DNA from: an uncultured Candidatus Saccharibacteria bacterium
GTDB taxonomy: Bacteria > Patescibacteriota > Dojkabacteria > SC72
DNA length: 58,705 nucleotides
Direction of reading: 5' to 3'
Assembly (NCBI GenBank): GCA_964560525.1
Contig: CAZLLO010000005.1
Location: forward strand, 1 to 58,705
The translations under genes and the position numbers were made by a program. The notes beneath the pieces are model-generated. The model saw only the letters and a program-made list of their open reading frames with translations. It did not search any database and was not told the origin of the DNA. Shown here in pieces: positions 1 through 58,705 of the stretch; the stretch's first letter is position 1; the number at the start of each line of letters is the position of its first letter.

Positions 1-1075
1 AATCTCTTCCATTAGCTCTATTTAATCCAATTTTTCCAACTATTCGATCAATATCATTAATATTCTCTAATTTACTTCTGATATCTGTTAAACAGTCTTG
101 CTTGTTGTATAGCTTTTCTACTATGTTTAATCTTTCGTCTATACTTTTCTTGTCTATGAGCGGATTTAAGATCCACGAGTAGAGTAATCTTCTTCCCATT
201 CGGGTAGAGGTTCGATCTAGTACTCCAAAGAGTGAGTCTGAGATATTTCCACTGTATGCACTTGCTACTAGTTCTAGGTTTCTAATGGTTGCTCTGTCTA
301 GGATCATGGTTCTGTCTGTATTTACTCGTTTTGGTTTGAGTATATGCTTTGGATCCATGAGTTGGGTTTCTTTGATGTATTGAAGTCCCATTCCTACTGC
401 TATGATATCTCCATTGTCTTGTGAGATATCCAAGCTTTCCATATTTTTAATATCGTAGAATTCTTTTACTATTTCTGTAGCATAGTCTTTGTTCTTTAAT
501 CCTTTTTCTACAAAGTGTACTGGGGTATTTGGAAAGAGTAGGGTATCCTCTCCTTCTATGACTAGTATTTCTTCTGGGTAATATGATGAAAGGATATTGC
601 TTACACTGTTCTCTGTATATTTCTCGGTTATGAGTAACGACTCTCCTGTTGATACATCACAGAGTGATACTGAGAGAGTTTTCTTTTCTAAGTAGAAGCT
701 TGCTAGGTAAGAGTTCTTTACTGCATTGGCTTCGTCTCCATCTAGGGTTCCGGGTGTTACTATTCTTGTTACTCCTCGTTTGACTATTCCTTTTGCAAAT
801 TTTGGGTCTTCTAATTGGTCTACTACTACTACACAGTAGCCTGCTGATATGAGTTTTGGTAAGTATTGGTCTATGGCTTTGTGTGGGAATCCTGCTAATG
901 GTACGTTGTTGTTTTCTTTGTTTCTAGCGGTTAGGGTTATGTTTAATACCTTTGATGTTAGTTTGGCATCGTCTCCAAAGGATTCGAAGAAATCTCCCAT
1001 TCTGTAGAGTAGTATTTTATCTGGGTATTGCTTCTTAAAACCCATATATTGTTTCATCATTGGTGTGTCTTCCAT
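1..1075 (-). CDS. mutS: DNA mismatch repair protein MutS, N-terminal part; runs off the left edge and is absent from the ORF track
   Basis: Manual translation from ATG at 1075: MEDTPMMKQYMGFKKQYPDKILLYRMGDFFESFGDDA...PLAGFPHKAIDQYLPKLISAGYCVVVVDQLEDP...VKRGVTRIVTPGT, the MutS domain I signature. Confidence 0.96.
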   Translation of the reverse strand, partial: MEDTPMMKQYMGFKKQYPDKILLYRMGDFFESFGDDAKLTSKVLNITLTARNKENNNVPLAGFPHKAIDQYLPKLISAGYCVVVVDQLEDPKFAKGIVKRGVTRIVTPGTLDGDEANAVKNSYLASFYLEKKTLSVSLCDVSTGESLLITEKYTENSVSNILSSYYPEEILVIEGEDTLLFPNTPVHFVEKGLKNKDYATEIVKEFYDIKNMESLDISQDNGDIIAVGMGLQYIKETQLMDPKHILKPKRVNTDRTMILDRATIRNLELVASAYSGNISDSLFGVLDRTSTRMGRRLLYSWILNPLIDKKSIDERLNIVEKLYNKQDCLTDIRSKLENINDIDRIVGKIGLNRANGRD

Positions 1076-1129
1076 GTACAGAAAGTATATCATAGAAACC
1101 TATAATGAGAGAAATAGGTATTGCTAAGA

Positions 1130-1167
1130 AAAGGGCTCCTGTACATCAGTACAAATAGGAGCCCTTT
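1130..1167. terminator. Inverted repeat, probable terminator for the 1238..1687 gene
   Basis: AAAGGGCTCCT (1130-1140) and AGGAGCCCTTT (1157-1167) flank an inner TGTAC/GTACA hairpin. Confidence 0.6.
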
Positions 1168-1237
1168 ATTAGGCGGTGGGGAAAAGGTTGATATGACGCA
1201 ACACTAAAAGTCATGATACCATTAAGAAGTACTACCG

Positions 1238-1687
1238 TTAAATAGTTTTGAATTTTTCTTTCACACAATCAACAAGTGCCAATGGAATCTCTTTTTCAAG
1301 AAGATTATCTAGAAAGCTTTTGGCTTCTTCACTTAGATTTTTTTGAGATCCATGTTTAGTAATCCTGCGAAGGATACTAAAAAACACCTTTGTTTCATCT
1401 GTTTCTTTCTCTTGTAATATTTGCATCATTATATTTTTTGCAAAAATCTCATTACAAGAGCCAGAAGAAGTTAAGCCCCAATAAACAAGGACTTCATCCT
1501 TGTCTAAGGTGCCGGAGTCTCTAACGACTCTTAACAATCCTTCTTTTTGGCGAGAATCGCCCAAATGTTCTACCATAGAGGCTAGCATTACAGCAAAAGC
1601 TCTTCTCATATACCACAACCTTTTTTTAATGATCCTTTTCCCGTGCATATTATAGGGTAAAATGGGGATTATTAAAAGAAGAAGCAT
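1238..1687 (-). CDS. Hypothetical protein; true start may be a downstream Met
   Basis: 149-aa ORF filling the gap between genes, no recognised motif. Confidence 0.55.
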   Translation of the reverse strand: MLLLLIIPILPYNMHGKRIIKKRLWYMRRAFAVMLASMVEHLGDSRQKEGLLRVVRDSGTLDKDEVLVYWGLTSSGSCNEIFAKNIMMQILQEKETDETKVFFSILRRITKHGSQKNLSEEAKSFLDNLLEKEIPLALVDCVKEKFKTI

Positions 1688-1711
1688 TTATCTAATAATT
1701 TGATAGAATAA

Positions 1712-2221
1712 ATGATGATTACATTATTCATACTAGTTGGTTTACCATTCTCGGGGAAATCAACATTGTTAAAATCCGTCTCAGAGCTTACTAATATCAA
1801 AACAATATCTTTTGATATTCTTTGGAAAGAATTAGAACAAAATCCGAATGAAAAAGATAAACTATCTTTTGAATATGTAACAGAAATTATAGATAAAAGG
1901 ATAGCCCAATTACTTAGAGAAGGGTACTCCGTTATGTATGATTCCTTAAATGATACTCCCGATCAAAGAGAAAGACTGTCTAACATTGCAAAGGATACAA
2001 ATGCTTCATCCTTAATCATCTACCTTGATACACCTTTAGAGATTGTAAGATCTAGGAGATTTGAAAATACAAAGAATTTGAAAAGACATCTGGTAGATGA
2101 TCAGAATTTTGATAAATCAATTAAGAAATTTGTTATTCCAACTGAGAACGTTTTGATGTTTAGATACGATGATGATATTACACTATGGATAAAAGAAAAC
2201 CTTAGTGAATATTTAAGATAG
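1712..2221 (+). CDS. P-loop kinase-like ATP-binding protein (AAA_33 type)
   Basis: Walker A GLPFSGKS, then VMYDSLN and IIYLDTPLEIVRSR typical of nucleotide-kinase-like folds. Confidence 0.75.
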   Translation: MMITLFILVGLPFSGKSTLLKSVSELTNIKTISFDILWKELEQNPNEKDKLSFEYVTEIIDKRIAQLLREGYSVMYDSLNDTPDQRERLSNIAKDTNASSLIIYLDTPLEIVRSRRFENTKNLKRHLVDDQNFDKSIKKFVIPTENVLMFRYDDDITLWIKENLSEYLR

Positions 2222-2222
2222 G

Positions 2223-4778
2223 TTATCTCCCCAATATCAACTTTGATTCTTCTTCAGATACAACCTTTCTAGCCTCTGCAATATCCTCAGCACAAACAGA
2301 AACACCATATATACCAGTTTGTACACAATGCCTTAATAATGGTTTACTATCCTCAACAATAGCTATAACTCGACTATCCTTAACCCTAGCAACATCCAAT
2401 ACATTATCTATAACCTTAAATACACTATTCCTACTCAAATCATACTTAGCATTCTCATCATTAACCTTAAACCCTTGCATCTGCTTAGCAATCCTAGGCA
2501 TATTCAAAATCAAACCATCCATCTTAGTATTGAGAATATCATCAGCAAGAATAATCTCTGATGGGTTATCCAAAATAGCATAAACCTTAAATGAAGAAGT
2601 ACGTCTCATGCCCTCTGCAGAAAGCTGCTTCTTAAATTCCTTCATCATATCCTCATTCATAGGGGAGTGTAGTGCAACAGAAACATTCCTCTTTTTATGC
2701 ACATTCCTAACTCTTTTAACGATCTTAATAACTCTTTTAAGTAACGGAAGATTGTTTACATAGTGAGTAGCACCATATATCTCACCAGAGAGAGTAGCAT
2801 CCTCAAATTCCTTACCTCTGGTTAAAGCTCTAAATTGATTAATAGTTGCAGAACCAATAGACACAACAACCTCATTTCCTTCGGCCAATTCAACATATCT
2901 CAAAATCTTCTCAGTGATTCTTGCAGTATAGTCTAAGAATTTCTTGTCCTCTACATATGCAAGTAGGTGCCTACCTTCGTTAATCATAATCTCATCCAAA
3001 TCAATATACACAATACCATTAGAATTACCTACATAATCAAAGAGCTTTGTAGGCTCAATATTACCCATACTAAATACCCTAGTAGCACATGGGGGTAGGG
3101 TAAAGTCCTTTTTAATCATCAAACCCGGAGCTTCAACTTCTTGCTCCGCTTGTATTTCTTGCTGTTGTTTTTCTTCTTTCAAAAGATTAACACCATCACC
3201 ATATGTTTCTACAACAGGATGCACTTCTTCTCTCTGATTCTGTTTTTGTTCTCTGTATATACTACCTGTATTACCATCTATTCTAACCCAATCACCATCC
3301 TTAAGTATTTCTGAAGCTTTTGAAGCACCAACTATAGCTGGGATTTTCATTTCTCTACACAATATTGCAGTATCGCTAGTAATACCACCAAAATCCATAA
3401 TGACACCACCACAAGACATAATCATGGATTCCATATCCGTGGAATATCGCTTAATCAAAAGAACATCTTCTTTGGTATATGTTTTACCTGTAGGATTATC
3501 AACGATTACAATATTACCAATACTAACGCCAAAACTTGCTCCAATACCTGAAACCAAAAGATCTTCTTTATTTACTTGATTACTCTCTTCAATCTTTTCT
3601 TTCTTTACTCTTGCCGCATTAATCAGGGTTTCTATTTTACTAGTTATGCTAGAGCTATTTTTCATAACCATCTTTTGAGCACCAGAAATTGCCTGATTAT
3701 TAATCATTTCCTGCATCTGATATTTACCCAAGAAAGCAAGAATTAAATCTCTCAATGTTTTCTGCGTTACTTCCATCTCAGAAATATGTACACGATTTGA
3801 AAGGACTTCAGAAATCAAAGGTTTGTTTTGTAATATCCAAACCCTACCACCAGAGAGTACCCATTCAATATTTTGTGGTAATCTAGATTTATTTTCTACA
3901 ATCAATGCTATCTTGGAAATCTCCTGTGTTTCCTTATCTCCCAATTTTGGCTTATGACTCCATCCAGCAGATATCTTTATCTTCTCATCATTGCTTCTTC
4001 TGCTATTTCCACTGTTCATATTTCTTACTTTCATCCATTCTTGAGGTGCAATATGTTTTTCAATGACACTTAGATCACGTTTGTTCAAAAGATATGAATC
4101 TGGAGTAACTTCACCAGTGGATATAACATCACCAAGACCATATACAGCTTCAATACCTAATCTTGTATTATCTTGAGTTATTGGATCAACGGTAAATACA
4201 ACACCAGATATTTCAGCCTGAACCATCTTTTGTACTACAATAGCAAGTTTGACTTCTGCCAAATCGATATCCATTTTAGAAGCATATGCAACAACATCAT
4301 CAGTAAAAAGGGATGCATATACTTTCTTAATAGCGCTTTTTAAATCCTCAAATTTTCTTACATTTAACTCCGTAGAAAAGATACCACTAAAGGAGACACT
4401 TTCATTCTCTGAAAAAACAACCGAAGATCTTACAGACACCCAAGCATCAGAGAAACCTGAGAGCCTAGTATATGCGCTTAAGATATCTTCTTGAACATCC
4501 TGGGCAAACTCTTGTCCTTGAAAAGCATAATATACTTCTTCTCCCTCTGGATTCCTTCCTTTATCTAGTAGCTTTTGTTTACTATTTTCTAATGATTTAG
4601 TACAAAAATCTGTATATACAGTACTAGATACAACAAAGAATTCAGGGACAGGAACATCCATCTCCTTAAGATGGAATAGGCTAAGTCCTTTTCTTCCAAC
4701 CTTGTTTTCATTTAATTCTTTAGATGAGAAATCTTCAAAAAAGAAAACATTATTCTTTTTCGTTATGGCATTTTCCAT
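2223..4778 (-). CDS. PEP synthase (PpsA)-like protein with degenerate catalytic motifs
   Basis: ATP-grasp motifs (VSVRSS, VVQKMV, GVVFTVDP, IEAVYGLGDVI, NIEW), swivel domain GGITSDTAILCREMKIPAIVG and a C-terminal barrel-sized region. Confidence 0.85.
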   Translation of the reverse strand: MENAITKKNNVFFFEDFSSKELNENKVGRKGLSLFHLKEMDVPVPEFFVVSSTVYTDFCTKSLENSKQKLLDKGRNPEGEEVYYAFQGQEFAQDVQEDILSAYTRLSGFSDAWVSVRSSVVFSENESVSFSGIFSTELNVRKFEDLKSAIKKVYASLFTDDVVAYASKMDIDLAEVKLAIVVQKMVQAEISGVVFTVDPITQDNTRLGIEAVYGLGDVISTGEVTPDSYLLNKRDLSVIEKHIAPQEWMKVRNMNSGNSRRSNDEKIKISAGWSHKPKLGDKETQEISKIALIVENKSRLPQNIEWVLSGGRVWILQNKPLISEVLSNRVHISEMEVTQKTLRDLILAFLGKYQMQEMINNQAISGAQKMVMKNSSSITSKIETLINAARVKKEKIEESNQVNKEDLLVSGIGASFGVSIGNIVIVDNPTGKTYTKEDVLLIKRYSTDMESMIMSCGGVIMDFGGITSDTAILCREMKIPAIVGASKASEILKDGDWVRIDGNTGSIYREQKQNQREEVHPVVETYGDGVNLLKEEKQQQEIQAEQEVEAPGLMIKKDFTLPPCATRVFSMGNIEPTKLFDYVGNSNGIVYIDLDEIMINEGRHLLAYVEDKKFLDYTARITEKILRYVELAEGNEVVVSIGSATINQFRALTRGKEFEDATLSGEIYGATHYVNNLPLLKRVIKIVKRVRNVHKKRNVSVALHSPMNEDMMKEFKKQLSAEGMRRTSSFKVYAILDNPSEIILADDILNTKMDGLILNMPRIAKQMQGFKVNDENAKYDLSRNSVFKVIDNVLDVARVKDSRVIAIVEDSKPLLRHCVQTGIYGVSVCAEDIAEARKVVSEEESKLILGR

Positions 4779-4812
4779 TGTACTGGGCAGTTAAATAATA
4801 ATGGTATATATA

Positions 4813-5976
4813 CTAAACAATACCTTTAGCTTTTAATTTTTGCAAGTCTATATAGAACTCATAGAATATCTGAAGTAATACCATGAATGGTACAGCTACC
4901 AAAGCTCCAAATACACCAAAAAGAATTAAGAATATGAAAACACCCAACATAATAACCACAGGTTTGAGACCAATCGCATTCCCCATGATCTTAGGGATTA
5001 TTAAATTGTTTTCAATCTGCTGATAGATTATAAAGACACCAATTAAGATAACAGCACCTAGTGGTCCAACTGTTAGAAGTGCTACCAATGCAGCAATTAA
5101 AGTAGCTATTGTAGCTCCAATACCAGGTACCGCATCTAAAATAGCAATCATAACAGCCAATGGCAATGCAAACGGTACGTTTAGTATAGTTAAGAGAATT
5201 CCTGCGAAGATACCCGTAATAGTACTAATAGTTGCCTGACCTAACATCCATCTTCCTAGTTTCCTTTCAACATCAATAACCAATTTCTTGACCCTATCTC
5301 TTTTCTCATCAGAAACTATTCTTATCAATCCGAAATCGAGTAGAGAGTCATGTTCTAAAACAAGATATATTGAGAGGATTAAAGATGAAACTAATAGTCC
5401 TGTTGTGCTAAAGACACTAGACACAGCACTTGTTACATTTTTGAGACTTTCTCCTGTTGTAATATTCTGCAAGCTATTGGATACGAAATTCGTTATATCT
5501 TGAGCATTAATACTTGTTGATCCGAATGTAAATCCATGGAAATTAGCAACTGTATTTTTTACCCACTCTGGGAATGCTTTAGCCAAATCTCCTACCTGTC
5601 CAGCTAATGGAACTATCACAATAGAAAGGAGGGAAAGGATAATTACAACAGCAACGATGTATGTTATGACAACAGCCCAACCCTTGTGAATACGCTTTGA
5701 CATTAACCAGGTTACAACAGGTCTTGCTGCAGATGTAAATACAAACCCAAAGAAAAGAAATAGTGCAACCGCAACTAGTTGGCTACCAAAGAATATGATA
5801 CCCAGAATTAGTAATACCAAAGCTAAAAGCTCCCATGAGAACTGAACAACTATAACAGGCTTTTCTTTTCCTATTTTCTCATTGTATTTTACTGCCTCTC
5901 GGAGATCTTCGAGACCTTTTTTTTGCTCTTCTTTTATCTGTTTATCCGTATCTCTAAATGAAAATATTTTTCCCAT
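4813..5976 (-). CDS. AI-2E (PerM/UPF0118) family transporter
   Basis: Multi-TM protein with LDAVPGIGA, QQIENNLIIPKIMG and GVFGALVAVP motifs. Confidence 0.9.
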   Translation of the reverse strand: MGKIFSFRDTDKQIKEEQKKGLEDLREAVKYNEKIGKEKPVIVVQFSWELLALVLLILGIIFFGSQLVAVALFLFFGFVFTSAARPVVTWLMSKRIHKGWAVVITYIVAVVIILSLLSIVIVPLAGQVGDLAKAFPEWVKNTVANFHGFTFGSTSINAQDITNFVSNSLQNITTGESLKNVTSAVSSVFSTTGLLVSSLILSIYLVLEHDSLLDFGLIRIVSDEKRDRVKKLVIDVERKLGRWMLGQATISTITGIFAGILLTILNVPFALPLAVMIAILDAVPGIGATIATLIAALVALLTVGPLGAVILIGVFIIYQQIENNLIIPKIMGNAIGLKPVVIMLGVFIFLILFGVFGALVAVPFMVLLQIFYEFYIDLQKLKAKGIV

Positions 5977-6021
5977 TGCCTTTATGTATAATTTACTTCT
6001 CCTATTATATCAATAATAAAC

Positions 6022-6046
6022 AAAAGAGGGGAGAGCTACTCCCCTC
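6022..6046 (-). terminator. Intrinsic terminator of the 6069..7010 gene
   Basis: GAGGGGAG (6026-6033) / CTCCCCTC (6039-6046) stem, followed on the minus strand by TTTTGTTT. Confidence 0.75.
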
Positions 6047-6068
6047 AAACACTACATAAACAGTAGGG

Positions 6069-7010
6069 CTATTGTTTTCTTTGTTTAATATACATAACAG
6101 AGGTAGTGGTTATACCACCAACTAATGCAAGTATTGCAAAGAACCATACTAACTTATTACCTGCTAAGAAATCAGCAACATTATCTAGATCACCATCTGC
6201 AACAGGTATAGATGCATCATCCACAGCATCACCATTAACACTGCTTTCAGGAGAGTATATTACCTTTATTCTTCCTACCAATGCAGTTTCATTGCCTGCG
6301 GTATCCTTTATAACTACATTAAAAACGTTCGAGCCACTATCTAAAGCAATACTTACAATCTTAAAATATCCCTTTTCGTTACATGTAGCACTGTAATAAT
6401 CCGTGCCTCTTTTAACTGTAACTTGAGCATCTTTTTCTGCAGTACCAGTTACTGTAAATGTCTGAGTTCCAACCTCTGTTGGGAATTTAACATCTGCAAG
6501 CACAGGAGCTGTCCTATCCACTACAACTGTTTGAATAGCAGATTGAGAAGAAAGATGTCTCATAGGGAAGCCTTTAACACTTGCAACTGCTATCTTGTAT
6601 TCACCTTCCTGACTAAGTGCAACATTGTAAAGATATTCACCCTTGTTATTAACTTTTACAGAACCTATCTTTTCATCATTGAGATATACAAGCACAGTAT
6701 CATAACCTTTGGCATTACCAGCAACAGATACATTTTCTCCATTAGTGATAGAAGGAATTTCCTCAAAAGAAGGGGACACTAAAGAAGTATCCAATTTGGG
6801 ATTACTGTTGTATTTCACAAAAGAATAAATACCAAAACCTACAAGTAACAATCCCAAAACAATAAAAATAGAGCCAACTAATTTAGAAACTCTCTCAGGA
6901 TCTTGAGGTTTTTTTACATCAACCTTAGAAGTCATTGTTTCTTCTTTTTTTAATTTGATCTCTTTTTTCGTAACTTTGGGAGCAGTATTTACAGATTTAG
7001 ATTTTTTCAT
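6069..7010 (-). CDS. Surface protein with Ig-like domains and a C-terminal sorting-signal-like tail
   Basis: N-terminal basic region and TM; Ig-like repeats (VSVAGNAKG, VDRTAP, NVFNVVIKDTAGN); C-terminal IPVADG, hydrophobic helix and KQRKQ; divergent from a sortase gene. Confidence 0.7.
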   Translation of the reverse strand: MKKSKSVNTAPKVTKKEIKLKKEETMTSKVDVKKPQDPERVSKLVGSIFIVLGLLLVGFGIYSFVKYNSNPKLDTSLVSPSFEEIPSITNGENVSVAGNAKGYDTVLVYLNDEKIGSVKVNNKGEYLYNVALSQEGEYKIAVASVKGFPMRHLSSQSAIQTVVVDRTAPVLADVKFPTEVGTQTFTVTGTAEKDAQVTVKRGTDYYSATCNEKGYFKIVSIALDSGSNVFNVVIKDTAGNETALVGRIKVIYSPESSVNGDAVDDASIPVADGDLDNVADFLAGNKLVWFFAILALVGGITTTSVMYIKQRKQ

Positions 7011-7109
7011 CCCCGCTAAACCTATATTAAAATTTATATAGTTCTACATAAAGGATAATATAATAACGAAATTAATGCAACTATGGTCAAAAACTAGTAA
7101 AATATACAT

Positions 7110-7799
7110 ATGCGAAAAAGCAAACTACTAAAAGTCGGGGTAACCGTCTTCATAATACTATTACTTCTAACTTTGTTAGCTTTCTTGTTCATATACCCAG
7201 CATACAACAAGATTTCAATAATCTTTAATGATTTAAATCCATACAGAGTTTCTAAGAATGTATATATGTCGGTTTTAACTAGGGTCTCACCTTCTCTTGA
7301 TACTTTCGAATCACAAGCCCTTTCAGAAAAATCCATAGAGGATTACCTAGATGCAGAAAATCAAATAGGACAAACAGTATTAGAAGATCAGAATACAAAA
7401 TTGCAAATAGACTCGGTAAATATTCTCGGAAGAATATCTGAGGGAGGAGATTCTAAGGCTATGCTAAAAGGTTTCTGGCATTTCCCAACTTCTTCATATC
7501 CAGGAGAGCAAGGCAATGTCGTAATTGTCGGCCATAGATTTCAATATCTTCCACCTGCAAAAAATACATTCTTTTATCTTGATCGTGTGCAGATAGGGGA
7601 TAGTATCAAAGTATTTGGGGATTCAGGCGAATATACCTACATAGTAACCAATATTAGAGTCACAGAACCTAATGATATCTCTGTACTAAAGAAAACAGAT
7701 GACTACAGATTAACGGTAATAACTTGCACTCCATTGTGGACTTCACACCAAAGGCTTGTTATAACAGCTAAACTAGACAAATTATACAAAAAAGTGTAG
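7110..7799 (+). CDS. Sortase
   Basis: N-terminal TM anchor; catalytic His (VIVGHR), Cys (LTVITC) and Arg (HQRLVI). Confidence 0.9.
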   Translation: MRKSKLLKVGVTVFIILLLLTLLAFLFIYPAYNKISIIFNDLNPYRVSKNVYMSVLTRVSPSLDTFESQALSEKSIEDYLDAENQIGQTVLEDQNTKLQIDSVNILGRISEGGDSKAMLKGFWHFPTSSYPGEQGNVVIVGHRFQYLPPAKNTFFYLDRVQIGDSIKVFGDSGEYTYIVTNIRVTEPNDISVLKKTDDYRLTVITCTPLWTSHQRLVITAKLDKLYKKV

Positions 7800-7836
7800 A
7801 CTTTTCGAGCTAAATATAAGTTAAAAATATTAAAAA

Positions 7837-8877
7837 ATGAACGATTTTTACCAAAGAAAAGACATTAGCAAAGATACTATAGAATTTGAAATTACAATAC
7901 CAAAGGATAGTTTCAAAGCAAGCTATGAAGCAATGATGAAAGATAAGGTAAAGGGAACAGATATCAAGGGCTTTAGAAAAGGAAAAGTTCCAACACAATT
8001 AGTAGAAACACAACTCAAGCAAACTGTAAAACTCGAGACATTAGAGAAAGTAGCTCCTTTGTATATCTCTACTGCTATCCAGAAAGAAAACTTAGATCCA
8101 ATAGCACCTCCAGAATACAAGGATCTTCCAAAGTTAGAAGATGATACTGACTTAAAGTTAACAATCGTTGTAACTGTAATGCCTGAGTTTAAACTTGGGA
8201 ATATGAAGAAAGTTAAAGTAGAGAAAGAAGAAGCTATTATTTCAAAAGCTGAGATGGAAGATGCATTGAACGATATTCAAAAGAATTACAAAACAAAAGA
8301 AAAGGAAATTAATGATGCCTGGGCAGTAGAAATAGGAACGATGTTAAAATTGAAGGATGTAAAAGACATCAAGGATTTGAGAAAGCAGATAGAGGAAGCG
8401 TTAAAAGCTCAAAAAGCACATATGCTCTTACACCAAAGGCAAGAGAAAGCTTTAGATGAAGCTATTAAGATTTGTGATATTAAAATTCCACTTCCAGCTA
8501 TCAAGTATGAAGCACAAGAGAGGGAAAGATCTTTCAGATATGATATGCAGCAAAGAGGTGTTAAAGTTGAGGATTTTGTTAAGTCACAAAATCTAACAAT
8601 TGAAAAAATGAGAGAGCTTTGGGAGAAGGATTCAAAGGAAGCATTGGAAACAGATACTTTCTTGAAGATGTATATGAAAGAGCATAAGATTGAGATGAGT
8701 GAAGAAGAGCTCCAGAAGAGAATTGCAGATTTAAAAAAGAATGCACCTAAGGGTACAGATATGAGTGTATACGATGATGAGAACTGGCAGGCATATGTTA
8801 AAAATGTTGATTTAAAGCAAAGAGCTTTTGAAGAATTTATTAAAGAAGTGCTAGGGGAAGAGGTACACAAGGATTAA
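7837..8877 (+). CDS. tig: Trigger factor lacking the FKBP/PPIase domain
   Basis: GFRKGKVP ribosome-binding motif; 346 aa; upstream of clpP. Confidence 0.9.
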   Translation: MNDFYQRKDISKDTIEFEITIPKDSFKASYEAMMKDKVKGTDIKGFRKGKVPTQLVETQLKQTVKLETLEKVAPLYISTAIQKENLDPIAPPEYKDLPKLEDDTDLKLTIVVTVMPEFKLGNMKKVKVEKEEAIISKAEMEDALNDIQKNYKTKEKEINDAWAVEIGTMLKLKDVKDIKDLRKQIEEALKAQKAHMLLHQRQEKALDEAIKICDIKIPLPAIKYEAQERERSFRYDMQQRGVKVEDFVKSQNLTIEKMRELWEKDSKEALETDTFLKMYMKEHKIEMSEEELQKRIADLKKNAPKGTDMSVYDDENWQAYVKNVDLKQRAFEEFIKEVLGEEVHKD

Positions 8878-8898
8878 TTAATTTAATCTTTTAAATAT

Positions 8899-9480
8899 AT
8901 GTATTTAATACCTACAGTTATCGAGAAGGATAGGGATGGCGAGAGAGCATATGACATATACTCTAGACTTCTTAAGGATCGAATTATATTCGTCACAGGG
9001 ATAATTGATGTAGAAATGGCAAATATTATTGTTGCTCAATTACTTTTCCTCGAGAAAGAAAATCCTAACGAGCCTATCCAAATGTTCATAAATACTCCAG
9101 GTGGAGTTATTACTGCTGGCATGGCGATATTAGATACCATGAACTATATTAAGTGCGATATTTCAACAATAGCTGTAGGCTTAGCGGCATCAATGGGGAG
9201 TATTCTTCTTGCCAATGGTAAAAAAGGCCAAAGATTTGCGTTACCAAATAGCAAAATTCATATCCATCAACCTTTAGGTGGAGTAGAGGGGCAAGCAAGT
9301 GATATCGCCATTGAGGCAGAGGAAATCCTTAAGAATAGAACTGTACTTTATGAATTCTTAGCAGAAAAAACAGGAAGAGACATTAAAGAGATAGAGAAAG
9401 ACGCAGATAGAGATAAATATTTTACTGCAAGGGAAGCAAAAGAATATGGCCTTATTGATAAAGTTATCAAAAAGCGATAA
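8899..9480 (+). CDS. clpP: ATP-dependent Clp protease proteolytic subunit
   Basis: [21 protein letters not shown] (Ser), IHQP (His), DRD (Asp). Confidence 0.98.
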
Positions 9481-9553
9481 GAAAGTGGTTGGAATAGGTT
9501 TGATAATAGGATAAGATATTCTTGTCAATGCATTAAATTATCAGTAAAACATA

Positions 9554-9991
9554 ATGGATATACAAGAAAGTAAAGGAGAAGTTAGTCCTTTTAATCAAAT
9601 AGAGACGGAAATAAAGGGTTTCATAGAGGGTAATACTCAACCATATCTTAAAGTAATTGATAATACATCGGCTGAGGATTTTTACACAACACTTAAAGAA
9701 GAGATAGAATCTCCAGCGTTTGAAGAGTACAAACCAAGAATTGAGTCTTTGCCGCTTGGGGTCTTACAGTTTAATAAGGTTGTGCAGGAGATGCATATTG
9801 GTGGTGTTGAATACCACGAAGGTGTAAAGGGTGTATTAATAGATACTTCAAAAACAACGGTCGGTGTAGTAGCACTTGATTTGAGTGATAACCGAATATC
9901 TCTTTTAGTAAAGTCCCTAAGTAACCGAGATGTTGAAGATTTCAGGAATCTCAGACCTAATACATATGCCCATAAAACAATTGGAAGCTAG
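9554..9991 (+). CDS. Hypothetical protein
   Basis: 145-aa ORF with no recognised motif. Confidence 0.65.
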   Translation: MDIQESKGEVSPFNQIETEIKGFIEGNTQPYLKVIDNTSAEDFYTTLKEEIESPAFEEYKPRIESLPLGVLQFNKVVQEMHIGGVEYHEGVKGVLIDTSKTTVGVVALDLSDNRISLLVKSLSNRDVEDFRNLRPNTYAHKTIGS

Positions 9992-10049
9992 TTAGATTGA
10001 AAAATCACTTAATACAAGATAGAATACACACTGTTGTTTAATAATACAT

Positions 10050-10123
10050 GGACGATTAGCTCAGCTGGTTAGAGCATCACATTGACATTGTGGAGGTCAC
10101 AGGTTCGAGCCCTGTATCGTCCA
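10050..10123 (+). tRNA. tRNA-Val(GAC); CCA not encoded
   Basis: Acceptor stem GGACGAT/ATCGTCC, D-arm AGCTCAGCTGGTTAGAGC, anticodon loop TTGACAT, T-arm GGTTCGAGCC. Confidence 0.97.
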
Positions 10124-10127
10124 GTTG

Positions 10128-10535
10128 TTAGGACACAAAACTAACAGCAATAAACATCACACCTACAAATATTAAGATTATTGGCAAAGACCAAAGACTG
10201 CCAAACTTTTTAATACTTGCATCCTGCGGTTTTTCCTCCAAATACACAACATCCACCATATCTCCAACCTTAAACTTGTTCTTGTTTGCAAATCCATGCC
10301 CAGATTCCACTACATATTTCTCTCCATCTTTGGCCTCAAATTCAAATACAGGAGCATATGAGTATGATGCTGTGGTAAAGCCATCTGCATCTTGAGATTG
10401 AGATTCTTTTTGTCTAATTTCAGTTATTTTTGCGGAGATGGTAACACCATTATTCACTAGCTTCTTGGCTTTAAAAAACTGAATCCCTCCAAATACTAGA
10501 AAGATTATTCCTACCAGTAATAGTACAATGTTCAT
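10128..10535 (-). CDS. DUF3592-like membrane protein
   Basis: TM, beta-rich core (YAPVFEF...KVGDMVDVVY...P..A) and C-terminal TM. Confidence 0.75.
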   Translation of the reverse strand: MNIVLLLVGIIFLVFGGIQFFKAKKLVNNGVTISAKITEIRQKESQSQDADGFTTASYSYAPVFEFEAKDGEKYVVESGHGFANKNKFKVGDMVDVVYLEEKPQDASIKKFGSLWSLPIILIFVGVMFIAVSFVS

Positions 10536-10601
10536 AAATATATAGATTAATTTAGATCTATTCCATTATACCTAATATTTTAAATTGTATATAATGAAAT
10601 T

Positions 10602-11174
10602 ATGAAAAAAAGGAAATTGTTCAATTCTATTCTGCTTCTTCCCATATCTCCGATATTTCTCTCACTCTGCTTTTGGTGGTCATCAATTTCTTTCATACAA
10701 GAGGAATATATAAAATACCTTGCACTGGGAGGATTTGTGCTTGGGATATTAATAGACATACTGATTTACAAAAAATATATCAATAAGGATTTATCAAATA
10801 CCCTTATTATACTGGCATATCTTTTCTATACTGTCTGCGTTTTGGGTTTCTTTATGGGAGTACCTGTTTTCAATATCTTTGTATGTATCCCGTTTGCACT
10901 GTACATTACGCAATATAATCCAAAATGGTTAAGAACTTTTAACGTGTTTTCTTCTTCCGTAATCTTTGCAATATGTTGTGCTTCTGCATACCTTGCTTTA
11001 AAAAGCACTTCGACTATTCATGATTTAGAGGGGATGTTTAACTTGCATGGAATATTAAATATGAATATCCTATACATAATAATTATCGTTGGTGGGATAG
11101 GGTTAATCGCTTTTAACTATCTATTAACTAAGTACTCAAGAACGATATTTACGAAAATCGTCAAACATTCCTAA
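10602..11174 (+). CDS. Hypothetical multi-TM membrane protein
   Basis: Several hydrophobic helices; TATAAT 6 nt upstream of the ATG. Confidence 0.75.
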   Translation: MKKRKLFNSILLLPISPIFLSLCFWWSSISFIQEEYIKYLALGGFVLGILIDILIYKKYINKDLSNTLIILAYLFYTVCVLGFFMGVPVFNIFVCIPFALYITQYNPKWLRTFNVFSSSVIFAICCASAYLALKSTSTIHDLEGMFNLHGILNMNILYIIIIVGGIGLIAFNYLLTKYSRTIFTKIVKHS

Positions 11175-12982
11175 TCTTTTTGAACCTGTGTCTTGTACAT
11201 ATTTGAATACAAGCCATCATTGAGCATAAGAGAAGTATGATCTCCATCTTCGGCTATTCTACCATTGTCTATAACAATGATTCGCTTTGCTTTTCTTACG
11301 GTAGCAAATCTATGAGAAACTATTAAAGTCGTTTTGTTCTTAGCATTTGCTCTTATACTATCAAATATCTTCTCTTCGGATAGAGCATCCACCGCACTAG
11401 TAGGTTCATCAAGAATTAGTAACTTCGCATCTCTGTAAAATGCTCTTGCTATAGCTAACTTCTGCCACTGACCACCAGAGAGTTGAATCCCTCCCTTTAT
11501 CTCCCTTGAAAGGAAAGTATCATAACCTAAAGGAAGTTTTGCAATTGTGTCATGAATATCCGCTTGCTTCGCAGCAGTTTCTAAATTTTCTTTTGTTCTT
11601 TTCTTGTCTACATCTCCTACAAAAATATTATCCTTCGCCATAATGCTAAGTTGATTAAAAGATTGTGAAAGAATACCTACATTTCTGTAATAACTTTCTA
11701 AATCCAAATCTTTGATATTTATTCCATTAATACATATTTCTCCCTTGCTAGGATCATATACCCGGAGAATTAGTTTAATCAACGTGGTTTTTCCTGCACC
11801 ATTCTTACCCACAATAGCTAAATCTTCATCAGAATTAATTTTAAAATTCAAATTCTTTAAGATCCATTTCTTTGTATTGGGGTATTTAAACCAAACATCT
11901 CTAAGCTCTAATGAGACACCCTCTTTTGTTTCTGGTAACTTGATCTCACCACTAACAATACTATTTTTCCAGTTTTGGATAGCATAGAACTTTTCAATTA
12001 TCTTTCTATTACCCAATATCCAAGAGGCATCATAGAAAAGACCTGAGATATCTCCGTTAAACTTCTGATACGAAGCAATTACAAAAGTTAACATACCTAC
12101 AGATATTTGGCCTTTAATTACCATGTTAATGGCATAAATAATTGCAAATATATAAATAAGAGTAGATGCAAAAGAAGCAATTGTAGACCAAAAATATCTT
12201 TTCTTGTGGTTTTTCGCCAATTTGTTACTAAATGCAAGATTTATTTCTTTCGCTTTATCCAAAAGATGATTTCCATAATTAAATACAAAGATTTCTTGAT
12301 ATTTTTCGAAACTCGTAGTAAAGGCAGAATTCTTGTATGACATATATTTCACTTTTTCTTCGCCACGATCGTTCCATATCCCCCAAACTCTCCTTCCGAA
12401 TTTTTTAACAATCAATGCCGCAGGAATAGAAGCAACAATGGCACAAACCGCAAGTAACGGAGTGATATTGAAAATCGCAAAGAACGAGATTGCAACAACA
12501 GGTATCAAAGCTACCAATGACATTCCTGTATACAAGGAATTATATACTGTACTACCATTCCAATTGAGTGTACTTTTGTCATTTATGAACTCTGGATTCT
12601 CGTATGCTTGTGGCTCTATCTTAAGATATTGTCGAAGGTATACCTCATCATCAAGATAGGCTACCCACATGCTTGTTATAACATCGAAGTACTGATGAAA
12701 ATTTGTTATGAATATCCATATTAAGACAACACCTCCAAGTATCCCAATAATAGGATACATGTCTTGTAAACTTCCACCATGGTTAATGACATAAATACTC
12801 TTATCTACCAACAGAGCCATTACATAACTAAGTAATAGTGGGTAAAGATTTGTAAGAAACTCTGTGAAGAATAAAGCCCACATCTGCCACGCGAATCTAA
12901 TATTATGATAATATCTTTTGTATACAAACCATAATAGTTTGAAGATATTTGGTTGTTTAGCTTCTTTTTTCTCTTTTTCCAT
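11171..12982 (-). CDS. ABC exporter, fused permease and ATPase
   Basis: N-terminal TM domain, Walker A GKNGAGKT, signature LSGGQWQK, Walker B LILDEPT, H-loop VSHR. Confidence 0.95.
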   Translation of the reverse strand: MEKEKKEAKQPNIFKLLWFVYKRYYHNIRFAWQMWALFFTEFLTNLYPLLLSYVMALLVDKSIYVINHGGSLQDMYPIIGILGGVVLIWIFITNFHQYFDVITSMWVAYLDDEVYLRQYLKIEPQAYENPEFINDKSTLNWNGSTVYNSLYTGMSLVALIPVVAISFFAIFNITPLLAVCAIVASIPAALIVKKFGRRVWGIWNDRGEEKVKYMSYKNSAFTTSFEKYQEIFVFNYGNHLLDKAKEINLAFSNKLAKNHKKRYFWSTIASFASTLIYIFAIIYAINMVIKGQISVGMLTFVIASYQKFNGDISGLFYDASWILGNRKIIEKFYAIQNWKNSIVSGEIKLPETKEGVSLELRDVWFKYPNTKKWILKNLNFKINSDEDLAIVGKNGAGKTTLIKLILRVYDPSKGEICINGINIKDLDLESYYRNVGILSQSFNQLSIMAKDNIFVGDVDKKRTKENLETAAKQADIHDTIAKLPLGYDTFLSREIKGGIQLSGGQWQKLAIARAFYRDAKLLILDEPTSAVDALSEEKIFDSIRANAKNKTTLIVSHRFATVRKAKRIIVIDNGRIAEDGDHTSLMLNDGLYSNMYKTQVQKD

Positions 12983-13002
12983 AAAGCAGATTATACACCC
13001 TA

Positions 13003-13020
13003 AGTGAAATACATTTCACT
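13003..13020. promoter_or_regulatory. Perfect inverted repeat, candidate operator in a divergent promoter
   Basis: AGTGAAAT-AC-ATTTCACT over the -35 region of the minus-strand TATAAT (12990-12995) of the ABC gene; second imperfect IR at 13036-13057. Confidence 0.5.
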
Positions 13021-13060
13021 AGATTATTAATAATAATATGCATATCATTATGTATATAAA

Positions 13061-13771
13061 TTGATTCAAGAAGATATGGATGATTTACACCAAATACAAA
13101 TGCTCATCCTGAAAGAGTTACTTTTTAAACCCAATTCCAGATTTAGTGAATTGAATATAAAGGGATTAACAAATGATCATTTTTCTTACCATATAAACAC
13201 CTTAGTAGATTTGGGGTTAGTTAAGAAATCGGACAGAGGATATACCCTTACTAGTAACGGGAAAGAATTCGCAAACAGGATGGACACAGACCAGATACAG
13301 ATTGAAAAGCAACCAAAGGTTGCAGTTATGGTTATTCCATACAAATATATAAAGGGAAAGAAACATATCCTCATACAAGAGCGAACCAAGGAACCATACT
13401 ATGGATATCGTGGATTCATGACAGGGAAAGTAAGATTTGGAGAAAAATTAATTGAAACCGCGAGGAGAGAATTAAAGGAAGAGACAGGACTTGAGTGTGA
13501 TGACTTTAAGATAAAAACACTTTTTCATGACCATGTCATAACCCTAGATGATGGAAAGCTCATGGAAGACAAGCTGTTCTTCATTATTGCTGCAAGAAAT
13601 CCTACAGGAAAATTAATTTCTACTGAGAATGGGAAGAACTACTGGGCAACAGAAGAGGAATTCTTAAAAATGGATAAGAAATATTACAATGAAACTGCAA
13701 TTTTCGAAAGTTTCAAACAAAGAGGATCTTTGGATATCTATGAAAATACATATACTGTACAAGAGTTCTAG
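13061..13771 (+). CDS. Winged-HTH plus Nudix hydrolase fusion; start may be ATG 13076
   Basis: N-terminal wHTH (FSYHINTLVDLGLVKK...YTLT) and intact Nudix box GKVRFGEKLIETARRELKEETGL. Confidence 0.85.
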   Translation: MIQEDMDDLHQIQMLILKELLFKPNSRFSELNIKGLTNDHFSYHINTLVDLGLVKKSDRGYTLTSNGKEFANRMDTDQIQIEKQPKVAVMVIPYKYIKGKKHILIQERTKEPYYGYRGFMTGKVRFGEKLIETARRELKEETGLECDDFKIKTLFHDHVITLDDGKLMEDKLFFIIAARNPTGKLISTENGKNYWATEEEFLKMDKKYYNETAIFESFKQRGSLDIYENTYTVQEF

Positions 13772-13792
13772 AGCATAGTATTATTCAATATT

Positions 13793-14200
13793 ATGAATCT
13801 TTTTGAAGAATATATTAAAGCAAATAATATAGATATAGAGTTGTTAGAAACTGAGGAATCCACTCGTACTGCACAAGATGCAGCTAATACACATCATGTT
13901 CCGCTATCAAATATCGCAAAATCATTAGTTGCAAAGGTAGGAGATAAATTCGTCTTGTATCTAGTACCAGGAGATAGGAAATTAGATCTAGAAAGTATTG
14001 GCGGAAGAATGGCTAACGCAGATGAGGTCAAAGAGGTAACAGGATACAGTATTGGTGGTGTTCCTCCTTTTGGTCATTTAACCAAATTAGAAACACATAT
14101 TATGGACGGCTTCGATTCTAGTAAGATATTATTGGGAGCAGGGGGAAAACCAAATATTGTATTCAAGATTACGCTAGAGAAGCTTAAATCATTAATTTAA
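13793..14200 (+). CDS. YbaK/EbsC-family aminoacyl-tRNA deacylase
   Basis: IAKSLV, TGYSIGGVPPFG and GGKPN motifs. Confidence 0.9.
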   Translation: MNLFEEYIKANNIDIELLETEESTRTAQDAANTHHVPLSNIAKSLVAKVGDKFVLYLVPGDRKLDLESIGGRMANADEVKEVTGYSIGGVPPFGHLTKLETHIMDGFDSSKILLGAGGKPNIVFKITLEKLKSLI

Positions 14201-14658
14201 GATCTCTGAGATAATTCTTTATCTAATTCCGTAAATATACTTTCTTTGTGACTCTCCAAGAACATTCTATCCTCATCATTTGTAAGCTGTACTAGGGCAT
14301 CCTCGTAAGAAAACCATTTCGCTTCTTTTACACCATTATCTTCAGGATTAAGTTGTCCCTCTTCAGAAGTAACAAGCAAATACATATGAATTTCCATAGG
14401 ATATGCTCCAGGAGTATCTTTAGTTATTCCATTTGGATATCTTTCATAGATTCCTAATTCTTCAAAGGAAATCATTTTGTTAATAACCAAACCGCCTATT
14501 TCTTCTCTAACTTCTCTTTTTGCTGTAGTAGCATAATCTTCTCCATCATCAACACCACCCCTTGGGAATCCCCACAAATGCTCGTTAGCTAAAGCAATTT
14601 GCCCTAAAGAATTTACAACTATTGCACCCGCTCGATACGATACTTTTCTTTCATTCAT
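14197..14658 (-). CDS. Nudix hydrolase
   Basis: WGFPRGGVDDGEDYATTAKREVREEIG. Confidence 0.9.
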   Translation of the reverse strand: MNERKVSYRAGAIVVNSLGQIALANEHLWGFPRGGVDDGEDYATTAKREVREEIGGLVINKMISFEELGIYERYPNGITKDTPGAYPMEIHMYLLVTSEEGQLNPEDNGVKEAKWFSYEDALVQLTNDEDRMFLESHKESIFTELDKELSQRS

Positions 14659-14676
14659 TTCAATAATGGTATTAAG

Positions 14677-15234
14677 TTAATCCAGCTTTACACCAAACAC
14701 ATTCAATAGATATACCGCATCTTCTTTAGAGAATTTTGCATTCTTACAGTTATTCTCTCGTATATCAAAAAAATAATTCTTTGCTTCAAGAAAATCACAT
14801 TCTGAAAGATTACACTTTAGAAATTGAACACCTTTTAATTCTGATTTATGAAAGGAAACTCCTTTAGCTTTAACATATTCAAAATATGATTCTGTTAAAT
14901 TACATTCAATGAAATTGCTTTTTGTTAAATCTATCTCTACAAAAACGGAGTAGGGCATGTAACATTGTATGAAAGTATTACCAAATCCAAATCTACATTC
15001 AAATTTACTCCATTCAATACCAATTAATCTACATTTATTAAATGTACTATCCGTTATTTTTGAATTAATAATTTCTACATTACTAATCTCACAGTTATTA
15101 AATGTACAGTTAGTAAATATACAATTCTTTATTTCTTCTTCATTGATATTACATTTTTCAAAACTACATTCTTCATATTCATTATCTTTGAAATCTATAT
15201 GACCTGTGAAATTTTCTTTTAAATATTCACTCAT
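14677..15234 (-). CDS. Pentapeptide-repeat protein
   Basis: Runs of F/L-x-x-C/S-x five-residue repeats (CIFTNCTFNNC, SNFIECNLTES, FLKCNLSECDF). Confidence 0.9.
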   Translation of the reverse strand: MSEYLKENFTGHIDFKDNEYEECSFEKCNINEEEIKNCIFTNCTFNNCEISNVEIINSKITDSTFNKCRLIGIEWSKFECRFGFGNTFIQCYMPYSVFVEIDLTKSNFIECNLTESYFEYVKAKGVSFHKSELKGVQFLKCNLSECDFLEAKNYFFDIRENNCKNAKFSKEDAVYLLNVFGVKLD

Positions 15235-15656
15235 AGCTTAATATCATTGATATTATCTATACACATCCAAGCACATGCACTACCAAAACCTTTTTTAGAG
15301 ATGTTAAATGGAGTTTCTAGTTGTTTAACATCACTTAAGAATACAAGGATACAGTAATTTTTGGATTGATAGTATTCATCATATTCTCTCTCAGTAACTT
15401 GTATTCCATCTCCATACTCATTCATTATGTTTCTAAATTGTTTTTCATCTAGGTTCTCAAACTGTAAAACCTTTGATACCACAGATGAAACAGTTATTGG
15501 TTCTCCTGAGTTTTTGAAAAATACACGCTCACCGACTTTGAGACTATTCCATGGTTTGATCTTGTTAACATACCATCTACTTTCAATGGTTTTTGTACCA
15601 TTTAATATTTTTGGTATTAATTTCCACGCCTTATTCATTATGGCTACATGATCCAT
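15231..15656 (-). CDS. ASCH (PUA-like) domain protein
   Basis: ILNGTKTIESR fits the GxKxxExR motif; KVGERVFF. Confidence 0.8.
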   Translation of the reverse strand: MDHVAIMNKAWKLIPKILNGTKTIESRWYVNKIKPWNSLKVGERVFFKNSGEPITVSSVVSKVLQFENLDEKQFRNIMNEYGDGIQVTEREYDEYYQSKNYCILVFLSDVKQLETPFNISKKGFGSACAWMCIDNINDIKL

Positions 15657-15660
15657 ATAT

Positions 15661-16602
15661 CTATTCTATCAAATTCTTTAAATCCTCATAACTATTAACC
15701 ATCATCAATTTCTGTCTTAACTCATTAGCTCCTTCAAAATCAGAAATATACGCCTTTATATACTTCTTAATAACACTAAAATTCTTTTCATCACCCCAAA
15801 TCTCATTAAACAACTTTGCATGTTCTAGCAATACATTAAATCTTTCTTCCTCCGAAACATCTTCTCTACCACTAAACATCCAAGGATTGGCAAGAATACC
15901 TCTACCAACCATATACCCATCAGTACCATATGTTTTAGTATATTCCTCACCCTGCCTAGAAGAGGTAATATCACCATTCCCAATAATCAATGTAGTAGGG
16001 GAAAGTTCATCTCGCATCTTTACAACCTTCTGTATCTCATCCCATCTTGAGGGCACAGCATAACTATCCTTAGCAATCCTCCCATGTACAGTAAGCATAT
16101 CCAACCCTTGGTTCAGTAAAAATCCAATCCAATTCTCGGTATCAACTGTTGAGTATCCCAACCTCGTTTTAACACTAACAGAAATACTGCCTGCCTCTTG
16201 CTTGACTGCTTGAATTATCTCTTTGGCTAATTCAGGCTCCTTAATCAAAGCAGATCCACCACCAGTATTTATCACATTTCGGACAGCACATCCCATGTTA
16301 ATATCAAATCCATCGGGTTTTAACTCTTTAATTTCTCTAACCGTCTTAGCAAAATCCTCAGGGATATTTCCCCAAAGTTGTATAACAATCGGACGTTCAA
16401 TCTCACTAAACTGTATCCTATGAACCACCTTCTCCTTACCAACAGAGCAATACCCTTCAACATTCATAAACTCAGTAAAAGAAACATCTGGTTTACCAAT
16501 CCCACATAAGATTTGCCTAAAAACAGTATCCGTAACATCCTCCATAGGGGAGAGCATGGACAAAAAACCTTTTTCTTGTTTAATAGCTTGGAATATATTC
16601 AT
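15661..16602 (-). CDS. dus: tRNA-dihydrouridine synthase
   Basis: LSPMEDVTD, DINMGC, SVKTRLG, TVHGR, GNGDI, MVGRG. Confidence 0.93.
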   Translation of the reverse strand: MNIFQAIKQEKGFLSMLSPMEDVTDTVFRQILCGIGKPDVSFTEFMNVEGYCSVGKEKVVHRIQFSEIERPIVIQLWGNIPEDFAKTVREIKELKPDGFDINMGCAVRNVINTGGGSALIKEPELAKEIIQAVKQEAGSISVSVKTRLGYSTVDTENWIGFLLNQGLDMLTVHGRIAKDSYAVPSRWDEIQKVVKMRDELSPTTLIIGNGDITSSRQGEEYTKTYGTDGYMVGRGILANPWMFSGREDVSEEERFNVLLEHAKLFNEIWGDEKNFSVIKKYIKAYISDFEGANELRQKLMMVNSYEDLKNLIE

Positions 16603-16617
16603 AGGGACATTCTACCA

Positions 16618-16643
16618 CAAGGGCAGCCCTAGGGCTGCCCTTG
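16618..16643. repeat. Perfect 26-bp GC-rich palindrome
   Basis: CAAGGGCAGCCCT|AGGGCTGCCCTTG, immediately upstream of the dus extended -10 element. Confidence 0.85.
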
Positions 16644-16698
16644 CACAACAACCAAATTTACAATAAACTAAACTAACAGATAAAATCTGCCCAAAAAG

Positions 16699-17100
16699 AT
16701 GGAAGTTAAAAATAAAGTTTCGGATAGTTCCGGACAACAACTACTCACAGGCACTAAAATCGATTCGTATTCGATGATTTTATTGTACTCTTTTCAGGAT
16801 TTTCTGAGATGGTGGTATCTAAGAATGCCTATTTGGCATCTTCGAAAACTTAATCGCTTAAGTATTGTTGTAGATGATCAGCTTTCCCTTTCTCTTCTGG
16901 CCAAAACTTTCTTTATTCCATGGCATAGAGATTATTCTGCAATGGGGATAGTATTTGGAATCGCAATGAGAATATTATACCTTCCCTTGGCGCTATCTAT
17001 ATACATTGTAATTGTACTTGCATATTTAGTGGTTATACTAATCTGGTTACTACTTCCTATTGCCACACTCACCTTTATATTTACTTCTTTGCTTAAATAG
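16699..17100 (+). CDS. Hypothetical membrane protein coupled to the Clp ATPase; start may be ATG 16774
   Basis: Aromatic-rich N-terminus (FLRWWY, FFIPWHRD) and C-terminal hydrophobic helices; 2-nt gap to the next gene. Confidence 0.75.
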   Translation: MEVKNKVSDSSGQQLLTGTKIDSYSMILLYSFQDFLRWWYLRMPIWHLRKLNRLSIVVDDQLSLSLLAKTFFIPWHRDYSAMGIVFGIAMRILYLPLALSIYIVIVLAYLVVILIWLLLPIATLTFIFTSLLK

Positions 17101-17102
17101 CT

Positions 17103-19823
17103 ATGGCTCTAGATTTTGGAATGCAACAAAAAACAATCTGTGGATATCATAAAAAGGATACGAATAGGGTTGGCATTATAGAAAAGAAATACCCTATGAT
17201 AGAAACGGAAAATGAGGCTACTTTCATGGTCACACGTGATCATTTTTTCTCAATTTCCACACAACAAATTTCTTCTGTACTAACAAATTTTCTTCGATAC
17301 AAGAAATTCAATGATTTCAAGCGAATAGCTGCCAACATATTAATAATTCCAGGAATACTCGTAGCATTCGGTTTCATATTGAAATATGCCGATTTATTAA
17401 CAGCAGTACCATGGGTTATAAGTTTCTTGCAAAGCAAAATAAGTGCGCTATTTTTTGGACTCTCAATCGTGGGTGTCATAACCTTATGGCATGATTTTTA
17501 TGAAGAAAAAAGCCATCCTATTAGATTACCTATTGCCAAACAAATCTCTCAAAAGGAATTAGATGAGATTCGTGGTACAGGATTTAAATTTGGAAGATAC
17601 GGACATCTTGAAATTGTAAATTTTGCAAGTCAAGAAACCTTAGAACTATTATGCAACTTCACAAAGGATGATAAATTCTCAACATATGAGATATACAGAT
17701 CATTCTTTGATGAGAACTATGAAATACAACAGATAATTAGAAGATCTGGGATAGATATACAATGGAATGAATTAGAAAAAGATTTTAATGTTAGCAAAGA
17801 AACACTTCCAGAATACGGGATTTCCGCATACCGAAGCCTATTAACATACGCACTAGAAGAAGCACTCTTAACCGAAAGTCGAGATTTACAACCACAACAT
17901 ATATTCTTAGCCATAACAAGAATATTCCCAGTACTACAGAAATATCTTCAAACAAAGAATATAACTCTAGATATTCTCAGAGAAATATGTCTGTACAACA
18001 ACAAGATAGTATACAAAAAGCAAAAAACGAACTTATTCGATATCACAATACCATATTACAAAAAGGGTGGAATAGCTCGACAGTGGGTATATGGATACAC
18101 CTTTATCTTAAGTCATTTTAGCAAAGATCTAAATGAGGTCGTAGCAGAATCAAAGGATATCTTTGGTATTGGACATGAAGAAGAAATTGAAAGCTTGGTT
18201 TCCATCTTAGGTAAGATGTCTAACCGAAATGCACTTCTTTTGGGAGAAGCTGGTGTAGGAAAATCTAGTTTAATACTTGGTGTTGCACAAAGAATTAACA
18301 CAGCAGATGTCCCTCCACAATTAAAGGACAAAAGAGTTGTACAGCTTGATATCAGTGGACTTGTCGCACAATCTGCAAATGGTAATTTAGAAGAATTAAT
18401 AATCAAATCAATGAAAGAATTGGAAAACGCTGGAAATACAATTCTTTACATCGACGAGATGCAAGAATTAATACCAGCAAAGGCAGAGGAATCTGGACAA
18501 TCCATAGCAGGTATTATGCTTCCATACATAATGAACAGCAAATTCCCAATAATTGGGACAGTAAATTATGCAGATTACAAGAAATATTTTTACAGTAATG
18601 AATCTCTCAGACAAAGCTTTACAAATATTGAAGTAAAAGAAGTAAGTACAACAAACACATTAAAGATACTGGAAACAAAAGTAAATGAATTAGAGACCAA
18701 TTTTAATTGCTTTATAACTTTCCCAACTTTAGTAGCTTCTGTAGAGTTAGCACAAAGATATGTACGTGATAGAAAGCTTCCAAGCAGTGCAGTACAGACA
18801 ATAGAATCTACATGTTCATGGGCACAATCAAATAATATCCAGAAGATAACCTCTGAACATGTTTCTAAAGCTCTTTCTATACAAAAAAATATTAGCATAA
18901 CAGAAATAGACCAAGAAGAAAGTAACAAGTTGAGAAAATTAGAAGAGAATATTAAGGCTAGAGTGGTAGGACAAGATGAAGCTGTCATCGCGATAACAGA
19001 AGCTTTAAGAAGAGCAAGAACTGACATTAGAAACCCAGACAAACCAATAGGCACATTCCTCTTCATAGGACCTACTGGTGTAGGTAAAACATACTTGGCA
19101 AAAGTAGTTGGGGAAGAATTCTTTGGTAACAAACAAGATATTATCCGTGTAGATATGTCAGAGTATCAGGAAGTAAATAGTATTGAGAAATTCTTAGGTG
19201 CTTCAGGACAAACCAATATTCTAGGACAAACAGCGATTTCTTTAATTGATAGAGTTAAATCAAATCCATATACAGTTGTTTTGTTTGATGAAATCGAAAA
19301 AGCACATCCAGATATCTTAAACCTATTCCTTCAAATGTTCGATGAAGGGAGATTAACTAGTACTGCAGGAGAAACAGTAGATTTTACAAATACCATAATT
19401 ATTTGTACAAGTAATATTGGAAGTAAGATTCTTCTAGATTCATTAGAAAAAGATGCATCTCTTTGGAATGAAGCCAAGGATAGGGCCCTTATGGAGCTAA
19501 GACAATATCTTAAGCCAGAACTTCTAAACCGTTTTGATAAGGTAATTGTATTTGCTCCACATGATGTAAACAACCTAACTCAAATTTCTAATTTGTTGTT
19601 AGCGGAATTAGCAAAAAGACTCTCTGAAAAAGGCATTATACTTAAATGGTCAGACCAGATCCCTATGCTCATTGCTAACAAATCCAATGAACCAGGAATG
19701 GGTGCAAGGCCAATGAAACGATATATACAAGATAAAGTAGAGGGTCAAATAGCAAAGGAAATGATTGAGGGAAATCTAAAAGCTGGTGCAGAAATAAACG
19801 TAAAAGAGAGTTGGATAATATAA
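17103..19823 (+). CDS. Clp/Hsp100 AAA+ ATPase with an N-terminal membrane anchor
   Basis: Two AAA+ modules (GEAGVGKS/YIDEM; GPTGVGKT/VLFDEIEKAHP), PELLNRFD, GARP; two TM segments near the N-terminus. Confidence 0.9.
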   Translation: MALDFGMQQKTICGYHKKDTNRVGIIEKKYPMIETENEATFMVTRDHFFSISTQQISSVLTNFLRYKKFNDFKRIAANILIIPGILVAFGFILKYADLLTAVPWVISFLQSKISALFFGLSIVGVITLWHDFYEEKSHPIRLPIAKQISQKELDEIRGTGFKFGRYGHLEIVNFASQETLELLCNFTKDDKFSTYEIYRSFFDENYEIQQIIRRSGIDIQWNELEKDFNVSKETLPEYGISAYRSLLTYALEEALLTESRDLQPQHIFLAITRIFPVLQKYLQTKNITLDILREICLYNNKIVYKKQKTNLFDITIPYYKKGGIARQWVYGYTFILSHFSKDLNEVVAESKDIFGIGHEEEIESLVSILGKMSNRNALLLGEAGVGKSSLILGVAQRINTADVPPQLKDKRVVQLDISGLVAQSANGNLEELIIKSMKELENAGNTILYIDEMQELIPAKAEESGQSIAGIMLPYIMNSKFPIIGTVNYADYKKYFYSNESLRQSFTNIEVKEVSTTNTLKILETKVNELETNFNCFITFPTLVASVELAQRYVRDRKLPSSAVQTIESTCSWAQSNNIQKITSEHVSKALSIQKNISITEIDQEESNKLRKLEENIKARVVGQDEAVIAITEALRRARTDIRNPDKPIGTFLFIGPTGVGKTYLAKVVGEEFFGNKQDIIRVDMSEYQEVNSIEKFLGASGQTNILGQTAISLIDRVKSNPYTVVLFDEIEKAHPDILNLFLQMFDEGRLTSTAGETVDFTNTIIICTSNIGSKILLDSLEKDASLWNEAKDRALMELRQYLKPELLNRFDKVIVFAPHDVNNLTQISNLLLAELAKRLSEKGIILKWSDQIPMLIANKSNEPGMGARPMKRYIQDKVEGQIAKEMIEGNLKAGAEINVKESWII

Positions 19824-19887
19824 GCTGTTGAAAAATGAGGATATATTGCATATAATCCAAGATTGATAATATAAATATTTAAAAGTA

Positions 19888-20067
19888 ATGGGAGCTCTTC
19901 CAAAAAGAAAAATTTCAAGCAGTGTACGTGGCCAAAGAAGATCACATAATGCATTGAAAGTTACAGGTATGTCAAAATGTCCTAAATGCGGAAACGTAAA
20001 GAGAGAACATTTTGCATGTGCGTTTTGTGGATACTATAAAGATAAAAAAGAAACTAAAAAGTCATAA
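19888..20067 (+). CDS. rpmF: 50S ribosomal protein L32, Zn-binding type; absent from the ORF track
   Basis: Manual translation MGALPKRKISSSVRGQRRSHNALKVTGMSKCPKCGNVKREHFACAFCGYYKDKKETKKS. Confidence 0.95.
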   Translation: MGALPKRKISSSVRGQRRSHNALKVTGMSKCPKCGNVKREHFACAFCGYYKDKKETKKS

Positions 20068-20073
20068 TAATCT

Positions 20074-20514
20074 ATGAAAAGAGCATCTGACCCAAGACAC
20101 CTAGCACGCATACTTGCTTTACAAAAGCTATTCTCAAGTTATTTCAATAAAAATAATCTAACGGTAGAAGACATTGCTACTGAGGATTTAGTTCAGTTAG
20201 ATGAGATTGAAGAATATAACCAAGAGCTATTGGAGAAAATCGTTAATGGAGTAGAGGAGAAACAGACGGAAATAGATGACTTAATAACTAAATATGCTCC
20301 ACAATGGCCAATCTCACAGATGAAGCTAGTTGATTTACAAATTCTTAGGATTGCAATTCTTGAGGGTGTTATTGGAAAAATTACACCTCCAAAGGTCGCA
20401 ATTGACGAAGCTATTGAAATAGCCAAAGATTTTGGAGGAGATACAAGTAGTAAGTTTGTAAATGGTGTGCTTGGAGCAATATATGAAGAAACCAAGAAAG
20501 AAGAAAATAAATGA
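20074..20514 (+). CDS. nusB: Transcription antitermination factor NusB
   Basis: [38 protein letters not shown]. Confidence 0.95.
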
Positions 20515-21218
20515 TTAATTATACTGAAATAGAAAAAAACATAGGGATTACATTTAACAATAAAACTTTGTTAGATGTTGCATTAACTCATAGATCATAT
20601 CTCAACGAACATAGAGAACTTTCATTACAAAACAATGAAAGACTAGAATTTCTTGGAGATGCAGTTTTAGAATTAATAATCTCAAGCCATCTTTTTCGTA
20701 CATATCCAGAGAAGCCAGAGGGAGACTTAACAAATATTCGAGCAGCTGTTGTAAGAACTGAAAGCTTAGCTGAAGAATCTCGCAAGCTAGGCTTGGGTGA
20801 ATTCTTACAGATGTCTAAGGGTGAAGCAGAATCGGGTGGTAAGGATAAGGATTATTTGCTTGCAAATACCTTCGAAGCTGTACTTGGGGCAATTTATGAA
20901 GACCAGGGTTTTAAGGTTTGTGAAGAATATATTAATAGAACACTATTGTTAAAAATAGACAATATCGTAAATAATAATCTTTTCATAGACCCAAAGACAC
21001 AAGCACAAGAAATCATTCAGGCACAATTCAAAGTTACTCCTGTTTATGAAGTTATTAAAGAAGAAGGACCAGATCATGATAAAAAGTTTACTGTAGGGCT
21101 ACATATTAATGGCAAACAAATATCAACAGGAATGGGGTCTAGTAAACAGAAAGCCGAAGAAGATGCTGCACAAAATGCGGTAGTTATGTTAGAAAATAAG
21201 GAGAAATCCTTGAATTAA
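20511..21218 (+). CDS. rnc: Ribonuclease III
   Basis: [12 protein letters not shown] signature and C-terminal dsRBD. Confidence 0.98.
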
Positions 21219-21246
21219 TATAGTTCATTTGATAGAATTCATCGTT

Positions 21247-21546
21247 ATGTTAAAAATAAGACTAAAAAGAACAGGAAGAAGAGCTGATCCACACTACAAG
21301 ATTGTAGTCATGGAAGATAACCAACCAAGAGATGGTAAGGCTATTGCAGAGATTGGATACTATAATCCTAGAAATCATCCTTCAACATTTGATGTTGATC
21401 AAGAGCAGGCAAAAAAATGGCTCGCAAATGGAGCACAGCCTACAGGAACTATAGCTCAATACTTTGTCAAATTAGGCCTTCTTAAAGCTCTCAAGAGGGG
21501 TTCTACAAAGCCTAAAACTGAGAAGAAGACAAAAGAAGAAAAATAG
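21247..21546 (+). CDS. rpsP: 30S ribosomal protein S16
   Basis: MLKIRLKRTGRR...IGYYNP...WLANGAQPT; ATG 21247 preferred over the track's 21229 start. Confidence 0.95.
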   Translation: MLKIRLKRTGRRADPHYKIVVMEDNQPRDGKAIAEIGYYNPRNHPSTFDVDQEQAKKWLANGAQPTGTIAQYFVKLGLLKALKRGSTKPKTEKKTKEEK

Positions 21547-21588
21547 TAGTATAATAATTAAAATATTTTAATTATTTTGTATATACAA

Positions 21589-21921
21589 ATGAAAGAGCTA
21601 CTAGAACATATAGTCAAATCTATAGTTAATCACCCTGATGATGTTAAAATTGATGAAAGAGAAAGTGTAGACTTTCCTGGACTTACCATTCTTACAATTG
21701 ATGTTGCAGAAGATGATAAAGGTGTTGTAATTGGAAGAAAAGGAAGAACAATCAATGCAATTAGAGATTTAATCACAATCAATGCGATTAGAAATGATAA
21801 ACGAGTCAAAGTATTGATAAAAGATGATAACGCTGGACATAGAGAAGAGGGTGATACTCCTGCACAACAAGTAGAGCAACCATCTTCTGATGGAGATAAT
21901 ATGCTTTACGATGAGATCTAA
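21589..21921 (+). CDS. khpA: KH-domain RNA-binding protein
   Basis: DKGVVIGRKGRTINAIR; located after rpsP; ATG 21589 preferred. Confidence 0.85.
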   Translation: MKELLEHIVKSIVNHPDDVKIDERESVDFPGLTILTIDVAEDDKGVVIGRKGRTINAIRDLITINAIRNDKRVKVLIKDDNAGHREEGDTPAQQVEQPSSDGDNMLYDEI

Positions 21922-22628
21922 TCTAGTTTACTAGCTTTTACTTCAAATATCTTAATGATATCTGTGTATTGGGTATATGGTGTAAATTGAGAATACAGAT
22001 TAACGGATACAGTATTCTCTGGAACATAATACCCAGTAACATTCAACTTTGCATCCCATGAATTTGCAGTTTTCTCCAAATCGATATTCTCAATAGATAT
22101 TATATATGGCGAAGCAGAGTAGAGGCTATTTAAGAAATCTAATATCTGCTCATAGCTTCCAGAATATTCTAAAGGACCACTAACTCCTAATATGAATTTC
22201 CCCTGATTAGTTTCTCCCTTTGTGCTTATTTTTATATCTCCTGCAGACAATTTATCTGATTTCAAAGATTTTGATTCTGCTAAATTGTCAATGTAATAGA
22301 CAAAACTTGAAACTTTCAATGTATTAGGTATGACTTTCTTTGCATTAATTAAATCAACCTGTAACGTAGCTTCATCCATTTTATTTAAAGCTGTTTCTAT
22401 CGCTTTCAGTTGTTTCTCTTTCTCCAATACCGCATGATATTCATTCTGCGATGCAGTGGCAGCTTTAATCATAGGAACAAAGACAAAAACACCTAGGATT
22501 ACTAATATAACTACAACTAACATCGGAATAACGATATCCGAGAATTTTATCTTGGATTTCTTAATCCTTTCACTTACAGATTCGATCTCTTTCTTTGTTT
22601 TGCTCGCATTGGTCGTATTAAGTGCCAT
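21918..22628 (-). CDS. pilO: Type IV pilus alignment protein, PilO-like
   Basis: Single TM, coiled coil and ferredoxin-like C-terminus (GSYEQILDFLNSL); third gene after pilM and pilN. Confidence 0.7.
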   Translation of the reverse strand: MALNTTNASKTKKEIESVSERIKKSKIKFSDIVIPMLVVVILVILGVFVFVPMIKAATASQNEYHAVLEKEKQLKAIETALNKMDEATLQVDLINAKKVIPNTLKVSSFVYYIDNLAESKSLKSDKLSAGDIKISTKGETNQGKFILGVSGPLEYSGSYEQILDFLNSLYSASPYIISIENIDLEKTANSWDAKLNVTGYYVPENTVSVNLYSQFTPYTQYTDIIKIFEVKASKLD

Positions 22629-22632
22629 GTTT

Positions 22633-23328
22633 TTAATCTGAAGAACTTAAGAAATATTCAAACACCATTTTACCGTTGAAAGCAAACGTAGACCTATTAG
22701 AAGTATTTCCAACAGATTTTAAGTTTACTTCTTTGACTTCGGGATCATTGCCTAATAAATACCAGAATTTCGAGACATTTTCTAAGTTTGATGCTGTTCC
22801 CTCAATTGTGAAAGAAAGATCATTTCCGAATGTAAATTTTGTAATCTGTGCGTTACCACTTTTTGAAGCAATCTTATTTATATATTCTATCGCCCCCTTT
22901 GGAGAATATGTCTTTCCCTCGATGTCTTTGTATAGTAAAACCCTGTCAACAACCTCATTACTCGAGATAATTTTCTGAATACTATTTTGTAATTTACTCT
23001 CATATGCACTTAAAACCTTCTTTTCATTATTTACCTGTATTTTGGATATAATATTGAAACCAACGATAAAGATAGATATAACTACAAGGATTAGAAGACT
23101 AACAATAGAGCCAACGTTAAGTTTCTTTTTCTTTTGTTCAACAATGACCTCTTCTTTTGTAAGGGTTGGGATTAGGTTAATGCTAGTTTCTACAGGAGGG
23201 ATGTTAGGTTCTTCTTTCTGTAAAGGCTTTACCTCAGGTTTCTCAACTTTAACTTCAGGTGCCTTAACAGGTGCAACTGGCACTTTCTTTACTTCTTGAG
23301 TTTTGACTTCTGGGATTGGATTACTCAT
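22633..23328 (-). CDS. pilN: Type IV pilus alignment protein, PilN-like
   Basis: Pro-rich N-terminus, TM, IEGTASNLENVSKF; directly after pilM. Confidence 0.7.
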   Translation of the reverse strand: MSNPIPEVKTQEVKKVPVAPVKAPEVKVEKPEVKPLQKEEPNIPPVETSINLIPTLTKEEVIVEQKKKKLNVGSIVSLLILVVISIFIVGFNIISKIQVNNEKKVLSAYESKLQNSIQKIISSNEVVDRVLLYKDIEGKTYSPKGAIEYINKIASKSGNAQITKFTFGNDLSFTIEGTASNLENVSKFWYLLGNDPEVKEVNLKSVGNTSNRSTFAFNGKMVFEYFLSSSD

Positions 23329-24352
23329 CTTTTAATGCTAAACCAATAGCAACAGAGTAGGAGGGCCCACTTTTTGCTATTATGTCTTTAAATTTATTAT
23401 CTATCTTCATAGAGTTCCAAGGTGTCGCAATTGATACATTAACTCCTAAGCTTTTAGCAACATATTCTGTTAATCCTGGTAACAAAGCTCCATCACCATT
23501 TAAGATATAGTCTGCAGGAGCTGCTGCAAGGGTTTTATTCTTGTAGAACTCAACACCTCTTCTAACCTCAACTAATATTGATTCTATGATAGGGGATAAT
23601 ACTCCATATATTTTTCCTTCAAGAACATTTTCTACTACTCCATAGTTACGTTTAAATTCTTCTGCTCGCGAATAATCAAAATTAAACTTATTAACCACAG
23701 ATTGTGTTAGAGAATCAGACCCAATAGCAATACTCTGAGAAAAGACTAAATATCCTTCAGAGAGAATACTCATATCTGTACTATTTGCTCCAAAGTCTAA
23801 CATTACAAGATCTTTCTTTTTTGTAGAACGATACATTGCTCTTCCCATTGCTACAGATTCGGTCTCAATTGCTGCAAGTTCCAAGCCAGCACTCATAGCG
23901 ATATTAATGTATATATCAATGATTTTGCGAGGAGCAGCTACTAACAATACTCTTGGAGCATTCTTTTCTTGGTTAAAACCAATTGTAATATAGCTAAGCT
24001 GTACTTCATCTAAAGGCATTGGGATATATTGTTTTGCTTCGAAATATACTGCATCTCTTAATTCTTCCTTTTTAACACCTGGAAATTCTAAAAATCGTGT
24101 AAATACAGAGAATTCTGGTAGAGCCATTACTACAGATTTATTTTTAATACGGGAAGCATCAAAAAGCTTCTTTAATACATCTACCAATTTTGTTTGGTCT
24201 GCTTTGTCTTCACTATTTATGACTCCCTTGGGTGTCATCTGAGAGCCGAGATTAACCAACTCTGGTGTTTCAGAGCCAATATTTCTTAACTCCACAGCTT
24301 TCACAGAGTGGGTTCCAAAATCTATACCAACATGGTCGGACAGCTTAGCCAT
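23321..24352 (-). CDS. pilM: Type IV pilus assembly protein PilM
   Basis: VGIDFGTHSVKAVEL, MLDFGANSTD, YSVAIGLALK. Confidence 0.93.
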   Translation of the reverse strand: MAKLSDHVGIDFGTHSVKAVELRNIGSETPELVNLGSQMTPKGVINSEDKADQTKLVDVLKKLFDASRIKNKSVVMALPEFSVFTRFLEFPGVKKEELRDAVYFEAKQYIPMPLDEVQLSYITIGFNQEKNAPRVLLVAAPRKIIDIYINIAMSAGLELAAIETESVAMGRAMYRSTKKKDLVMLDFGANSTDMSILSEGYLVFSQSIAIGSDSLTQSVVNKFNFDYSRAEEFKRNYGVVENVLEGKIYGVLSPIIESILVEVRRGVEFYKNKTLAAAPADYILNGDGALLPGLTEYVAKSLGVNVSIATPWNSMKIDNKFKDIIAKSGPSYSVAIGLALKDE

Positions 24353-24426
24353 TTTGAGCAGTTTATCAAAGTTTAACTTTTATATTTATATATAATATCA
24401 AATCACGTACTAGGAACAAGTATTTA

Positions 24427-24804
24427 TTACTCTCCCAGATACTTATTTAATTCCTTAACTAATTCTTCATAATCTATATCTGTCTTTACTAAATATGATG
24501 ATGCACCTAAATCAAAAGCTTCCTTTATCACAGCATCACTTGTCATATTCGTAAGAACAACAACAGGGACGTTACCATACTTCTCAGGATTAGCTTTCAC
24601 GGCTCTGAGGACCTCCAAGCCATCGACTCCTGGCATCATTAAGTCAAGTAATACTAAACCTATTTCTCCTAGCTTCTGAGCCATTGTATCAAGTCCTTGA
24701 TATCCATCCGCAGCAGTTAAACAGGTATAACCTGCAGTAGCCACTAACTCCTTATATGAATCTAATAATTGCTTATCATCTTCCACTATTAATATTGTTT
24801 TCAT
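24427..24804 (-). CDS. Single-domain response regulator receiver
   Basis: ILIVEDD, LVLLDLMMPGVDG, LTN, YLVK. Confidence 0.92.
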   Translation of the reverse strand: MKTILIVEDDKQLLDSYKELVATAGYTCLTAADGYQGLDTMAQKLGEIGLVLLDLMMPGVDGLEVLRAVKANPEKYGNVPVVVLTNMTSDAVIKEAFDLGASSYLVKTDIDYEELVKELNKYLGE

Positions 24805-24869
24805 AGCCTTTTTATTAAAATTTTATTTAATATTTATTTGATGTTAATACTAATATACCACGTTCACAA

Positions 24870-25583
24870 TTACCATACTATTCCTTCAGTAGAAACCACT
24901 GCCTGCCTGTATACTTCCTTATTTACTGGAGCTCCAGGAGCTAAATACCACTGTGTAGGATGTGCTTGGACATCAAATCTGATTAGGAAATTATTATCTT
25001 TTAATACTGTATATGCAATATTAAATGCGTCTATGTCTACGATATCAGAGTTCAACGGTATTACATATTTTGTATAATCATTAGAATCATCATTCACAAA
25101 GCACTTTTCATGCTCATTCCAAAGATTTTGTGCCGAAGTCTTAATAATATATCCCATCTCAGGATCTTCTGTAGATTTAAAGAATCCTATACATATCCAA
25201 TTCTTGTATCCATATGGCCTAAACTGTATTTCATTACCGTTTGCGTTTTCTCCCAATGCTTGACCATATGTGAGATCAATATCAGAACCAACATTTACCA
25301 CAAGGTTTGTTAATGGATTGTAGTCTCTTTGCTCATATGAATTGTATACATATACTTCTGAGGGATCAGAGTTTCTAACTGTACGACGAATTAATTCTAA
25401 GACGAATTCAGTTTCATTTCTCACTCTTGTCTTATTGCTGGATACAGAAGAGATTTTTACCAATGTAGTAAGCGTAGTAGAGGAGATTAGCATAACGACA
25501 CCAATAATAACGATAGTTATTAACATCTCTACTAAACTAAATCCCTCATATTTTGTTTTTCTATTTTTCAGTATGTTTATCAT
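24870..25583 (-). CDS. Minor pilin (prepilin N-terminal motif)
   Basis: KYEG|FSLVEMLITIVIIG. Confidence 0.85.
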   Translation of the reverse strand: MINILKNRKTKYEGFSLVEMLITIVIIGVVMLISSTTLTTLVKISSVSSNKTRVRNETEFVLELIRRTVRNSDPSEVYVYNSYEQRDYNPLTNLVVNVGSDIDLTYGQALGENANGNEIQFRPYGYKNWICIGFFKSTEDPEMGYIIKTSAQNLWNEHEKCFVNDDSNDYTKYVIPLNSDIVDIDAFNIAYTVLKDNNFLIRFDVQAHPTQWYLAPGAPVNKEVYRQAVVSTEGIVW

Positions 25584-26122
25584 AGATTTACTACTGTGAA
25601 ATATGAATAATCTTTTACATTGTTTCCTTTTGTTATTGTCCCAGAAGAATTTGTTTGTCCAACGATTACCTTAACTATTGCATATTTGGCAGGGGAGCTA
25701 TAATCGTCACTGATACAAAATATTCTAAAATATTCTCCTTCTTCATCTATCACTCCATACGCAGTTCTTTTTACAATATCATTTGAAAGTTCGTATGTCT
25801 TGAAGAGTTCACTCCCGCCACCTTCTTTTTCAAATTGATACTGGCCCTCAACTTTCTGAATTAGATAGCATTCACCACCAGCGTCAGGAAAGAGATTCTC
25901 TCCTGTTTGCCTTTCTTGTACTGCAATATTTTGCACCATAGTAGAACCCTCTACTGCATATTGGGTCATCTTGTCTATCACTTCATTTTGTATCATACCT
26001 TGCATTGTTCCAACAGCCATCTGCATTAGTACTACAGAAGAGATACCTACAACCATAATAGCAATGAGAGCCTCTACAAAGCCCATTCCTTCATATTTTG
26101 TTGTTTCACTTGTGTTTATCAT
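25580..26122 (-). CDS. Minor pilin, PilV-like
   Basis: KYEG|MGFVEALIAIMVV (Glu at +5). Confidence 0.75.
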   Translation of the reverse strand: MINTSETTKYEGMGFVEALIAIMVVGISSVVLMQMAVGTMQGMIQNEVIDKMTQYAVEGSTMVQNIAVQERQTGENLFPDAGGECYLIQKVEGQYQFEKEGGGSELFKTYELSNDIVKRTAYGVIDEEGEYFRIFCISDDYSSPAKYAIVKVIVGQTNSSGTITKGNNVKDYSYFTVVNL

Positions 26123-26898
26123 TCTACAATTGATGTACTAATTTTACCTGATAAATTACTAATCACTAACTTATGTATCTTCGATGTCGTACTTTCTGGT
26201 GTTATCGTTATCTCAAATGCCTTTGGCGATACTGACAATTCTCCATCTGCTTGGTAGTTTAACAACTGTCCATTAGTACCATAGAAGAATGTCTTTCCTG
26301 AGACAGCCTCAAACAAGATATATGCAGGAGTTAAGCCATCGATACTAGAAATAGTGATTGCAGATTTGGGTGGAGTAGCAGAAGAGTCATAACCAGGCAC
26401 AGAGCGAAGGTGTGATAGTGTTGCAGAGGGATCACAGTAACTTGCAAGATATGACGAATCTGTTGGAATAGGGATATAGGCATTTTTTTCTCCATCAACT
26501 GTATCACCGATTTTTAAACTACCTGATGGATCATAGTTTGGGAATAGGGAAGTCGTTTTGACATCTCCATATGTATCAAATGTTGAACACCATTTAAAAA
26601 CTTTGTATTTATTATCAACACTCATGCTTGAGAAATCTATCCCTAAGCCATATAGCCAACGTTCATCTGGATCCCTTTCTAAAAGCATTGCAGCTCTCTG
26701 TACAGAACGAATATCCTGTTCTAAAGTAAGCGAATACTCATTCATTTTGATAGTATTTTGTAACCCTCCGAAAGATGCAAAACTCAGACTTGCTAGAATT
26801 ACAATAATTCCCATGACAACAAGTAACTCTAACAGTGTGTATGCTTGATAGCTATTCTTTTTGTTTAATTCCAAGGCAGTAAAGAAACAATTCAACAA
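26119..26898 (-). CDS. Minor pilin, FimT/GspH-like
   Basis: SYQA|YTLLELLVVMGII. Confidence 0.8.
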   Translation of the reverse strand: MLNCFFTALELNKKNSYQAYTLLELLVVMGIIVILASLSFASFGGLQNTIKMNEYSLTLEQDIRSVQRAAMLLERDPDERWLYGLGIDFSSMSVDNKYKVFKWCSTFDTYGDVKTTSLFPNYDPSGSLKIGDTVDGEKNAYIPIPTDSSYLASYCDPSATLSHLRSVPGYDSSATPPKSAITISSIDGLTPAYILFEAVSGKTFFYGTNGQLLNYQADGELSVSPKAFEITITPESTTSKIHKLVISNLSGKISTSIVE

Positions 26899-26920
26899 TC
26901 TAATTTAACATAGTCAAGGA

Positions 26921-27508
26921 TTAATTTCCACTCAAAGAGAAGCCATCCTTGATATGCCAATCCGAATTATCCAAGCTTAAGACAATATCGGCTAATGGAT
27001 CTCCACTTTTTTGTGATCCGATATCATTATCTGTTATTGGATTACCCTCAGGTAATAGTCCAATACCATCTCCCGTACAGTAGAATCCTCTCTGATTTTC
27101 ATCATCAACATCTCCTAGGGAAACACATACCACAACAAATTGCTGATCGGTTTCATCTACAGCATAGTAGTATGTAGCATCCGAACCTCCTTCAAATTGA
27201 GAGTCTTCGTCTGTATATGGTTTAAGGATATAGTTATTAGGAGTTCCATTATACCCAAGTGCATATGCGAAGAATTCTTTTTCAATACACGAACTACATG
27301 TACCTCCAAGGGTAGGGTAGGATCTATGATCTAGCTTGTATTTTATCAAGGCTGCATAAAGACCTTTTGCAGCATCCATGTGTTTAACATCTTGAGAACG
27401 TTGTACAGCATACCTCCCAACAGCAATTCCAATAGCTAAAAGAAGTATTAATATTCCCATGACAATTAGCATTTCTATCAGGGTAAAGGCAGTATATTTC
27501 TTCTTCAT
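26921..27508 (-). CDS. Type IV pilin, paralogue of 28339..28896
   Basis: KYTA|FTLIEMLIVMGIL; shares the VCVSLG and YCxGxGxG motifs. Confidence 0.85.
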   Translation of the reverse strand: MKKKYTAFTLIEMLIVMGILILLLAIGIAVGRYAVQRSQDVKHMDAAKGLYAALIKYKLDHRSYPTLGGTCSSCIEKEFFAYALGYNGTPNNYILKPYTDEDSQFEGGSDATYYYAVDETDQQFVVVCVSLGDVDDENQRGFYCTGDGIGLLPEGNPITDNDIGSQKSGDPLADIVLSLDNSDWHIKDGFSLSGN

Positions 27509-27520
27509 TGTTCCAATCTA

Positions 27521-28264
27521 TCATATTCCCATAAAATTAAGAAGCGTCGTAAAGAGGGTTTCTCCATACAATACGGATACCACAAATGCGACAGAAAGAA
27601 AGGGAACCATTGGGACTTTGGCTCCTTTTAACTTTATTTTTTTAAGCATTATAAATCCTAAAGAATAGAGGAGAGCAAGTAATATGGAAATCCAAAAAAA
27701 TATTATAAATTGTGATTTAGTTAAAAGAATTCCTAATCCCAATATTATTAAGATATCTCCCATTCCAAAAGATTTCTTGATTAAATTTAAGATCAAGAAT
27801 ACAAGGGTTATTACAAGAGGAAGCAAGAGGTTGGGTAAATTGAAATTAAAGACAAAAAGGATTGCACAAATCCCTAAAAAGATATGGGTTATGTTTTTGG
27901 GTATTCCCATATCTTTAAAATCGTAATAGCTAAGAATGAAGAGGAATATTGAAAGGACAAAGAAATAATAAGGAACAGAGTAGAGGACAAAGAATAATCC
28001 CGTTAACCCCAACAACAATTCTGATATTGGATAATACGGGTTTATTCTCTTTCCACAACTTTTACATTTTCCAAGAGTTAATATATACCCTAAGATAGGT
28101 ATTAGTTTCCACCAAGAAAGAGGATTTTTGCAATTTTCGCAATGTGATCCTTGTGTAATGATTTGAGGATACTTATATTTTTTATCAATTCTATACAGTG
28201 TAGCATTAAGAAAGCTTGCAATTGCAGCGCCTAAGAAAAATATACAAGCATAAAAAATAAACAT
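27521..28264 (-). CDS. pilD: Prepilin peptidase
   Basis: Two CxxC motifs (SHCENC, GKCKSC) and two catalytic Asp (YYDFK, GMGDI). Confidence 0.92.
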   Translation of the reverse strand: MFIFYACIFFLGAAIASFLNATLYRIDKKYKYPQIITQGSHCENCKNPLSWWKLIPILGYILTLGKCKSCGKRINPYYPISELLLGLTGLFFVLYSVPYYFFVLSIFLFILSYYDFKDMGIPKNITHIFLGICAILFVFNFNLPNLLLPLVITLVFLILNLIKKSFGMGDILIILGLGILLTKSQFIIFFWISILLALLYSLGFIMLKKIKLKGAKVPMVPFLSVAFVVSVLYGETLFTTLLNFMGI

Positions 28265-28293
28265 TTTTTATTATATCTGTTTGAATAGAATAA

Positions 28294-28317
28294 TAAACCC
28301 CTCTTGCGAGGGGTTTA
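28294..28317. terminator. Intrinsic terminator after the pilin at 28339..28896
   Basis: TAAACCCCTC-TTGC-GAGGGGTTTA. Confidence 0.8.
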
Positions 28318-28338
28318 AGAATCGTTTATGAACCTGAA

Positions 28339-28896
28339 TTAAACAGGTGCAGTCCACTTAGTTCCACCATACCAGGTTGATTTATTAGCTCCACCCTCAA
28401 CAGCATTATATATTGTGCCACCTGATTCATAAGGGACTTTTTTATCTGTTAATGCTTCTGCTGATACAGCGCCAGACAATATCAAAGTACTATCACCAAA
28501 GCCATTACCATCACAATAATAACCAAGGTTCTTATCATCTGCAGCACCACCTAAAGATACACATACCAAGACAGCCTGTCCATCACCAACAAAGTAAATA
28601 TAATCAGCTTCAGTTCCACCATTAAATGCTCCCTGATCTAAATAACTGTAAAGAGGTGCAGTTTCACCATCTATTAAATCTTCTGGTGTTGCTGCAACAG
28701 GGAATTCTCTATGATCTGTATAGTATGCTTGTAATGCAGTATATATCTGCTTCACAGCATCTTGGTGAGCTACCTCGTTTGCTCTGTTAATTGCAAACCT
28801 TCCAGCAGTAATACCTACAGCCATAAGGATGATTAAAATACCCATAACGATAAGCATTTCTACTAATGTGAATGCTTCATAGAGATTCTTTCTCAT
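28339..28896 (-). CDS. Type IV pilin, likely the major pilin
   Basis: LYEA|FTLVEMLIVMGIL; has its own terminator. Confidence 0.85.
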   Translation of the reverse strand: MRKNLYEAFTLVEMLIVMGILIILMAVGITAGRFAINRANEVAHQDAVKQIYTALQAYYTDHREFPVAATPEDLIDGETAPLYSYLDQGAFNGGTEADYIYFVGDGQAVLVCVSLGGAADDKNLGYYCDGNGFGDSTLILSGAVSAEALTDKKVPYESGGTIYNAVEGGANKSTWYGGTKWTAPV

Positions 28897-28968
28897 GTTT
28901 GATTGGACAGTTTATTAATTTAACTAATTATAGATTACATAAGATTTTATAACGTGTCAATGCCTCAA

Positions 28969-30180
28969 CTATCCAATTGCAGAGGACAGCTGGAACATAG
29001 GCATATACACAGCCATTGCAATAAATCCTATGGCTAATCCCATTATAATAAGGAATACTGGTTCTAATACAGAAGACAAACTAGATGTTGCAACATCTAC
29101 CTCTTCTTTGTAATATTCGGACACTTTAGTTAAGACAGCATCAATCTCTCCTGTTTCTTCTCCAACTGCAATCATGCTACTTACCAAAAGAGGAAAGTAC
29201 TCACTTCGTGCAATTGGCAATGCTAAAGCACCTCCTTTTTCAACTTCTGATTTAGCATCTAATACAACATCTTTAAACACACTATTACTCAAAGATGAGG
29301 CGGTAAGTTCTAATGCTTTGATAATTGATAGACCACTTCCAAGCAATAAAGCTAAGATTCTTGTAAATTGAGAAAGTTGCATCTTGGTTATTATCCCACC
29401 AACCACAGGGATTTTCAGAACTAATTTATCAAAGGTTCTTTTTCCCTTATGAGAGCCAAGGTAGTACTTTCCACCAATAACAAGAACAGCTATGACTACC
29501 AACATTGCCCACCAATAATTGATAAAGAAATCACTGATATTCATAAGTAATTTCGTAGCAAATGGTAACTCAGCATTAAAGTCTGCGTATATACTTGCCA
29601 TAGAAGGGACAAGTACAAACATCATCAAAATAACAACAGCAACAATGACCAATAGAATAATTGCAGGATAAATCATTGCAGATTTAAGCTTGCTACTCAA
29701 GCTGTTCTTTTCTTCCAATTCGGTAGCTAACCTTTCCAATATAATTTCCAACTTACCACTTTCTTCACCAGCTTCTATTAAGTTTAAAGTAATTTCATCA
29801 AAAATCTCTTCTTGTGCTCTGAATGAATTTGATAAAGATTTTCCAGATTGAACAGAGGTTAAAACATCCTTAAGTGTTCTTCTGAAAAATGGGTTTTCTA
29901 CCTGTTGTGTCATAATTTCGAGCGCACGTGTCAAAGGCAATCCAGCACCAACCATGGTAGACATCTGTCTCATAAAAATAACCTTTTCTTTCATAGGGAT
30001 ACCACCAATATTGACTTCAGAGAGCCTTTCAAAATCTATACCCATAGATTCTTTTATGGTTACTACGATCAAACCTCTATCGTGAAGAATATCCGTAACA
30101 GCATTACCATCTCTAGCTTCCACAACACCGTTTACAACTTTTCCTTTTACATCACGTGCTGAATATTTGTATTTTTTCAT
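28969..30180 (-). CDS. pilC: Type IV pilus platform protein (GspF family)
   Basis: GEESGKL, KSAMIYP, VGEETGEID, LEPVFLI, VYMPMF. Confidence 0.95.
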   Translation of the reverse strand: MKKYKYSARDVKGKVVNGVVEARDGNAVTDILHDRGLIVVTIKESMGIDFERLSEVNIGGIPMKEKVIFMRQMSTMVGAGLPLTRALEIMTQQVENPFFRRTLKDVLTSVQSGKSLSNSFRAQEEIFDEITLNLIEAGEESGKLEIILERLATELEEKNSLSSKLKSAMIYPAIILLVIVAVVILMMFVLVPSMASIYADFNAELPFATKLLMNISDFFINYWWAMLVVIAVLVIGGKYYLGSHKGKRTFDKLVLKIPVVGGIITKMQLSQFTRILALLLGSGLSIIKALELTASSLSNSVFKDVVLDAKSEVEKGGALALPIARSEYFPLLVSSMIAVGEETGEIDAVLTKVSEYYKEEVDVATSSLSSVLEPVFLIIMGLAIGFIAMAVYMPMFQLSSAIG

Positions 30181-30185
30181 AATTT

Positions 30186-31700
30186 TTAATTTTTAAGCAA
30201 TCTTAAAACTTCTTCTGGGAATACTGCATATTCCTGAGCCTTAGGTACAGAGATAGCACCCTCTCGGACAAGGTTTACTAGCGATTTCTCAAGTGAAATC
30301 ATACCTATATCAGAGCTAGTTCTGATAACATTATCTATTTGGTTGGATTTTCCTTCTCTTATGAGATTTCCAACAGCAGAATTCTTTAACATAATCTCAG
30401 ACACAGCTCTTCTACCACCTTTTTCAAGAGGTATAAGTCTTTGAGCCACAACTGCTTCTAAAATATTGGCTAACTGTGCTCTTACTTGTTGTTGTTGGTT
30501 CTCAGGGAACACATCAATAATACGATCAATTGTTTGAGAAGCACTATTCGTGTGTAATGTTGCAAATACCAAATGCCCTGTCTCTGCCAAAGTAATAGTT
30601 GCTGATATAGTTTCATAATCTCTCATTTCACCAACAAGGATTACATCCGGATCTTGACGAAGAGCACTTCTTAAAGCTATCTCCCACGAATGAGTATCAT
30701 CATTCATCTCTCTTTGATCTATCAACGCTTTCTTACCTTCAAATACATACTCGATAGGGTCCTCTATCGTTACAATATGAGCGAATCTTGTTCGGTTTAC
30801 ATCTTCCAAAAGTGCTGCAAGTGTCGTACTTTTACCATGTCCAGTAGGTCCTGTTACTAAAACAAGTCCTTGTTTCAATTTTGTGAATTGATGATAAAGC
30901 TGGGGTAACATAAGTTCTTCAATAGTACGAATCCTCGCAGGAATAAGTCTGAATGCTGCACAAAGATTTTTCATAGAATAGAAAGCGTTCACTCTGAATC
31001 TTGCATTCATAGCACCGCTATATGTATATGCGAAATCTATTTCTCTGTTTACTTCAAGAAGTTCTTTCTTTTCATCGTTCAAAACACCAAAGATTAGCTC
31101 CTCAGCATCTTCAGGATTTAATATTCTTTCTCCAACTTCCTGTAATTCACCATCAATTCTAATAACAGGTGGATATCCAACAGCAATATGTAAGTCAGAT
31201 GCATTTTTGCTCATGGTCAAACTTAATAAGTCTTGTATCTTGTACTTCTGATCGTTTGTACCATTCCCTGAATATATCGGAAGCGGATTGATAGGAGGAA
31301 CATCGGCAGGAGCATCAATTAGATCTCTGATGCTTTCCTCAACTTTGTCTGTAGATATGGGCTTTGCAAGATTATTAGATTTGGGATCTCGATTCATAGC
31401 TTTCGCCTTTTTGAAGTCTGGCATAATCTCATCTAAATTGTTATCTGTTCTTCCAAACGAACTTACAGACATAGCTGAAGATGGAAGAGGAGATGCTGAT
31501 TCTGGCAACGTTGTTGATACACTCAATTCTTTTTCTAAGTTTGGAAGAGGTGTTGGTTGAGATACATAAGTATTGGGTGTAATGGGTTGTGGTGTAACTT
31601 GTGATATGTCATCAGTTGTTGGTGCTGGTGGGGTAGGCACACTAGAAACATTAGTATATCCAAATTTTACATTGTTATCTTGGGCAGTGTTGTCATTCAT
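30186..31700 (-). CDS. pilT: Retraction ATPase PilT with a long low-complexity N-terminal extension
   Basis: ASDLHI, GPTGHGKSTT, TIEDPIE, ALRQDPDVILVGEMRD, ETGHLVFATLH, AVGNLIRE. Confidence 0.93.
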   Translation of the reverse strand: MNDNTAQDNNVKFGYTNVSSVPTPPAPTTDDISQVTPQPITPNTYVSQPTPLPNLEKELSVSTTLPESASPLPSSAMSVSSFGRTDNNLDEIMPDFKKAKAMNRDPKSNNLAKPISTDKVEESIRDLIDAPADVPPINPLPIYSGNGTNDQKYKIQDLLSLTMSKNASDLHIAVGYPPVIRIDGELQEVGERILNPEDAEELIFGVLNDEKKELLEVNREIDFAYTYSGAMNARFRVNAFYSMKNLCAAFRLIPARIRTIEELMLPQLYHQFTKLKQGLVLVTGPTGHGKSTTLAALLEDVNRTRFAHIVTIEDPIEYVFEGKKALIDQREMNDDTHSWEIALRSALRQDPDVILVGEMRDYETISATITLAETGHLVFATLHTNSASQTIDRIIDVFPENQQQQVRAQLANILEAVVAQRLIPLEKGGRRAVSEIMLKNSAVGNLIREGKSNQIDNVIRTSSDIGMISLEKSLVNLVREGAISVPKAQEYAVFPEEVLRLLKN

Positions 31701-31720
31701 AATATAGTTATATCAAAAAT

Positions 31721-33538
31721 TTACTCTTTTGACACTCTAAGGACTTCTTCAATAGTAGTAATACCTTCTAGTGCCTTTAGATAACCATCTTGTGTCATAG
31801 TTAACATTCCTTGCTCCTGGGCTACCTTCTCAATATCTTTGTCTGTTACCGTTTCCATCATCATACGACTAAGCTTATCATTTACATCTAATACTTCAAA
31901 AATACCAATTCTTCCTGCATATCCTGTACCACCACACTTGTCACAACCCTTTCCTCTGTATAGATAAAGAATTGGTTGACCATCTGGGCCTTTTTCTGGG
32001 GCTTTAAAAACAGAAGTTCTTGGGATGAAATTATAATTGGCACTACTATTTCCTGAAGCACCAATTCTTGCCAAATATTGCATTACATCAAAGCCAGGGA
32101 TACTACTCATCGTTTGTTTAATATTTTCAACTACCTCTGGAATTGCAGCGTATGCTTCTACACAATGTTCACATACCTTTCGGGGTAATCTCTGAGCAGC
32201 CACTGTTCTAACAGTAGAAGAAAGAAGGTAGGGTTCAATACCCATATCAAGAAGTCTTGGGATTGCGGCAGCAGCACTATTCGTGTGAAGTGTTGAAAGC
32301 ACTAAGTGTCCAGTAAGAGAAGCTTGTACAGCAAGTTCTGCGGTTTCTTGATCTCGGATTTCTCCAACCATTACGATATCTGGGTCTTGTCTCAATACAG
32401 ATCTTAGACCTGTTGCAAATGTTAAACCTGCATCAGGATTAATCTGAACCTGGGTCACACCAGGAACACGGATTTCTACTGGATTCTCAAGAGAAATAAT
32501 ATTTACTTTTGAATCATTTACTTTCATTAATGAGCATGCCAAAGTTCTAGTTTTACCACTACCAGTAGGACCAGTAACAAGTACAATACCGTTTGTCACT
32601 CCGAGTCCATCCAAAAATATCTTGTATGCATTACCTCTAAGTCCTGTTGATTCTAATGTAACACCAGAGGTATCAGATTCCAGAAGACGCATAACTACTT
32701 TTTCACCATAGATAGTTGGCATAGTAGAAACACGAAGGTCTATCTTCATACCATTTACCTTTATAGGGAATCTACCATCTTGAGGTATTCTTTTTTCGTC
32801 TATTTTTAGGTTAGAAAGAATCTTGACTCTTGAAACTACTGCGGGGTTTAAGTTCTGAGGAAGAGTTAGTCTTTCTGTCATGACACCATTGATTCTGAAC
32901 CTTACTCTAGTTTTCTTTTCCATTGGTTCGATATGGATATCTGAAGCCTTTGAGATAGCTGCATATTGTAAAATTGCATTAACAATTCTAGCGATAGGGG
33001 CACTTGTCAAATCAGAACTGGAAAGAATATTTGGATCTTCATTTATCTCTGTAACTGGCATTTCAACATCTTCCAAGGCCTCAGTAACCTCTGTACTCAT
33101 TGTCTCTCCGACACGTCTATCTAACACATATCCAATACTATCAGTAGTTGTAATGAATACCTGTATCTTTGTACCTGTTGGATATTTTCTTTGTAATGCT
33201 TGTGTAGCCTGTACATCAAAAGGATCCTGCATAGCGATCTTAACCAAATCCTGACCACGTTCAAATGGAACTGCTCGATATTTCTGCAAAGCATCTACAC
33301 TCACTTCCGAAACAATACTTTCTGGTATTTCAAGCTCTTTTAAATTGACATATGGAATACCAAAAATCGCTGCTTTTCCTTGAGCAATCTGCTCTTCAGT
33401 AGCTAAAGACATTTCTCGGATTATGGTTTCCTCACTTTTTTGACTACGGCTTCTTTCAACAAGTACTTTTCTAGCACCTTCTTCGTCTATCAAGCCTTGA
33501 TTTTGGAAATATTTCAAAAGCGAGCTTTTAGTTATCAT
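31721..33538 (-). CDS. pilB: Extension ATPase PilB (GspE family)
   Basis: ASDIHIEP, PQDGRF, GPTGSGKT, LRQDPDIVMVGEIRD, two CxxC motifs, TTIEEVLRV. Confidence 0.95.
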   Translation of the reverse strand: MITKSSLLKYFQNQGLIDEEGARKVLVERSRSQKSEETIIREMSLATEEQIAQGKAAIFGIPYVNLKELEIPESIVSEVSVDALQKYRAVPFERGQDLVKIAMQDPFDVQATQALQRKYPTGTKIQVFITTTDSIGYVLDRRVGETMSTEVTEALEDVEMPVTEINEDPNILSSSDLTSAPIARIVNAILQYAAISKASDIHIEPMEKKTRVRFRINGVMTERLTLPQNLNPAVVSRVKILSNLKIDEKRIPQDGRFPIKVNGMKIDLRVSTMPTIYGEKVVMRLLESDTSGVTLESTGLRGNAYKIFLDGLGVTNGIVLVTGPTGSGKTRTLACSLMKVNDSKVNIISLENPVEIRVPGVTQVQINPDAGLTFATGLRSVLRQDPDIVMVGEIRDQETAELAVQASLTGHLVLSTLHTNSAAAAIPRLLDMGIEPYLLSSTVRTVAAQRLPRKVCEHCVEAYAAIPEVVENIKQTMSSIPGFDVMQYLARIGASGNSSANYNFIPRTSVFKAPEKGPDGQPILYLYRGKGCDKCGGTGYAGRIGIFEVLDVNDKLSRMMMETVTDKDIEKVAQEQGMLTMTQDGYLKALEGITTIEEVLRVSKE

Positions 33539-33656
33539 TGGGCAGCAGTTTGTAATCTAATTACTGTATTCAGTTTATGATAACAGGGCAGAGGAGTCAA
33601 TGAAGTATATATAATGAACTAGCAATGTTTGCAGAATACATTGGAGATATAATTTA

Positions 33657-34088
33657 TTGATGGAATACAAAAAAGATTTTGACAATTGGAATGTTAAGAA
33701 GAAGCATCTTGATAGAAGGTATGTTCGACCTCCATATTTTAAAGAGAGAGAAATTTGGTGGTTATCGATAGGGGTAAACGTAGGATATGAGGAAGATGGT
33801 AAGGATTCAAATTTTGTACGGCCAGTATTAATAATTCGGAAATTTAACAAAAATATTTTCCTTGGAGTACCACTGAGTACAAAAATCAAAAACAATATTT
33901 ACTACATTGAAATAACCCACCAAACCAGAAAAATCTCAGCTATGATTTCACAAATTAAAACGTTTAGTAGCAAACGGATTTTAAACAAAATAGGCGAGCT
34001 TGATAATAACAACTTCAACTATGTTATAGAAAGAATTAGGGAGATAATTATTTTGCCTCTCTCCCGCAAAGGAGAGAGTCGTGGCTAA
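33657..34088 (+). CDS. PemK/MazF-like toxin family protein with no adjacent antitoxin; start may be ATG 33660
   Basis: REIWWLSIGVNVGYEEDGK...RPVLII...GVPLST...SQIKTFSSKR. Confidence 0.7.
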   Translation: MMEYKKDFDNWNVKKKHLDRRYVRPPYFKEREIWWLSIGVNVGYEEDGKDSNFVRPVLIIRKFNKNIFLGVPLSTKIKNNIYYIEITHQTRKISAMISQIKTFSSKRILNKIGELDNNNFNYVIERIREIIILPLSRKGESRG

Positions 34089-34168
34089 TGCCAATTTCAA
34101 TATTAAGTATATCTACATTGGGTTTGTTTGTCAAAACTTTTAATATTTTCAATATGATAGAATAGGCT

Positions 34169-34846
34169 ATGACATATCTACTCATTAGTAAAAATAAAGA
34201 ACAACAGCAAAGTTATCTTAAACTTTGGATTTCAAAATTACTTAACCAACCAATTAGCGATTTACAAGAAACTCCTGATATACACATACTAGATAGAAGA
34301 GAGGAGAATAGTATTGGAATAGAAGATGTTAAAGATTTTGTAAAAAAGATGATGTTTAAACCCTTTGGGAGTGGAAAACAATTAGCCGTTATATACCAAG
34401 CCGAGAAACTAACAACACAGGCTCAAAATTCCTTCCTGAAGACTTTGGAGGAGAGCAGTGATGATACAATATATATACTGTGTGTAGACAATGAAAAAAA
34501 TGTTCTACCTACGATATACTCACGTTCACAGCCCATTTTTGTAAAACAAACAAAGGGAGAAATACAAGATATTCAGAAACCAGAGATTCTTCAAAATGAT
34601 CTGGTTGATCAATTTAACTACATCGAGAAAATATCAAAAGAGAAAGAAGATTGTCTCAAATTACTAAACGAAATTGAGGAGTACTTTCGAGTAGAGCTTG
34701 AAAAGGAAATTAAAAATGATAATATAAATAGCTCTAGGGCTATTTCAGAGTACTTAAAGTACATTCAAGAAACCCGAGACAAAATTAATAGCAATTGTAA
34801 TAAAAAGCTTGTATTAGAGGCATTATTCATATCTCTAAATGCTTAA
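34169..34846 (+). CDS. holB: DNA polymerase III delta-prime-like subunit, shortened
   Basis: SIGIEDVK, AEKLTTQAQNSFLKTLEE, LPTIYSR. Confidence 0.85.
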   Translation: MTYLLISKNKEQQQSYLKLWISKLLNQPISDLQETPDIHILDRREENSIGIEDVKDFVKKMMFKPFGSGKQLAVIYQAEKLTTQAQNSFLKTLEESSDDTIYILCVDNEKNVLPTIYSRSQPIFVKQTKGEIQDIQKPEILQNDLVDQFNYIEKISKEKEDCLKLLNEIEEYFRVELEKEIKNDNINSSRAISEYLKYIQETRDKINSNCNKKLVLEALFISLNA

Positions 34847-34917
34847 CATTTGCGCTGGAAAAAGGTAGAATATAGGATATTCTAGCAAACGAATTTAAAT
34901 TACGAACCTACATAATA

Positions 34918-36828
34918 ATGGCGAAAGTAGATAGCTACAGTGCATCAAATATTCAAGTTTTGAAAGGTCTGGAGGCTGTAAGGAAAAGGCCTGCTATGTA
35001 CATCGGTTCTACCGATAAATTTGGTTTACATCATATATTTACTGAAATTTTAGACAACTCTGTAGATGAAGCAATTGCAGGATACTGTTCGCATATATGG
35101 GTAACCTTTAACAAGGATGGTTCTCTTTCCGTAAGAGATAATGCTAGAGGTATTCCTGTAGAAATTCACCCAGAAACAAAAGTTTCAACATTAGAAACGG
35201 TAATGACTAACCTTCATGCAGGAGGGAAATTTGACACAGGTGCCTACAAAGTATCAGGTGGTTTGCATGGTGTAGGTATGAAATGTACCAATGCACTTTC
35301 CGAATGGATGGAGACAACTGTAAAGAGAGATGGTGGTATCTTTAAGCAAAGATACGAGAGGGGTATTCCAGTTGCACCAGTTGAGAGAATAGGTGATTCT
35401 ACAGAGACAGGAACACAACATACATTTAAACCTGACAAGGAGATATTTGATACTATTGATTTTGATTTTCACACCATAGTTAAGAGCTGTCGGCAACATG
35501 CATATTTAACAGCAGGCCTAAGGATTACCATCACAGATACAAGAGGGGAGAAAGTAAAGAATTATGATGTGTATTTTGAAGATGGTATTAAATCATATGT
35601 CCAGTTCTTAGTTGTGAATGAGAAACCTATTAGCTCCGAGCCTTTCTATATGAATAAGGGAGAGGACGATGTAATGGTAGAAGTTGCGATGCAATACACC
35701 GATAGCTTAGAAGAGGATGTTAGATGCTACACCAATAACATTATAAATCCTGATGGCGGAACCCATCTTGCTGGATTTAGGACAGCACTAACCAGTGCAC
35801 TCAACTCATATGCTCAAAAGTCTGAGCTACTTAAAGGATTAAGTGCTGGGTTAAGCGGAGATGATGTTAGAGAAGGTCTTACAGCTGTAATTTCTGTCAA
35901 AGTTCCAGATCCACAATTTGAAGGACAAACAAAAATTAAGCTTAATAATCCAGAAGTAAAAGGTATTGTTGGGAAAGTAGTAAGAGATGAGCTTTTAACA
36001 TATCTTGATGAACATCCACAAGAAGCAAAATTAATCATTGGAAAAGCAGTACTTTCAAATAAAGCAAAAGCAGCAGCTAAGGCTGCTAGAGATGCAGTTA
36101 TCAGAAAAGGTGCACTAGAATCTACAAACTTACCTGGAAAACTTGCTGATTGTAGTAGTAAAGACCCTGCGGAGAGTGAACTATTCATCGTTGAGGGAAA
36201 CTCAGCAGGTGGTTCTGCAAAACAGGGTAGAGATAGGCATACACAGGCCATTCTTCCTTTAAGAGGTAAGATCTTAAACACACATAAGTACAGAGTTGAT
36301 AGAGTATTAACCAACGAAGAGTTTAATAACATTACTACAGCACTTGGTGTAGGTATAGGAGATAGTCTTGATGTTAAGAAATTGAGATATCACAAAATCA
36401 TAATCATGAGTGATGCTGATGTTGATGGATTGCATATCACCGACTTAGAATTGACTTTGTTATTCAGATTCTTTAGGCCATTAATAGAACAAGGGTATGT
36501 ATATGTAGCTCAACCTCCTTTACACAAGATTGAGATAGGGAAAAAGAAGTACTATCTATTAAATGATGCGGAAAAAGATGCTTTTGTTAAGAAAGCAAAA
36601 GAAGAGGGAAAAACAATTATAGCGAATAGATTCAAAGGTTTAGGAGAAATGAATCCAGAACAGCTATGGGAGACTACCATGAATCCTGCTACTAGAGTAT
36701 TAAAACAAGTACATATTGAAGATGCTGAAGAAGCAGAAAAAACCTTTGAACTTTTAATGGGAAATGACGTTCCTCCTAGAAGAAGATTTATACAGACCTA
36801 TGCTACAAAGGCTAACTTAGATATTTAA
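34918..36828 (+). CDS. gyrB: DNA gyrase subunit B
   Basis: EILDNSVDEA, GGLHGVG, EGNSAGGSAKQGR, PLRGK, DADVDG, RFKGLGEMNP. Confidence 0.97.
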   Translation: MAKVDSYSASNIQVLKGLEAVRKRPAMYIGSTDKFGLHHIFTEILDNSVDEAIAGYCSHIWVTFNKDGSLSVRDNARGIPVEIHPETKVSTLETVMTNLHAGGKFDTGAYKVSGGLHGVGMKCTNALSEWMETTVKRDGGIFKQRYERGIPVAPVERIGDSTETGTQHTFKPDKEIFDTIDFDFHTIVKSCRQHAYLTAGLRITITDTRGEKVKNYDVYFEDGIKSYVQFLVVNEKPISSEPFYMNKGEDDVMVEVAMQYTDSLEEDVRCYTNNIINPDGGTHLAGFRTALTSALNSYAQKSELLKGLSAGLSGDDVREGLTAVISVKVPDPQFEGQTKIKLNNPEVKGIVGKVVRDELLTYLDEHPQEAKLIIGKAVLSNKAKAAAKAARDAVIRKGALESTNLPGKLADCSSKDPAESELFIVEGNSAGGSAKQGRDRHTQAILPLRGKILNTHKYRVDRVLTNEEFNNITTALGVGIGDSLDVKKLRYHKIIIMSDADVDGLHITDLELTLLFRFFRPLIEQGYVYVAQPPLHKIEIGKKKYYLLNDAEKDAFVKKAKEEGKTIIANRFKGLGEMNPEQLWETTMNPATRVLKQVHIEDAEEAEKTFELLMGNDVPPRRRFIQTYATKANLDI

Positions 36829-36845
36829 GATATTAATATAACAAT

Positions 36846-37226
36846 ATGGATCACTTTGAAACCTCTGCTGACTATTTAGAAAGAACATTTATAATTGATA
36901 AGGGTACAATCGAAAGACTTCCCAATAGAACTAACGCTATTTGTGATGCAATATCAAACGCTGAAGCTAAAAATGAAGTTCTCATGAGAGATGTTGTGGG
37001 ATTTGTCCAGAGGAATGCAGAAGCTAAAATCTTTGTAGAAGATTTACAAAAATACTTAGAATTACATGTCTGCGACCAAGGAGGTCTTGTAAGTTCTATT
37101 GGTGTAAGCACAACTGATGATCTAACAACCGAGAAAGTATCTCCTGTAACATATAGAGCACTGCAGGAACAAAGTGTAGACGTAGATGTTGCAAGATCGG
37201 ATACAGAACAATCCCATCAACTTTAA
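36846..37226 (+). CDS. Hypothetical protein between gyrB and gyrA
   Basis: 126-aa co-oriented ORF with gaps of under 20 nt on both sides. Confidence 0.7.
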   Translation: MDHFETSADYLERTFIIDKGTIERLPNRTNAICDAISNAEAKNEVLMRDVVGFVQRNAEAKIFVEDLQKYLELHVCDQGGLVSSIGVSTTDDLTTEKVSPVTYRALQEQSVDVDVARSDTEQSHQL

Positions 37227-37241
37227 ATAATACTAACCATT

Positions 37242-40043
37242 ATGACAGACGAAGAACAAAAAGAAAAAATATTAGAGATTGCAGAAGAGAAACCAGAAGC
37301 AGAGGAAACCCCTCTAGCCGAAGTCGAAGATATTGCAACAGATTCAGATGATAATGGAGATTTAGACTTCAGTCTTTCATTCAAACCAGGAGAAATAGCT
37401 AACAGATCAATAGTAGATGAAATGAAGTCTAACTATATAGACTACTCCATGTCCGTTATTGTCTCTCGTGCATTACCAGAAGTAAAGGATGGTCTTAAAC
37501 CATCTCAACGAAGAATACTTGTGGCAATGAACGACTTGGCATTAACATATAATGCCCACTATAGAAAATGTGCAAAGATCGCAGGTGATACTTCAGGTAA
37601 CTACCATCCTCACGGAGAAGTAGTCATCTATCCTACGTTGGTTAAACTAGCTCAAGATTTCTCCACTAGATATCCATTAATTGATGGACAGGGAAACTTC
37701 GGCTCAATCGATGGAGACATGGCAGCAGCAATGAGATACACAGAAGCAAGGATGGGAAAGATAACTCAGGAATTGATGAAAGATCTTGGTAAGGGTACTG
37801 TCACCTTCATACCAAACTATGATGGTACAAGACTCGAACCAACTGTATTACCAGCAGGATTTCCAAATGTATTAGCCAATGGTGGTGATGGTATTGCAGT
37901 AGGTATGGCAACAAAGATGCCACCTCATAACCTCAAGGAGTTAATCAATGGATTGCAAGCAATGATTAAACTTGGGAATACTTGGGAGGGGAATGCCATA
38001 TACAATGAGTTAAGAAAAAATAAAGAAGCAGGAGAAATAATCCCTAGGACATTGAATTCCAAGCCAGAGGACTATCTTGAAAACTACGTTGATACGAACG
38101 ACCTCGATTACCTGGAGAAGATAAAAGCTCTTAGAACAAAGATAGCAGAGGACAAAAATGTATTGTATCCAGATTTTAAATCTGAGATTTCTCCATTAGA
38201 CTTAATCGAGATAATTCCAGGACCTGATTTCCCAACAGGAGCAACTATCTATGATCAGAAAGAAATCCTAAATGCATATGCAACAGGAAGAGGAAGAGTA
38301 TTACAAAGAGCCAAGGCCTCTATTGTAGAGGGTAAACAAGGACGATTCAATATCATTGTTACCGAAATACCATTCCAGGTAAATAAGGCACATATGATTG
38401 AAAGAATGGCTGATTTAGTAAAGGAAAAGAAACTCGAAGGTATTGCAGATATTAGAGATGAATCAAATAGAGAAGGTTTAAGAGTAGTCATAGTCTTAAA
38501 ACGAGAAGCACAACCAAAAGCAGTATTAAACAAACTCTACAAATATACTGAAATGCAAAAAGTATTCAATATGAATATGATTGCATTAGTAGAACAAGAA
38601 CCAAAAACATTACCTCTAAAGAGGATATTAGAATTATTCTTGTCATTTAGAATGACAGTTACTATTCGTAGATATGAATTTGATCTCGCAGAAGCTAGGT
38701 TCAGAGCACATATATTGGAAGGATTACTCAAGGCTTTGGATATGCTCGATGAAGTTATATCAACCATCCGTGGTTCCAAAACACAGGAGACTGCAAAAAC
38801 CAATTTGATGGATAAATTCAAATTTACAGAAGTACAAGCACAAGCTATCTTGGATATGCAACTAAGGAAATTAGCAGCACTCGAGAGAATGAAATTAGAG
38901 AATGAGCACAAGGAATTACAGGAAAATATTAAAACATACAATGAGATATTGGAGAATCCTGCTAGAATTCTTGAAATCATCAATGCCGATTTGGAAGAGA
39001 TCAAAGAAAAATATGGTGATGATAGAAGAACCAAGGTTATAAAAGGCAAGATAGATGAAATATCTGAAGAGGATATGGTCGCTTCCGAAGATATGTTAGT
39101 AACAATTACACATACAGGATATATTAAGAGATTAACCCCTGATACATACAAAGCACAAAAGCGAGGTGGAAAGGGTGTATCTGGAGGAGATACCAAAGAG
39201 GGTGACTTTATAGAGCATGCATTCCTATGTAACACTCATGATGAACTCTTGTTATTCACTAATAAAGGGAAAGTCTTTAATTTGAGAATATTTGAGATCC
39301 CTGAATATGGAAGAACAGCGAAAGGTTTGCCTCTTGTGAACTTAGTTCAACTTGAACCAGATGAAATTATAACCTCAGTTCTCACTAGGAATCCAAAGGG
39401 TGCTATTAAGGAACAACAAGAGAATGGAGACCAGACACCATACGAGTACTTCCTCATGGTAACAGAGAAGGGTACCATCAAAAAAACAGAGTTAGCAGAA
39501 TTTACTAAGATACGTTCAAATGGTTTAACAGCTATCAAGTTAGCCCAGGGAGATCAACTCTCATGGGTTAAACCAACAACAGGAAAAGATGAGATATTAA
39601 TCATTACAGCTGAGGGCAAATCCGTAAGATTTAAGGAGTCTGATGTAAGACCTATGGGTAGAAATACAATGGGTGTAACAGCTATCAAATTTAAATCTCA
39701 GGCAGACTATGTCGCAGGTATGGGTATTGTCAAAAATGACGAGATGAAAGTTCTTACTCTCTCCGAGAATGGTTTTGGAAAGATGTCTGTACTCAAAGAC
39801 TATCCTACACAAAAGAGAGCAGGAACAGGTGTATTTACATTTAGAGTAACTCCAAAAACAGGTAAGGTTTCTACCGCAAGAATCATTGAAACAAGCCAAG
39901 AGGAAATCGTAGTTATATCAGAGAAATCTAAAGTAATTAGGTCAGAACTAAAGACAGTACCGACACTTGGAAGACAAACCTCTGGTGTAAAAATTATGAA
40001 TATTGGAGATGATGATAGGGTAGCTACAGTAGCATTGCTTTAA
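37242..40043 (+). CDS. gyrA: DNA gyrase subunit A
   Basis: DGLKP, YHPHG, AAMRYTEAR (catalytic Tyr), GyrA-box QKRGGKG, CTD blades. Confidence 0.97.
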   Translation: MTDEEQKEKILEIAEEKPEAEETPLAEVEDIATDSDDNGDLDFSLSFKPGEIANRSIVDEMKSNYIDYSMSVIVSRALPEVKDGLKPSQRRILVAMNDLALTYNAHYRKCAKIAGDTSGNYHPHGEVVIYPTLVKLAQDFSTRYPLIDGQGNFGSIDGDMAAAMRYTEARMGKITQELMKDLGKGTVTFIPNYDGTRLEPTVLPAGFPNVLANGGDGIAVGMATKMPPHNLKELINGLQAMIKLGNTWEGNAIYNELRKNKEAGEIIPRTLNSKPEDYLENYVDTNDLDYLEKIKALRTKIAEDKNVLYPDFKSEISPLDLIEIIPGPDFPTGATIYDQKEILNAYATGRGRVLQRAKASIVEGKQGRFNIIVTEIPFQVNKAHMIERMADLVKEKKLEGIADIRDESNREGLRVVIVLKREAQPKAVLNKLYKYTEMQKVFNMNMIALVEQEPKTLPLKRILELFLSFRMTVTIRRYEFDLAEARFRAHILEGLLKALDMLDEVISTIRGSKTQETAKTNLMDKFKFTEVQAQAILDMQLRKLAALERMKLENEHKELQENIKTYNEILENPARILEIINADLEEIKEKYGDDRRTKVIKGKIDEISEEDMVASEDMLVTITHTGYIKRLTPDTYKAQKRGGKGVSGGDTKEGDFIEHAFLCNTHDELLLFTNKGKVFNLRIFEIPEYGRTAKGLPLVNLVQLEPDEIITSVLTRNPKGAIKEQQENGDQTPYEYFLMVTEKGTIKKTELAEFTKIRSNGLTAIKLAQGDQLSWVKPTTGKDEILIITAEGKSVRFKESDVRPMGRNTMGVTAIKFKSQADYVAGMGIVKNDEMKVLTLSENGFGKMSVLKDYPTQKRAGTGVFTFRVTPKTGKVSTARIIETSQEEIVVISEKSKVIRSELKTVPTLGRQTSGVKIMNIGDDDRVATVALL

Positions 40044-40615
40044 GGTTTAGGATATTTATACCTATCTTTACCTTTATCCCTTAGGGTGTTTAATGTCCCA
40101 GAGATTTCTTCTAATTTATGTAATCTCTCACTATGTAGACCAATATCTGAATCTAGGTTCTGAATATATTGTATATTACTTTTCATATGTCTTTCCATTG
40201 TAACAACCTTTAAGTTTATGTCTTTTAACATATCTGTATGCGTAGCTACTACTTCCACTAGATTTTCAATCCTTCTATCTATATCACCAAGAACATTAGA
40301 TATCTGTATAAACTTATTATCTTGTTCTGATAATTTTAATAAAATCTTTTTCAACTGTTTGTCGTGTTCGGAAACTTTGTTTTCTAATGTTTCAATTTTC
40401 CTCTCGACAGACTCAAGTCGTTCTTCAATTAAATCAAGTCTATCCTCAACTGAATCAAGTCTATTCTCAACTGAATCAAGTCTATTCTCAACTGAATCCA
40501 GTCTATTCTCAATTGAATCCAGTCTATCCTCAATCAAATCAAGTCTCTTTTCAAGGCTATCAAACTTTGGTTGTAATAACTCTTCAATTTTCTTTAAATC
40601 CTCTTGTGTAAGCAT
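40040..40615 (-). CDS. Coiled-coil protein with tandem heptads
   Basis: RLDSVEN-type repeats; TACAAT 6 nt upstream of the ATG. Confidence 0.75.
   Translation of the reverse strand: MLTQEDLKKIEELLQPKFDSLEKRLDLIEDRLDSIENRLDSVENRLDSVENRLDSVEDRLDLIEERLESVERKIETLENKVSEHDKQLKKILLKLSEQDNKFIQISNVLGDIDRRIENLVEVVATHTDMLKDINLKVVTMERHMKSNIQYIQNLDSDIGLHSERLHKLEEISGTLNTLRDKGKDRYKYPKP
40413..40559. repeat. 21-bp tandem repeat, 7 imperfect copies, in frame
   Basis: Unit TCAAGTCTATTCTCAACTGAA; the copies at 40455 and 40476 are identical. Confidence 0.92.
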
Positions 40616-40638
40616 ATGAATATTGTAATAAATCTTTC

Positions 40639-40842
40639 TTACGTAATCCTTACAATTTTGAAATCTCTAAGACCATCTTCTTTTGCTACAACCAATATAT
40701 TAGAGTAAAGCTGGTCATATGTAATACCCAATGGGTACTTTATCTTGTTCCTATCCAACTGCTTAGTAAGATATTCTAACTTCCTATTCATCAAATCCAT
40801 GCTAAGAGTGATTTTCTTCAAATCCTTAATTGATTGATTCAT
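40639..40842 (-). CDS. Small hypothetical protein
   Basis: 67-aa ORF co-oriented with the heptad gene. Confidence 0.45.
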   Translation of the reverse strand: MNQSIKDLKKITLSMDLMNRKLEYLTKQLDRNKIKYPLGITYDQLYSNILVVAKEDGLRDFKIVRIT

Positions 40843-40956
40843 CGTATTACTCCTAACAATTTATATATTTACACTAAGTATATTCCTCTTCCGAAATATT
40901 TCATGACCGAAAGGTCGGTAACTTTGCCTTGTAATATTTTAAATGTATAATCGATT

Positions 40957-41751
40957 ATGAAATCCATATTTTTAGGAATAGTAGCCTTTTTAACTACTGC
41001 AACTCTTACCCCTCAAACATTAATACAAGATGTCTCTAAAACAAGCAACGATAGGGCTGTATTAGGAACCTCTATGGTAGAAGAGATACAATCGTTAGAA
41101 GTTACACCAGCCAAAACAACAACGAGTACCAGCTCTGGATGGTGGAGATATCCAGAGGATATTAAGATGGTTACTAGAACTGGAGACGATCTTTTAGTGT
41201 TAGTAAACAAAGAATACAAGCTTTCATCTACATATGTACCTTCTGGATTAGTAAGCGCAAGCTCTACTGGTATTAAAAATGGTAGTAACTATATGTTAAG
41301 AAATATAGTTATTAATGATCTCAAGGCGATGGTAAGTGATATGAAGAGTGAGGGGTTGTATCTCAGTATGGTTTCAGGATACAGGTCATACAATACACAG
41401 ATAGGAACATATAACCATTGGTTAAGTTATTACAATGGTAGTGTGGCTTCTGCAGACAAGATTTCTGCTAGAGCAGGGCATAGTCAACATCAATTGGGTA
41501 CTACTGCAGACTTTAGTAGTAGTGAGATAGCTAATGGTTTGTCTAGTACTTTCGCAAATACGAAAGCTAGTGCATGGTTAGTAAAGAATGCTTGGAAGTA
41601 TGGTTTTGTAATTGGTTATCCTGCAGGATATGAAAGCACAACGGGATATAGCTATGAGAGTTGGCATTACAGATATATTGGGAGAGAGAATGCACAGGAG
41701 ATGCATAATAGTGGTATGATTTTAGAGCTATATTTAAGAAGTAAGAATTAG
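40957..41751 (+). CDS. M15B/VanY-like D,D- or L,D-carboxypeptidase, exported
   Basis: SGYRSYNTQ, SARAGHSQHQLGTTADF, YESWHYRYIG; N-terminal hydrophobic leader. Confidence 0.88.
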   Translation: MKSIFLGIVAFLTTATLTPQTLIQDVSKTSNDRAVLGTSMVEEIQSLEVTPAKTTTSTSSGWWRYPEDIKMVTRTGDDLLVLVNKEYKLSSTYVPSGLVSASSTGIKNGSNYMLRNIVINDLKAMVSDMKSEGLYLSMVSGYRSYNTQIGTYNHWLSYYNGSVASADKISARAGHSQHQLGTTADFSSSEIANGLSSTFANTKASAWLVKNAWKYGFVIGYPAGYESTTGYSYESWHYRYIGRENAQEMHNSGMILELYLRSKN

Positions 41752-41755
41752 TTTT

Positions 41756-42394
41756 ATGCAAAAAAAGAATTTCTTTAAAGTTCTAACAAATTATTACACA
41801 TTAATGGGCATAGTTATTCTTTCAGTTGCTATCGTCTTGATATTAATTCCTACTGCACCATATATAGTTTACAAACTTAACCCCTCTGAGACAGATAACG
41901 AGGTAAAGAAGATTACGCTTGCAGTAGAAGAAAATGGTGATATTGATACACAAGCAAATACTAATCAGTTACCAGTACAAGATCTCTCCCTGCCAGAGAC
42001 GCCATATATTAAGATAGATAAGATTGGAGTATTCTCCCCAATATCTACCTCTTCAGACTATATCTCAGCATTGAAGAAAGGATCATGGATTGTACCAGAA
42101 TATGGCACACCTCTAAATGGTAAGAAACCAATTATTATTGCAGCCCATCGTTTTGGATATGTTTATTGGGGTGATGCAATGAGAAAACAAATTTCATTCT
42201 ACAATCTACCTAAAACACATGTTGGAGACCAAATAGATATCATTTGGGACCAGAGAGTATTCACATACAAGATATATCTGGAAGAAGAGAAGACATACCT
42301 TACAGATTATTCTGCAGATTTAATCATTTACACATGTAAATATTTTAACTCTCCAATTAGGATATTTAGGTATGCAAAGTTAGTTACTAACTAA
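41756..42394 (+). CDS. Sortase, second copy
   Basis: N-terminal TM; His (IIAAHR), Cys (LIIYTC) and Arg (PIRIF). Confidence 0.82.
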   Translation: MQKKNFFKVLTNYYTLMGIVILSVAIVLILIPTAPYIVYKLNPSETDNEVKKITLAVEENGDIDTQANTNQLPVQDLSLPETPYIKIDKIGVFSPISTSSDYISALKKGSWIVPEYGTPLNGKKPIIIAAHRFGYVYWGDAMRKQISFYNLPKTHVGDQIDIIWDQRVFTYKIYLEEEKTYLTDYSADLIIYTCKYFNSPIRIFRYAKLVTN

Positions 42395-42416
42395 CTTTAC
42401 GCGTAGTCCTATAGTA

Positions 42417-42445
42417 TTGACCTCTGGCATGATTTTTGCTATAAT
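42417..42445 (+). promoter_or_regulatory. Near-consensus sigma70 promoter
   Basis: TTGACC (42417-42422), 17-nt spacer, TATAAT (42440-42445) with extended -10 TG. Confidence 0.8.
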
Positions 42446-42482
42446 TAAGGCGTAATAATATAAATTCTTATCATTAATAATA

Positions 42483-42713
42483 ATGAAAAAGATTAAGAAT
42501 ATATTACTTAGCACTTTGACATCATTAACTATCTTATCTCTAAATGCTGTTTCAGTATTTGCAGATGGAACAGATCCATATAAACCACATAAACCAATTG
42601 ATACAGGTTTTGCAGATCTTGAGACTTTAGTACTCATAGGAGTAGTACTTTACGCAATAGGTGTTTCATTTATTGCATATTCTCAGTTAATGAAGAAAAA
42701 ATTTGTTAAGTAA
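42483..42713 (+). CDS. Minimal putative sortase substrate
   Basis: Signal peptide ending VFA, then DGTDPYKPHKPIDT|G, hydrophobic helix and KKKFVK tail; own promoter and terminator. Confidence 0.75.
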   Translation: MKKIKNILLSTLTSLTILSLNAVSVFADGTDPYKPHKPIDTGFADLETLVLIGVVLYAIGVSFIAYSQLMKKKFVK

Positions 42714-42719
42714 ATAGCG

Positions 42720-42745
42720 AAAGACCCTCGAAAGAGGGTCTTTTT
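42720..42745 (+). terminator. Intrinsic terminator
   Basis: AAAGACCCTC-GAAA-GAGGGTCTTTTT. Confidence 0.88.
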
Positions 42746-42778
42746 GTTTAAATCCTGTTTTTTTGTTAGAATTACACC

Positions 42779-44383
42779 ATGATTAACTGCCTCAAAAAAA
42801 ATCTTTCTGTCATCATTGTTGGACTAATTGCATTAGCATTAATATATCTCAATATTAAGCTAAACTATATAATAATGGGGGCAGACAATGCTTCTCCATA
42901 TTTCAATCCAGTTGCGATATTAAACAGAATCAAGGATACTTCTTCTGTAATATACGGAGGTATTGTATTTCAAGTACCATTTCTACAAACACTAAAAATC
43001 GCAGGTTTAACACCAGCTGTAATCTCTAATGTCTATGTATTTACTAATTTCTTCTTTGGGGTAATAGGGATAGCTCTGATAATAAAACAACAAACAAAGA
43101 ATATTTGGGCAACACTAATAGGTTCAATCATATTTATTACTAGCTTATTCACATTCTTCATATTCTCACAACCCAATTTCCTATTCGTAGCTGCATATGG
43201 ATCAATACCATTACTCATATACATTCTCTCCAGAAGTAAACTTCGTTGGTATCATTGGGTATTTTTAGTAATATTTTCAATATCTTTCCTGACAACAACT
43301 CTTAACATTGTAGCTTTTGGATTCTATTTAATCCAAGTCCTAGTTATATCTCAGATTTTGTTAAAGGATAAATCCAAATGGAAAAGAAATCTTCTCTGGG
43401 GTGGAATACTAATAGCTATCTGGATGTTAACAATACAGTGTGTTATGTATTTCAATTCTGACACGAAACTTTTCATTGTAAATATCTTTAACTATACAAA
43501 AGAGTTACTAACCAACGCATACATGCCAACTGTTACATCAGGCATTATAGCTTCTGAAAAAACAAACTCCTTGGTTAGGACAATGCAATTTGCACTGGGG
43601 TGGATGGAATTACATAATTCAAGAAATCAAACATTATTCCAATTCTATACTACATACAGGGAAAATATCTTGTTCACACTGATTGGAATACTACCTTTCA
43701 TGCTTTCTTTCTTGGTCATTATATTTAAAAGAAGTAAGAAATACATATTACTTCTCTTAATACTTTTTCTCTTTATCTTCGTATGTAGTGGTATTGGCAT
43801 GGGATTGATTGAGAAGATTCCATATCTCAGCAGTATCCTACGTTGGGCTTCAAGCAAATTATGGCCTATGTATGTAATACCAATCACAGTATTGCCCGCG
43901 ATAGTTGTAAAACAGATAATCAAAGGGAAAGGTCTACTACTTAAGAACCTTCTGTTGACACCCTTAGTATTACTATTCATCCTCTATGGATATCCTGTTT
44001 TAAATGGTCACCTAATTTCAGCAAAGATGTGGGTTGATATTCCTAAAGAGTATTTTGATATTCCTTCGGATTCAAAGATTTTAATACTTCCACATGCTCA
44101 AAGTCTTTACATGAGAGATTTTGATTGGGGATACTACGGTTCAGATTTTCTTTCATATACAAGTAATTCACAAATTGTTGATGGAGCAAATATGTATGAA
44201 TACTCCACAGAGTATGAGAATATTTTTGAAACAGGAGTAATTCCAGATGACATTGATTATGTTATCTACAATACCTCTGCAGAATCTTTCTTAGACGAAG
44301 ATTTAAAGAACAAAAGTATTCAATTAACTCAAGATCTTCCCGTTATTAATTCAAACCAGTACTTTACTATATATGAGAAATAA
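42779..44383 (+). CDS. Multi-TM protein, putative GT-C-type glycosyltransferase
   Basis: About 12 hydrophobic segments, acidic loop after TM1 (GADNASPYF) and a soluble C-terminal domain. Confidence 0.55.
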   Translation: MINCLKKNLSVIIVGLIALALIYLNIKLNYIIMGADNASPYFNPVAILNRIKDTSSVIYGGIVFQVPFLQTLKIAGLTPAVISNVYVFTNFFFGVIGIALIIKQQTKNIWATLIGSIIFITSLFTFFIFSQPNFLFVAAYGSIPLLIYILSRSKLRWYHWVFLVIFSISFLTTTLNIVAFGFYLIQVLVISQILLKDKSKWKRNLLWGGILIAIWMLTIQCVMYFNSDTKLFIVNIFNYTKELLTNAYMPTVTSGIIASEKTNSLVRTMQFALGWMELHNSRNQTLFQFYTTYRENILFTLIGILPFMLSFLVIIFKRSKKYILLLLILFLFIFVCSGIGMGLIEKIPYLSSILRWASSKLWPMYVIPITVLPAIVVKQIIKGKGLLLKNLLLTPLVLLFILYGYPVLNGHLISAKMWVDIPKEYFDIPSDSKILILPHAQSLYMRDFDWGYYGSDFLSYTSNSQIVDGANMYEYSTEYENIFETGVIPDDIDYVIYNTSAESFLDEDLKNKSIQLTQDLPVINSNQYFTIYEK

Positions 44384-45488
44384 CATTGTAATAATGGCAT
44401 GGAGAGATGTCTGGCACCCTGAAAAGGGCGGTGCGGATCTCTACATAAATAGAGTAGCCCTATATTTAAAAAATCGTGGCTATCATGTCACATATCTTAC
44501 TGCTTTGTACAAAGGCGCTAAAAAAAGAGAGACTAGGAAAGATATAGAGTTTATAAGGATGGGCAATGCTATAACGATATATCTTCTACTTCCACTGTAT
44601 TTCATATTCAAACTCAGGAAGACAACAGGTTTACTCATTGAAAATTTCAATGCTGTTCCTTTTAACATCCCTTTGTATTTCAAAAAGAATATTACAGTTG
44701 TTCATCACTTACAGGATGAGGAGTGGAAGCTTAAATATGGTAAGTTTCTCGGGAAGATCTTCCATAATGTCTTTACTTTTCTCTTTGTAAAAAATTACAA
44801 ACGTCAACCATATATCGTAACTGTCTCTCCATCATCTAGACAGGAATTAATCGACCATGGTTTTAAGCCTCAAAATGTTAGCATTGTATACAACGGTATT
44901 AATACCAAAATTAATAGAAATGCTCAAAAAGAGAACTCTATTATCAAAATCCTCTCACACGGAAGAATGCCTCGAACAAAGCATATAGATAAAGCGATTA
45001 AGCTAATAAACTACACAGTAAAAAAACTTGGGATAAAGAATATTATCCTAAAAATCTCTGGAAGAGGAGCAGACGAGGAGAGACTAAAAGGGTTAGTAAA
45101 GAAATATCAATTAGAAGAATATGTGAAATTCCTTGGCTTTACAACAGATAATGAAAGGGCAAGGCTATTTGAGGAAGCACATTTACATGTACAGTTCTCC
45201 AAAAAAGAGGGGTGGGGTACTACGGTCTTAGAAGCATCCTCTAAGGGAACACCAACAATTTGCTATCCTGTCCAAGGACTCCGAGATAGTGTAAAAGAAA
45301 ATACTGGGTACCTTGTAAAAGGTTCGCTAAGGAAAACTTGGACTCAAGCTTTACACGAAATTATGACAAATGATCCTAACTATGTATCAAAGCAGATGAA
45401 TGGAATTACCTGGGCTTCTCAGTTCAGATGGAGAAATCAGCTAGACAATTTCTACCAAATAGTACTAAAAGCATTAGTACAAGATTAA
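44373..45488 (+). CDS. Glycosyltransferase family 4 (GT-B)
   Basis: WRDVWHPEKGGAD, GRMPRTKHID, KEGWGTTVLEA. Confidence 0.9.
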   Translation: MRNNIVIMAWRDVWHPEKGGADLYINRVALYLKNRGYHVTYLTALYKGAKKRETRKDIEFIRMGNAITIYLLLPLYFIFKLRKTTGLLIENFNAVPFNIPLYFKKNITVVHHLQDEEWKLKYGKFLGKIFHNVFTFLFVKNYKRQPYIVTVSPSSRQELIDHGFKPQNVSIVYNGINTKINRNAQKENSIIKILSHGRMPRTKHIDKAIKLINYTVKKLGIKNIILKISGRGADEERLKGLVKKYQLEEYVKFLGFTTDNERARLFEEAHLHVQFSKKEGWGTTVLEASSKGTPTICYPVQGLRDSVKENTGYLVKGSLRKTWTQALHEIMTNDPNYVSKQMNGITWASQFRWRNQLDNFYQIVLKALVQD

Positions 45489-48341
45489 AAGCATTCCAAC
45501 AACTAAGACTCCAAATACAAACAACATAAGGGAGAATAGATTATCCATACCTACGAACCAAATATCTGTGTTTTGATTGTATATAGATACATTCTGGAAT
45601 AGGTTGGTGCTCATAATATTTCCACCGTTAGTAGAAAGTAAATACTCTGAGTTGTAATTGCGAATATACAAGCTAGAACTGTCCAAGCAGTTTGTGTTTA
45701 AAGTAAGCTTTGGGAAGATTCCCGCCTGATACCCAGAAGTCGAAATATTACAACTATCTTTGTAGATAGAAAGCTTATTAGAAACAACCATTCCCGTTTC
45801 AGGAATATCAATTGTGCTAATTGTTGCAACTTTGTTCTTTAATGTAGCCAACACACTTTGCGGTAAAACGACTATCCCTCCAAAGCTAACAAATCCTCCT
45901 TCATTTTTCATACTCAACTTTATATTCTCATGATACTTAAGATCTACGGCACCTAAATCAACCCACTTGTATTGCTCAAAATCACTCTTCGTATCTATTT
46001 CAAAACTTTTTCCATTCACCCCAATGCTTAGCTTCCCTCCAATGTGATTGTACAGAACATATGCAAAGACCTCACAGCTACCACTACACACTGATTCTTG
46101 TTCAAAGGATGCTTGAGAGACTACATATGGATTATTATTCTCTACAGACCTCTTAAACGGCTTGTCCGAATATACAACCTTGTCTACAGTATTAAAATTC
46201 CAAGCATGAATATCATAATTTCTAAATACATTGTGTAACTCACCATTCACCTTGTCATAGTATGATGCTCGTCCCCAATCTAACCCTAAACCATAGTCAA
46301 AGACATAATCATATAGATAATATCCATAATGCACTTGATCTTCCTTAGATAGGAAATCCATGAAGTAGTTATCATCACTATCATACTTCAGAAATACATT
46401 TGTATTTTGACCAGCTTCACAATCCTTGACATTCTCTTCAAAGCCACAGAATCGAACATCGTAGTTTTCAAGGATATTGGAATCTAAATGTTCGAGGATA
46501 TTAAATGATTCATATGTATATATGGAATTTAGCTTATTCCCAACAACGCTACTAAAACTCTTGTTTTTAAACACAACATAGAAATCATTATCTAAAACAC
46601 TTTCGAAATCTGCACTTTGCTCTAGATACAGATATACGGGATATATGATATCTGAGCGAACATAGTCCTCAGAGAGATTAATGGGAACTGCATCCTTTCT
46701 AATTATTACATACTTAACACCAGCATCTGCCAATGTATTTGAGATCTCAGATAAAGAATCTCTTTCCTCAAAAAGATAATCTGTCATCATACCTTGCGAG
46801 GTTTTTCCATTTGGTATAACACTACTAATATCAACCGAGGACTTAGGAGAATTGTATACAATCAGTTTGTATTCTTCGGAATCTGCAATACTAAATTTGT
46901 CCGCCATCCAAGAAATAGAGTAAGCATCTACCTGAGGGTAGTAGAATACACTGTAATAGTCATTGTCTTTCTCTAATAAGGAGTAAACTTCTTTGATGCT
47001 CCCATCTATCTCTATTGGCTTGAGATATCCAAAGAATTTAACATTAACAGCAAAAAGATAGACTGCAAAAGGTATAAATATAGCTGGAAATACAACTATC
47101 TTAAGAATATGATTAAGCTTCCCTTGCAAAAGAATACTTTCAAAGAGAGAATATGCACCTAAAGCAAAAAGTATAAACATCCAGAAATACCAAAGAAATG
47201 ACAACCTATTTATCTCCCTAAATACCCATCCTAGTGGTGAATATACTAAGAAATTAAATAGGGCATCATGGAATGGGAATATATCTAAAACAAGCAATGG
47301 AGCAGTTAAGAGCAATACAATAATTGGAATAGCATATTGTATTTTAATATGTCTTACCAGTCCATATATTGCTACTACATAAAAAACAATACATCCCAAA
47401 ATCTGAATAATATATATTGTAGAACCAGAGTCTAAGACACCAAGATTTGATTGATTAACAAACCAATCTCCTTGCCCCAAAAGGAAATTCGTCAAAGTTG
47501 TACCCTGAGAAAGCATTGATATCATTGTATTGTTTACCACGTATCCTGGGGTAGGAGAGCCACTTAAGAAATACGGTACTAACCAGTATAGATTGGTAAC
47601 AATAACCAATATTCCTGCAATCAAGATATTAAGAAAAGGATAGAGTATTTGTTTGAGACTTTTTAAGCTAAATACAAATTTGAATATGAAAAATACTGCA
47701 AATGTAAACAAATCAAATACTAAAATATTGGGTGTTGTTAAACCAAAAAACATTGAAAGTACAAAGAGTACAATAATCTTGAAGTCTATTTTCTCTGTAT
47801 TGAGTAATTTCAAAAAGAGATATATCTGAATAGGGTAGAAAATGCTCATGTAAAAGAGATGGAGCTGTGATACACGGTATGTATAGAAAGGGATAAAGCA
47901 ATACAGAAGTGCAATTATCAATGCCCATATATATATTCCTCCTTGTTTCTCTACGTTATTTTTACAAAAAAGTTTTACTAATTTTGGTGCTAAGAAATAT
48001 ATTGTTGTATATGCACCGGTAAAGAGTAGGGTTATGGCTATTTTGATTACAACCTCGTTGCCCATTCCAAGTGCTTTGAATGGTAAGAATATGAGATATA
48101 TTAAGGAGACTAATGGTAGTCTATCTCTTAACCCAACATTACTAGCATCCCATGATGTAAAGAGTTTGAAGTATTGTCCAAATGGATCTCTAAAATCAAA
48201 TGCTCCACTTAGATCCCAATAATAGATATAGCCTGGATGTCTAAGGATTGTGAAATAGAGGAGGGCTGATATTAATACTAATCCTATTAGGTAGAAGAAT
48301 AGCTTTTTACGATTTCTAAAATAGAAAGATGAGATAGGCAT
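45474..48341 (-). CDS. Large multi-TM protein, putative GT-C-type glycosyltransferase with an extracellular domain
   Basis: N-terminal TM bundle with YYWDLSGAFD loop, FREINR, GVKYVIIRKD; large soluble region and C-terminal TM. Confidence 0.55.
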   Translation of the reverse strand: MPISSFYFRNRKKLFFYLIGLVLISALLYFTILRHPGYIYYWDLSGAFDFRDPFGQYFKLFTSWDASNVGLRDRLPLVSLIYLIFLPFKALGMGNEVVIKIAITLLFTGAYTTIYFLAPKLVKLFCKNNVEKQGGIYIWALIIALLYCFIPFYTYRVSQLHLFYMSIFYPIQIYLFLKLLNTEKIDFKIIVLFVLSMFFGLTTPNILVFDLFTFAVFFIFKFVFSLKSLKQILYPFLNILIAGILVIVTNLYWLVPYFLSGSPTPGYVVNNTMISMLSQGTTLTNFLLGQGDWFVNQSNLGVLDSGSTIYIIQILGCIVFYVVAIYGLVRHIKIQYAIPIIVLLLTAPLLVLDIFPFHDALFNFLVYSPLGWVFREINRLSFLWYFWMFILFALGAYSLFESILLQGKLNHILKIVVFPAIFIPFAVYLFAVNVKFFGYLKPIEIDGSIKEVYSLLEKDNDYYSVFYYPQVDAYSISWMADKFSIADSEEYKLIVYNSPKSSVDISSVIPNGKTSQGMMTDYLFEERDSLSEISNTLADAGVKYVIIRKDAVPINLSEDYVRSDIIYPVYLYLEQSADFESVLDNDFYVVFKNKSFSSVVGNKLNSIYTYESFNILEHLDSNILENYDVRFCGFEENVKDCEAGQNTNVFLKYDSDDNYFMDFLSKEDQVHYGYYLYDYVFDYGLGLDWGRASYYDKVNGELHNVFRNYDIHAWNFNTVDKVVYSDKPFKRSVENNNPYVVSQASFEQESVCSGSCEVFAYVLYNHIGGKLSIGVNGKSFEIDTKSDFEQYKWVDLGAVDLKYHENIKLSMKNEGGFVSFGGIVVLPQSVLATLKNKVATISTIDIPETGMVVSNKLSIYKDSCNISTSGYQAGIFPKLTLNTNCLDSSSLYIRNYNSEYLLSTNGGNIMSTNLFQNVSIYNQNTDIWFVGMDNLFSLMLFVFGVLVVGMLLILY

Positions 48342-48459
48342 ATCTCATTATATATATTTATGTTTGTTTTGGATATATGAAAGGAGGAACTTATTTATAA
48401 ATAGGAACTAAAAATAAATAAGTATTATTTACTTTTATATTATTATTTATGAATAGGGT

Positions 48460-48527
48460 GGTAGACGGGGGTCAGGATTAAGAACTCAATAAAGAGTAAT
48501 GTTAATTATCCTGACCCGCCGTATACC
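48460..48527. other. Long imperfect hairpin
   Basis: GGGTCAGGAT (48469-48478) / ATCCTGACCC (48508-48517), flanked by ACGG/CCGT, with an inner ACTC/GAGT stem. Confidence 0.75.
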
Positions 48528-48578
48528 GATGGAACTTTTTGAAACTTTTGTTTCTGTTACTTAGGCTCCGGGTGAAGT

Positions 48579-49154
48579 CTATTGACGAGTTGGCATCTCT
48601 GTCAACTTAAAACCATAGACATGGACTCTGCTGATATAAGGGCTTGCGCTCTTAATTTCTGCATAGGTCTTACGACCAAATTCGCCACCTTCAGGACCGC
48701 TTACGAACCACGTGTCGTTGTAACCAGCATCAGAAAAGATTTTGAGTAAATCCTCATAGTCTTTCTGACTAATAGCATCGGTTACATCTCCGGGGAAGAC
48801 CCATGAGCAACGACTCTCATCCACCTGCCATTCAATGCGTGTGGGAGAATCTGAACCCCATTGGTCAGCCCAATCCTGAATCTTTTGCCATGTTGCATCG
48901 TCGATTTTATCGAAACAGGCCCGAGGGTCTAGCTTCGCATTATCAACAATCAACTGGTTGCTGTGGCTCACTGCTGTGATATGCCAATCATTATTGGAAG
49001 GATCTGAAGGTCCAGAACCCCCTTTGACATACTCAACAGCCTTGGCCCAAGAAAGCCCAGTGAGTTTCTTCAACTCGGCTTTTGTGTCACAAGCGGACAA
49101 CACAACCATTGAAAAGATAGTTACCAATACAACAACCAACATATTTTTTTTCAT
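48579..49154 (-). CDS. Hypothetical lipoprotein
   Basis: MKK, hydrophobic stretch and LSA|C lipobox; SD GAGGAG; elevated GC. Confidence 0.8.
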   Translation of the reverse strand: MKKNMLVVVLVTIFSMVVLSACDTKAELKKLTGLSWAKAVEYVKGGSGPSDPSNNDWHITAVSHSNQLIVDNAKLDPRACFDKIDDATWQKIQDWADQWGSDSPTRIEWQVDESRCSWVFPGDVTDAISQKDYEDLLKIFSDAGYNDTWFVSGPEGGEFGRKTYAEIKSASPYISRVHVYGFKLTEMPTRQ

Positions 49155-49167
49155 TTTAATTCTCCTC

Positions 49168-49511
49168 GAGAGATACTCTCTGAAATTTTTATTGAAGCTT
49201 TTGGCCTCACCCGTATCAATCGTTCATATGTATGAAAGACTAATATGGGTGAAGTAATTACTTCTAAATATGTTGTTACTTAGTTTCTTTTTCCATCGGT
49301 GAATATATATTAAGTAATACTGAGATATCGATAAAGATATACTCATTACAATAATATGTATTCGTTTTTAATGAACTTTGTCTCTTAAAGAGACATAATA
49401 ATAAATAATGAATATTTACTAATATGTTTCCTTAGTTAACGCCCTTAAGAATACAAATCTCTTTATATTCTTAAGTACATCCAGAGCGGTAAAAAGTTTC
49501 TACCGCTCTGG
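49168..49511. other. Hairpin-dense intergenic region, candidate structured RNA; includes a probable terminator at 49481-49511
   Basis: Stems at 49168-49180, 49205-49254, about 49305-49359, 49379-49395, 49393-49427, 49444-49475 and 49481-49511. Confidence 0.5.
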
Positions 49512-49547
49512 TAAGGATGTACAGTGTTACTGTGTTATTGGTGTTTA

Positions 49548-50150
49548 TTATGGTGCGGGGGTTGCGGATGGCGCAGGTGTATTCATGGGAAGACTACCTG
49601 GTTCATCGATGATCAATGGAGGTTGTGCGGGGGTTAATGTTGAAGAAGTGCTCACGCCGTAGTTGAAATACGCAAACCGAGAGAAAAATTCTTCTCGAGA
49701 AAGCTGACTATCAACGGCATAGCGGTCTTCACCCCAAACAAGCTTTCCATCAACTTCTTTCGCAATCGGATACGGCCACCAGATCACTTTTGTGTCCCAG
49801 AAGAAGTAGTAGTCAATACCATTGACACATTTCTTGTCGACACGGAAAAGTTCGTAATCTGTCGCGACGACCCAGTTTTCATCACATGGTAAGGAGTTCA
49901 GCCAAAGCTGTTCCTGTCCGCTGACGGTATTTGGGTCAGGCGTCGATATTGCCGCTGGAGTTGCTGAAGTGACGGTCGCAGAAGACGTAGGGGTAGGAAC
50001 ATAAGCTCCACCACGTGTTACGACATTGCTTTCCTTTTGAGAAGGCTGACCATCATTTCTCCAATCTGCCGACGCTGTGCTTGTTGCACACGCGCTTAGG
50101 AGCATAGCTCCTATTGCCAATACAATTACTACTACCAAAACCTTTTTCAT
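49548..50150 (-). CDS. Hypothetical lipoprotein with Pro/Thr-rich linkers
   Basis: MKK, hydrophobic stretch and LSA|C lipobox; PTPTSSAT and TPAPSATPAP; SD AGGAG; elevated GC. Confidence 0.8.
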   Translation of the reverse strand: MKKVLVVVIVLAIGAMLLSACATSTASADWRNDGQPSQKESNVVTRGGAYVPTPTSSATVTSATPAAISTPDPNTVSGQEQLWLNSLPCDENWVVATDYELFRVDKKCVNGIDYYFFWDTKVIWWPYPIAKEVDGKLVWGEDRYAVDSQLSREEFFSRFAYFNYGVSTSSTLTPAQPPLIIDEPGSLPMNTPAPSATPAP

Positions 50151-50210
50151 TTGTTTCTCCTTTGGGCTTCACCCTGAACAACTTGAACAATTTTTTTAGA
50201 AGCAATGCAG

Positions 50211-50262
50211 CTTCTCTTCATACCAATACCTGATATTAATCTGGTACTAATACGAAGAGAAG
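50211..50262. other. Long imperfect hairpin upstream of the lipoprotein gene
   Basis: CTTCTCTTC (50211-50219) / GAAGAGAAG (50254-50262) with an inner TACC/GGTA stem. Confidence 0.7.
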
Positions 50263-50527
50263 AGTATATACTTCCTGTTTTGGTTTACCATATATAACAT
50301 GTACATCTTTAATTACTTTAACATTCTAATATAGGTATAAATACCATATATATATAATAAGAATGAAGTAATATTTTAAAGAACATTACCTTTTCATATA
50401 GAAAAGATATTAGAAAGAATCAGCAGTATTCTCTCTGACATCATTTCTATGAATGGGATATGTTTCTTTGTTTAATTATTAAAGAGCAGTCTTTAACTTT
50501 GACACAATAATTATACGAAATACTGGC

Positions 50528-51181
50528 CTAGATGTCAATACTATGGGTCGCCTGGTTACCAATTATATGAAAAAGTTCCTTATGAGGAAATTGTGGCAAA
50601 CAATCATTCTCACTAAAAAGATATCTGAAATATTTCTCTGCTCTCCAGTTCCCAAAAGCTTCGTAATATACTTCAACTTCATTCCTATTTAAAATCTGTA
50701 GATATTTTTTCAAAAACTGTCCAAACTTAATCCTGTTCCATTGTTCTTCAGTTCTCGTTTCAGTAAACAATGGTTTCCACAATGCAGTATCCATTCTTTC
50801 ATCAAAATCCCTCAAAGAGTCTAAGTAACAAAACATTATATTAATAGCTGGCTTTTGAAAACCTTTTACATCCTTTATAATAACTGCACGATTAAGTTCT
50901 TCGTTTTTAAATAGGTAACTATTATCCCATGAGTCCAACATAATAGTAGTAGGGGAGCAGAAAAATTCTGGAACTTTTCTCTTAGGGATAATTTCTACCT
51001 CAAAATTATTATCATATAATAATTGCAGAACCTCATCATTAAAGATACCTGGATCAAGTTGATTTCTGCGCTCACCAATAGGAGGGAAAGCAGGTTTTGT
51101 TTCAATTGTTTCAGACATTAATTCTTGGGCTATCATAGGCCTATAATTATACACCTTGACAACGGAATAAGAAACTATCAA
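50528..51181 (-). CDS. Hypothetical protein; start uncertain
   Basis: 217-aa ORF with no recognised motif. Confidence 0.6.
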   Translation of the reverse strand: MIVSYSVVKVYNYRPMIAQELMSETIETKPAFPPIGERRNQLDPGIFNDEVLQLLYDNNFEVEIIPKRKVPEFFCSPTTIMLDSWDNSYLFKNEELNRAVIIKDVKGFQKPAINIMFCYLDSLRDFDERMDTALWKPLFTETRTEEQWNRIKFGQFLKKYLQILNRNEVEVYYEAFGNWRAEKYFRYLFSENDCLPQFPHKELFHIIGNQATHSIDI

Positions 51182-51220
51182 TATATATATATTATTGAAT
51201 AAATTATAACTGCTTTTAAA

Positions 51221-52357
51221 ATGGACACTCAGCCAGGATCTTCAAGTGAATTTAATGATGGAAGTACCAATCCTACATCTGCTCAAGAAATACAAACTTC
51301 TACATTAGTAGCCGCAAGAGATGGAGGTGATATGTTTACCAGTGATCCAGAGGTAACAGCCCCTATAGATCCGAGAGCAAGTGGAAAAGTCGAACTTCCA
51401 GAAGGTACTCCAGGTTTTATGGCTGGAATCAATACTGGTTTTAGAGAAGTAGCTGGTGTTACAACATTGGTAGAAAAACCAGATCAACCAACTTTCAGAA
51501 TGGATAAGGGATACGGAGCAGCAGTTGTAGGACAACAAGTTGAAGCGTCCGTTAGAGCATATGGTGCAGATGTTGCGCAACAGAGAATAGAAAAGATTGA
51601 CAATACTGTAGAAAAGATAACAAATGCAGTAGAAGCAGTTGGAACCTTCTTTAAGAAGGTTGAGAATCTTAAACTGAAAGCAAGAAATGCAGATGCAATA
51701 GTTACAGGTTGGGCCGCGAAGGTTGGAGCAAAGGTCCCAGCAGCCGCAGGAGAAGCTATAGGTGTTACTGCTGCTCTTGGTGGTGCTGTGGCAATCGCAC
51801 CAGTTGTAGTCCCAGCGATTGTTGGTTATGGTGCATGTGTACTTGGAAAGAAAGCTTTAATAGAGACATACAAAGCCGTAGGTAATGCAGCAAAATGGGT
51901 TGGAGAAAACGCTATAGTCGTTGGTAAAGCTGTTGGACATGTAATTGCAGAAACAGGGAAGGGAATTGCTAAAGGTGCAAAAGCAACAGCTAGAGAGCTA
52001 GAATATGGATATATCCCCAATGCCGTAGCAGTAAATGTAGTGAACGCTGCAGATAACGTATCTCATACAGTTCTTCTAGGTATTGCTAGTGGGCTTGAAA
52101 GAAAAGCAAGCCAAAACCAAAAAGAAGGTAAGCCTGGAGAAACCGCTTTAGCAGGTTTCTTTAGAGAAACATTTGTCAAAGAAGGTCTTCTTGCAGCAAA
52201 GAAAGATGCCATGAAAGCTAAATCAGAGTCTGTAGAAAGAAACAAAGATAGAAGAATGGCATTACAAAGGATTGGTAAATATGTATTAACTGGGAAATGG
52301 GTAGGGCCACAACAAGCTACAGCATTCTCACCAGCAACGGCTTATGATCTTCAGTAA
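51221..52357 (+). CDS. Hypothetical Ala/Gly-rich protein with an internal hydrophobic segment
   Basis: No signal peptide; AIGVTAALGGAVAIAPVVVPAIVGYGACVLG followed by amphipathic KAVG repeats. Confidence 0.8.
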   Translation: MDTQPGSSSEFNDGSTNPTSAQEIQTSTLVAARDGGDMFTSDPEVTAPIDPRASGKVELPEGTPGFMAGINTGFREVAGVTTLVEKPDQPTFRMDKGYGAAVVGQQVEASVRAYGADVAQQRIEKIDNTVEKITNAVEAVGTFFKKVENLKLKARNADAIVTGWAAKVGAKVPAAAGEAIGVTAALGGAVAIAPVVVPAIVGYGACVLGKKALIETYKAVGNAAKWVGENAIVVGKAVGHVIAETGKGIAKGAKATARELEYGYIPNAVAVNVVNAADNVSHTVLLGIASGLERKASQNQKEGKPGETALAGFFRETFVKEGLLAAKKDAMKAKSESVERNKDRRMALQRIGKYVLTGKWVGPQQATAFSPATAYDLQ

Positions 52358-52398
52358 TAGAATCTAATAACGATATCTTTAATTTAGTATAAATAAAA

Positions 52399-52800
52399 AT
52401 GAAAAAATCAGAATTATATCAAGAGTTAAGTGGGATTGTCTTAACAGACGTCACCAGGTTAGAGATAGACAATATTGTCGGAATGATTCCAGACAGTGAG
52501 GAAGTCCCAATAGAAAAGGTTCAGGCAGTCATGGAGATTATTAGCATTGAAGTAGCTGCAGAAGATACTAATATTCAGAATTTAGATAATGCAATAGCCC
52601 AAATAGACAAAGGAATTGCAGATATTGATACACTAGAGAAAACAGCAATTGCTGAAATGGAAGCACAGGGTATTCAAATAGACGAAAAAGGGAATCAGTT
52701 GGATGAAGAAATCCAAAACTTGCAACAGGCAGTAGATGAATCCACAAATGATTCTCAACCAGTAACACAACCTGTAGCTCAAGCTCCAGCAGTAGCGTAA
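52399..52800 (+). CDS. Acidic coiled-coil hypothetical protein
   Basis: Heptad pattern IQNLDNAIAQIDKGIADIDTLE. Confidence 0.75.
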   Translation: MKKSELYQELSGIVLTDVTRLEIDNIVGMIPDSEEVPIEKVQAVMEIISIEVAAEDTNIQNLDNAIAQIDKGIADIDTLEKTAIAEMEAQGIQIDEKGNQLDEEIQNLQQAVDESTNDSQPVTQPVAQAPAVA

Positions 52801-52937
52801 AATATTCAAAAATGTACTAATTTTTACCCTTTCTTTTTTGTGTTAGTTCAACCTTTTTAAAAGCACTTCACGATATTTGACAACTATATCCAATAAACTA
52901 TATATTTTAATATCATTTAATTAAACAATAGCCCCAA

Positions 52938-55900
52938 ATGGAAAGAGAAATTTTTGAATCCTCCGCATTAAAGACCGTAAGTGAGACACCAACATCGACA
53001 GATAGGTTGGAAGGAAGTTATCCAGTAGAGAAACTTTCTGCTGTACCAGATGCAGAATGGAAAGATAGGGTAACAGGCATACCAACAGAGGCTGTTGAAA
53101 CCGCAAAAGCACTATGTGATCCAAATGATACAAGCTTAAAGGACCTAATCACGGCGTTAGATCATAGAGAAAAAGATTTTAGAAACCATCCTACAGGCCC
53201 AATAGATATGGGACAAGTAAACAGTTATCTAGATACGGTATATGGCAAAGATACAACAGGAAATTCTTTAAAATCAGTAGTTGATACCCCCGCGCTTTCC
53301 ACAGCAGATTTTGAAAAAATGGTATCGGGAAGTACAGACCCTGCAATTAAACAAACAATCCTTAAAGATACAATCAAATTAGCATTAGCAACAGGTTCTC
53401 CAAGAGAAGTAAATTCTTTAATGAAGAGCTTAGAAACTGGCAAACTTTCACTGATAACCGCAGGAGGAAACCTTACAACTTCAGGGAAATTACTTTTAGA
53501 ATCCGCATTAGCCTTAAAAAGCAATGTATACACCACTAGCACAGGAATAAATGTTTCTCCTGTTTTAAAAACAGAGGTTAAAAACTTCATTGAAGCTCCA
53601 AAAGATCCTGCGAAGAAAACTGCTTTTGGAACATTCATGAGTGCGAAGCATTTAAATGCAACACCCGCTACGATTACAGCAACCGCAGGGGCAATTAAAA
53701 CAACAGAATGGGAAACAAAGGTTAAGAAAGGTAAAGATGATGCAGCAAAGACCCTTTTCAAGGGAATCTTTAATACAACATCAGGAGCATTAAAATCCAT
53801 GGCTCCAAGTATGAGAGGTATTGTTGCCAGAGAGCTTTCTTCGCTAAACAAAACACCTTTTGTGATGCTAGGCAAACAACTAAATGAAATATCAGAGATA
53901 GCAAAGATAGCAAGAGGAACAAAAGCTCTAAACGAAAAAGTAAAGGATATCGATTTGAGACTAAATAACGATGTTACAAAGAAAAACCTTGGAGAGCTAC
54001 AAGAAACCGTTGATGCAAATGTCTCGTTAGAGAATCCAAAGCACAAAGAAGTACTAGCAAGAAGATCAGTAGAAATTCTTAACCAAATTGCAAAAGACAA
54101 AGGCTTTGACTTAACCGCATTGAGAACTCCTTGGAACAAGACATGGGAAGAAGAATTTAGAAATGCAACAACAGCTATCAATACAGATGGGAACATAATG
54201 CCAGTTGCAGATTTACTAGGAAGAGTAGCAATCTTCAGTGAGAAGAAAGAATTAAGAGATCAAGCAGAAAAAGAACTAAAAACATTGTTAACTTCACTCT
54301 TACTCCATCAAGGTGCAAACAAAGAAGATGTACTCAAGAAAATTCAAGATACAGCACCAGGAAGCTACGGAACCGAAATGAAGAAACTCTTCACAGATAC
54401 CAATGCAGGAAACCTAGGTGCAAATCCAGAGAACACCTCAGTACAATTAGCAGCTTTAGTCTTTAGTAGATTAGAGAATATTGAATATTACAGGAAGATA
54501 AATAATAAGGCAGCAAATACAAGAACACCAGAAGAAGCAGCACAATTAGAATTCTTGATTAGCAGACTACATAATAGTGATGGAAGTGTATTTGATGTAA
54601 CCAAGACAGTAAATCCAGCACAATTCAACGAAAGACAACAAGAACAAATAGGAGATCAGTTCCAGAGAGAATTACAAGCAAATGCCATAGCAGAAGCATT
54701 AGGATTAAATGCAAACGATCCTAAGGTTGCAGAAATAATGGCTATGACAAAGCCAGGCGAGGTCATGGCAACAGAAAATAACAAATTCAATAGAATAAAT
54801 AATTCAGAAAATCTTAGAAAAGTTGGTATTGCAGGAATTGCAGCAGCAGGTGCAGTTATGGCATTTACACCAGGTTTAGCACCAATTGGAGCAGCAATAT
54901 TAATAGGAACAGGAATCGCGAAAATTGGTTTAGTCGTTAAAAACGTCATTGAAAGCTCAAAGAGAATTGGTTTTAAACAAACAATGAAGAACATGTGGAC
55001 TGGGTTTAAAGACAGTATTACATATCTCTTCGACAAAGAGCATACTGTTAAGGAAAAGCTTGTCTATGGAGCAGCATTCTTAGCTAGTGCAGGAAGAATG
55101 TTCTTGCCAGGAGTGGGAAGTGCCATATATTCAGTAGTTGAAGCAGGTGCAGCGTGGGGATCTGAGAAGCATTTAAGTGATCAGAGAAAACATGTTGCAG
55201 CAGAAATAGCAGGTATTAGATCTGTTATGGAAAACACAAATTATGCAACTACAAGCGGTAGAACTGTTAATGCAGTAAATGTATGGAACGAATACAAAAC
55301 AAGAAGAGCATCCCTCTTGGAAGAAAAGAGAGCAGAAGCTATTAGAACAGGACAGCCTACAAGACCTCTCGAGAGTTACTCAGACAAAGAAGTCCTTGCA
55401 GTTATAACAGAAAATAAATACAAAGCAGATCCAGATGCAAATAAAGAGAAAGATTTCTTGGAAGTTATGAACGTTGTAGTTACAAAGCAAGAGGCAGTAA
55501 AAGAAATGAATGAGAAATACAACAAGGCAGCTGGAATGTGGGGTGCGGTATTTGCAGGTTCAATGGTTGGTGCACTAGTAGGTGGAGCAGCAAGAATAAC
55601 AGTTGGAGCAATAAATGCACATCCAACACAAAACCCAACTGAAAATCCTGAAAACCCACAGAATCCAACAAATCCAGAAAATCCAACTAACCCAAATCCT
55701 ACCAATCCAAGTGGACCAACAGAACCAACTCAACCAGTTAACGAAGGTGGTGTACTTCTGAGGAATGGACGTGTTTACTTACCAGGTGATGCTATGGATG
55801 GTCAACCAGGATTCCCAGCTTCACAGACTACACTTGAGGGAGGTATTAACAACTACAACAACTATGACTATGGAGCATACGATATGGCCGCATGGAAATT

Positions 55901-56123
55901 AGATCAAGACTTAGTAGCAAATGGCATTACTAGACCTGAGTTAGACAAATTAGGCGATTTAGGGATCCATAGATTAGCTTACAACTATACTCAAGAGATA
56001 CTTGGAGGTAATCCAACTCCAGATCTAAGTGCTGAACTACAACAACTTGGTACCCCAGAAGCACTGTCATTGGCAGAAAAAGTTGCACCTGGAAATCTCA
56101 ATTTAGGTCAACCAGGACTATAA
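52938..56123 (+). CDS. Large hypothetical protein with three Gly/Ala-rich hydrophobic segments and an Asn-Pro linker
   Basis: 1061-aa ORF with no signal peptide. Confidence 0.85.
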   Translation: MEREIFESSALKTVSETPTSTDRLEGSYPVEKLSAVPDAEWKDRVTGIPTEAVETAKALCDPNDTSLKDLITALDHREKDFRNHPTGPIDMGQVNSYLDTVYGKDTTGNSLKSVVDTPALSTADFEKMVSGSTDPAIKQTILKDTIKLALATGSPREVNSLMKSLETGKLSLITAGGNLTTSGKLLLESALALKSNVYTTSTGINVSPVLKTEVKNFIEAPKDPAKKTAFGTFMSAKHLNATPATITATAGAIKTTEWETKVKKGKDDAAKTLFKGIFNTTSGALKSMAPSMRGIVARELSSLNKTPFVMLGKQLNEISEIAKIARGTKALNEKVKDIDLRLNNDVTKKNLGELQETVDANVSLENPKHKEVLARRSVEILNQIAKDKGFDLTALRTPWNKTWEEEFRNATTAINTDGNIMPVADLLGRVAIFSEKKELRDQAEKELKTLLTSLLLHQGANKEDVLKKIQDTAPGSYGTEMKKLFTDTNAGNLGANPENTSVQLAALVFSRLENIEYYRKINNKAANTRTPEEAAQLEFLISRLHNSDGSVFDVTKTVNPAQFNERQQEQIGDQFQRELQANAIAEALGLNANDPKVAEIMAMTKPGEVMATENNKFNRINNSENLRKVGIAGIAAAGAVMAFTPGLAPIGAAILIGTGIAKIGLVVKNVIESSKRIGFKQTMKNMWTGFKDSITYLFDKEHTVKEKLVYGAAFLASAGRMFLPGVGSAIYSVVEAGAAWGSEKHLSDQRKHVAAEIAGIRSVMENTNYATTSGRTVNAVNVWNEYKTRRASLLEEKRAEAIRTGQPTRPLESYSDKEVLAVITENKYKADPDANKEKDFLEVMNVVVTKQEAVKEMNEKYNKAAGMWGAVFAGSMVGALVGGAARITVGAINAHPTQNPTENPENPQNPTNPENPTNPNPTNPSGPTEPTQPVNEGGVLLRNGRVYLPGDAMDGQPGFPASQTTLEGGINNYNNYDYGAYDMAAWKLDQDLVANGITRPELDKLGDLGIHRLAYNYTQEILGGNPTPDLSAELQQLGTPEALSLAEKVAPGNLNLGQPGL
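55623..55736 (+). repeat. Low-complexity N-P-x repeat linker
   Basis: PTQNPTENPENPQNPTNPENPTNPNPTNPSGPTEPTQP. Confidence 0.85.
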
Positions 56124-56156
56124 TTAAATAATATAAATTAAGTAACAAACAAAACC

Positions 56157-56804
56157 ATGGCTGCCCAAGATACAATGGCCCAAATTAGTGAAGAGACATC
56201 GAAAGCTCTTAGTAAAGCAAGTTTCTCTACACAAACAGAAGATGCAATAAAAAATCTTTTGACAGTACTAGAGCAATCAGGTCTTTTTAGTGCAGAAGCT
56301 AAAGCAGAGTTGGAAAAGAGACTCTTCGAAGATTTCTACTTAGCATTAATGGCTGAACTATTCTCTAGCTTTACTGAAGAAAACAAAGAAAGTCTTGTAA
56401 ACGCTTCACAAACTGGTCTTACAGAAATGCAAATTCTAGAATTACAATTAGAACTATACAGAAAAAACAAAGGTTCTGATATTGAGATATTTGCACAAAA
56501 ACTCTACGATGAAATGGCAGAGAGAGTACTAAAAGATTTAGAGATTTTAAGACAATCCGTTTCTGATGTTGAGAAATTAACAGATGATCAGGTAAGGATA
56601 CTTGAAGGTATGATTGAAGAAAAAGTCCCAGAAGAAGAGCTTCTGCAAAAGATGCAAACATTTCAGGGTGTAAGTGCTATACCACAAGTTCCTAATGTGC
56701 CAACAGATGATGGTAAGTATACCGAGATTATATCCTTGGTTAAACAAGGAAAACTAGAAGAAGCTAGAGAAGAGTTAAACAAGACAATATACGGAGTTAA
56801 ATAG
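56157..56804 (+). CDS. Acidic helical hypothetical protein
   Basis: 215-aa E/L-rich ORF 33 nt after the 1061-aa gene. Confidence 0.75.
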   Translation: MAAQDTMAQISEETSKALSKASFSTQTEDAIKNLLTVLEQSGLFSAEAKAELEKRLFEDFYLALMAELFSSFTEENKESLVNASQTGLTEMQILELQLELYRKNKGSDIEIFAQKLYDEMAERVLKDLEILRQSVSDVEKLTDDQVRILEGMIEEKVPEEELLQKMQTFQGVSAIPQVPNVPTDDGKYTEIISLVKQGKLEEAREELNKTIYGVK

Positions 56805-56907
56805 CTTTCGAAGAAAAAAGTACAGGAATAAACATTAACCTCTTTCTACACTTATCTCTGAATCCTGAATGATTAAGTTACGTACAATTTAAATAAGGCT
56901 AATTATA

Positions 56908-58083
56908 ATGAGCGAATATAAAGATACCCACACAATGGTAGATGGTCTCGGTTTCCAAACTACTGACTTCAATTTGCCAACCAACCAGACTGATACAAAA
57001 AGAATTGCACCTGAAATTGAAGAACTAAAATTGGCATATCCAGATGCGTTTATTGATTCAAAAGATTCTCAAAACGATGGTAATATTCTGATTCTCAGAG
57101 ATATATATAACTTCCTTTCTGCACCGCAAATAAACGGCATCTCTTCTGAAGACATTCAAGTTATTAACAACAAATTAGATGAGGCCACGGATTATGACAA
57201 CACTCGAAACTTCTCTCTTGTGCAAGGTTTGAAAGAAGCTAGAAATTCATTTGTGCCTGGAGCTATAAGATTCGTGGGAAGTAATTTGTGCCATACAAAT
57301 GGATTAAGTTCCGACGTTACAATATTAGATTGGAAAAAGAAATTAGGAGCAAATGACCAGAAGAAAATAATACTATTACTCGAAGTAACTCAAATGGTAG
57401 GAGAATATATCAATGAGAAACGACCCGCTCACAAAGTTGCAAAAATACAACCTGAAAATATAACTCCCTTAACAATAATTCCTATCCCAAACAAGGCAGA
57501 ACTACAAACAAATACTCTTGAAATTAATTCCCCATCCCAAAATCAACCTCCATTTTTCAATCCAATTGAAGTAAACAATGCACCTCCTGTTCAAGAGATA
57601 ACAATACAAACACCAGATCAACTATCCACTGATCAAATACAAAGAAACCTTGAATATATAGAGAAGTTAGAAGCAAGGTATACACAAGCATTTGACAAAG
57701 ATGGCGAAATCCTCAAACTTCGTGCCGTTCAACCTTTCCTAAAAGAAAAACAACCTCATGGGATTATCCAAGAAGTATTTGATACTATACAAGCAAGAAT
57801 GCGATCTGTAACAAACCTCTTTCCATATGACAGAAATAACTACGTACCAGCAGATAACGAATCTTTCTTGAGAGACTGCTTAACGCCAGCAATATACGAA
57901 GCTACTGAAAGTGGATATATTACATTCTCAAAAATGGGATTACAATACCCTGCAAAAGATGGACACTCTATAACTATACCTATCGAGAAGATTGGCCCAC
58001 ATGACATGGTACGACTATCAGAATTACTCGAATTAACTCAGCTCATACATGTACAAGAAGAGAGACTTGGAATAAGGAGATAA
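56908..58083 (+). CDS. Hypothetical protein
   Basis: 391-aa ORF with an internal P/Q/N-rich linker. Confidence 0.75.
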   Translation: MSEYKDTHTMVDGLGFQTTDFNLPTNQTDTKRIAPEIEELKLAYPDAFIDSKDSQNDGNILILRDIYNFLSAPQINGISSEDIQVINNKLDEATDYDNTRNFSLVQGLKEARNSFVPGAIRFVGSNLCHTNGLSSDVTILDWKKKLGANDQKKIILLLEVTQMVGEYINEKRPAHKVAKIQPENITPLTIIPIPNKAELQTNTLEINSPSQNQPPFFNPIEVNNAPPVQEITIQTPDQLSTDQIQRNLEYIEKLEARYTQAFDKDGEILKLRAVQPFLKEKQPHGIIQEVFDTIQARMRSVTNLFPYDRNNYVPADNESFLRDCLTPAIYEATESGYITFSKMGLQYPAKDGHSITIPIEKIGPHDMVRLSELLELTQLIHVQEERLGIRR

Positions 58084-58091
58084 TAAAACTT

Positions 58092-58705
58092 TTACTTGAG
58101 TGGATGGTTCTTTCTAACAGTTTCTTCTGCAAATTTCTCGCTTGCATGTACATACTTAGTAGTAGTATTTAAACTCTCATGACCTAATAGAGCTTGCAAC
58201 GCCACAGGACTAGCACCTTGCTCAGCAAGATAAGTAGCAAAACCATGACGTAGACTATGTGCTGAAGTAGGAATCTGTATACCAAGCTTACGTCTATATT
58301 CAGCAATCTTTTCTTGAAAATAGTTTGTAGAAATCCTCATATCTTCTTTACCATACCGACCACCAGAAAAAGGAATGAACAGAGCAGGGGAGTCAAACTT
58401 TTCAAGGAACCCACTCTGCCTGTAACTCTCAACCAAAGAAATATATTTCCTATTCCCTTTATCAAATATCTCCAAATTCAATTCACCCCCAGATGTTTCA
58501 CGCTCAGTATTCACATCAGCCATTAGTTTATCCAAAACTCCTGGTTGTTCCTCCGCATCCTTATTTGTAAACGCATACTTAAGCCTTACACTTAGGTATT
58601 TATTCAACCAATCCAAACTTCTTTGTGTTAAAAACACCGAACGTTCTTTTTTACCCTTACCAATAATATACATCTTACCCTCAACATTAATATTCTCTAG
58701 ATCCA
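58092..58705 (-). CDS. XerC/D-family tyrosine recombinase, C-terminal part; frame open to the right edge
   Basis: IIGKGKKER, HSLRHGFAT, LLGHESLNTTTKY; the reading frame continues DLENINVEGK upstream of the track's Met. Confidence 0.92.
   Translation of the reverse strand, partial: DLENINVEGKMYIIGKGKKERSVFLTQRSLDWLNKYLSVRLKYAFTNKDAEEQPGVLDKLMADVNTERETSGGELNLEIFDKGNRKYISLVESYRQSGFLEKFDSPALFIPFSGGRYGKEDMRISTNYFQEKIAEYRRKLGIQIPTSAHSLRHGFATYLAEQGASPVALQALLGHESLNTTTKYVHASEKFAEETVRKNHPLK

Follow-up and report, generated by a model that had tools for sequence, protein, structure and literature searches.

PpsA, PPDK and Enzyme I are phospho-histidine swivel enzymes. Their ATP-grasp and swivel domains have precedents for re-use with another third domain or substrate in rifampin phosphotransferase (RPH), in the phenylphosphate synthase/HpeI-type proteins and in the PigC/RedH-type proteins. 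The phenylphosphate synthase/HpeI-type and PigC/RedH-type relatives retain the phospho-His, as does RPH. By contrast, the histidine is not retained in the clade of PpsA-like proteins described here. We analyzed one of its members, P0001, encoded in a 58,705-nucleotide stretch of Candidatus Dojkabacteria DNA that we refer to as the window. P0001 has matches in NCBIfam and the PDB to PigC (5.7e-66), RPH (1.6e-51) and 9goj (7.6e-28); however, its third domain is still a PpsA-type barrel and not a new substrate domain. The best sequence matches are to PpsA (EC 2.7.9.2) of the archaeal multimeric type, from P. furiosus (8a8e; 3.5e-59) and S. marinus (9dae; 9.9e-47), and the barrel of P0001 has a fold like that of both (Foldseek TM 0.80–0.81). 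P0001 and PpsA have in common K30, R117, E305, Q317, G464–G465, R475–E476 and the C-terminal helix (E844, L849), whereas P0001 differs in having Asp469 for His and QxK for QxR, in the loss of all PEP/pyruvate/Mg ligands, and in equivalog scores below the cut-off. PPDK belongs to the same superfamily and has the same swivel mechanism (Foldseek probability 1.00), but its sequence similarity to P0001 is remote, and all the sites that define PPDK chemistry are changed in P0001, with the exception of the nucleotide site. In the P. furiosus 24-mer, Fe is coordinated by Met799 (bioRxiv 10.1101/2022.08.11.503304); this residue of P. furiosus PpsA lies opposite the invariant Ile848 of P0001.

The P0001 ORF occupies positions 2223–4778 of the minus strand, starts with ATG and encodes 851 aa followed by a stop codon. 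The layout of the gene and its domains is as follows.

2223..4778, minus strand: P0001, PpsA-like 'Asp-swivel' protein (complete ORF; Pfam/NCBIfam/phmmer, AF2 model, Foldseek)
3807..4706, minus strand: ATP-grasp domain (PPDK_N), residues 25–324 (Pfam 6.8e-63)
3822..3824, minus strand: codon for K319 of QNKP (residue counts in Asp-clade and His-bearing rows)
3564..3806, minus strand: helical linker 1, residues 325–405 (DSSP helices 342–372 and 380–397 in the AF2 model)
3243..3563, minus strand: swivel (PEP-utilizers mobile) domain, residues 406–512 (Pfam 9.8e-18, alignments)
3372..3374, minus strand: Asp469 codon GAT, at the position of the phospho-carrier His (alignments, orthologue counts)
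3099..3242, minus strand: low-complexity linker 2, residues 513–560 (dN/dS, AF2 model)
2226..3098, minus strand: C-terminal TIM barrel, residues 561–851, homologous to the PEP-binding domain (Foldseek)

The succession of ATP-grasp, swivel and TIM barrel is the three-domain order of PpsA and PPDK (Pfam, AF2, and Foldseek matches to 2ols, 8a8e and 9dae). The matches to PPDK_N and PEP-utilizers are each above the Pfam gathering threshold, whereas PEP-utilizers_C, at 16.2 bits, falls short of the cut-off of 22.8. Of the NCBIfam PEP synthase equivalogs, NF005057 reaches 307 bits, with a cut-off of 598, and TIGR01418 reaches 288 bits, with a cut-off of 739.75. The AF2 model of P0001 has a pLDDT of 75.5, and its best Foldseek matches are PpsA 2ols, PPDK and RPH. 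By homology, P0001 is a member of the PEP-utilising enzyme/PPDK superfamily.

The swivel motif, GGITSDTAILCRE, begins at residue 464, with Asp469 encoded by GAT at window positions 3372–3374 of the minus strand. In phmmer alignments with the solved PEP synthases 8a8e and 9dae, 'dfGGiTSDtAIlcRE' lies opposite 'deGGrTSHaAIvsRE', which places D469 exactly on the phospho-His. Asp was present in all close orthologues from one protein search (119/119), in 82 of the 83 matches to a second, more distant query, at position 469 in 54/54 rows of the orthologue alignment, and in 77 of the 80 species loci examined; in all, more than 250 independent sequences from differing assemblies have Asp in common. 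In the tree, the proteins with Asp group together as a single monophyletic clade of 56 rows (SH-aLRT 96; D52/A2/E1/N1). This deep branch of the PpsA/PPDK superfamily, the 'Asp-swivel' clade, occurs in Dojkabacteria (WS6) only, to judge by the named records. On a tree of 30.8 substitutions per site, site 469 has undergone 3 parsimony changes, as compared with a column median of 21. The departures from Asp within the clade are a lone Asn, a lone Glu, and an Ala lineage (L034/P0273 and P0137, 56% identical to each other) whose members are intact, with the motif otherwise unchanged; the protein persists without the carboxylate at least in that lineage. The phosphate-cradle motif G464-G465-x-[TN]-S-D...R475-E476 is retained in the Asp clade as it is in the His enzymes. 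Other lineages lacking His, with Y, R, K, S, F or I at the site, have a degraded motif and have also lost the Q and R of QxR.

Both Asp codons are used among 39 orthologues (GAT in 31, GAC in 6), and dN/dS is 0.03–0.09 in the ATP-grasp, swivel and C domains alike; linker 2 is least constrained, at 0.1–0.45. These data strongly support the conclusion that strong purifying selection maintains the P0001 gene: it is retained, not decaying, because Asp is fixed in a deep clade, both of its codons are used, and dN/dS is low in each domain. A change from His (CAT) to Asp (GAT) requires only one base, but apart from this, only the oddity of the residue speaks for an error in sequencing or assembly, or for recent decay of the gene. 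This explanation has next to no chance of being correct, being refuted by the number of sequences with Asp, the two codons and the low dN/dS (about 0.04–0.07). A preliminary description of the locus had reported an intact 851-codon frame, leaving the strand unstated, with Asp in place of the phospho-His and a gene that is retained, and had proposed an orthologue alignment as a check, with His in close orthologues as the outcome that would count against it. Its account of the frame, the residue and the retention agrees with our analysis; orthologues conserve Asp with dN/dS below 1, and His was found in none of the 119 close orthologues.

We next consider the ATP-grasp site. In RPH, Lys22, Arg117 and Thr136 position the ATP alpha-beta bond (RPH mutagenesis, PMC4844700). 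Among non-gap rows, the P0001 counterparts K30 and R117 are each conserved in 53/53 and T136 in 47/53, with Ser replacing T136 in 5 more; of the Mg ligands, both E305 and Q317 are kept in 54/55 rows. Relative to K22, R92, E323, Q335 and R337 of PPDK, P0001 keeps K30, R117, E305 and Q317, and has K319 in place of R337. This QxR position is Lys in 50 of 55 Asp-clade rows and Arg in 16 of 20 His-bearing rows. Asp is combined with QxK in 47 rows and His with QxR in 12, such that the clade-wide change from QxR to QxK goes with the change from His to Asp. An independent-pairs test for phylogenetically independent covariation of D469 and K319 was without power, since the association represents a single ancestral event; lineages outside the clade that went from His to Asp on their own differ at this position, with K in P0237 and R in P0236 and P0178. 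Constraint is relaxed at the counterpart of PPDK Asp321, where the Asp clade has D, N, I or V. Across the clade, 54 columns of the ATP-grasp domain have three or fewer changes. A near-invariant block at residues 240–278 (EK.I.PQEWM...W..QK) was dropped as a candidate Asp-clade-specific feature, because the His-bearing relative P0149 has the same block. From these residues, nucleotide binding by P0001 looks likely, and canonical chemistry is uncertain; the conserved ATP-positioning residues, together with Asp469, suggest that P0001 may not be a dead protein.

The C-terminal barrel presents a different pattern, with only 4 columns having three or fewer changes across the Asp clade. The preliminary description had listed further altered motifs, all of which were confirmed: QNKP (317–320) lies opposite Q[AS]RP of PpsA, GIVYIDLDEI (588–597) opposite GVGLLRAEHM, and LNMPR (758–762) opposite FGTND, while the Cys of ICG in archaeal PpsA is absent, with I805 in its place. 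In terms of PPDK residues, R561, R617, D620, E745, N768, D769 and the catalytic Cys correspond to D593, S640, S643, D737, P761, R762 and I805. The equivalents of R561, R617, D620, N768 and D769, together with the Arg of LGxRG, are replaced clade-wide; the E745 equivalent is Asp/Glu in family f1 only and is variable elsewhere in the Asp clade. We found no universally conserved new active site in the C domain across the Asp clade. There is a partly conserved acidic set at strand ends of the barrel (D593, D/E595, E741, N/D759), and the C-domain positions conserved at the order level are mostly common to canonical PpsA. Judged by the residues expected of a PEP synthase, P0001 is not one, despite its naming in databases, because the phospho-His of GGxT[SC]HAAI is replaced by Asp469 and the PEP/pyruvate/Mg2+ ligands of the C-terminal barrel have been lost.

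We also examined the genome and the neighborhood of the gene. Within the GTDB family, the gene is present in 45/46 genomes (~98%), each of ~0.7 Mb. The preliminary description had suggested looking for a second, canonical ppsA; none was found in the genome. The host genome does encode a canonical PPDK (G000:C6: GGMTSHAAVVARG, GTNDLTQ, ICGEHGG), and pyruvate kinase is present. We considered this PPDK as a cause of relaxed selection on PpsA and rejected the idea because PPDK occurs in just 4/51 family genomes; for the same reason, PPDK fails to explain retention of the P0001 gene. A search of the genome for a PSRP/DUF299 regulator found none. The features flanking the gene are as follows.

6026..6046, minus strand: terminator-like hairpin upstream of the AI-2E gene (8-bp stem, 6 GC pairs, T-run)
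4813..5976, minus strand: AI-2E family transporter gene, 34 nt upstream of P0001 (Pfam 2.5e-56)
1238..2221, strands mixed: genus-specific insert between the P0001 gene and MutS (149-aa and 169-aa genes)
2..1093, minus strand: N-terminal part of MutS, whose gene leaves the window (Pfam MutS_I, MutS_II, MutS_III)

The AI-2E gene is directly upstream of the P0001 orthologue in 73/77 loci, and MutS is directly downstream in 58/75; in this genus, two inserted genes intervene, encoding a 149-aa hypothetical protein (minus strand) and a 169-aa AAA_33/KTI12-like P-loop protein (plus strand). AI-2E, the P0001 gene and MutS all point in the same direction, and the median gaps between them are 32 and 41.5 nt. 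The trio is absent at 15 PpsA-homologue loci of other Patescibacteria, 13 of which have the canonical His motif. By gene order, AI-2E, P0001 and MutS are a clade-specific, operon-like trio. No terminator-like site was found between the AI-2E and P0001 genes, and the hairpin at 6026..6046 is probably a transcription-unit boundary. The P0001 gene is probably co-transcribed with that of the AI-2E permease, making the permease a candidate partner. Neither P0001 nor the permease matched any PADLOC defence-system model.

We favor, with a probability of roughly 0.45, the reading that P0001 has been neofunctionalised, depends on ATP and makes functional use of its swivel Asp, possibly as an acyl-phosphate. 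P0001 would still bind and cleave ATP at the ATP-grasp site, and the Asp469 carboxylate would be required when the swivel docks there. Its most likely role would be as the acceptor of a labile acyl phosphate; it is less likely to be a catalytic base or a metal ligand. An acyl phosphate on Asp469 would amount to ancestral ATP-grasp chemistry, here on a mobile protein domain. Because the Asp side chain is shorter than that of His, the swivel would have to dock in a different geometry for Asp469 to reach the ATP beta-phosphate. Once loaded or switched, the swivel would act on some target, and the C-terminal barrel, with its new acidic pocket, would mainly serve for scaffolding or docking. The proposed phospho-Asp would be surrounded by the Mg ligands E305/Q317, by S468/T467 and by K319/K30, a likeness to phospho-Asp carriers (receiver domains, HAD phosphatases, P-type ATPases) that would extend to the proposed chemistry alone. 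P0001 has no Pfam or NCBIfam match to these families and no sequence or fold relationship with them; any similarity would be convergent chemistry only. A more specific version, which we regard as doubtful, is a swivel machine in which the ATP-grasp domain, with K319 for Arg, loads Asp469, and phospho-Asp serves as phosphodonor or timed switch for the acidic pocket or the AI-2E permease. If true, this would be the first swivelling dikinase-type machine to carry phosphate on aspartate instead of histidine, and an ATP-driven counterpart of the Enzyme I-PTS transporter link.

The strongest competitor to a functional swivel Asp, and one we consider quite possible, is that P0001 is a non-catalytic pseudoenzyme, acting as a nucleotide sensor or oligomeric scaffold without phosphate transfer. 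Asp469 would then be structural, or a permanent mimic of phosphorylated His that locks the swivel in one docking state. P0001 has lost its catalytic nucleophile while the gene is under purifying selection, as in a pseudoenzyme, and the entire acceptor site is gone as well. The survival of the intact Ala-bearing lineage is consistent with this explanation, as are the relaxed D321-equivalent position and the repeated emergence, in the tree's other half, of intact homologues with Y, R, K, S, F, P, Q or D instead of His. The PpsA-like character of the order-level conserved C-domain positions likewise suggests roles in fold or oligomer, not a new active site. By contrast, the other His-less lineages are variable at the site and have a degraded motif, whereas the Asp clade keeps Asp (3 changes versus a median of 21) along with the complete GG...S-D...RE cradle and the residues positioning the polyphosphate of ATP; such strict and specific conservation over ~31 substitutions per site exceeds what a passive filler would need. 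The preliminary description had proposed either a retained pseudoenzyme or an unusual phospho-Asp carrier. Retention stands, but between the two the sequence leans both ways: the strict Asp, the intact phosphate cradle and the conservation of the ATP-positioning residues favor a functional Asp, and the small Ala lineage and erased acceptor site favor a pseudoenzyme.

Two further explanations retain a catalytic Asp469. Carboxylates are activated as acyl phosphates by classical ligases of the ATP-grasp type, and PPDK_N has the ATP-grasp fold; P0001 might be a ligase or self-modifying protein in which an amine or thiol, belonging to a small molecule or a second protein, attacks an acyl phosphate or adenylate of Asp469, and phosphate is not passed on. 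The acidic pocket of the barrel (D593, D/E595, E741, N/D759) would suit a cationic or amine ligand. We consider this improbable, however, because nothing homologous to the substrate-binding regions of ligases was found, stoichiometric self-modification is unlikely for a conserved 851-aa protein, and the conserved neighborhood lacks a partner gene for such chemistry. Even less credible is the idea that P0001 acts as a true PEP synthase (pyruvate, water dikinase) by way of phospho-Asp. The database names imply this activity ('pyruvate, water dikinase' is the JGI label on orthologues), and the overall architecture and best PDB matches are those of PpsA, but the barrel ligands are replaced clade-wide, with I805 for the ICG Cys, PEP-utilizers_C is under its Pfam cut-off, and the PpsA equivalogs score at about half of their cut-offs or below.

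Overall, P0001 probably does a different ATP-dependent job from PEP synthase. A literature search for an Asp variant of PpsA/PPDK or a CPR PEP synthase found nothing relevant. Because Asp is fixed, the ATP site kept and the PEP site erased in a protein present in ~98% of genomes, we infer that the protein has an important function, one that the literature found does not describe. The 'pyruvate, water dikinase' annotation is a widespread mis-annotation that puts false gluconeogenesis calls into CPR metabolic reconstructions, and should be corrected. The clade-specific linkage to the AI-2E permease and MutS supplies concrete candidate partners, and the Asp variant is a natural experiment on acyl phosphate as a possible stand-in for phospho-His in a swivel domain.

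The PpsA-like gene keeps an intact reading frame, and the preliminary description had omitted only its strand. Its features are as follows.

2223–4778, minus strand: uninterrupted ORF of 851 codons encoding the PpsA-like protein
3372–3374, minus strand: GAT codon of Asp469, within the motif GGITSDTAILCRE, whose first residue is 464
Residues 25–324: PPDK_N, the ATP-grasp domain (Pfam, 6.8e-63)
Residues 436–505: PEP-utilizers mobile domain, the swivel (Pfam, 9.8e-18)
Residues 709–843: PEP-utilizers_C, sub-threshold (Pfam, 16.2 bits against a cut-off of 22.8)

Asp469 lies opposite the phospho-carrier His when the protein is aligned by phmmer with PEP synthases of known structure from P. furiosus (8a8e) and S. 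marinus (9dae). The other motif changes initially read from the sequence were also borne out residue by residue: QNKP, described as an altered QARP, is opposite Q[AS]RP; GIVYIDLDEI, in place of GVGLxRxE, is opposite GVGLLRAEHM; LNMPR, in place of GSND, is opposite FGTND; and I805 occupies the position of the missing ICG Cys. Scores for the two NCBIfam PEP synthase equivalogs were less than half of their cut-offs (307 against 598, and 288 against 739.75). A structure search with an AlphaFold2 model (mean pLDDT 75.5; ~90 for the barrel, ~83 for the swivel and 80–90 for most of the ATP-grasp domain) matched PpsA, PPDK and rifampin phosphotransferase, and the barrel aligned to archaeal PpsA cores with TM 0.80–0.81. 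The protein keeps the C-terminal helix through which archaeal PpsA oligomerises (E844, L849; residues 844–849, window 2226–2240). Met799, which coordinates Fe in the P. furiosus 24-mer (8a8e), is opposite an invariant Ile848, so that an oligomer, if formed, would lack this metal bridge.

We observed strong conservation of the Asp itself. A protein search yielded 773 matches, with 119 orthologues listed besides the query (53–81% identity, 734–874 aa), several of them named Candidatus Dojkabacteria. All 119 listed orthologues have Asp at site 469; close orthologues with His, which the preliminary description had said would count against its reading, were not found among them. In an alignment of 54 orthologues, T467, S468, D469, R475 and E476 are invariant. 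The codons at site 469 in 39 genomic orthologues are GAT (31), GAC (6), GAA (1) and GCA (1), and the use of both GAT and GAC indicates that the amino acid has been held through synonymous change. For the eight closest pairs, Nei-Gojobori dN/dS was below 1, at 0.03–0.09 in each of the ATP-grasp, swivel and C-terminal domains, with only the low-complexity linker (residues 513–560) looser, at 0.1–0.45. Since dS is near saturation in most pairs, the cleanest estimate is 0.037, from a 98%-identical pair. We consider that there is essentially no chance of a sequencing or assembly artefact, and the gene is not decaying.

The 150 best matches from an exhaustive search of 1.84 billion cluster representatives include ~50 distinct clusters (at 50% identity) with Asp at the site. 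In a maximum-likelihood tree of 102 single-swivel homologues, 56 rows form one clade (D in 52, A in 2, E in 1, N in 1; SH-aLRT 96), and the remaining half of the tree comprises His-bearing PpsA proteins with scattered His-less offshoots. The total branch length of this Asp clade is 30.8 substitutions per site, over which site 469 requires 3 parsimony changes, compared to a median of 21 per column; only 9 columns of the swivel domain, site 469 among them, have three changes or fewer. Of the 46 genomes in the window's GTDB family, 45 have a full-length orthologue, and homologues in other families of the order are 33–49% identical. Of the 80 loci from representative species whose titles read Candidatus Dojkabacteria or candidate division WS6, 77 have Asp at the site and one has Glu. 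Many species-representative MAGs bearing the gene and operon (L053–L132) are titled "uncultured Candidatus Saccharibacteria bacterium", a label that is probably generic or wrong. PpsA loci from other Patescibacteria classes (n = 15) are canonical, with GG[RMA]T[SC]HAAIVSR in 13. The Asp clade is old, strongly constrained and Dojkabacteria-wide, and is defined by Asp at the phospho-carrier site.

The ATP-binding side of the protein is well preserved across the clade: K30 and R117 are kept in 53/53 rows each, T136 in 47 rows with Ser in 5 more, E305 and Q317 in 54/55 rows each, and G464, G465, R475 and E476 throughout. K30, R117 and T136 are the equivalents of Lys22, Arg117 and Thr136 of rifampin phosphotransferase, which hold the alpha-beta phosphodiester of ATP in place for the His to attack (PMC4844700). 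Some changes accompany the switch from His to Asp, including GxKG to GRKG. Lys replaces the QxR Arg (PPDK R337) in 50/55 Asp-clade rows, whereas 16/20 His rows have Arg; the PPDK D321 position is relaxed to D/N/I/V; and the residue after the site is L/V/I/T, as opposed to 100% Ala in the His enzymes. The association of QxK with Asp represents a single ancestral event, which leaves an independent-pairs test powerless; where His has changed to Asp independently, outside the clade, the QxR position is mixed. The equivalents of R561, R617, D620, the LGxRG Arg, N768 and D769 are gone clade-wide, although all are conserved in the His set; that of E745, also conserved in the His set, survives only as Asp/Glu within family f1 and is variable elsewhere. 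A partly conserved acidic set (D593, D/E595, E741, N/D759) is found instead at the C-terminal ends of the barrel strands. We conclude that the protein is not a PEP synthase; true PEP synthase activity is highly improbable. For the clade as a whole, columns with three changes or fewer number 54 in the ATP-grasp domain, 9 in the swivel and 4 in the barrel, and most of the barrel positions under order-level conservation are common to canonical PpsA, indicating that selection is heaviest on the ATP-grasp domain and swivel. The barrel looks more like a scaffold.

We found no canonical PpsA elsewhere in the window's genome, a possibility the preliminary description had raised; there is instead one canonical PPDK of 880 aa (L001, G000:C6:16304-18943). 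Just 4 of 51 genomes in the family encode a PPDK of this kind, and the other four members of the genus lack it; this patchy distribution points to either acquisition by transfer or recurrent loss. The genome also has a pyruvate kinase gene; no PSRP/DUF299 regulator was found in it.

The PpsA-like gene is preceded, after a 34 nt gap in which we found no terminator-like site, by a gene for an AI-2E family transporter (Pfam, 2.5e-56). Across the 80 species loci, this permease gene directly precedes the PpsA-like gene, in the same direction, in 73 of 77, and MutS directly follows it in 58 of 75; the median gaps are 32 and 41.5 nt, respectively. The trio extends to order-level families and one class-level family (L047), and is absent around the 15 PpsA loci of other Patescibacteria. 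Other features of the region are listed here.

Within 1238–2221, minus strand: 149-aa hypothetical protein, one of two inserted genes that separate the PpsA-like gene from MutS in the window's genus alone
Within 1238–2221, plus strand: 169-aa AAA_33/KTI12-like P-loop protein, likewise inserted only in this genus; convergent with the PpsA-like gene and ending 1 nt from its stop codon
6046–6026, minus strand: strong terminator-like hairpin upstream of the permease gene
6069–7799, upstream of the permease: 313-aa membrane-anchored protein carrying bacterial Ig-like domains and, in divergent orientation, a sortase; this pair is conserved with the locus within the order
10049–10124: tRNA-Val(GAC), the sole stretch in common with an otherwise unrelated contig, L095 (L095:5-79, 95% over 75 nt)

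Homologues from two other families of the same class (f101/f102) have Tyr, Arg or Lys at the site in a degraded motif, e.g. GDINSYETEIARE, and have lost the Q and R of QxR (KxT, KxD), while retaining a good PEP-utilizers_C domain (4.7e-30). This looks like ordinary decay in the ATP half. Those with Tyr or Arg (L040–L043 and L048, from genomes G246, G229, G228, G204 and G212) show the reciprocal pattern to the Asp clade, and their gene neighbourhood is different. In the Asp clade the reverse holds: the ATP half and phosphate cradle are intact and the PEP half is erased, and it is mainly this contrast that leads us to lean towards a functional Asp. Giant PpsA-like proteins of 1100–2650 aa, with one ATP-grasp domain and 2–6 tandem swivels (P0174, P0175, P0180, P0186, P0187, P0197, which has six, and others), have His in all swivels, e.g. 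GGITCHAAIVARE.

A nucleotide-binding pseudoenzyme, with a structural or phosphomimetic Asp, is the chief alternative and a substantial possibility, albeit one we would not favour. The clade has no conserved acceptor site, and a small lineage with Ala in place of Asp, which speaks against the Asp being indispensable, persists within it (P0273, from locus L034, 3143–5776, minus strand, and P0137; 56% mutual identity), with an intact gene and an otherwise identical motif, GGLSSALAILCRE; the sister protein P0274 carries Asp. The intact ATP half and phosphate cradle, unlike those of the degraded Tyr/Arg/Lys lineages, argue against such a pseudoenzyme. Ligase-like chemistry is a slim prospect. No account of an Asp variant of PpsA, PPDK or Enzyme I, or of this Dojkabacteria protein, turned up in full-text literature searches. 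We infer, with a probability of roughly 0.45, that the ATP-grasp site still binds and cleaves ATP and that the swivel Asp is functionally required there. ATP-grasp enzymes generally make acyl phosphates from carboxylates, and an acyl phosphate on the swivel Asp would be the most economical chemistry for the Asp clade, with the barrel serving mainly as a scaffold or docking domain.

What the first reader, a model, noticed from the sequence alone, without database searches (positions are those of the whole stretch)
52938..56804. Candidate contact-dependent effector: 1061-aa protein plus a downstream acidic partner
Seen: about 620 helical residues, then three Gly/Ala-rich hydrophobic segments (about 54820-54940, 55055-55160 and 55530-55610), an Asn-Pro linker and a roughly 130-aa terminal domain. 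There is no signal peptide. A 215-aa acidic helical protein follows 33 nt later. Known: low-hydrophobicity glycine-rich hairpins occur in colicin-like and RTX pore domains, and effectors are often followed by chaperone or immunity genes. Inference: part of an uncharacterised host-penetration system of an episymbiont. No secretion apparatus other than type IV pili is visible in the window.
Basis: inference. Interest (0 to 1): 0.7.

Follow-up and report, generated by a model that had tools for sequence, protein, structure and literature searches.

The report
Orphan membrane protein with acidic partner
A large protein with unusually weakly hydrophobic membrane helices and a previously undescribed C-terminal domain, always encoded next to a small acidic partner, sits at a fixed chromosomal position in one group of ultra-small (Patescibacteria) bacteria; whether it stays in the cell's own envelope or is delivered into a host is undecided.

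Summary
ORF 52938-56123 encodes 1061 aa: about 620 predicted-helical residues, three Gly/Ala-rich hydrophobic segments, an Asn/Pro linker and a C-terminal domain, with no signal peptide. A 215-aa partner (pI 4.5) follows after 33 nt.

An exhaustive HMMER search found about 30 relatives. Six are long-type relatives. About 25 shorter proteins share only the C-terminal domain and a similar hydrophobic-helix arrangement.

All occupy one chromosomal slot (gyrA-VanY-sortase-GTs ... [family gene][acidic partner] xerC/D-ruvBAC-yebC-VirD4-like ATPase) in at least 12 lineages. The cassette is vertically inherited, under purifying selection, and diverges far faster than its flanks.

The helices are much less hydrophobic than resident membrane helices of the same window, and charge distribution predicts N-in/C-out.

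Colicin, RTX, tape-measure and polymorphic-toxin readings fail. Best reading (0.4): a resident envelope-spanning protein with a cytosolic partner. Main rival (0.3): an exported membrane-inserting effector with its chaperone.

The parts
52877..52906 (+). Promoter-like site TTGACA-18-TATATT (11 of 12), about 30 nt upstream of the start codon
   Evidence: This is a consensus match only. Such sites are not enriched in the region (19 found, 26.7 expected), so the evidence is weak.
52938..56123 (+). Gene for the 1061-aa long-type family protein
   Evidence: ORF. dN/dS is 0.13 against L001. Relatives are P0002 (78%), P0003 (47%), L129 (52%), L127 (47%), P0004, P0006 and P0008.
52938..54797 (+). N-terminal ~620 residues: predicted helical, no signal peptide, found only in long-type members. 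Residues 331-620 are the most constrained part (dN/dS 0.04).
   Evidence: The AF2 model is confident (pLDDT 64-78) only for about residues 370-455.
54813..54950 (+). First hydrophobic hairpin (aa 626-671): two Gly/Ala-rich helices joined by TPGLAP, with K/R on both flanks
   Evidence: dG sums +3.6 and +4.0.
55053..55160 (+). Second, weaker hydrophobic segment (aa 706-741), present in long-type members only
   Evidence: dG +6.0; conserved in all long-type relatives.
55170..55523 (+). Helical, charged segment between the hydrophobic regions (aa 745-862); strongly constrained (dN/dS 0.05)
   Evidence: pLDDT 50-70.
55527..55619 (+). Last hydrophobic helix (aa 864-894): preceded by 4 K/R and followed by none; predicted to cross the membrane from inside to outside
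   Evidence: dG +3.4. Some HMMER matches to short-type proteins start here.
55623..55742 (+). Asn/Pro-rich linker (aa 896-935): hypervariable (dN/dS above 1, length and composition differ in every lineage)
55743..56120 (+). C-terminal domain (~115-126 aa), the family signature (NGRVxLPG(S/D)A(W/M)...GG..N..N(Y/F)..G..(E/D)MA...H.L). Confident model with no known fold match.
   Evidence: (pLDDT 90.2, pTM 0.83).
56157..56804 (+). Gene for the 215-aa acidic partner (pI 4.48, no hydrophobic segment), 33 nt downstream with no promoter-like or terminator-like site in the gap
   Evidence: (dN/dS 0.08).
58092..58705 (-). Convergent XerC/D-type tyrosine recombinase, the conserved right-hand neighbour of the cassette. 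The contig ends inside it.
   Evidence: 98% identical to L001; depth doubles here; XerD E 2.5e-52 for the L093 ortholog.

Best explanation
The pair is the long-form version of a two-gene cassette specific to one clade of Patescibacteria.

Shown:
- The family is defined by a new C-terminal domain, preceded by marginally hydrophobic Gly/Ala-rich helices and a variable Pro-rich linker.
- It is always followed by a small acidic non-membrane protein.
- It always lies in the same core chromosomal slot.
- It is under purifying selection but diverges far faster than its neighbours.

Inferred mechanism:
- The protein is made without a signal peptide and stays in the producer's own membrane.
- The N-terminal helical domain remains in the cytoplasm.
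- The Gly/Ala-rich helices insert as hairpins with both ends inside.
- The last helix crosses from inside to outside.
- The Asn/Pro stalk carries the C-terminal domain through the wall. There it binds a conserved ligand, either the cell's own wall or surface polymer or a host surface component.
- Because each helix alone is too polar for efficient insertion, the helices probably insert after translation and pack against one another, possibly as an oligomer.
- The co-transcribed acidic partner binds the cytoplasmic N-terminal region, as a holdase before insertion or as a regulator.

Together this would couple a cytoplasmic scaffold to the cell surface.
For: Charge distribution:
- Across about 20 family proteins, 3-7 K/R precede the hairpin and mostly 2-5 (range 1-5) follow it.
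- 2-6 K/R precede the last helix (mostly 3-6), and mostly 0-1 follow it (up to 3 in a few members).
- By the positive-inside rule this pattern is N-in/C-out.

Linker and C-terminal domain:
- The linker after the last helix is Pro/Thr/Asn/Gln-rich, 20-60 residues long and hypervariable. This resembles wall-spanning stalks of monoderm surface proteins (established knowledge).
- The C-terminal domain is the only part conserved across the whole family and folds confidently, as expected for a binding module with a constant ligand.

Genomic context:
- One copy sits in one fixed slot flanked by envelope genes (VanY, sortase, glycosyltransferases, a large polytopic membrane protein, LytR_C) and housekeeping genes (xerC/D, ruvBAC, yebC).
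- This holds in 28 of the 30 metagenome loci (the other two lack downstream flank) and in the complete long-type locus L127.
- No phage, plasmid or defence signal was found.
- No structural variation was found at the locus.

Partner:
- The partner type covaries with the N-terminal type, not with the C-terminal domain. This places the interaction on the cytoplasmic N-terminal side.
Against: - All hydrophobic helices in all lineages are far less hydrophobic than resident membrane helices of the same window. That is unusual for a Sec/YidC-inserted protein and is the known hallmark of exported membrane effectors (PMC6110835).
- The regions predicted to be cytoplasmic (the N-terminal region and the partner) are the fastest-diverging parts, while the predicted exposed domain is the most conserved. 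This is the reverse of what is usual for surface proteins.
- Some long-type relatives (P0006, L127, P0003) have a divergent or different C-terminus.
- There is no experimental localisation and no expression data.
- The membrane-module resemblance between long and short types is architectural only (hhalign probability at most 2%).
Confidence: 0.4

Rival explanations
1. Exported, membrane-inserting effector or translocon with its chaperone.
- The acidic partner keeps the protein soluble in the cytoplasm by covering its N-terminal region and/or its hydrophobic helices.
- A dedicated exporter delivers the protein at the contact site. Candidates are the Patescibacteria T4SS, the conserved VirD4/TraD-like ATPase, or the pilus machinery.
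- The Gly/Ala-rich hairpins then insert into the host membrane.
- The conserved C-terminal domain serves as the export-recognition or docking module, and the fast-evolving N-terminus acts on the host.
For: - There is no signal peptide.
- Every hydrophobic helix lies below the hydrophobicity of resident helices. This is the property shown for T3SS/T4SS transmembrane effectors, whose chaperones also shield the segments (PMC6110835).
- An adjacent small acidic non-membrane partner (pI 4.1-4.5, 134-314 aa) is conserved in all lineages.
- A variable N-terminus with a constant extreme C-terminal module is the layout of T4SS substrates with C-terminal signals (established knowledge).
- The cassette diverges very fast inside a conserved core, as expected at a host interface.
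- A VirD4/TraD-like ATPase is conserved 5-7 kb downstream in relatives.
- The Saccharibacteria T4SS is essential, lacks a recognised coupling protein, and has no known substrates (PMC10633639; PMC12102498).
Against: - No exporter gene is adjacent. The VirD4-like gene is separated from the cassette by xer, ruvBAC and yebC within a 25-kb block that is syntenic as a whole, so proximity carries little weight.
- Such coupling-protein homologs are common, usually lie far from virB4, and were non-essential in S. epibionticum.
- The positive-inside pattern, Pro-rich stalk and folded C-terminal domain after the last helix fit a resident N-in/C-out protein more simply.
- The gene is single-copy and vertically inherited, with no paralog expansion.
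- There is no basic or acidic C-terminal tail typical of known T4SS signals.
- The episymbiotic lifestyle of this organism is itself inferred from its phylum only.
Confidence: 0.3
2. A strongly diverged housekeeping envelope, division or segregation factor. Examples would be a landmark or scaffold protein analogous to MapZ, RodZ, ZipA or FtsN, working with the neighbouring XerC/D, RuvABC and FtsK/VirD4-like ATPase, or with the wall enzymes upstream.
For: - The position between wall genes and xerC/D-ruvBAC-yebC is fixed in all lineages.
- The architecture (cytoplasmic region, membrane anchor, variable linker, conserved C-terminal domain) resembles such proteins (established knowledge).
- There is one copy per locus.
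Against: - No sequence or fold similarity to any such protein was found.
- The family was detected in one clade only, and the arrangement around ruvB in S. epibionticum lacks it.
- The N-terminal region is not conserved even in length (about 50 to 860 residues before the hairpin), which is odd for a core machine.
- The gene is convergent with the xer-ruv block rather than co-oriented with it.
Confidence: 0.12
3. Polymorphic pore-forming toxin with an immunity protein (colicin-like, RTX, LXG/T7SS, CDI or T6SS type).
For: - The protein has Gly/Ala-rich hydrophobic hairpins and a small gene immediately downstream.
- One family member gives a sub-threshold hit to the RTX N-terminal domain (E 0.008, 16 bits against a cut-off of 26.8).
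Against: - There is no significant hit to any toxin, colicin, RTX, LXG, Rhs or CDI family in 26 representatives.
- There are no RTX nonapeptide repeats and no WXG/LXG motif.
- The polarity is reversed: here the C-terminus is constant and the N-terminus variable.
- The downstream protein has no membrane segment, unlike immunity proteins to membrane-acting toxins (comparison from PMC11630599 and PMC12955049 abstracts).
- There are no orphan toxin or immunity arrays.
Confidence: 0.04
4. Prophage or mobile-element cargo, such as a tape-measure or ejection protein next to an integrase.
For: - The protein is long, helical and has Gly/Ala-rich hydrophobic segments.
- A tyrosine recombinase gene lies 2 kb downstream, and the contig ends there.
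Against: - No PHROG hit was found for the protein.
- No relative was found in IMG/VR with either profile, nor in GenBank phages or plasmids.
- There are no phage structural genes nearby.
- The recombinase is XerC/D-type and a conserved core gene, 58-69% identical across most lineages (85-100% only among near-identical contigs of the L093 lineage), followed by ruvBAC.
- There are no flanking repeats or alternative joints.
- The contig end is explained by doubled depth over the conserved recombinase sequence.
Confidence: 0.02

Closest known systems
Transmembrane effectors and translocators of T3SS/T4SS with dedicated chaperones (for example SseF-SscB; Krampen et al. 2018, PMC6110835)
   Same: - There is no Sec signal.
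- There are few hydrophobic helices, arranged as hairpins, with hydrophobicity below that of resident membrane proteins.
- A small acidic cytosolic protein is encoded next to the substrate.
   Different: - There is no sequence or fold relationship.
- No injectisome is present and no adjacent T4SS.
- A folded domain on a Pro-rich stalk follows the last helix.
- The gene is a single-copy core gene rather than part of an effector repertoire.
- Export is untested.
Glycine-zipper or colicin-like pore-forming toxins of CDI, T6SS and T7SS (LXG) systems with immunity proteins
   Same: - The hydrophobic helices are Gly/Ala-rich and of marginal hydrophobicity.
- A small gene lies immediately downstream.
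   Different: - The polarity is reversed: the constant part is C-terminal and the variable part N-terminal.
- The downstream protein is soluble and acidic, not a membrane protein.
- There are no LXG, Rhs, CdiA or colicin domains.
- Zipper spacing is not enriched beyond composition.
Envelope-spanning scaffold or landmark proteins of monoderm bacteria with a cytoplasmic N-terminal region, a membrane anchor, a flexible Pro/Ser-rich linker and an extracellular wall-binding domain (MapZ, RodZ, RsgI-type anti-sigma factors; from general knowledge)
   Same: - The predicted N-in/C-out topology.
- The hypervariable low-complexity linker.
- The conserved C-terminal domain.
- The neighbourhood of wall and chromosome-maintenance genes.
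   Different: - There is no sequence or fold similarity.
- Three to five marginally hydrophobic helices replace one strongly hydrophobic anchor.
- There is an obligatory acidic partner.
- The distribution is limited to one clade.
Phage tape-measure proteins
   Same: The protein is long and helical, with Gly/Ala-rich hydrophobic segments.
   Different: - There is no PHROG or phage-database match.
- There are no phage neighbours.
- The gene lies in a fixed core chromosomal slot.

Membership tests
Colicin-type pore-forming toxin | Recognisable pore-forming domain (Pfam Colicin and relatives) | tested here: not met
   There is no Pfam hit in the target or in 26 family representatives. PDB profile searches found nothing.
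Colicin-type pore-forming toxin | Membrane-embedded immunity protein encoded next to the toxin | tested here: not met
   The downstream proteins have no hydrophobic segment (maximum KD19 0.43-1.15) and pI 4.1-4.5.
RTX toxin | GGxGxDxUx nonapeptide repeats and the RTX N-terminal hydrophobic domain | tested here: not met
   The target has no nonapeptide repeat, and the whole family set has only 2 chance matches. One of 26 members gives a sub-threshold RTX-domain hit (16 bits against a cut-off of 26.8).
Phage tape-measure protein | Match to tape-measure families, and location among tail genes or on viral contigs | tested here: not met
   PHROGs gives no hit. IMG/VR scans with two profiles found no relative. 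GenBank phages give no match. The neighbours are xerC/D, ruvBAC and wall genes.
Polymorphic toxin with immunity (LXG/T7SS, CDI, Rhs) | Conserved N-terminal trafficking domain, variable C-terminal toxin, cognate immunity gene | tested here: not met
   The polarity is reversed: the C-terminal domain is conserved, while the N-terminus varies in sequence and length. There are no LXG or WXG motifs or domains.
Secreted transmembrane effector with chaperone (T3SS/T4SS type) | Transmembrane segments of hydrophobicity below that needed for inner-membrane targeting | tested here: met
   Summed Hessa dG over 19 residues is +3.4 to +6.0 for the target and +1.4 to +6.7 for the family. Resident helices of the same window give -6.8 to +0.2. 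The scale is crude and has no position weighting.
Secreted transmembrane effector with chaperone (T3SS/T4SS type) | Small acidic cytosolic chaperone encoded beside the substrate | tested here: inconclusive
   An acidic, soluble, adjacent partner is conserved in all lineages. It has no similarity to known chaperone families, and binding is untested.
Secreted transmembrane effector with chaperone (T3SS/T4SS type) | Cognate secretion machine and demonstrated export | not testable with these tools
   The window shows only type IV pilus genes. A VirD4/TraD-like ATPase lies 5-7 kb downstream in relatives, but the window's contig ends before that point. No RNA or protein data are available.
Resident N-in/C-out membrane protein | Positive-inside charge distribution around the membrane helices | tested here: met
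   K/R are enriched before and after the hairpin and before the last helix, and nearly absent after it, in about 20 family members.
Resident N-in/C-out membrane protein | Helices hydrophobic enough for co-translational insertion | tested here: not met
   as above. Insertion would need helper factors or mutual packing of the helices.
Glycine-zipper two-helix membrane domains (Pfam Gly-zipper clan) | Profile match and (G/A/S)xxx(G/A/S)xxx(G/A/S) periodicity | tested here: not met
   There is no Pfam hit. The periodicity is not above composition-matched shuffles (p 0.27-0.94 for the triple motif; 0.06 at best for the pair motif in the last helix).
T4SS structural components (VirB3/PrgI, VirB6/PrgH, VirB8/PrgL, VirB2 pilins) | Profile match to the component families | tested here: not met
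   Pfam and NCBIfam give no hit. The membrane-module profile against PDB sequences gives a best E of 0.21.

The most novel reading that the evidence does not exclude
The cassette encodes the missing substrate of the Patescibacteria contact machinery.
- The protein is held soluble by its acidic partner.
- The conserved VirD4-like ATPase or the T4SS recognises it through the new C-terminal domain.
- It inserts into the host cell's membrane through its weakly hydrophobic hairpins.
- There it forms the conduit, or the anchor, through which the episymbiont draws on its host.
- The rapidly diverging N-terminus tracks different hosts.
Probability: 0.2. Interest if true: 0.9.

Novelty: new variant of a known kind. 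Interest (0 to 1): 0.55.

Why it matters
How Patescibacteria attach to and exploit their hosts is an open question. Their T4SS is essential in the one system tested, yet no substrate is known (PMC10633639, PMC12102498).

This cassette is a concrete, testable candidate at the cell envelope:
- It carries a domain with no known fold.
- Its membrane helices have the hydrophobicity signature of exported membrane proteins.
- It has an obligatory acidic partner.
- It diverges very fast inside an otherwise conserved core region.

Even if the protein proves to be a resident envelope protein, three results stand. It defines a new protein family. It defines a new domain for a phylum in which a large share of genes have no annotation. 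And it gives a positional marker (between the wall-gene block and xerC/D-ruvBAC) by which diverged members can be found when sequence similarity has vanished.

Tried and rejected
- Pfam, NCBIfam, PHROGs and PADLOC on the pair and all neighbours gave nothing for the pair. Pfam on 26 family representatives found no domain fusion.
- PDB profile searches with the whole protein, the C-terminal domain, the partner and the membrane module gave only chance hits, such as LgBiT tags and one PPR-like repeat.
- The full-length AlphaFold2 model was too poor to use (pLDDT 41).
- An invertible-promoter or shufflon idea, prompted by the adjacent recombinase, was dropped. There are no meaningful inverted repeats and no alternative joints in four metagenomes.
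- A prophage or island idea was rejected by synteny and by the viral, phage and plasmid searches.
- An alternative genetic code in L088 was rejected. The split gene there is a frameshift.
- Homology between long-type and short-type partners was not detectable.
- Homology between long-type and short-type membrane regions was not detectable.
- Homology of the upstream 378-aa hairpin protein to the family was not detectable.
- A conserved small upstream gene as a third component was rejected.
- A fitness datum for an ortholog in S. epibionticum is not available, because the slot arrangement is absent there.
- No RNA run was found for expression evidence.
- The second genome-contig scan went on GyrB for taxonomy. 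It gave only 'Patescibacteria, no close representative'. The class of the organism is unresolved.

Full report
**Observation.** The two ORFs are exactly as described. ORF 52938-56123 (+) encodes 1061 aa, and ORF 56157-56804 (+) encodes 215 aa, 33 nt downstream.
- The partner has pI 4.48 and no hydrophobic segment.
- The three Gly/Ala-rich hydrophobic stretches are aa 628-668, 706-741 and 865-891, which map to nt 54819-54941, 55053-55160 and 55530-55610.
- The Asn/Pro linker (aa ~896-935) is 33% P and 25% N, and the terminal domain is ~126 residues.
- The N-terminus has no signal-peptide-like region.
- Only two of 55 genes in the window have a hydrophobic 40-residue stretch with at least 45% Gly+Ala: this gene and the 378-aa gene upstream.
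- Against the closest relative (L001, 78% identical), dN/dS is 0.13 for the large gene and 0.08 for the partner. Only the linker evolves freely. Both are therefore real, constrained genes.
- 'About 620 helical residues' rests on a poor AlphaFold2 model (pLDDT 41) that is almost all helix.

**Organism and window.**
- The window is chromosomal DNA with about 35% G+C. It carries PPDK, ClpB, an ABC transporter, type IV pilus genes (PilC/PilT/PilB at 28969-33538), gyrB/gyrA, a VanY-type carboxypeptidase, a sortase and a GT4 glycosyltransferase.
- GyrB is at most 58% identical to any GTDB species representative. The best matches are MAGs labelled Candidatus Saccharibacteria, Gracilibacteria and other CPR phyla.
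- The local order pilB-x-gyrB-gyrA is shared with Saccharibacteria- and Gottesmanbacteria-labelled MAGs.
- The organism is therefore a Patescibacterium without a close sequenced representative. Its class is unresolved, and its episymbiotic lifestyle is inferred from the phylum.
- The DNA occurs in bioreactor metagenomes. No RNA run was found.

**No known family.**
- Pfam, NCBIfam, PHROGs and PADLOC give nothing for either protein.
- PDB profile searches with the whole protein, the C-terminal domain, the partner and the membrane module give only chance matches.
- tblastn against GenBank phages and PLSDB plasmids finds nothing.
- IMG/VR scans with two different profiles confirm no relative.

**Relatives.**
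- The word-indexed search of 5.8 billion proteins found two relatives, at 78% and 47% identity.
- The exhaustive HMMER search of 1.84 billion representatives, with a three-sequence profile, found 33 proteins. One of them (P0026) is spurious.
- Three are full-length distant relatives: P0004 (1160 aa, E 4e-57), P0006 (1094 aa) and P0008 (1077 aa).
- About 25 others are 218-908 aa long and match only positions ~855-1050. That region is the last hydrophobic helix, the linker and the C-terminal domain.
- These 'short-type' proteins share an architecture. It runs from a variable, often low-complexity or coiled-coil N-terminus to a ~40-residue Gly/Ala-rich hairpin and then a basic helical stretch of ~50 residues. 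One more Gly-rich hydrophobic helix follows, then a variable Pro/Thr/Gln/Glu linker and the ~115-residue domain at the extreme C-terminus.
- The domain motif is NGRV(N/D)LPGSAW(N/D)GN...GG..N.SN(Y/F).GG..EMA...H.LL.
- Homology between long and short types is demonstrable only for the C-terminal domain, in some hits together with the preceding helix.
- Profile-profile comparison of the membrane regions gives a probability of at most 2%, so that resemblance is architectural.

**C-terminal domain.**
- With a 20-sequence alignment, AlphaFold2 gives a confident model (pLDDT 90.2, pTM 0.83). It has a short extended or beta N-terminal half packed on five helices.
- Within the reach of these libraries the fold is undescribed. 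No AlphaFold-DB-scale library was available.

**Genomic context is the most informative result.**
- Look-ups of relatives and one metagenome scan gave 30 further loci. Together with the other relatives' loci and the window these make 18 lineages at 90% C-domain identity and 12 at 70%.
- The conserved order is: gyrA, VanY, sortase, glycosyltransferases, a ~1190-aa polytopic membrane protein on the opposite strand, the family gene, a small acidic gene, a convergent tyrosine recombinase, a ~275-aa gene, ruvB, ruvA, ruvC, yebC, an ~820-aa DUF8128/DUF87/TrwB ATPase, and a LytR_C protein.
- All 28 metagenome loci with enough downstream flank show family gene, then acidic gene, then recombinase.
- The window has the same order from gyrB at 34.9 kb to the recombinase at its end.
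- The window also has extra lineage-specific genes: 955 aa, two lipoproteins, 217 aa, 378 aa and 133 aa before the pair, and 391 aa after it.
- A complete long-type locus (L127: 1047 aa, 47% identical) shows the full downstream block. Long and short types therefore occupy the same slot.
- The recombinase is XerC/D-type (E 2.5e-52 to XerD). The ATPase is a weak but above-cut-off VirD4/TraD-like protein.
- The locus has no flanking repeats and no alternative joints in four metagenomes.
- The contig ends inside the recombinase because depth doubles to triples there and variant contigs appear. Co-occurring relatives share that conserved sequence.
- The cassette is thus a vertically inherited core-genome feature of one clade, not an island, prophage or plasmid insert.
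- Exceptions exist. L089 lacks the recombinase at that position, and L091's contig ends before it.

**Pairing.**
- The 215-aa partner has homologs immediately downstream of every long-type gene found. These are L001 (82%), L129 (64%), L007 (57%), L130 (51%), L127 (51%), L089 (E 2e-24) and L091 (E 6e-16).
- Short-type genes are followed by 134-145-aa proteins that are related to each other. They are not detectably related to the long-type partners (hhalign probability 1.3%).
- All partners are acidic (pI 4.1-4.5) and lack hydrophobic segments.
- Partner type therefore follows the N-terminal type of the large protein. This suggests, by inference, that the partner binds the N-terminal side.
- No upstream small gene is conserved.
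- In the window, a near-consensus promoter-like site lies about 30 nt before the large gene. The 33-nt gap holds no promoter-like or terminator-like site. This is compatible with co-transcription but is weak evidence.

**Evolutionary rate.**
- Between the window and L001, the recombinase is 98% identical in protein, while the cassette genes are 59-83% identical.
- Between long-type L127 and short-type L093/L095 lineages, the flanking genes remain 44-76% identical. Examples are the VirD4-like ATPase at 73%, RuvB at 70-76%, Xer at 60-64% and the glycosyltransferase at 56%.
- Over the same comparison, the two cassette genes keep almost no BLAST-detectable similarity.
- The slot is a hotspot of divergence inside a conserved core. 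Within the long type, residues 331-620 and 746-862 are nonetheless strongly constrained (dN/dS 0.04-0.05).

**Membrane helices.**
- On the Hessa scale, summed over 19 residues without position weighting, the target's segments score +3.4, +3.6, +4.0 and +6.0, and the family's score +1.4 to +6.7.
- The best helices of PilC, the sortase, the 534-aa and 955-aa membrane proteins, the ABC transporter and two lipoprotein signal peptides from the same window score -6.8 to +0.2.
- Strict small-xxx-small spacing is not enriched beyond composition, so 'glycine zipper' is not justified.
- Charge distribution is consistent across about 20 members. There are 3-7 K/R before the hairpin and mostly 2-5 after it (range 1-5). 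There are 2-6 K/R before the last helix (mostly 3-6) and mostly 0-1 after it (up to 3 in a few members).
- By the positive-inside rule this gives a cytoplasmic N-terminus, a hairpin with both ends inside, and a last helix that leads the linker and C-terminal domain outside.

**Interpretation.** Two readings fit most of the data.
- Resident reading (0.4).
  - The protein sits in the cell's own membrane, with a cytoplasmic N-terminal domain bound by the acidic partner and a C-terminal domain displayed on a Pro-rich stalk.
  - The charge pattern, the linker, the conserved C-terminal domain, the single-copy core location and the absence of an adjacent exporter favour it.
- Exported reading (0.3).
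  - The protein is a membrane-inserting effector or translocon with its chaperone.
  - The missing signal peptide, the sub-threshold hydrophobicity of every helix, the adjacent small acidic soluble partner, the constant C-terminal module behind variable N-termini, and the fast divergence favour it.
  - Sub-threshold hydrophobicity is the property shown for T3SS/T4SS transmembrane effectors, whose chaperones also shield those segments (PMC6110835).
  - This reading would also fill a gap. The Saccharibacteria T4SS is essential, lacks a recognised coupling protein and has no known substrates (PMC10633639).
  - VirD4-like homologs are abundant in the phylum, but they usually lie away from virB4 and were non-essential in S. 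epibionticum (PMC12102498).
- I rank the resident reading first because it needs no unobserved machinery. The margin is small, and the hydrophobicity result is real evidence against it.
- A diverged division or segregation factor (0.12) cannot be excluded.
- A polymorphic toxin with immunity (0.04) and prophage cargo (0.02) fail their defining tests.

**Limits.**
- The exhaustive search used a three-sequence profile, so the family is probably larger than seen.
- The GTDB scan used long-type patterns only.
- No expression or localisation data exist.
- S. epibionticum, the only Patescibacterium with genome-wide fitness data, lacks this slot arrangement, so no fitness datum can be transferred.

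Noticed in passing
window 51221-52800 (+): A second 'hairpin protein plus acidic partner' pair lies directly upstream. It consists of a 378-aa protein (pI 8.9) with a Gly/Ala-rich hydrophobic hairpin (aa 174-214, dG +2.3), then a 133-aa coiled-coil protein with pI 4.05. The pair occurs only in the window and L001 lineages. It has no detectable homology to the family (E above 0.01) and is absent from L127.
   Followed up: partly
window 58092-58705 (-), contig end: The XerC/D-type recombinase is 98% identical in protein to that of a lineage whose neighbouring genes are only 59-83% identical. Assembly depth doubles to triples inside it (15.6 to 45 in run X1; 36.8 to 64 in run X2), with variant contigs. 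This explains why this contig and about 15 related contigs all break within this gene.
   Followed up: yes
L093 17729-20209 (-), L127 17920-20367 (-), and equivalents in about 20 loci: An ~820-aa DUF8128/DUF87/TrwB_AAD_bind ATPase (VirD4/TraD-like, weak matches) is 72-80% identical across the clade. It always lies after yebC and before a LytR_C protein, far from any visible virB4. It may be one of the abundant orphan coupling-protein homologs reported for Patescibacteria.
   Followed up: partly
window 42779-44383 (+); L093 5792-9379 (-); L089 416-3952 (-): The 534-aa polytopic membrane protein of the window is homologous (23%, E 1e-17 to 7e-20) to the N-terminal half of the ~1190-aa proteins. 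In other lineages those are transcribed divergently from the family gene. No library gives it a family.
   Followed up: partly
window 45474-48341 (-), 48579-49154 (-), 49548-50150 (-), 50528-51181 (-): A 955-aa polytopic membrane protein, two predicted lipoproteins (signal peptides ending in LSAC) and a 217-aa cytoplasmic protein have no family match. The 217-aa gene is conserved in L001 (83%). The other three could not be compared, because the related contigs do not extend that far.
   Followed up: no
window 56908-58083 (+): A 391-aa protein lies between the partner and the recombinase. Only its C-terminal ~150 residues resemble (25%) the 188-aa protein at the same place in L001. Other lineages have no gene there, so this is a variable insert within the slot.
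   Followed up: partly
L088 8418-10276 (+): The family gene is split by a frameshift into 492-aa and 91-aa products, and many other genes on this contig are fragmented. An alternative genetic code does not repair it. It is either a pseudogene or a low-quality assembly.
   Followed up: yes
short-type family proteins P0022, P0025, P0010, P0023 (N-terminal regions): Several short-type members carry tandem repeats of a ~45-residue unit containing (D/A)(A/L)RHQEALDSN(A/K)(R/K)ANEGF in their N-terminal regions. No library matches the repeat.
   Followed up: no
window 40040-40615 (-): A 191-aa coiled-coil protein lies immediately after gyrA. It gives weak SMC/Rad50-type coiled-coil matches only.
   Followed up: no
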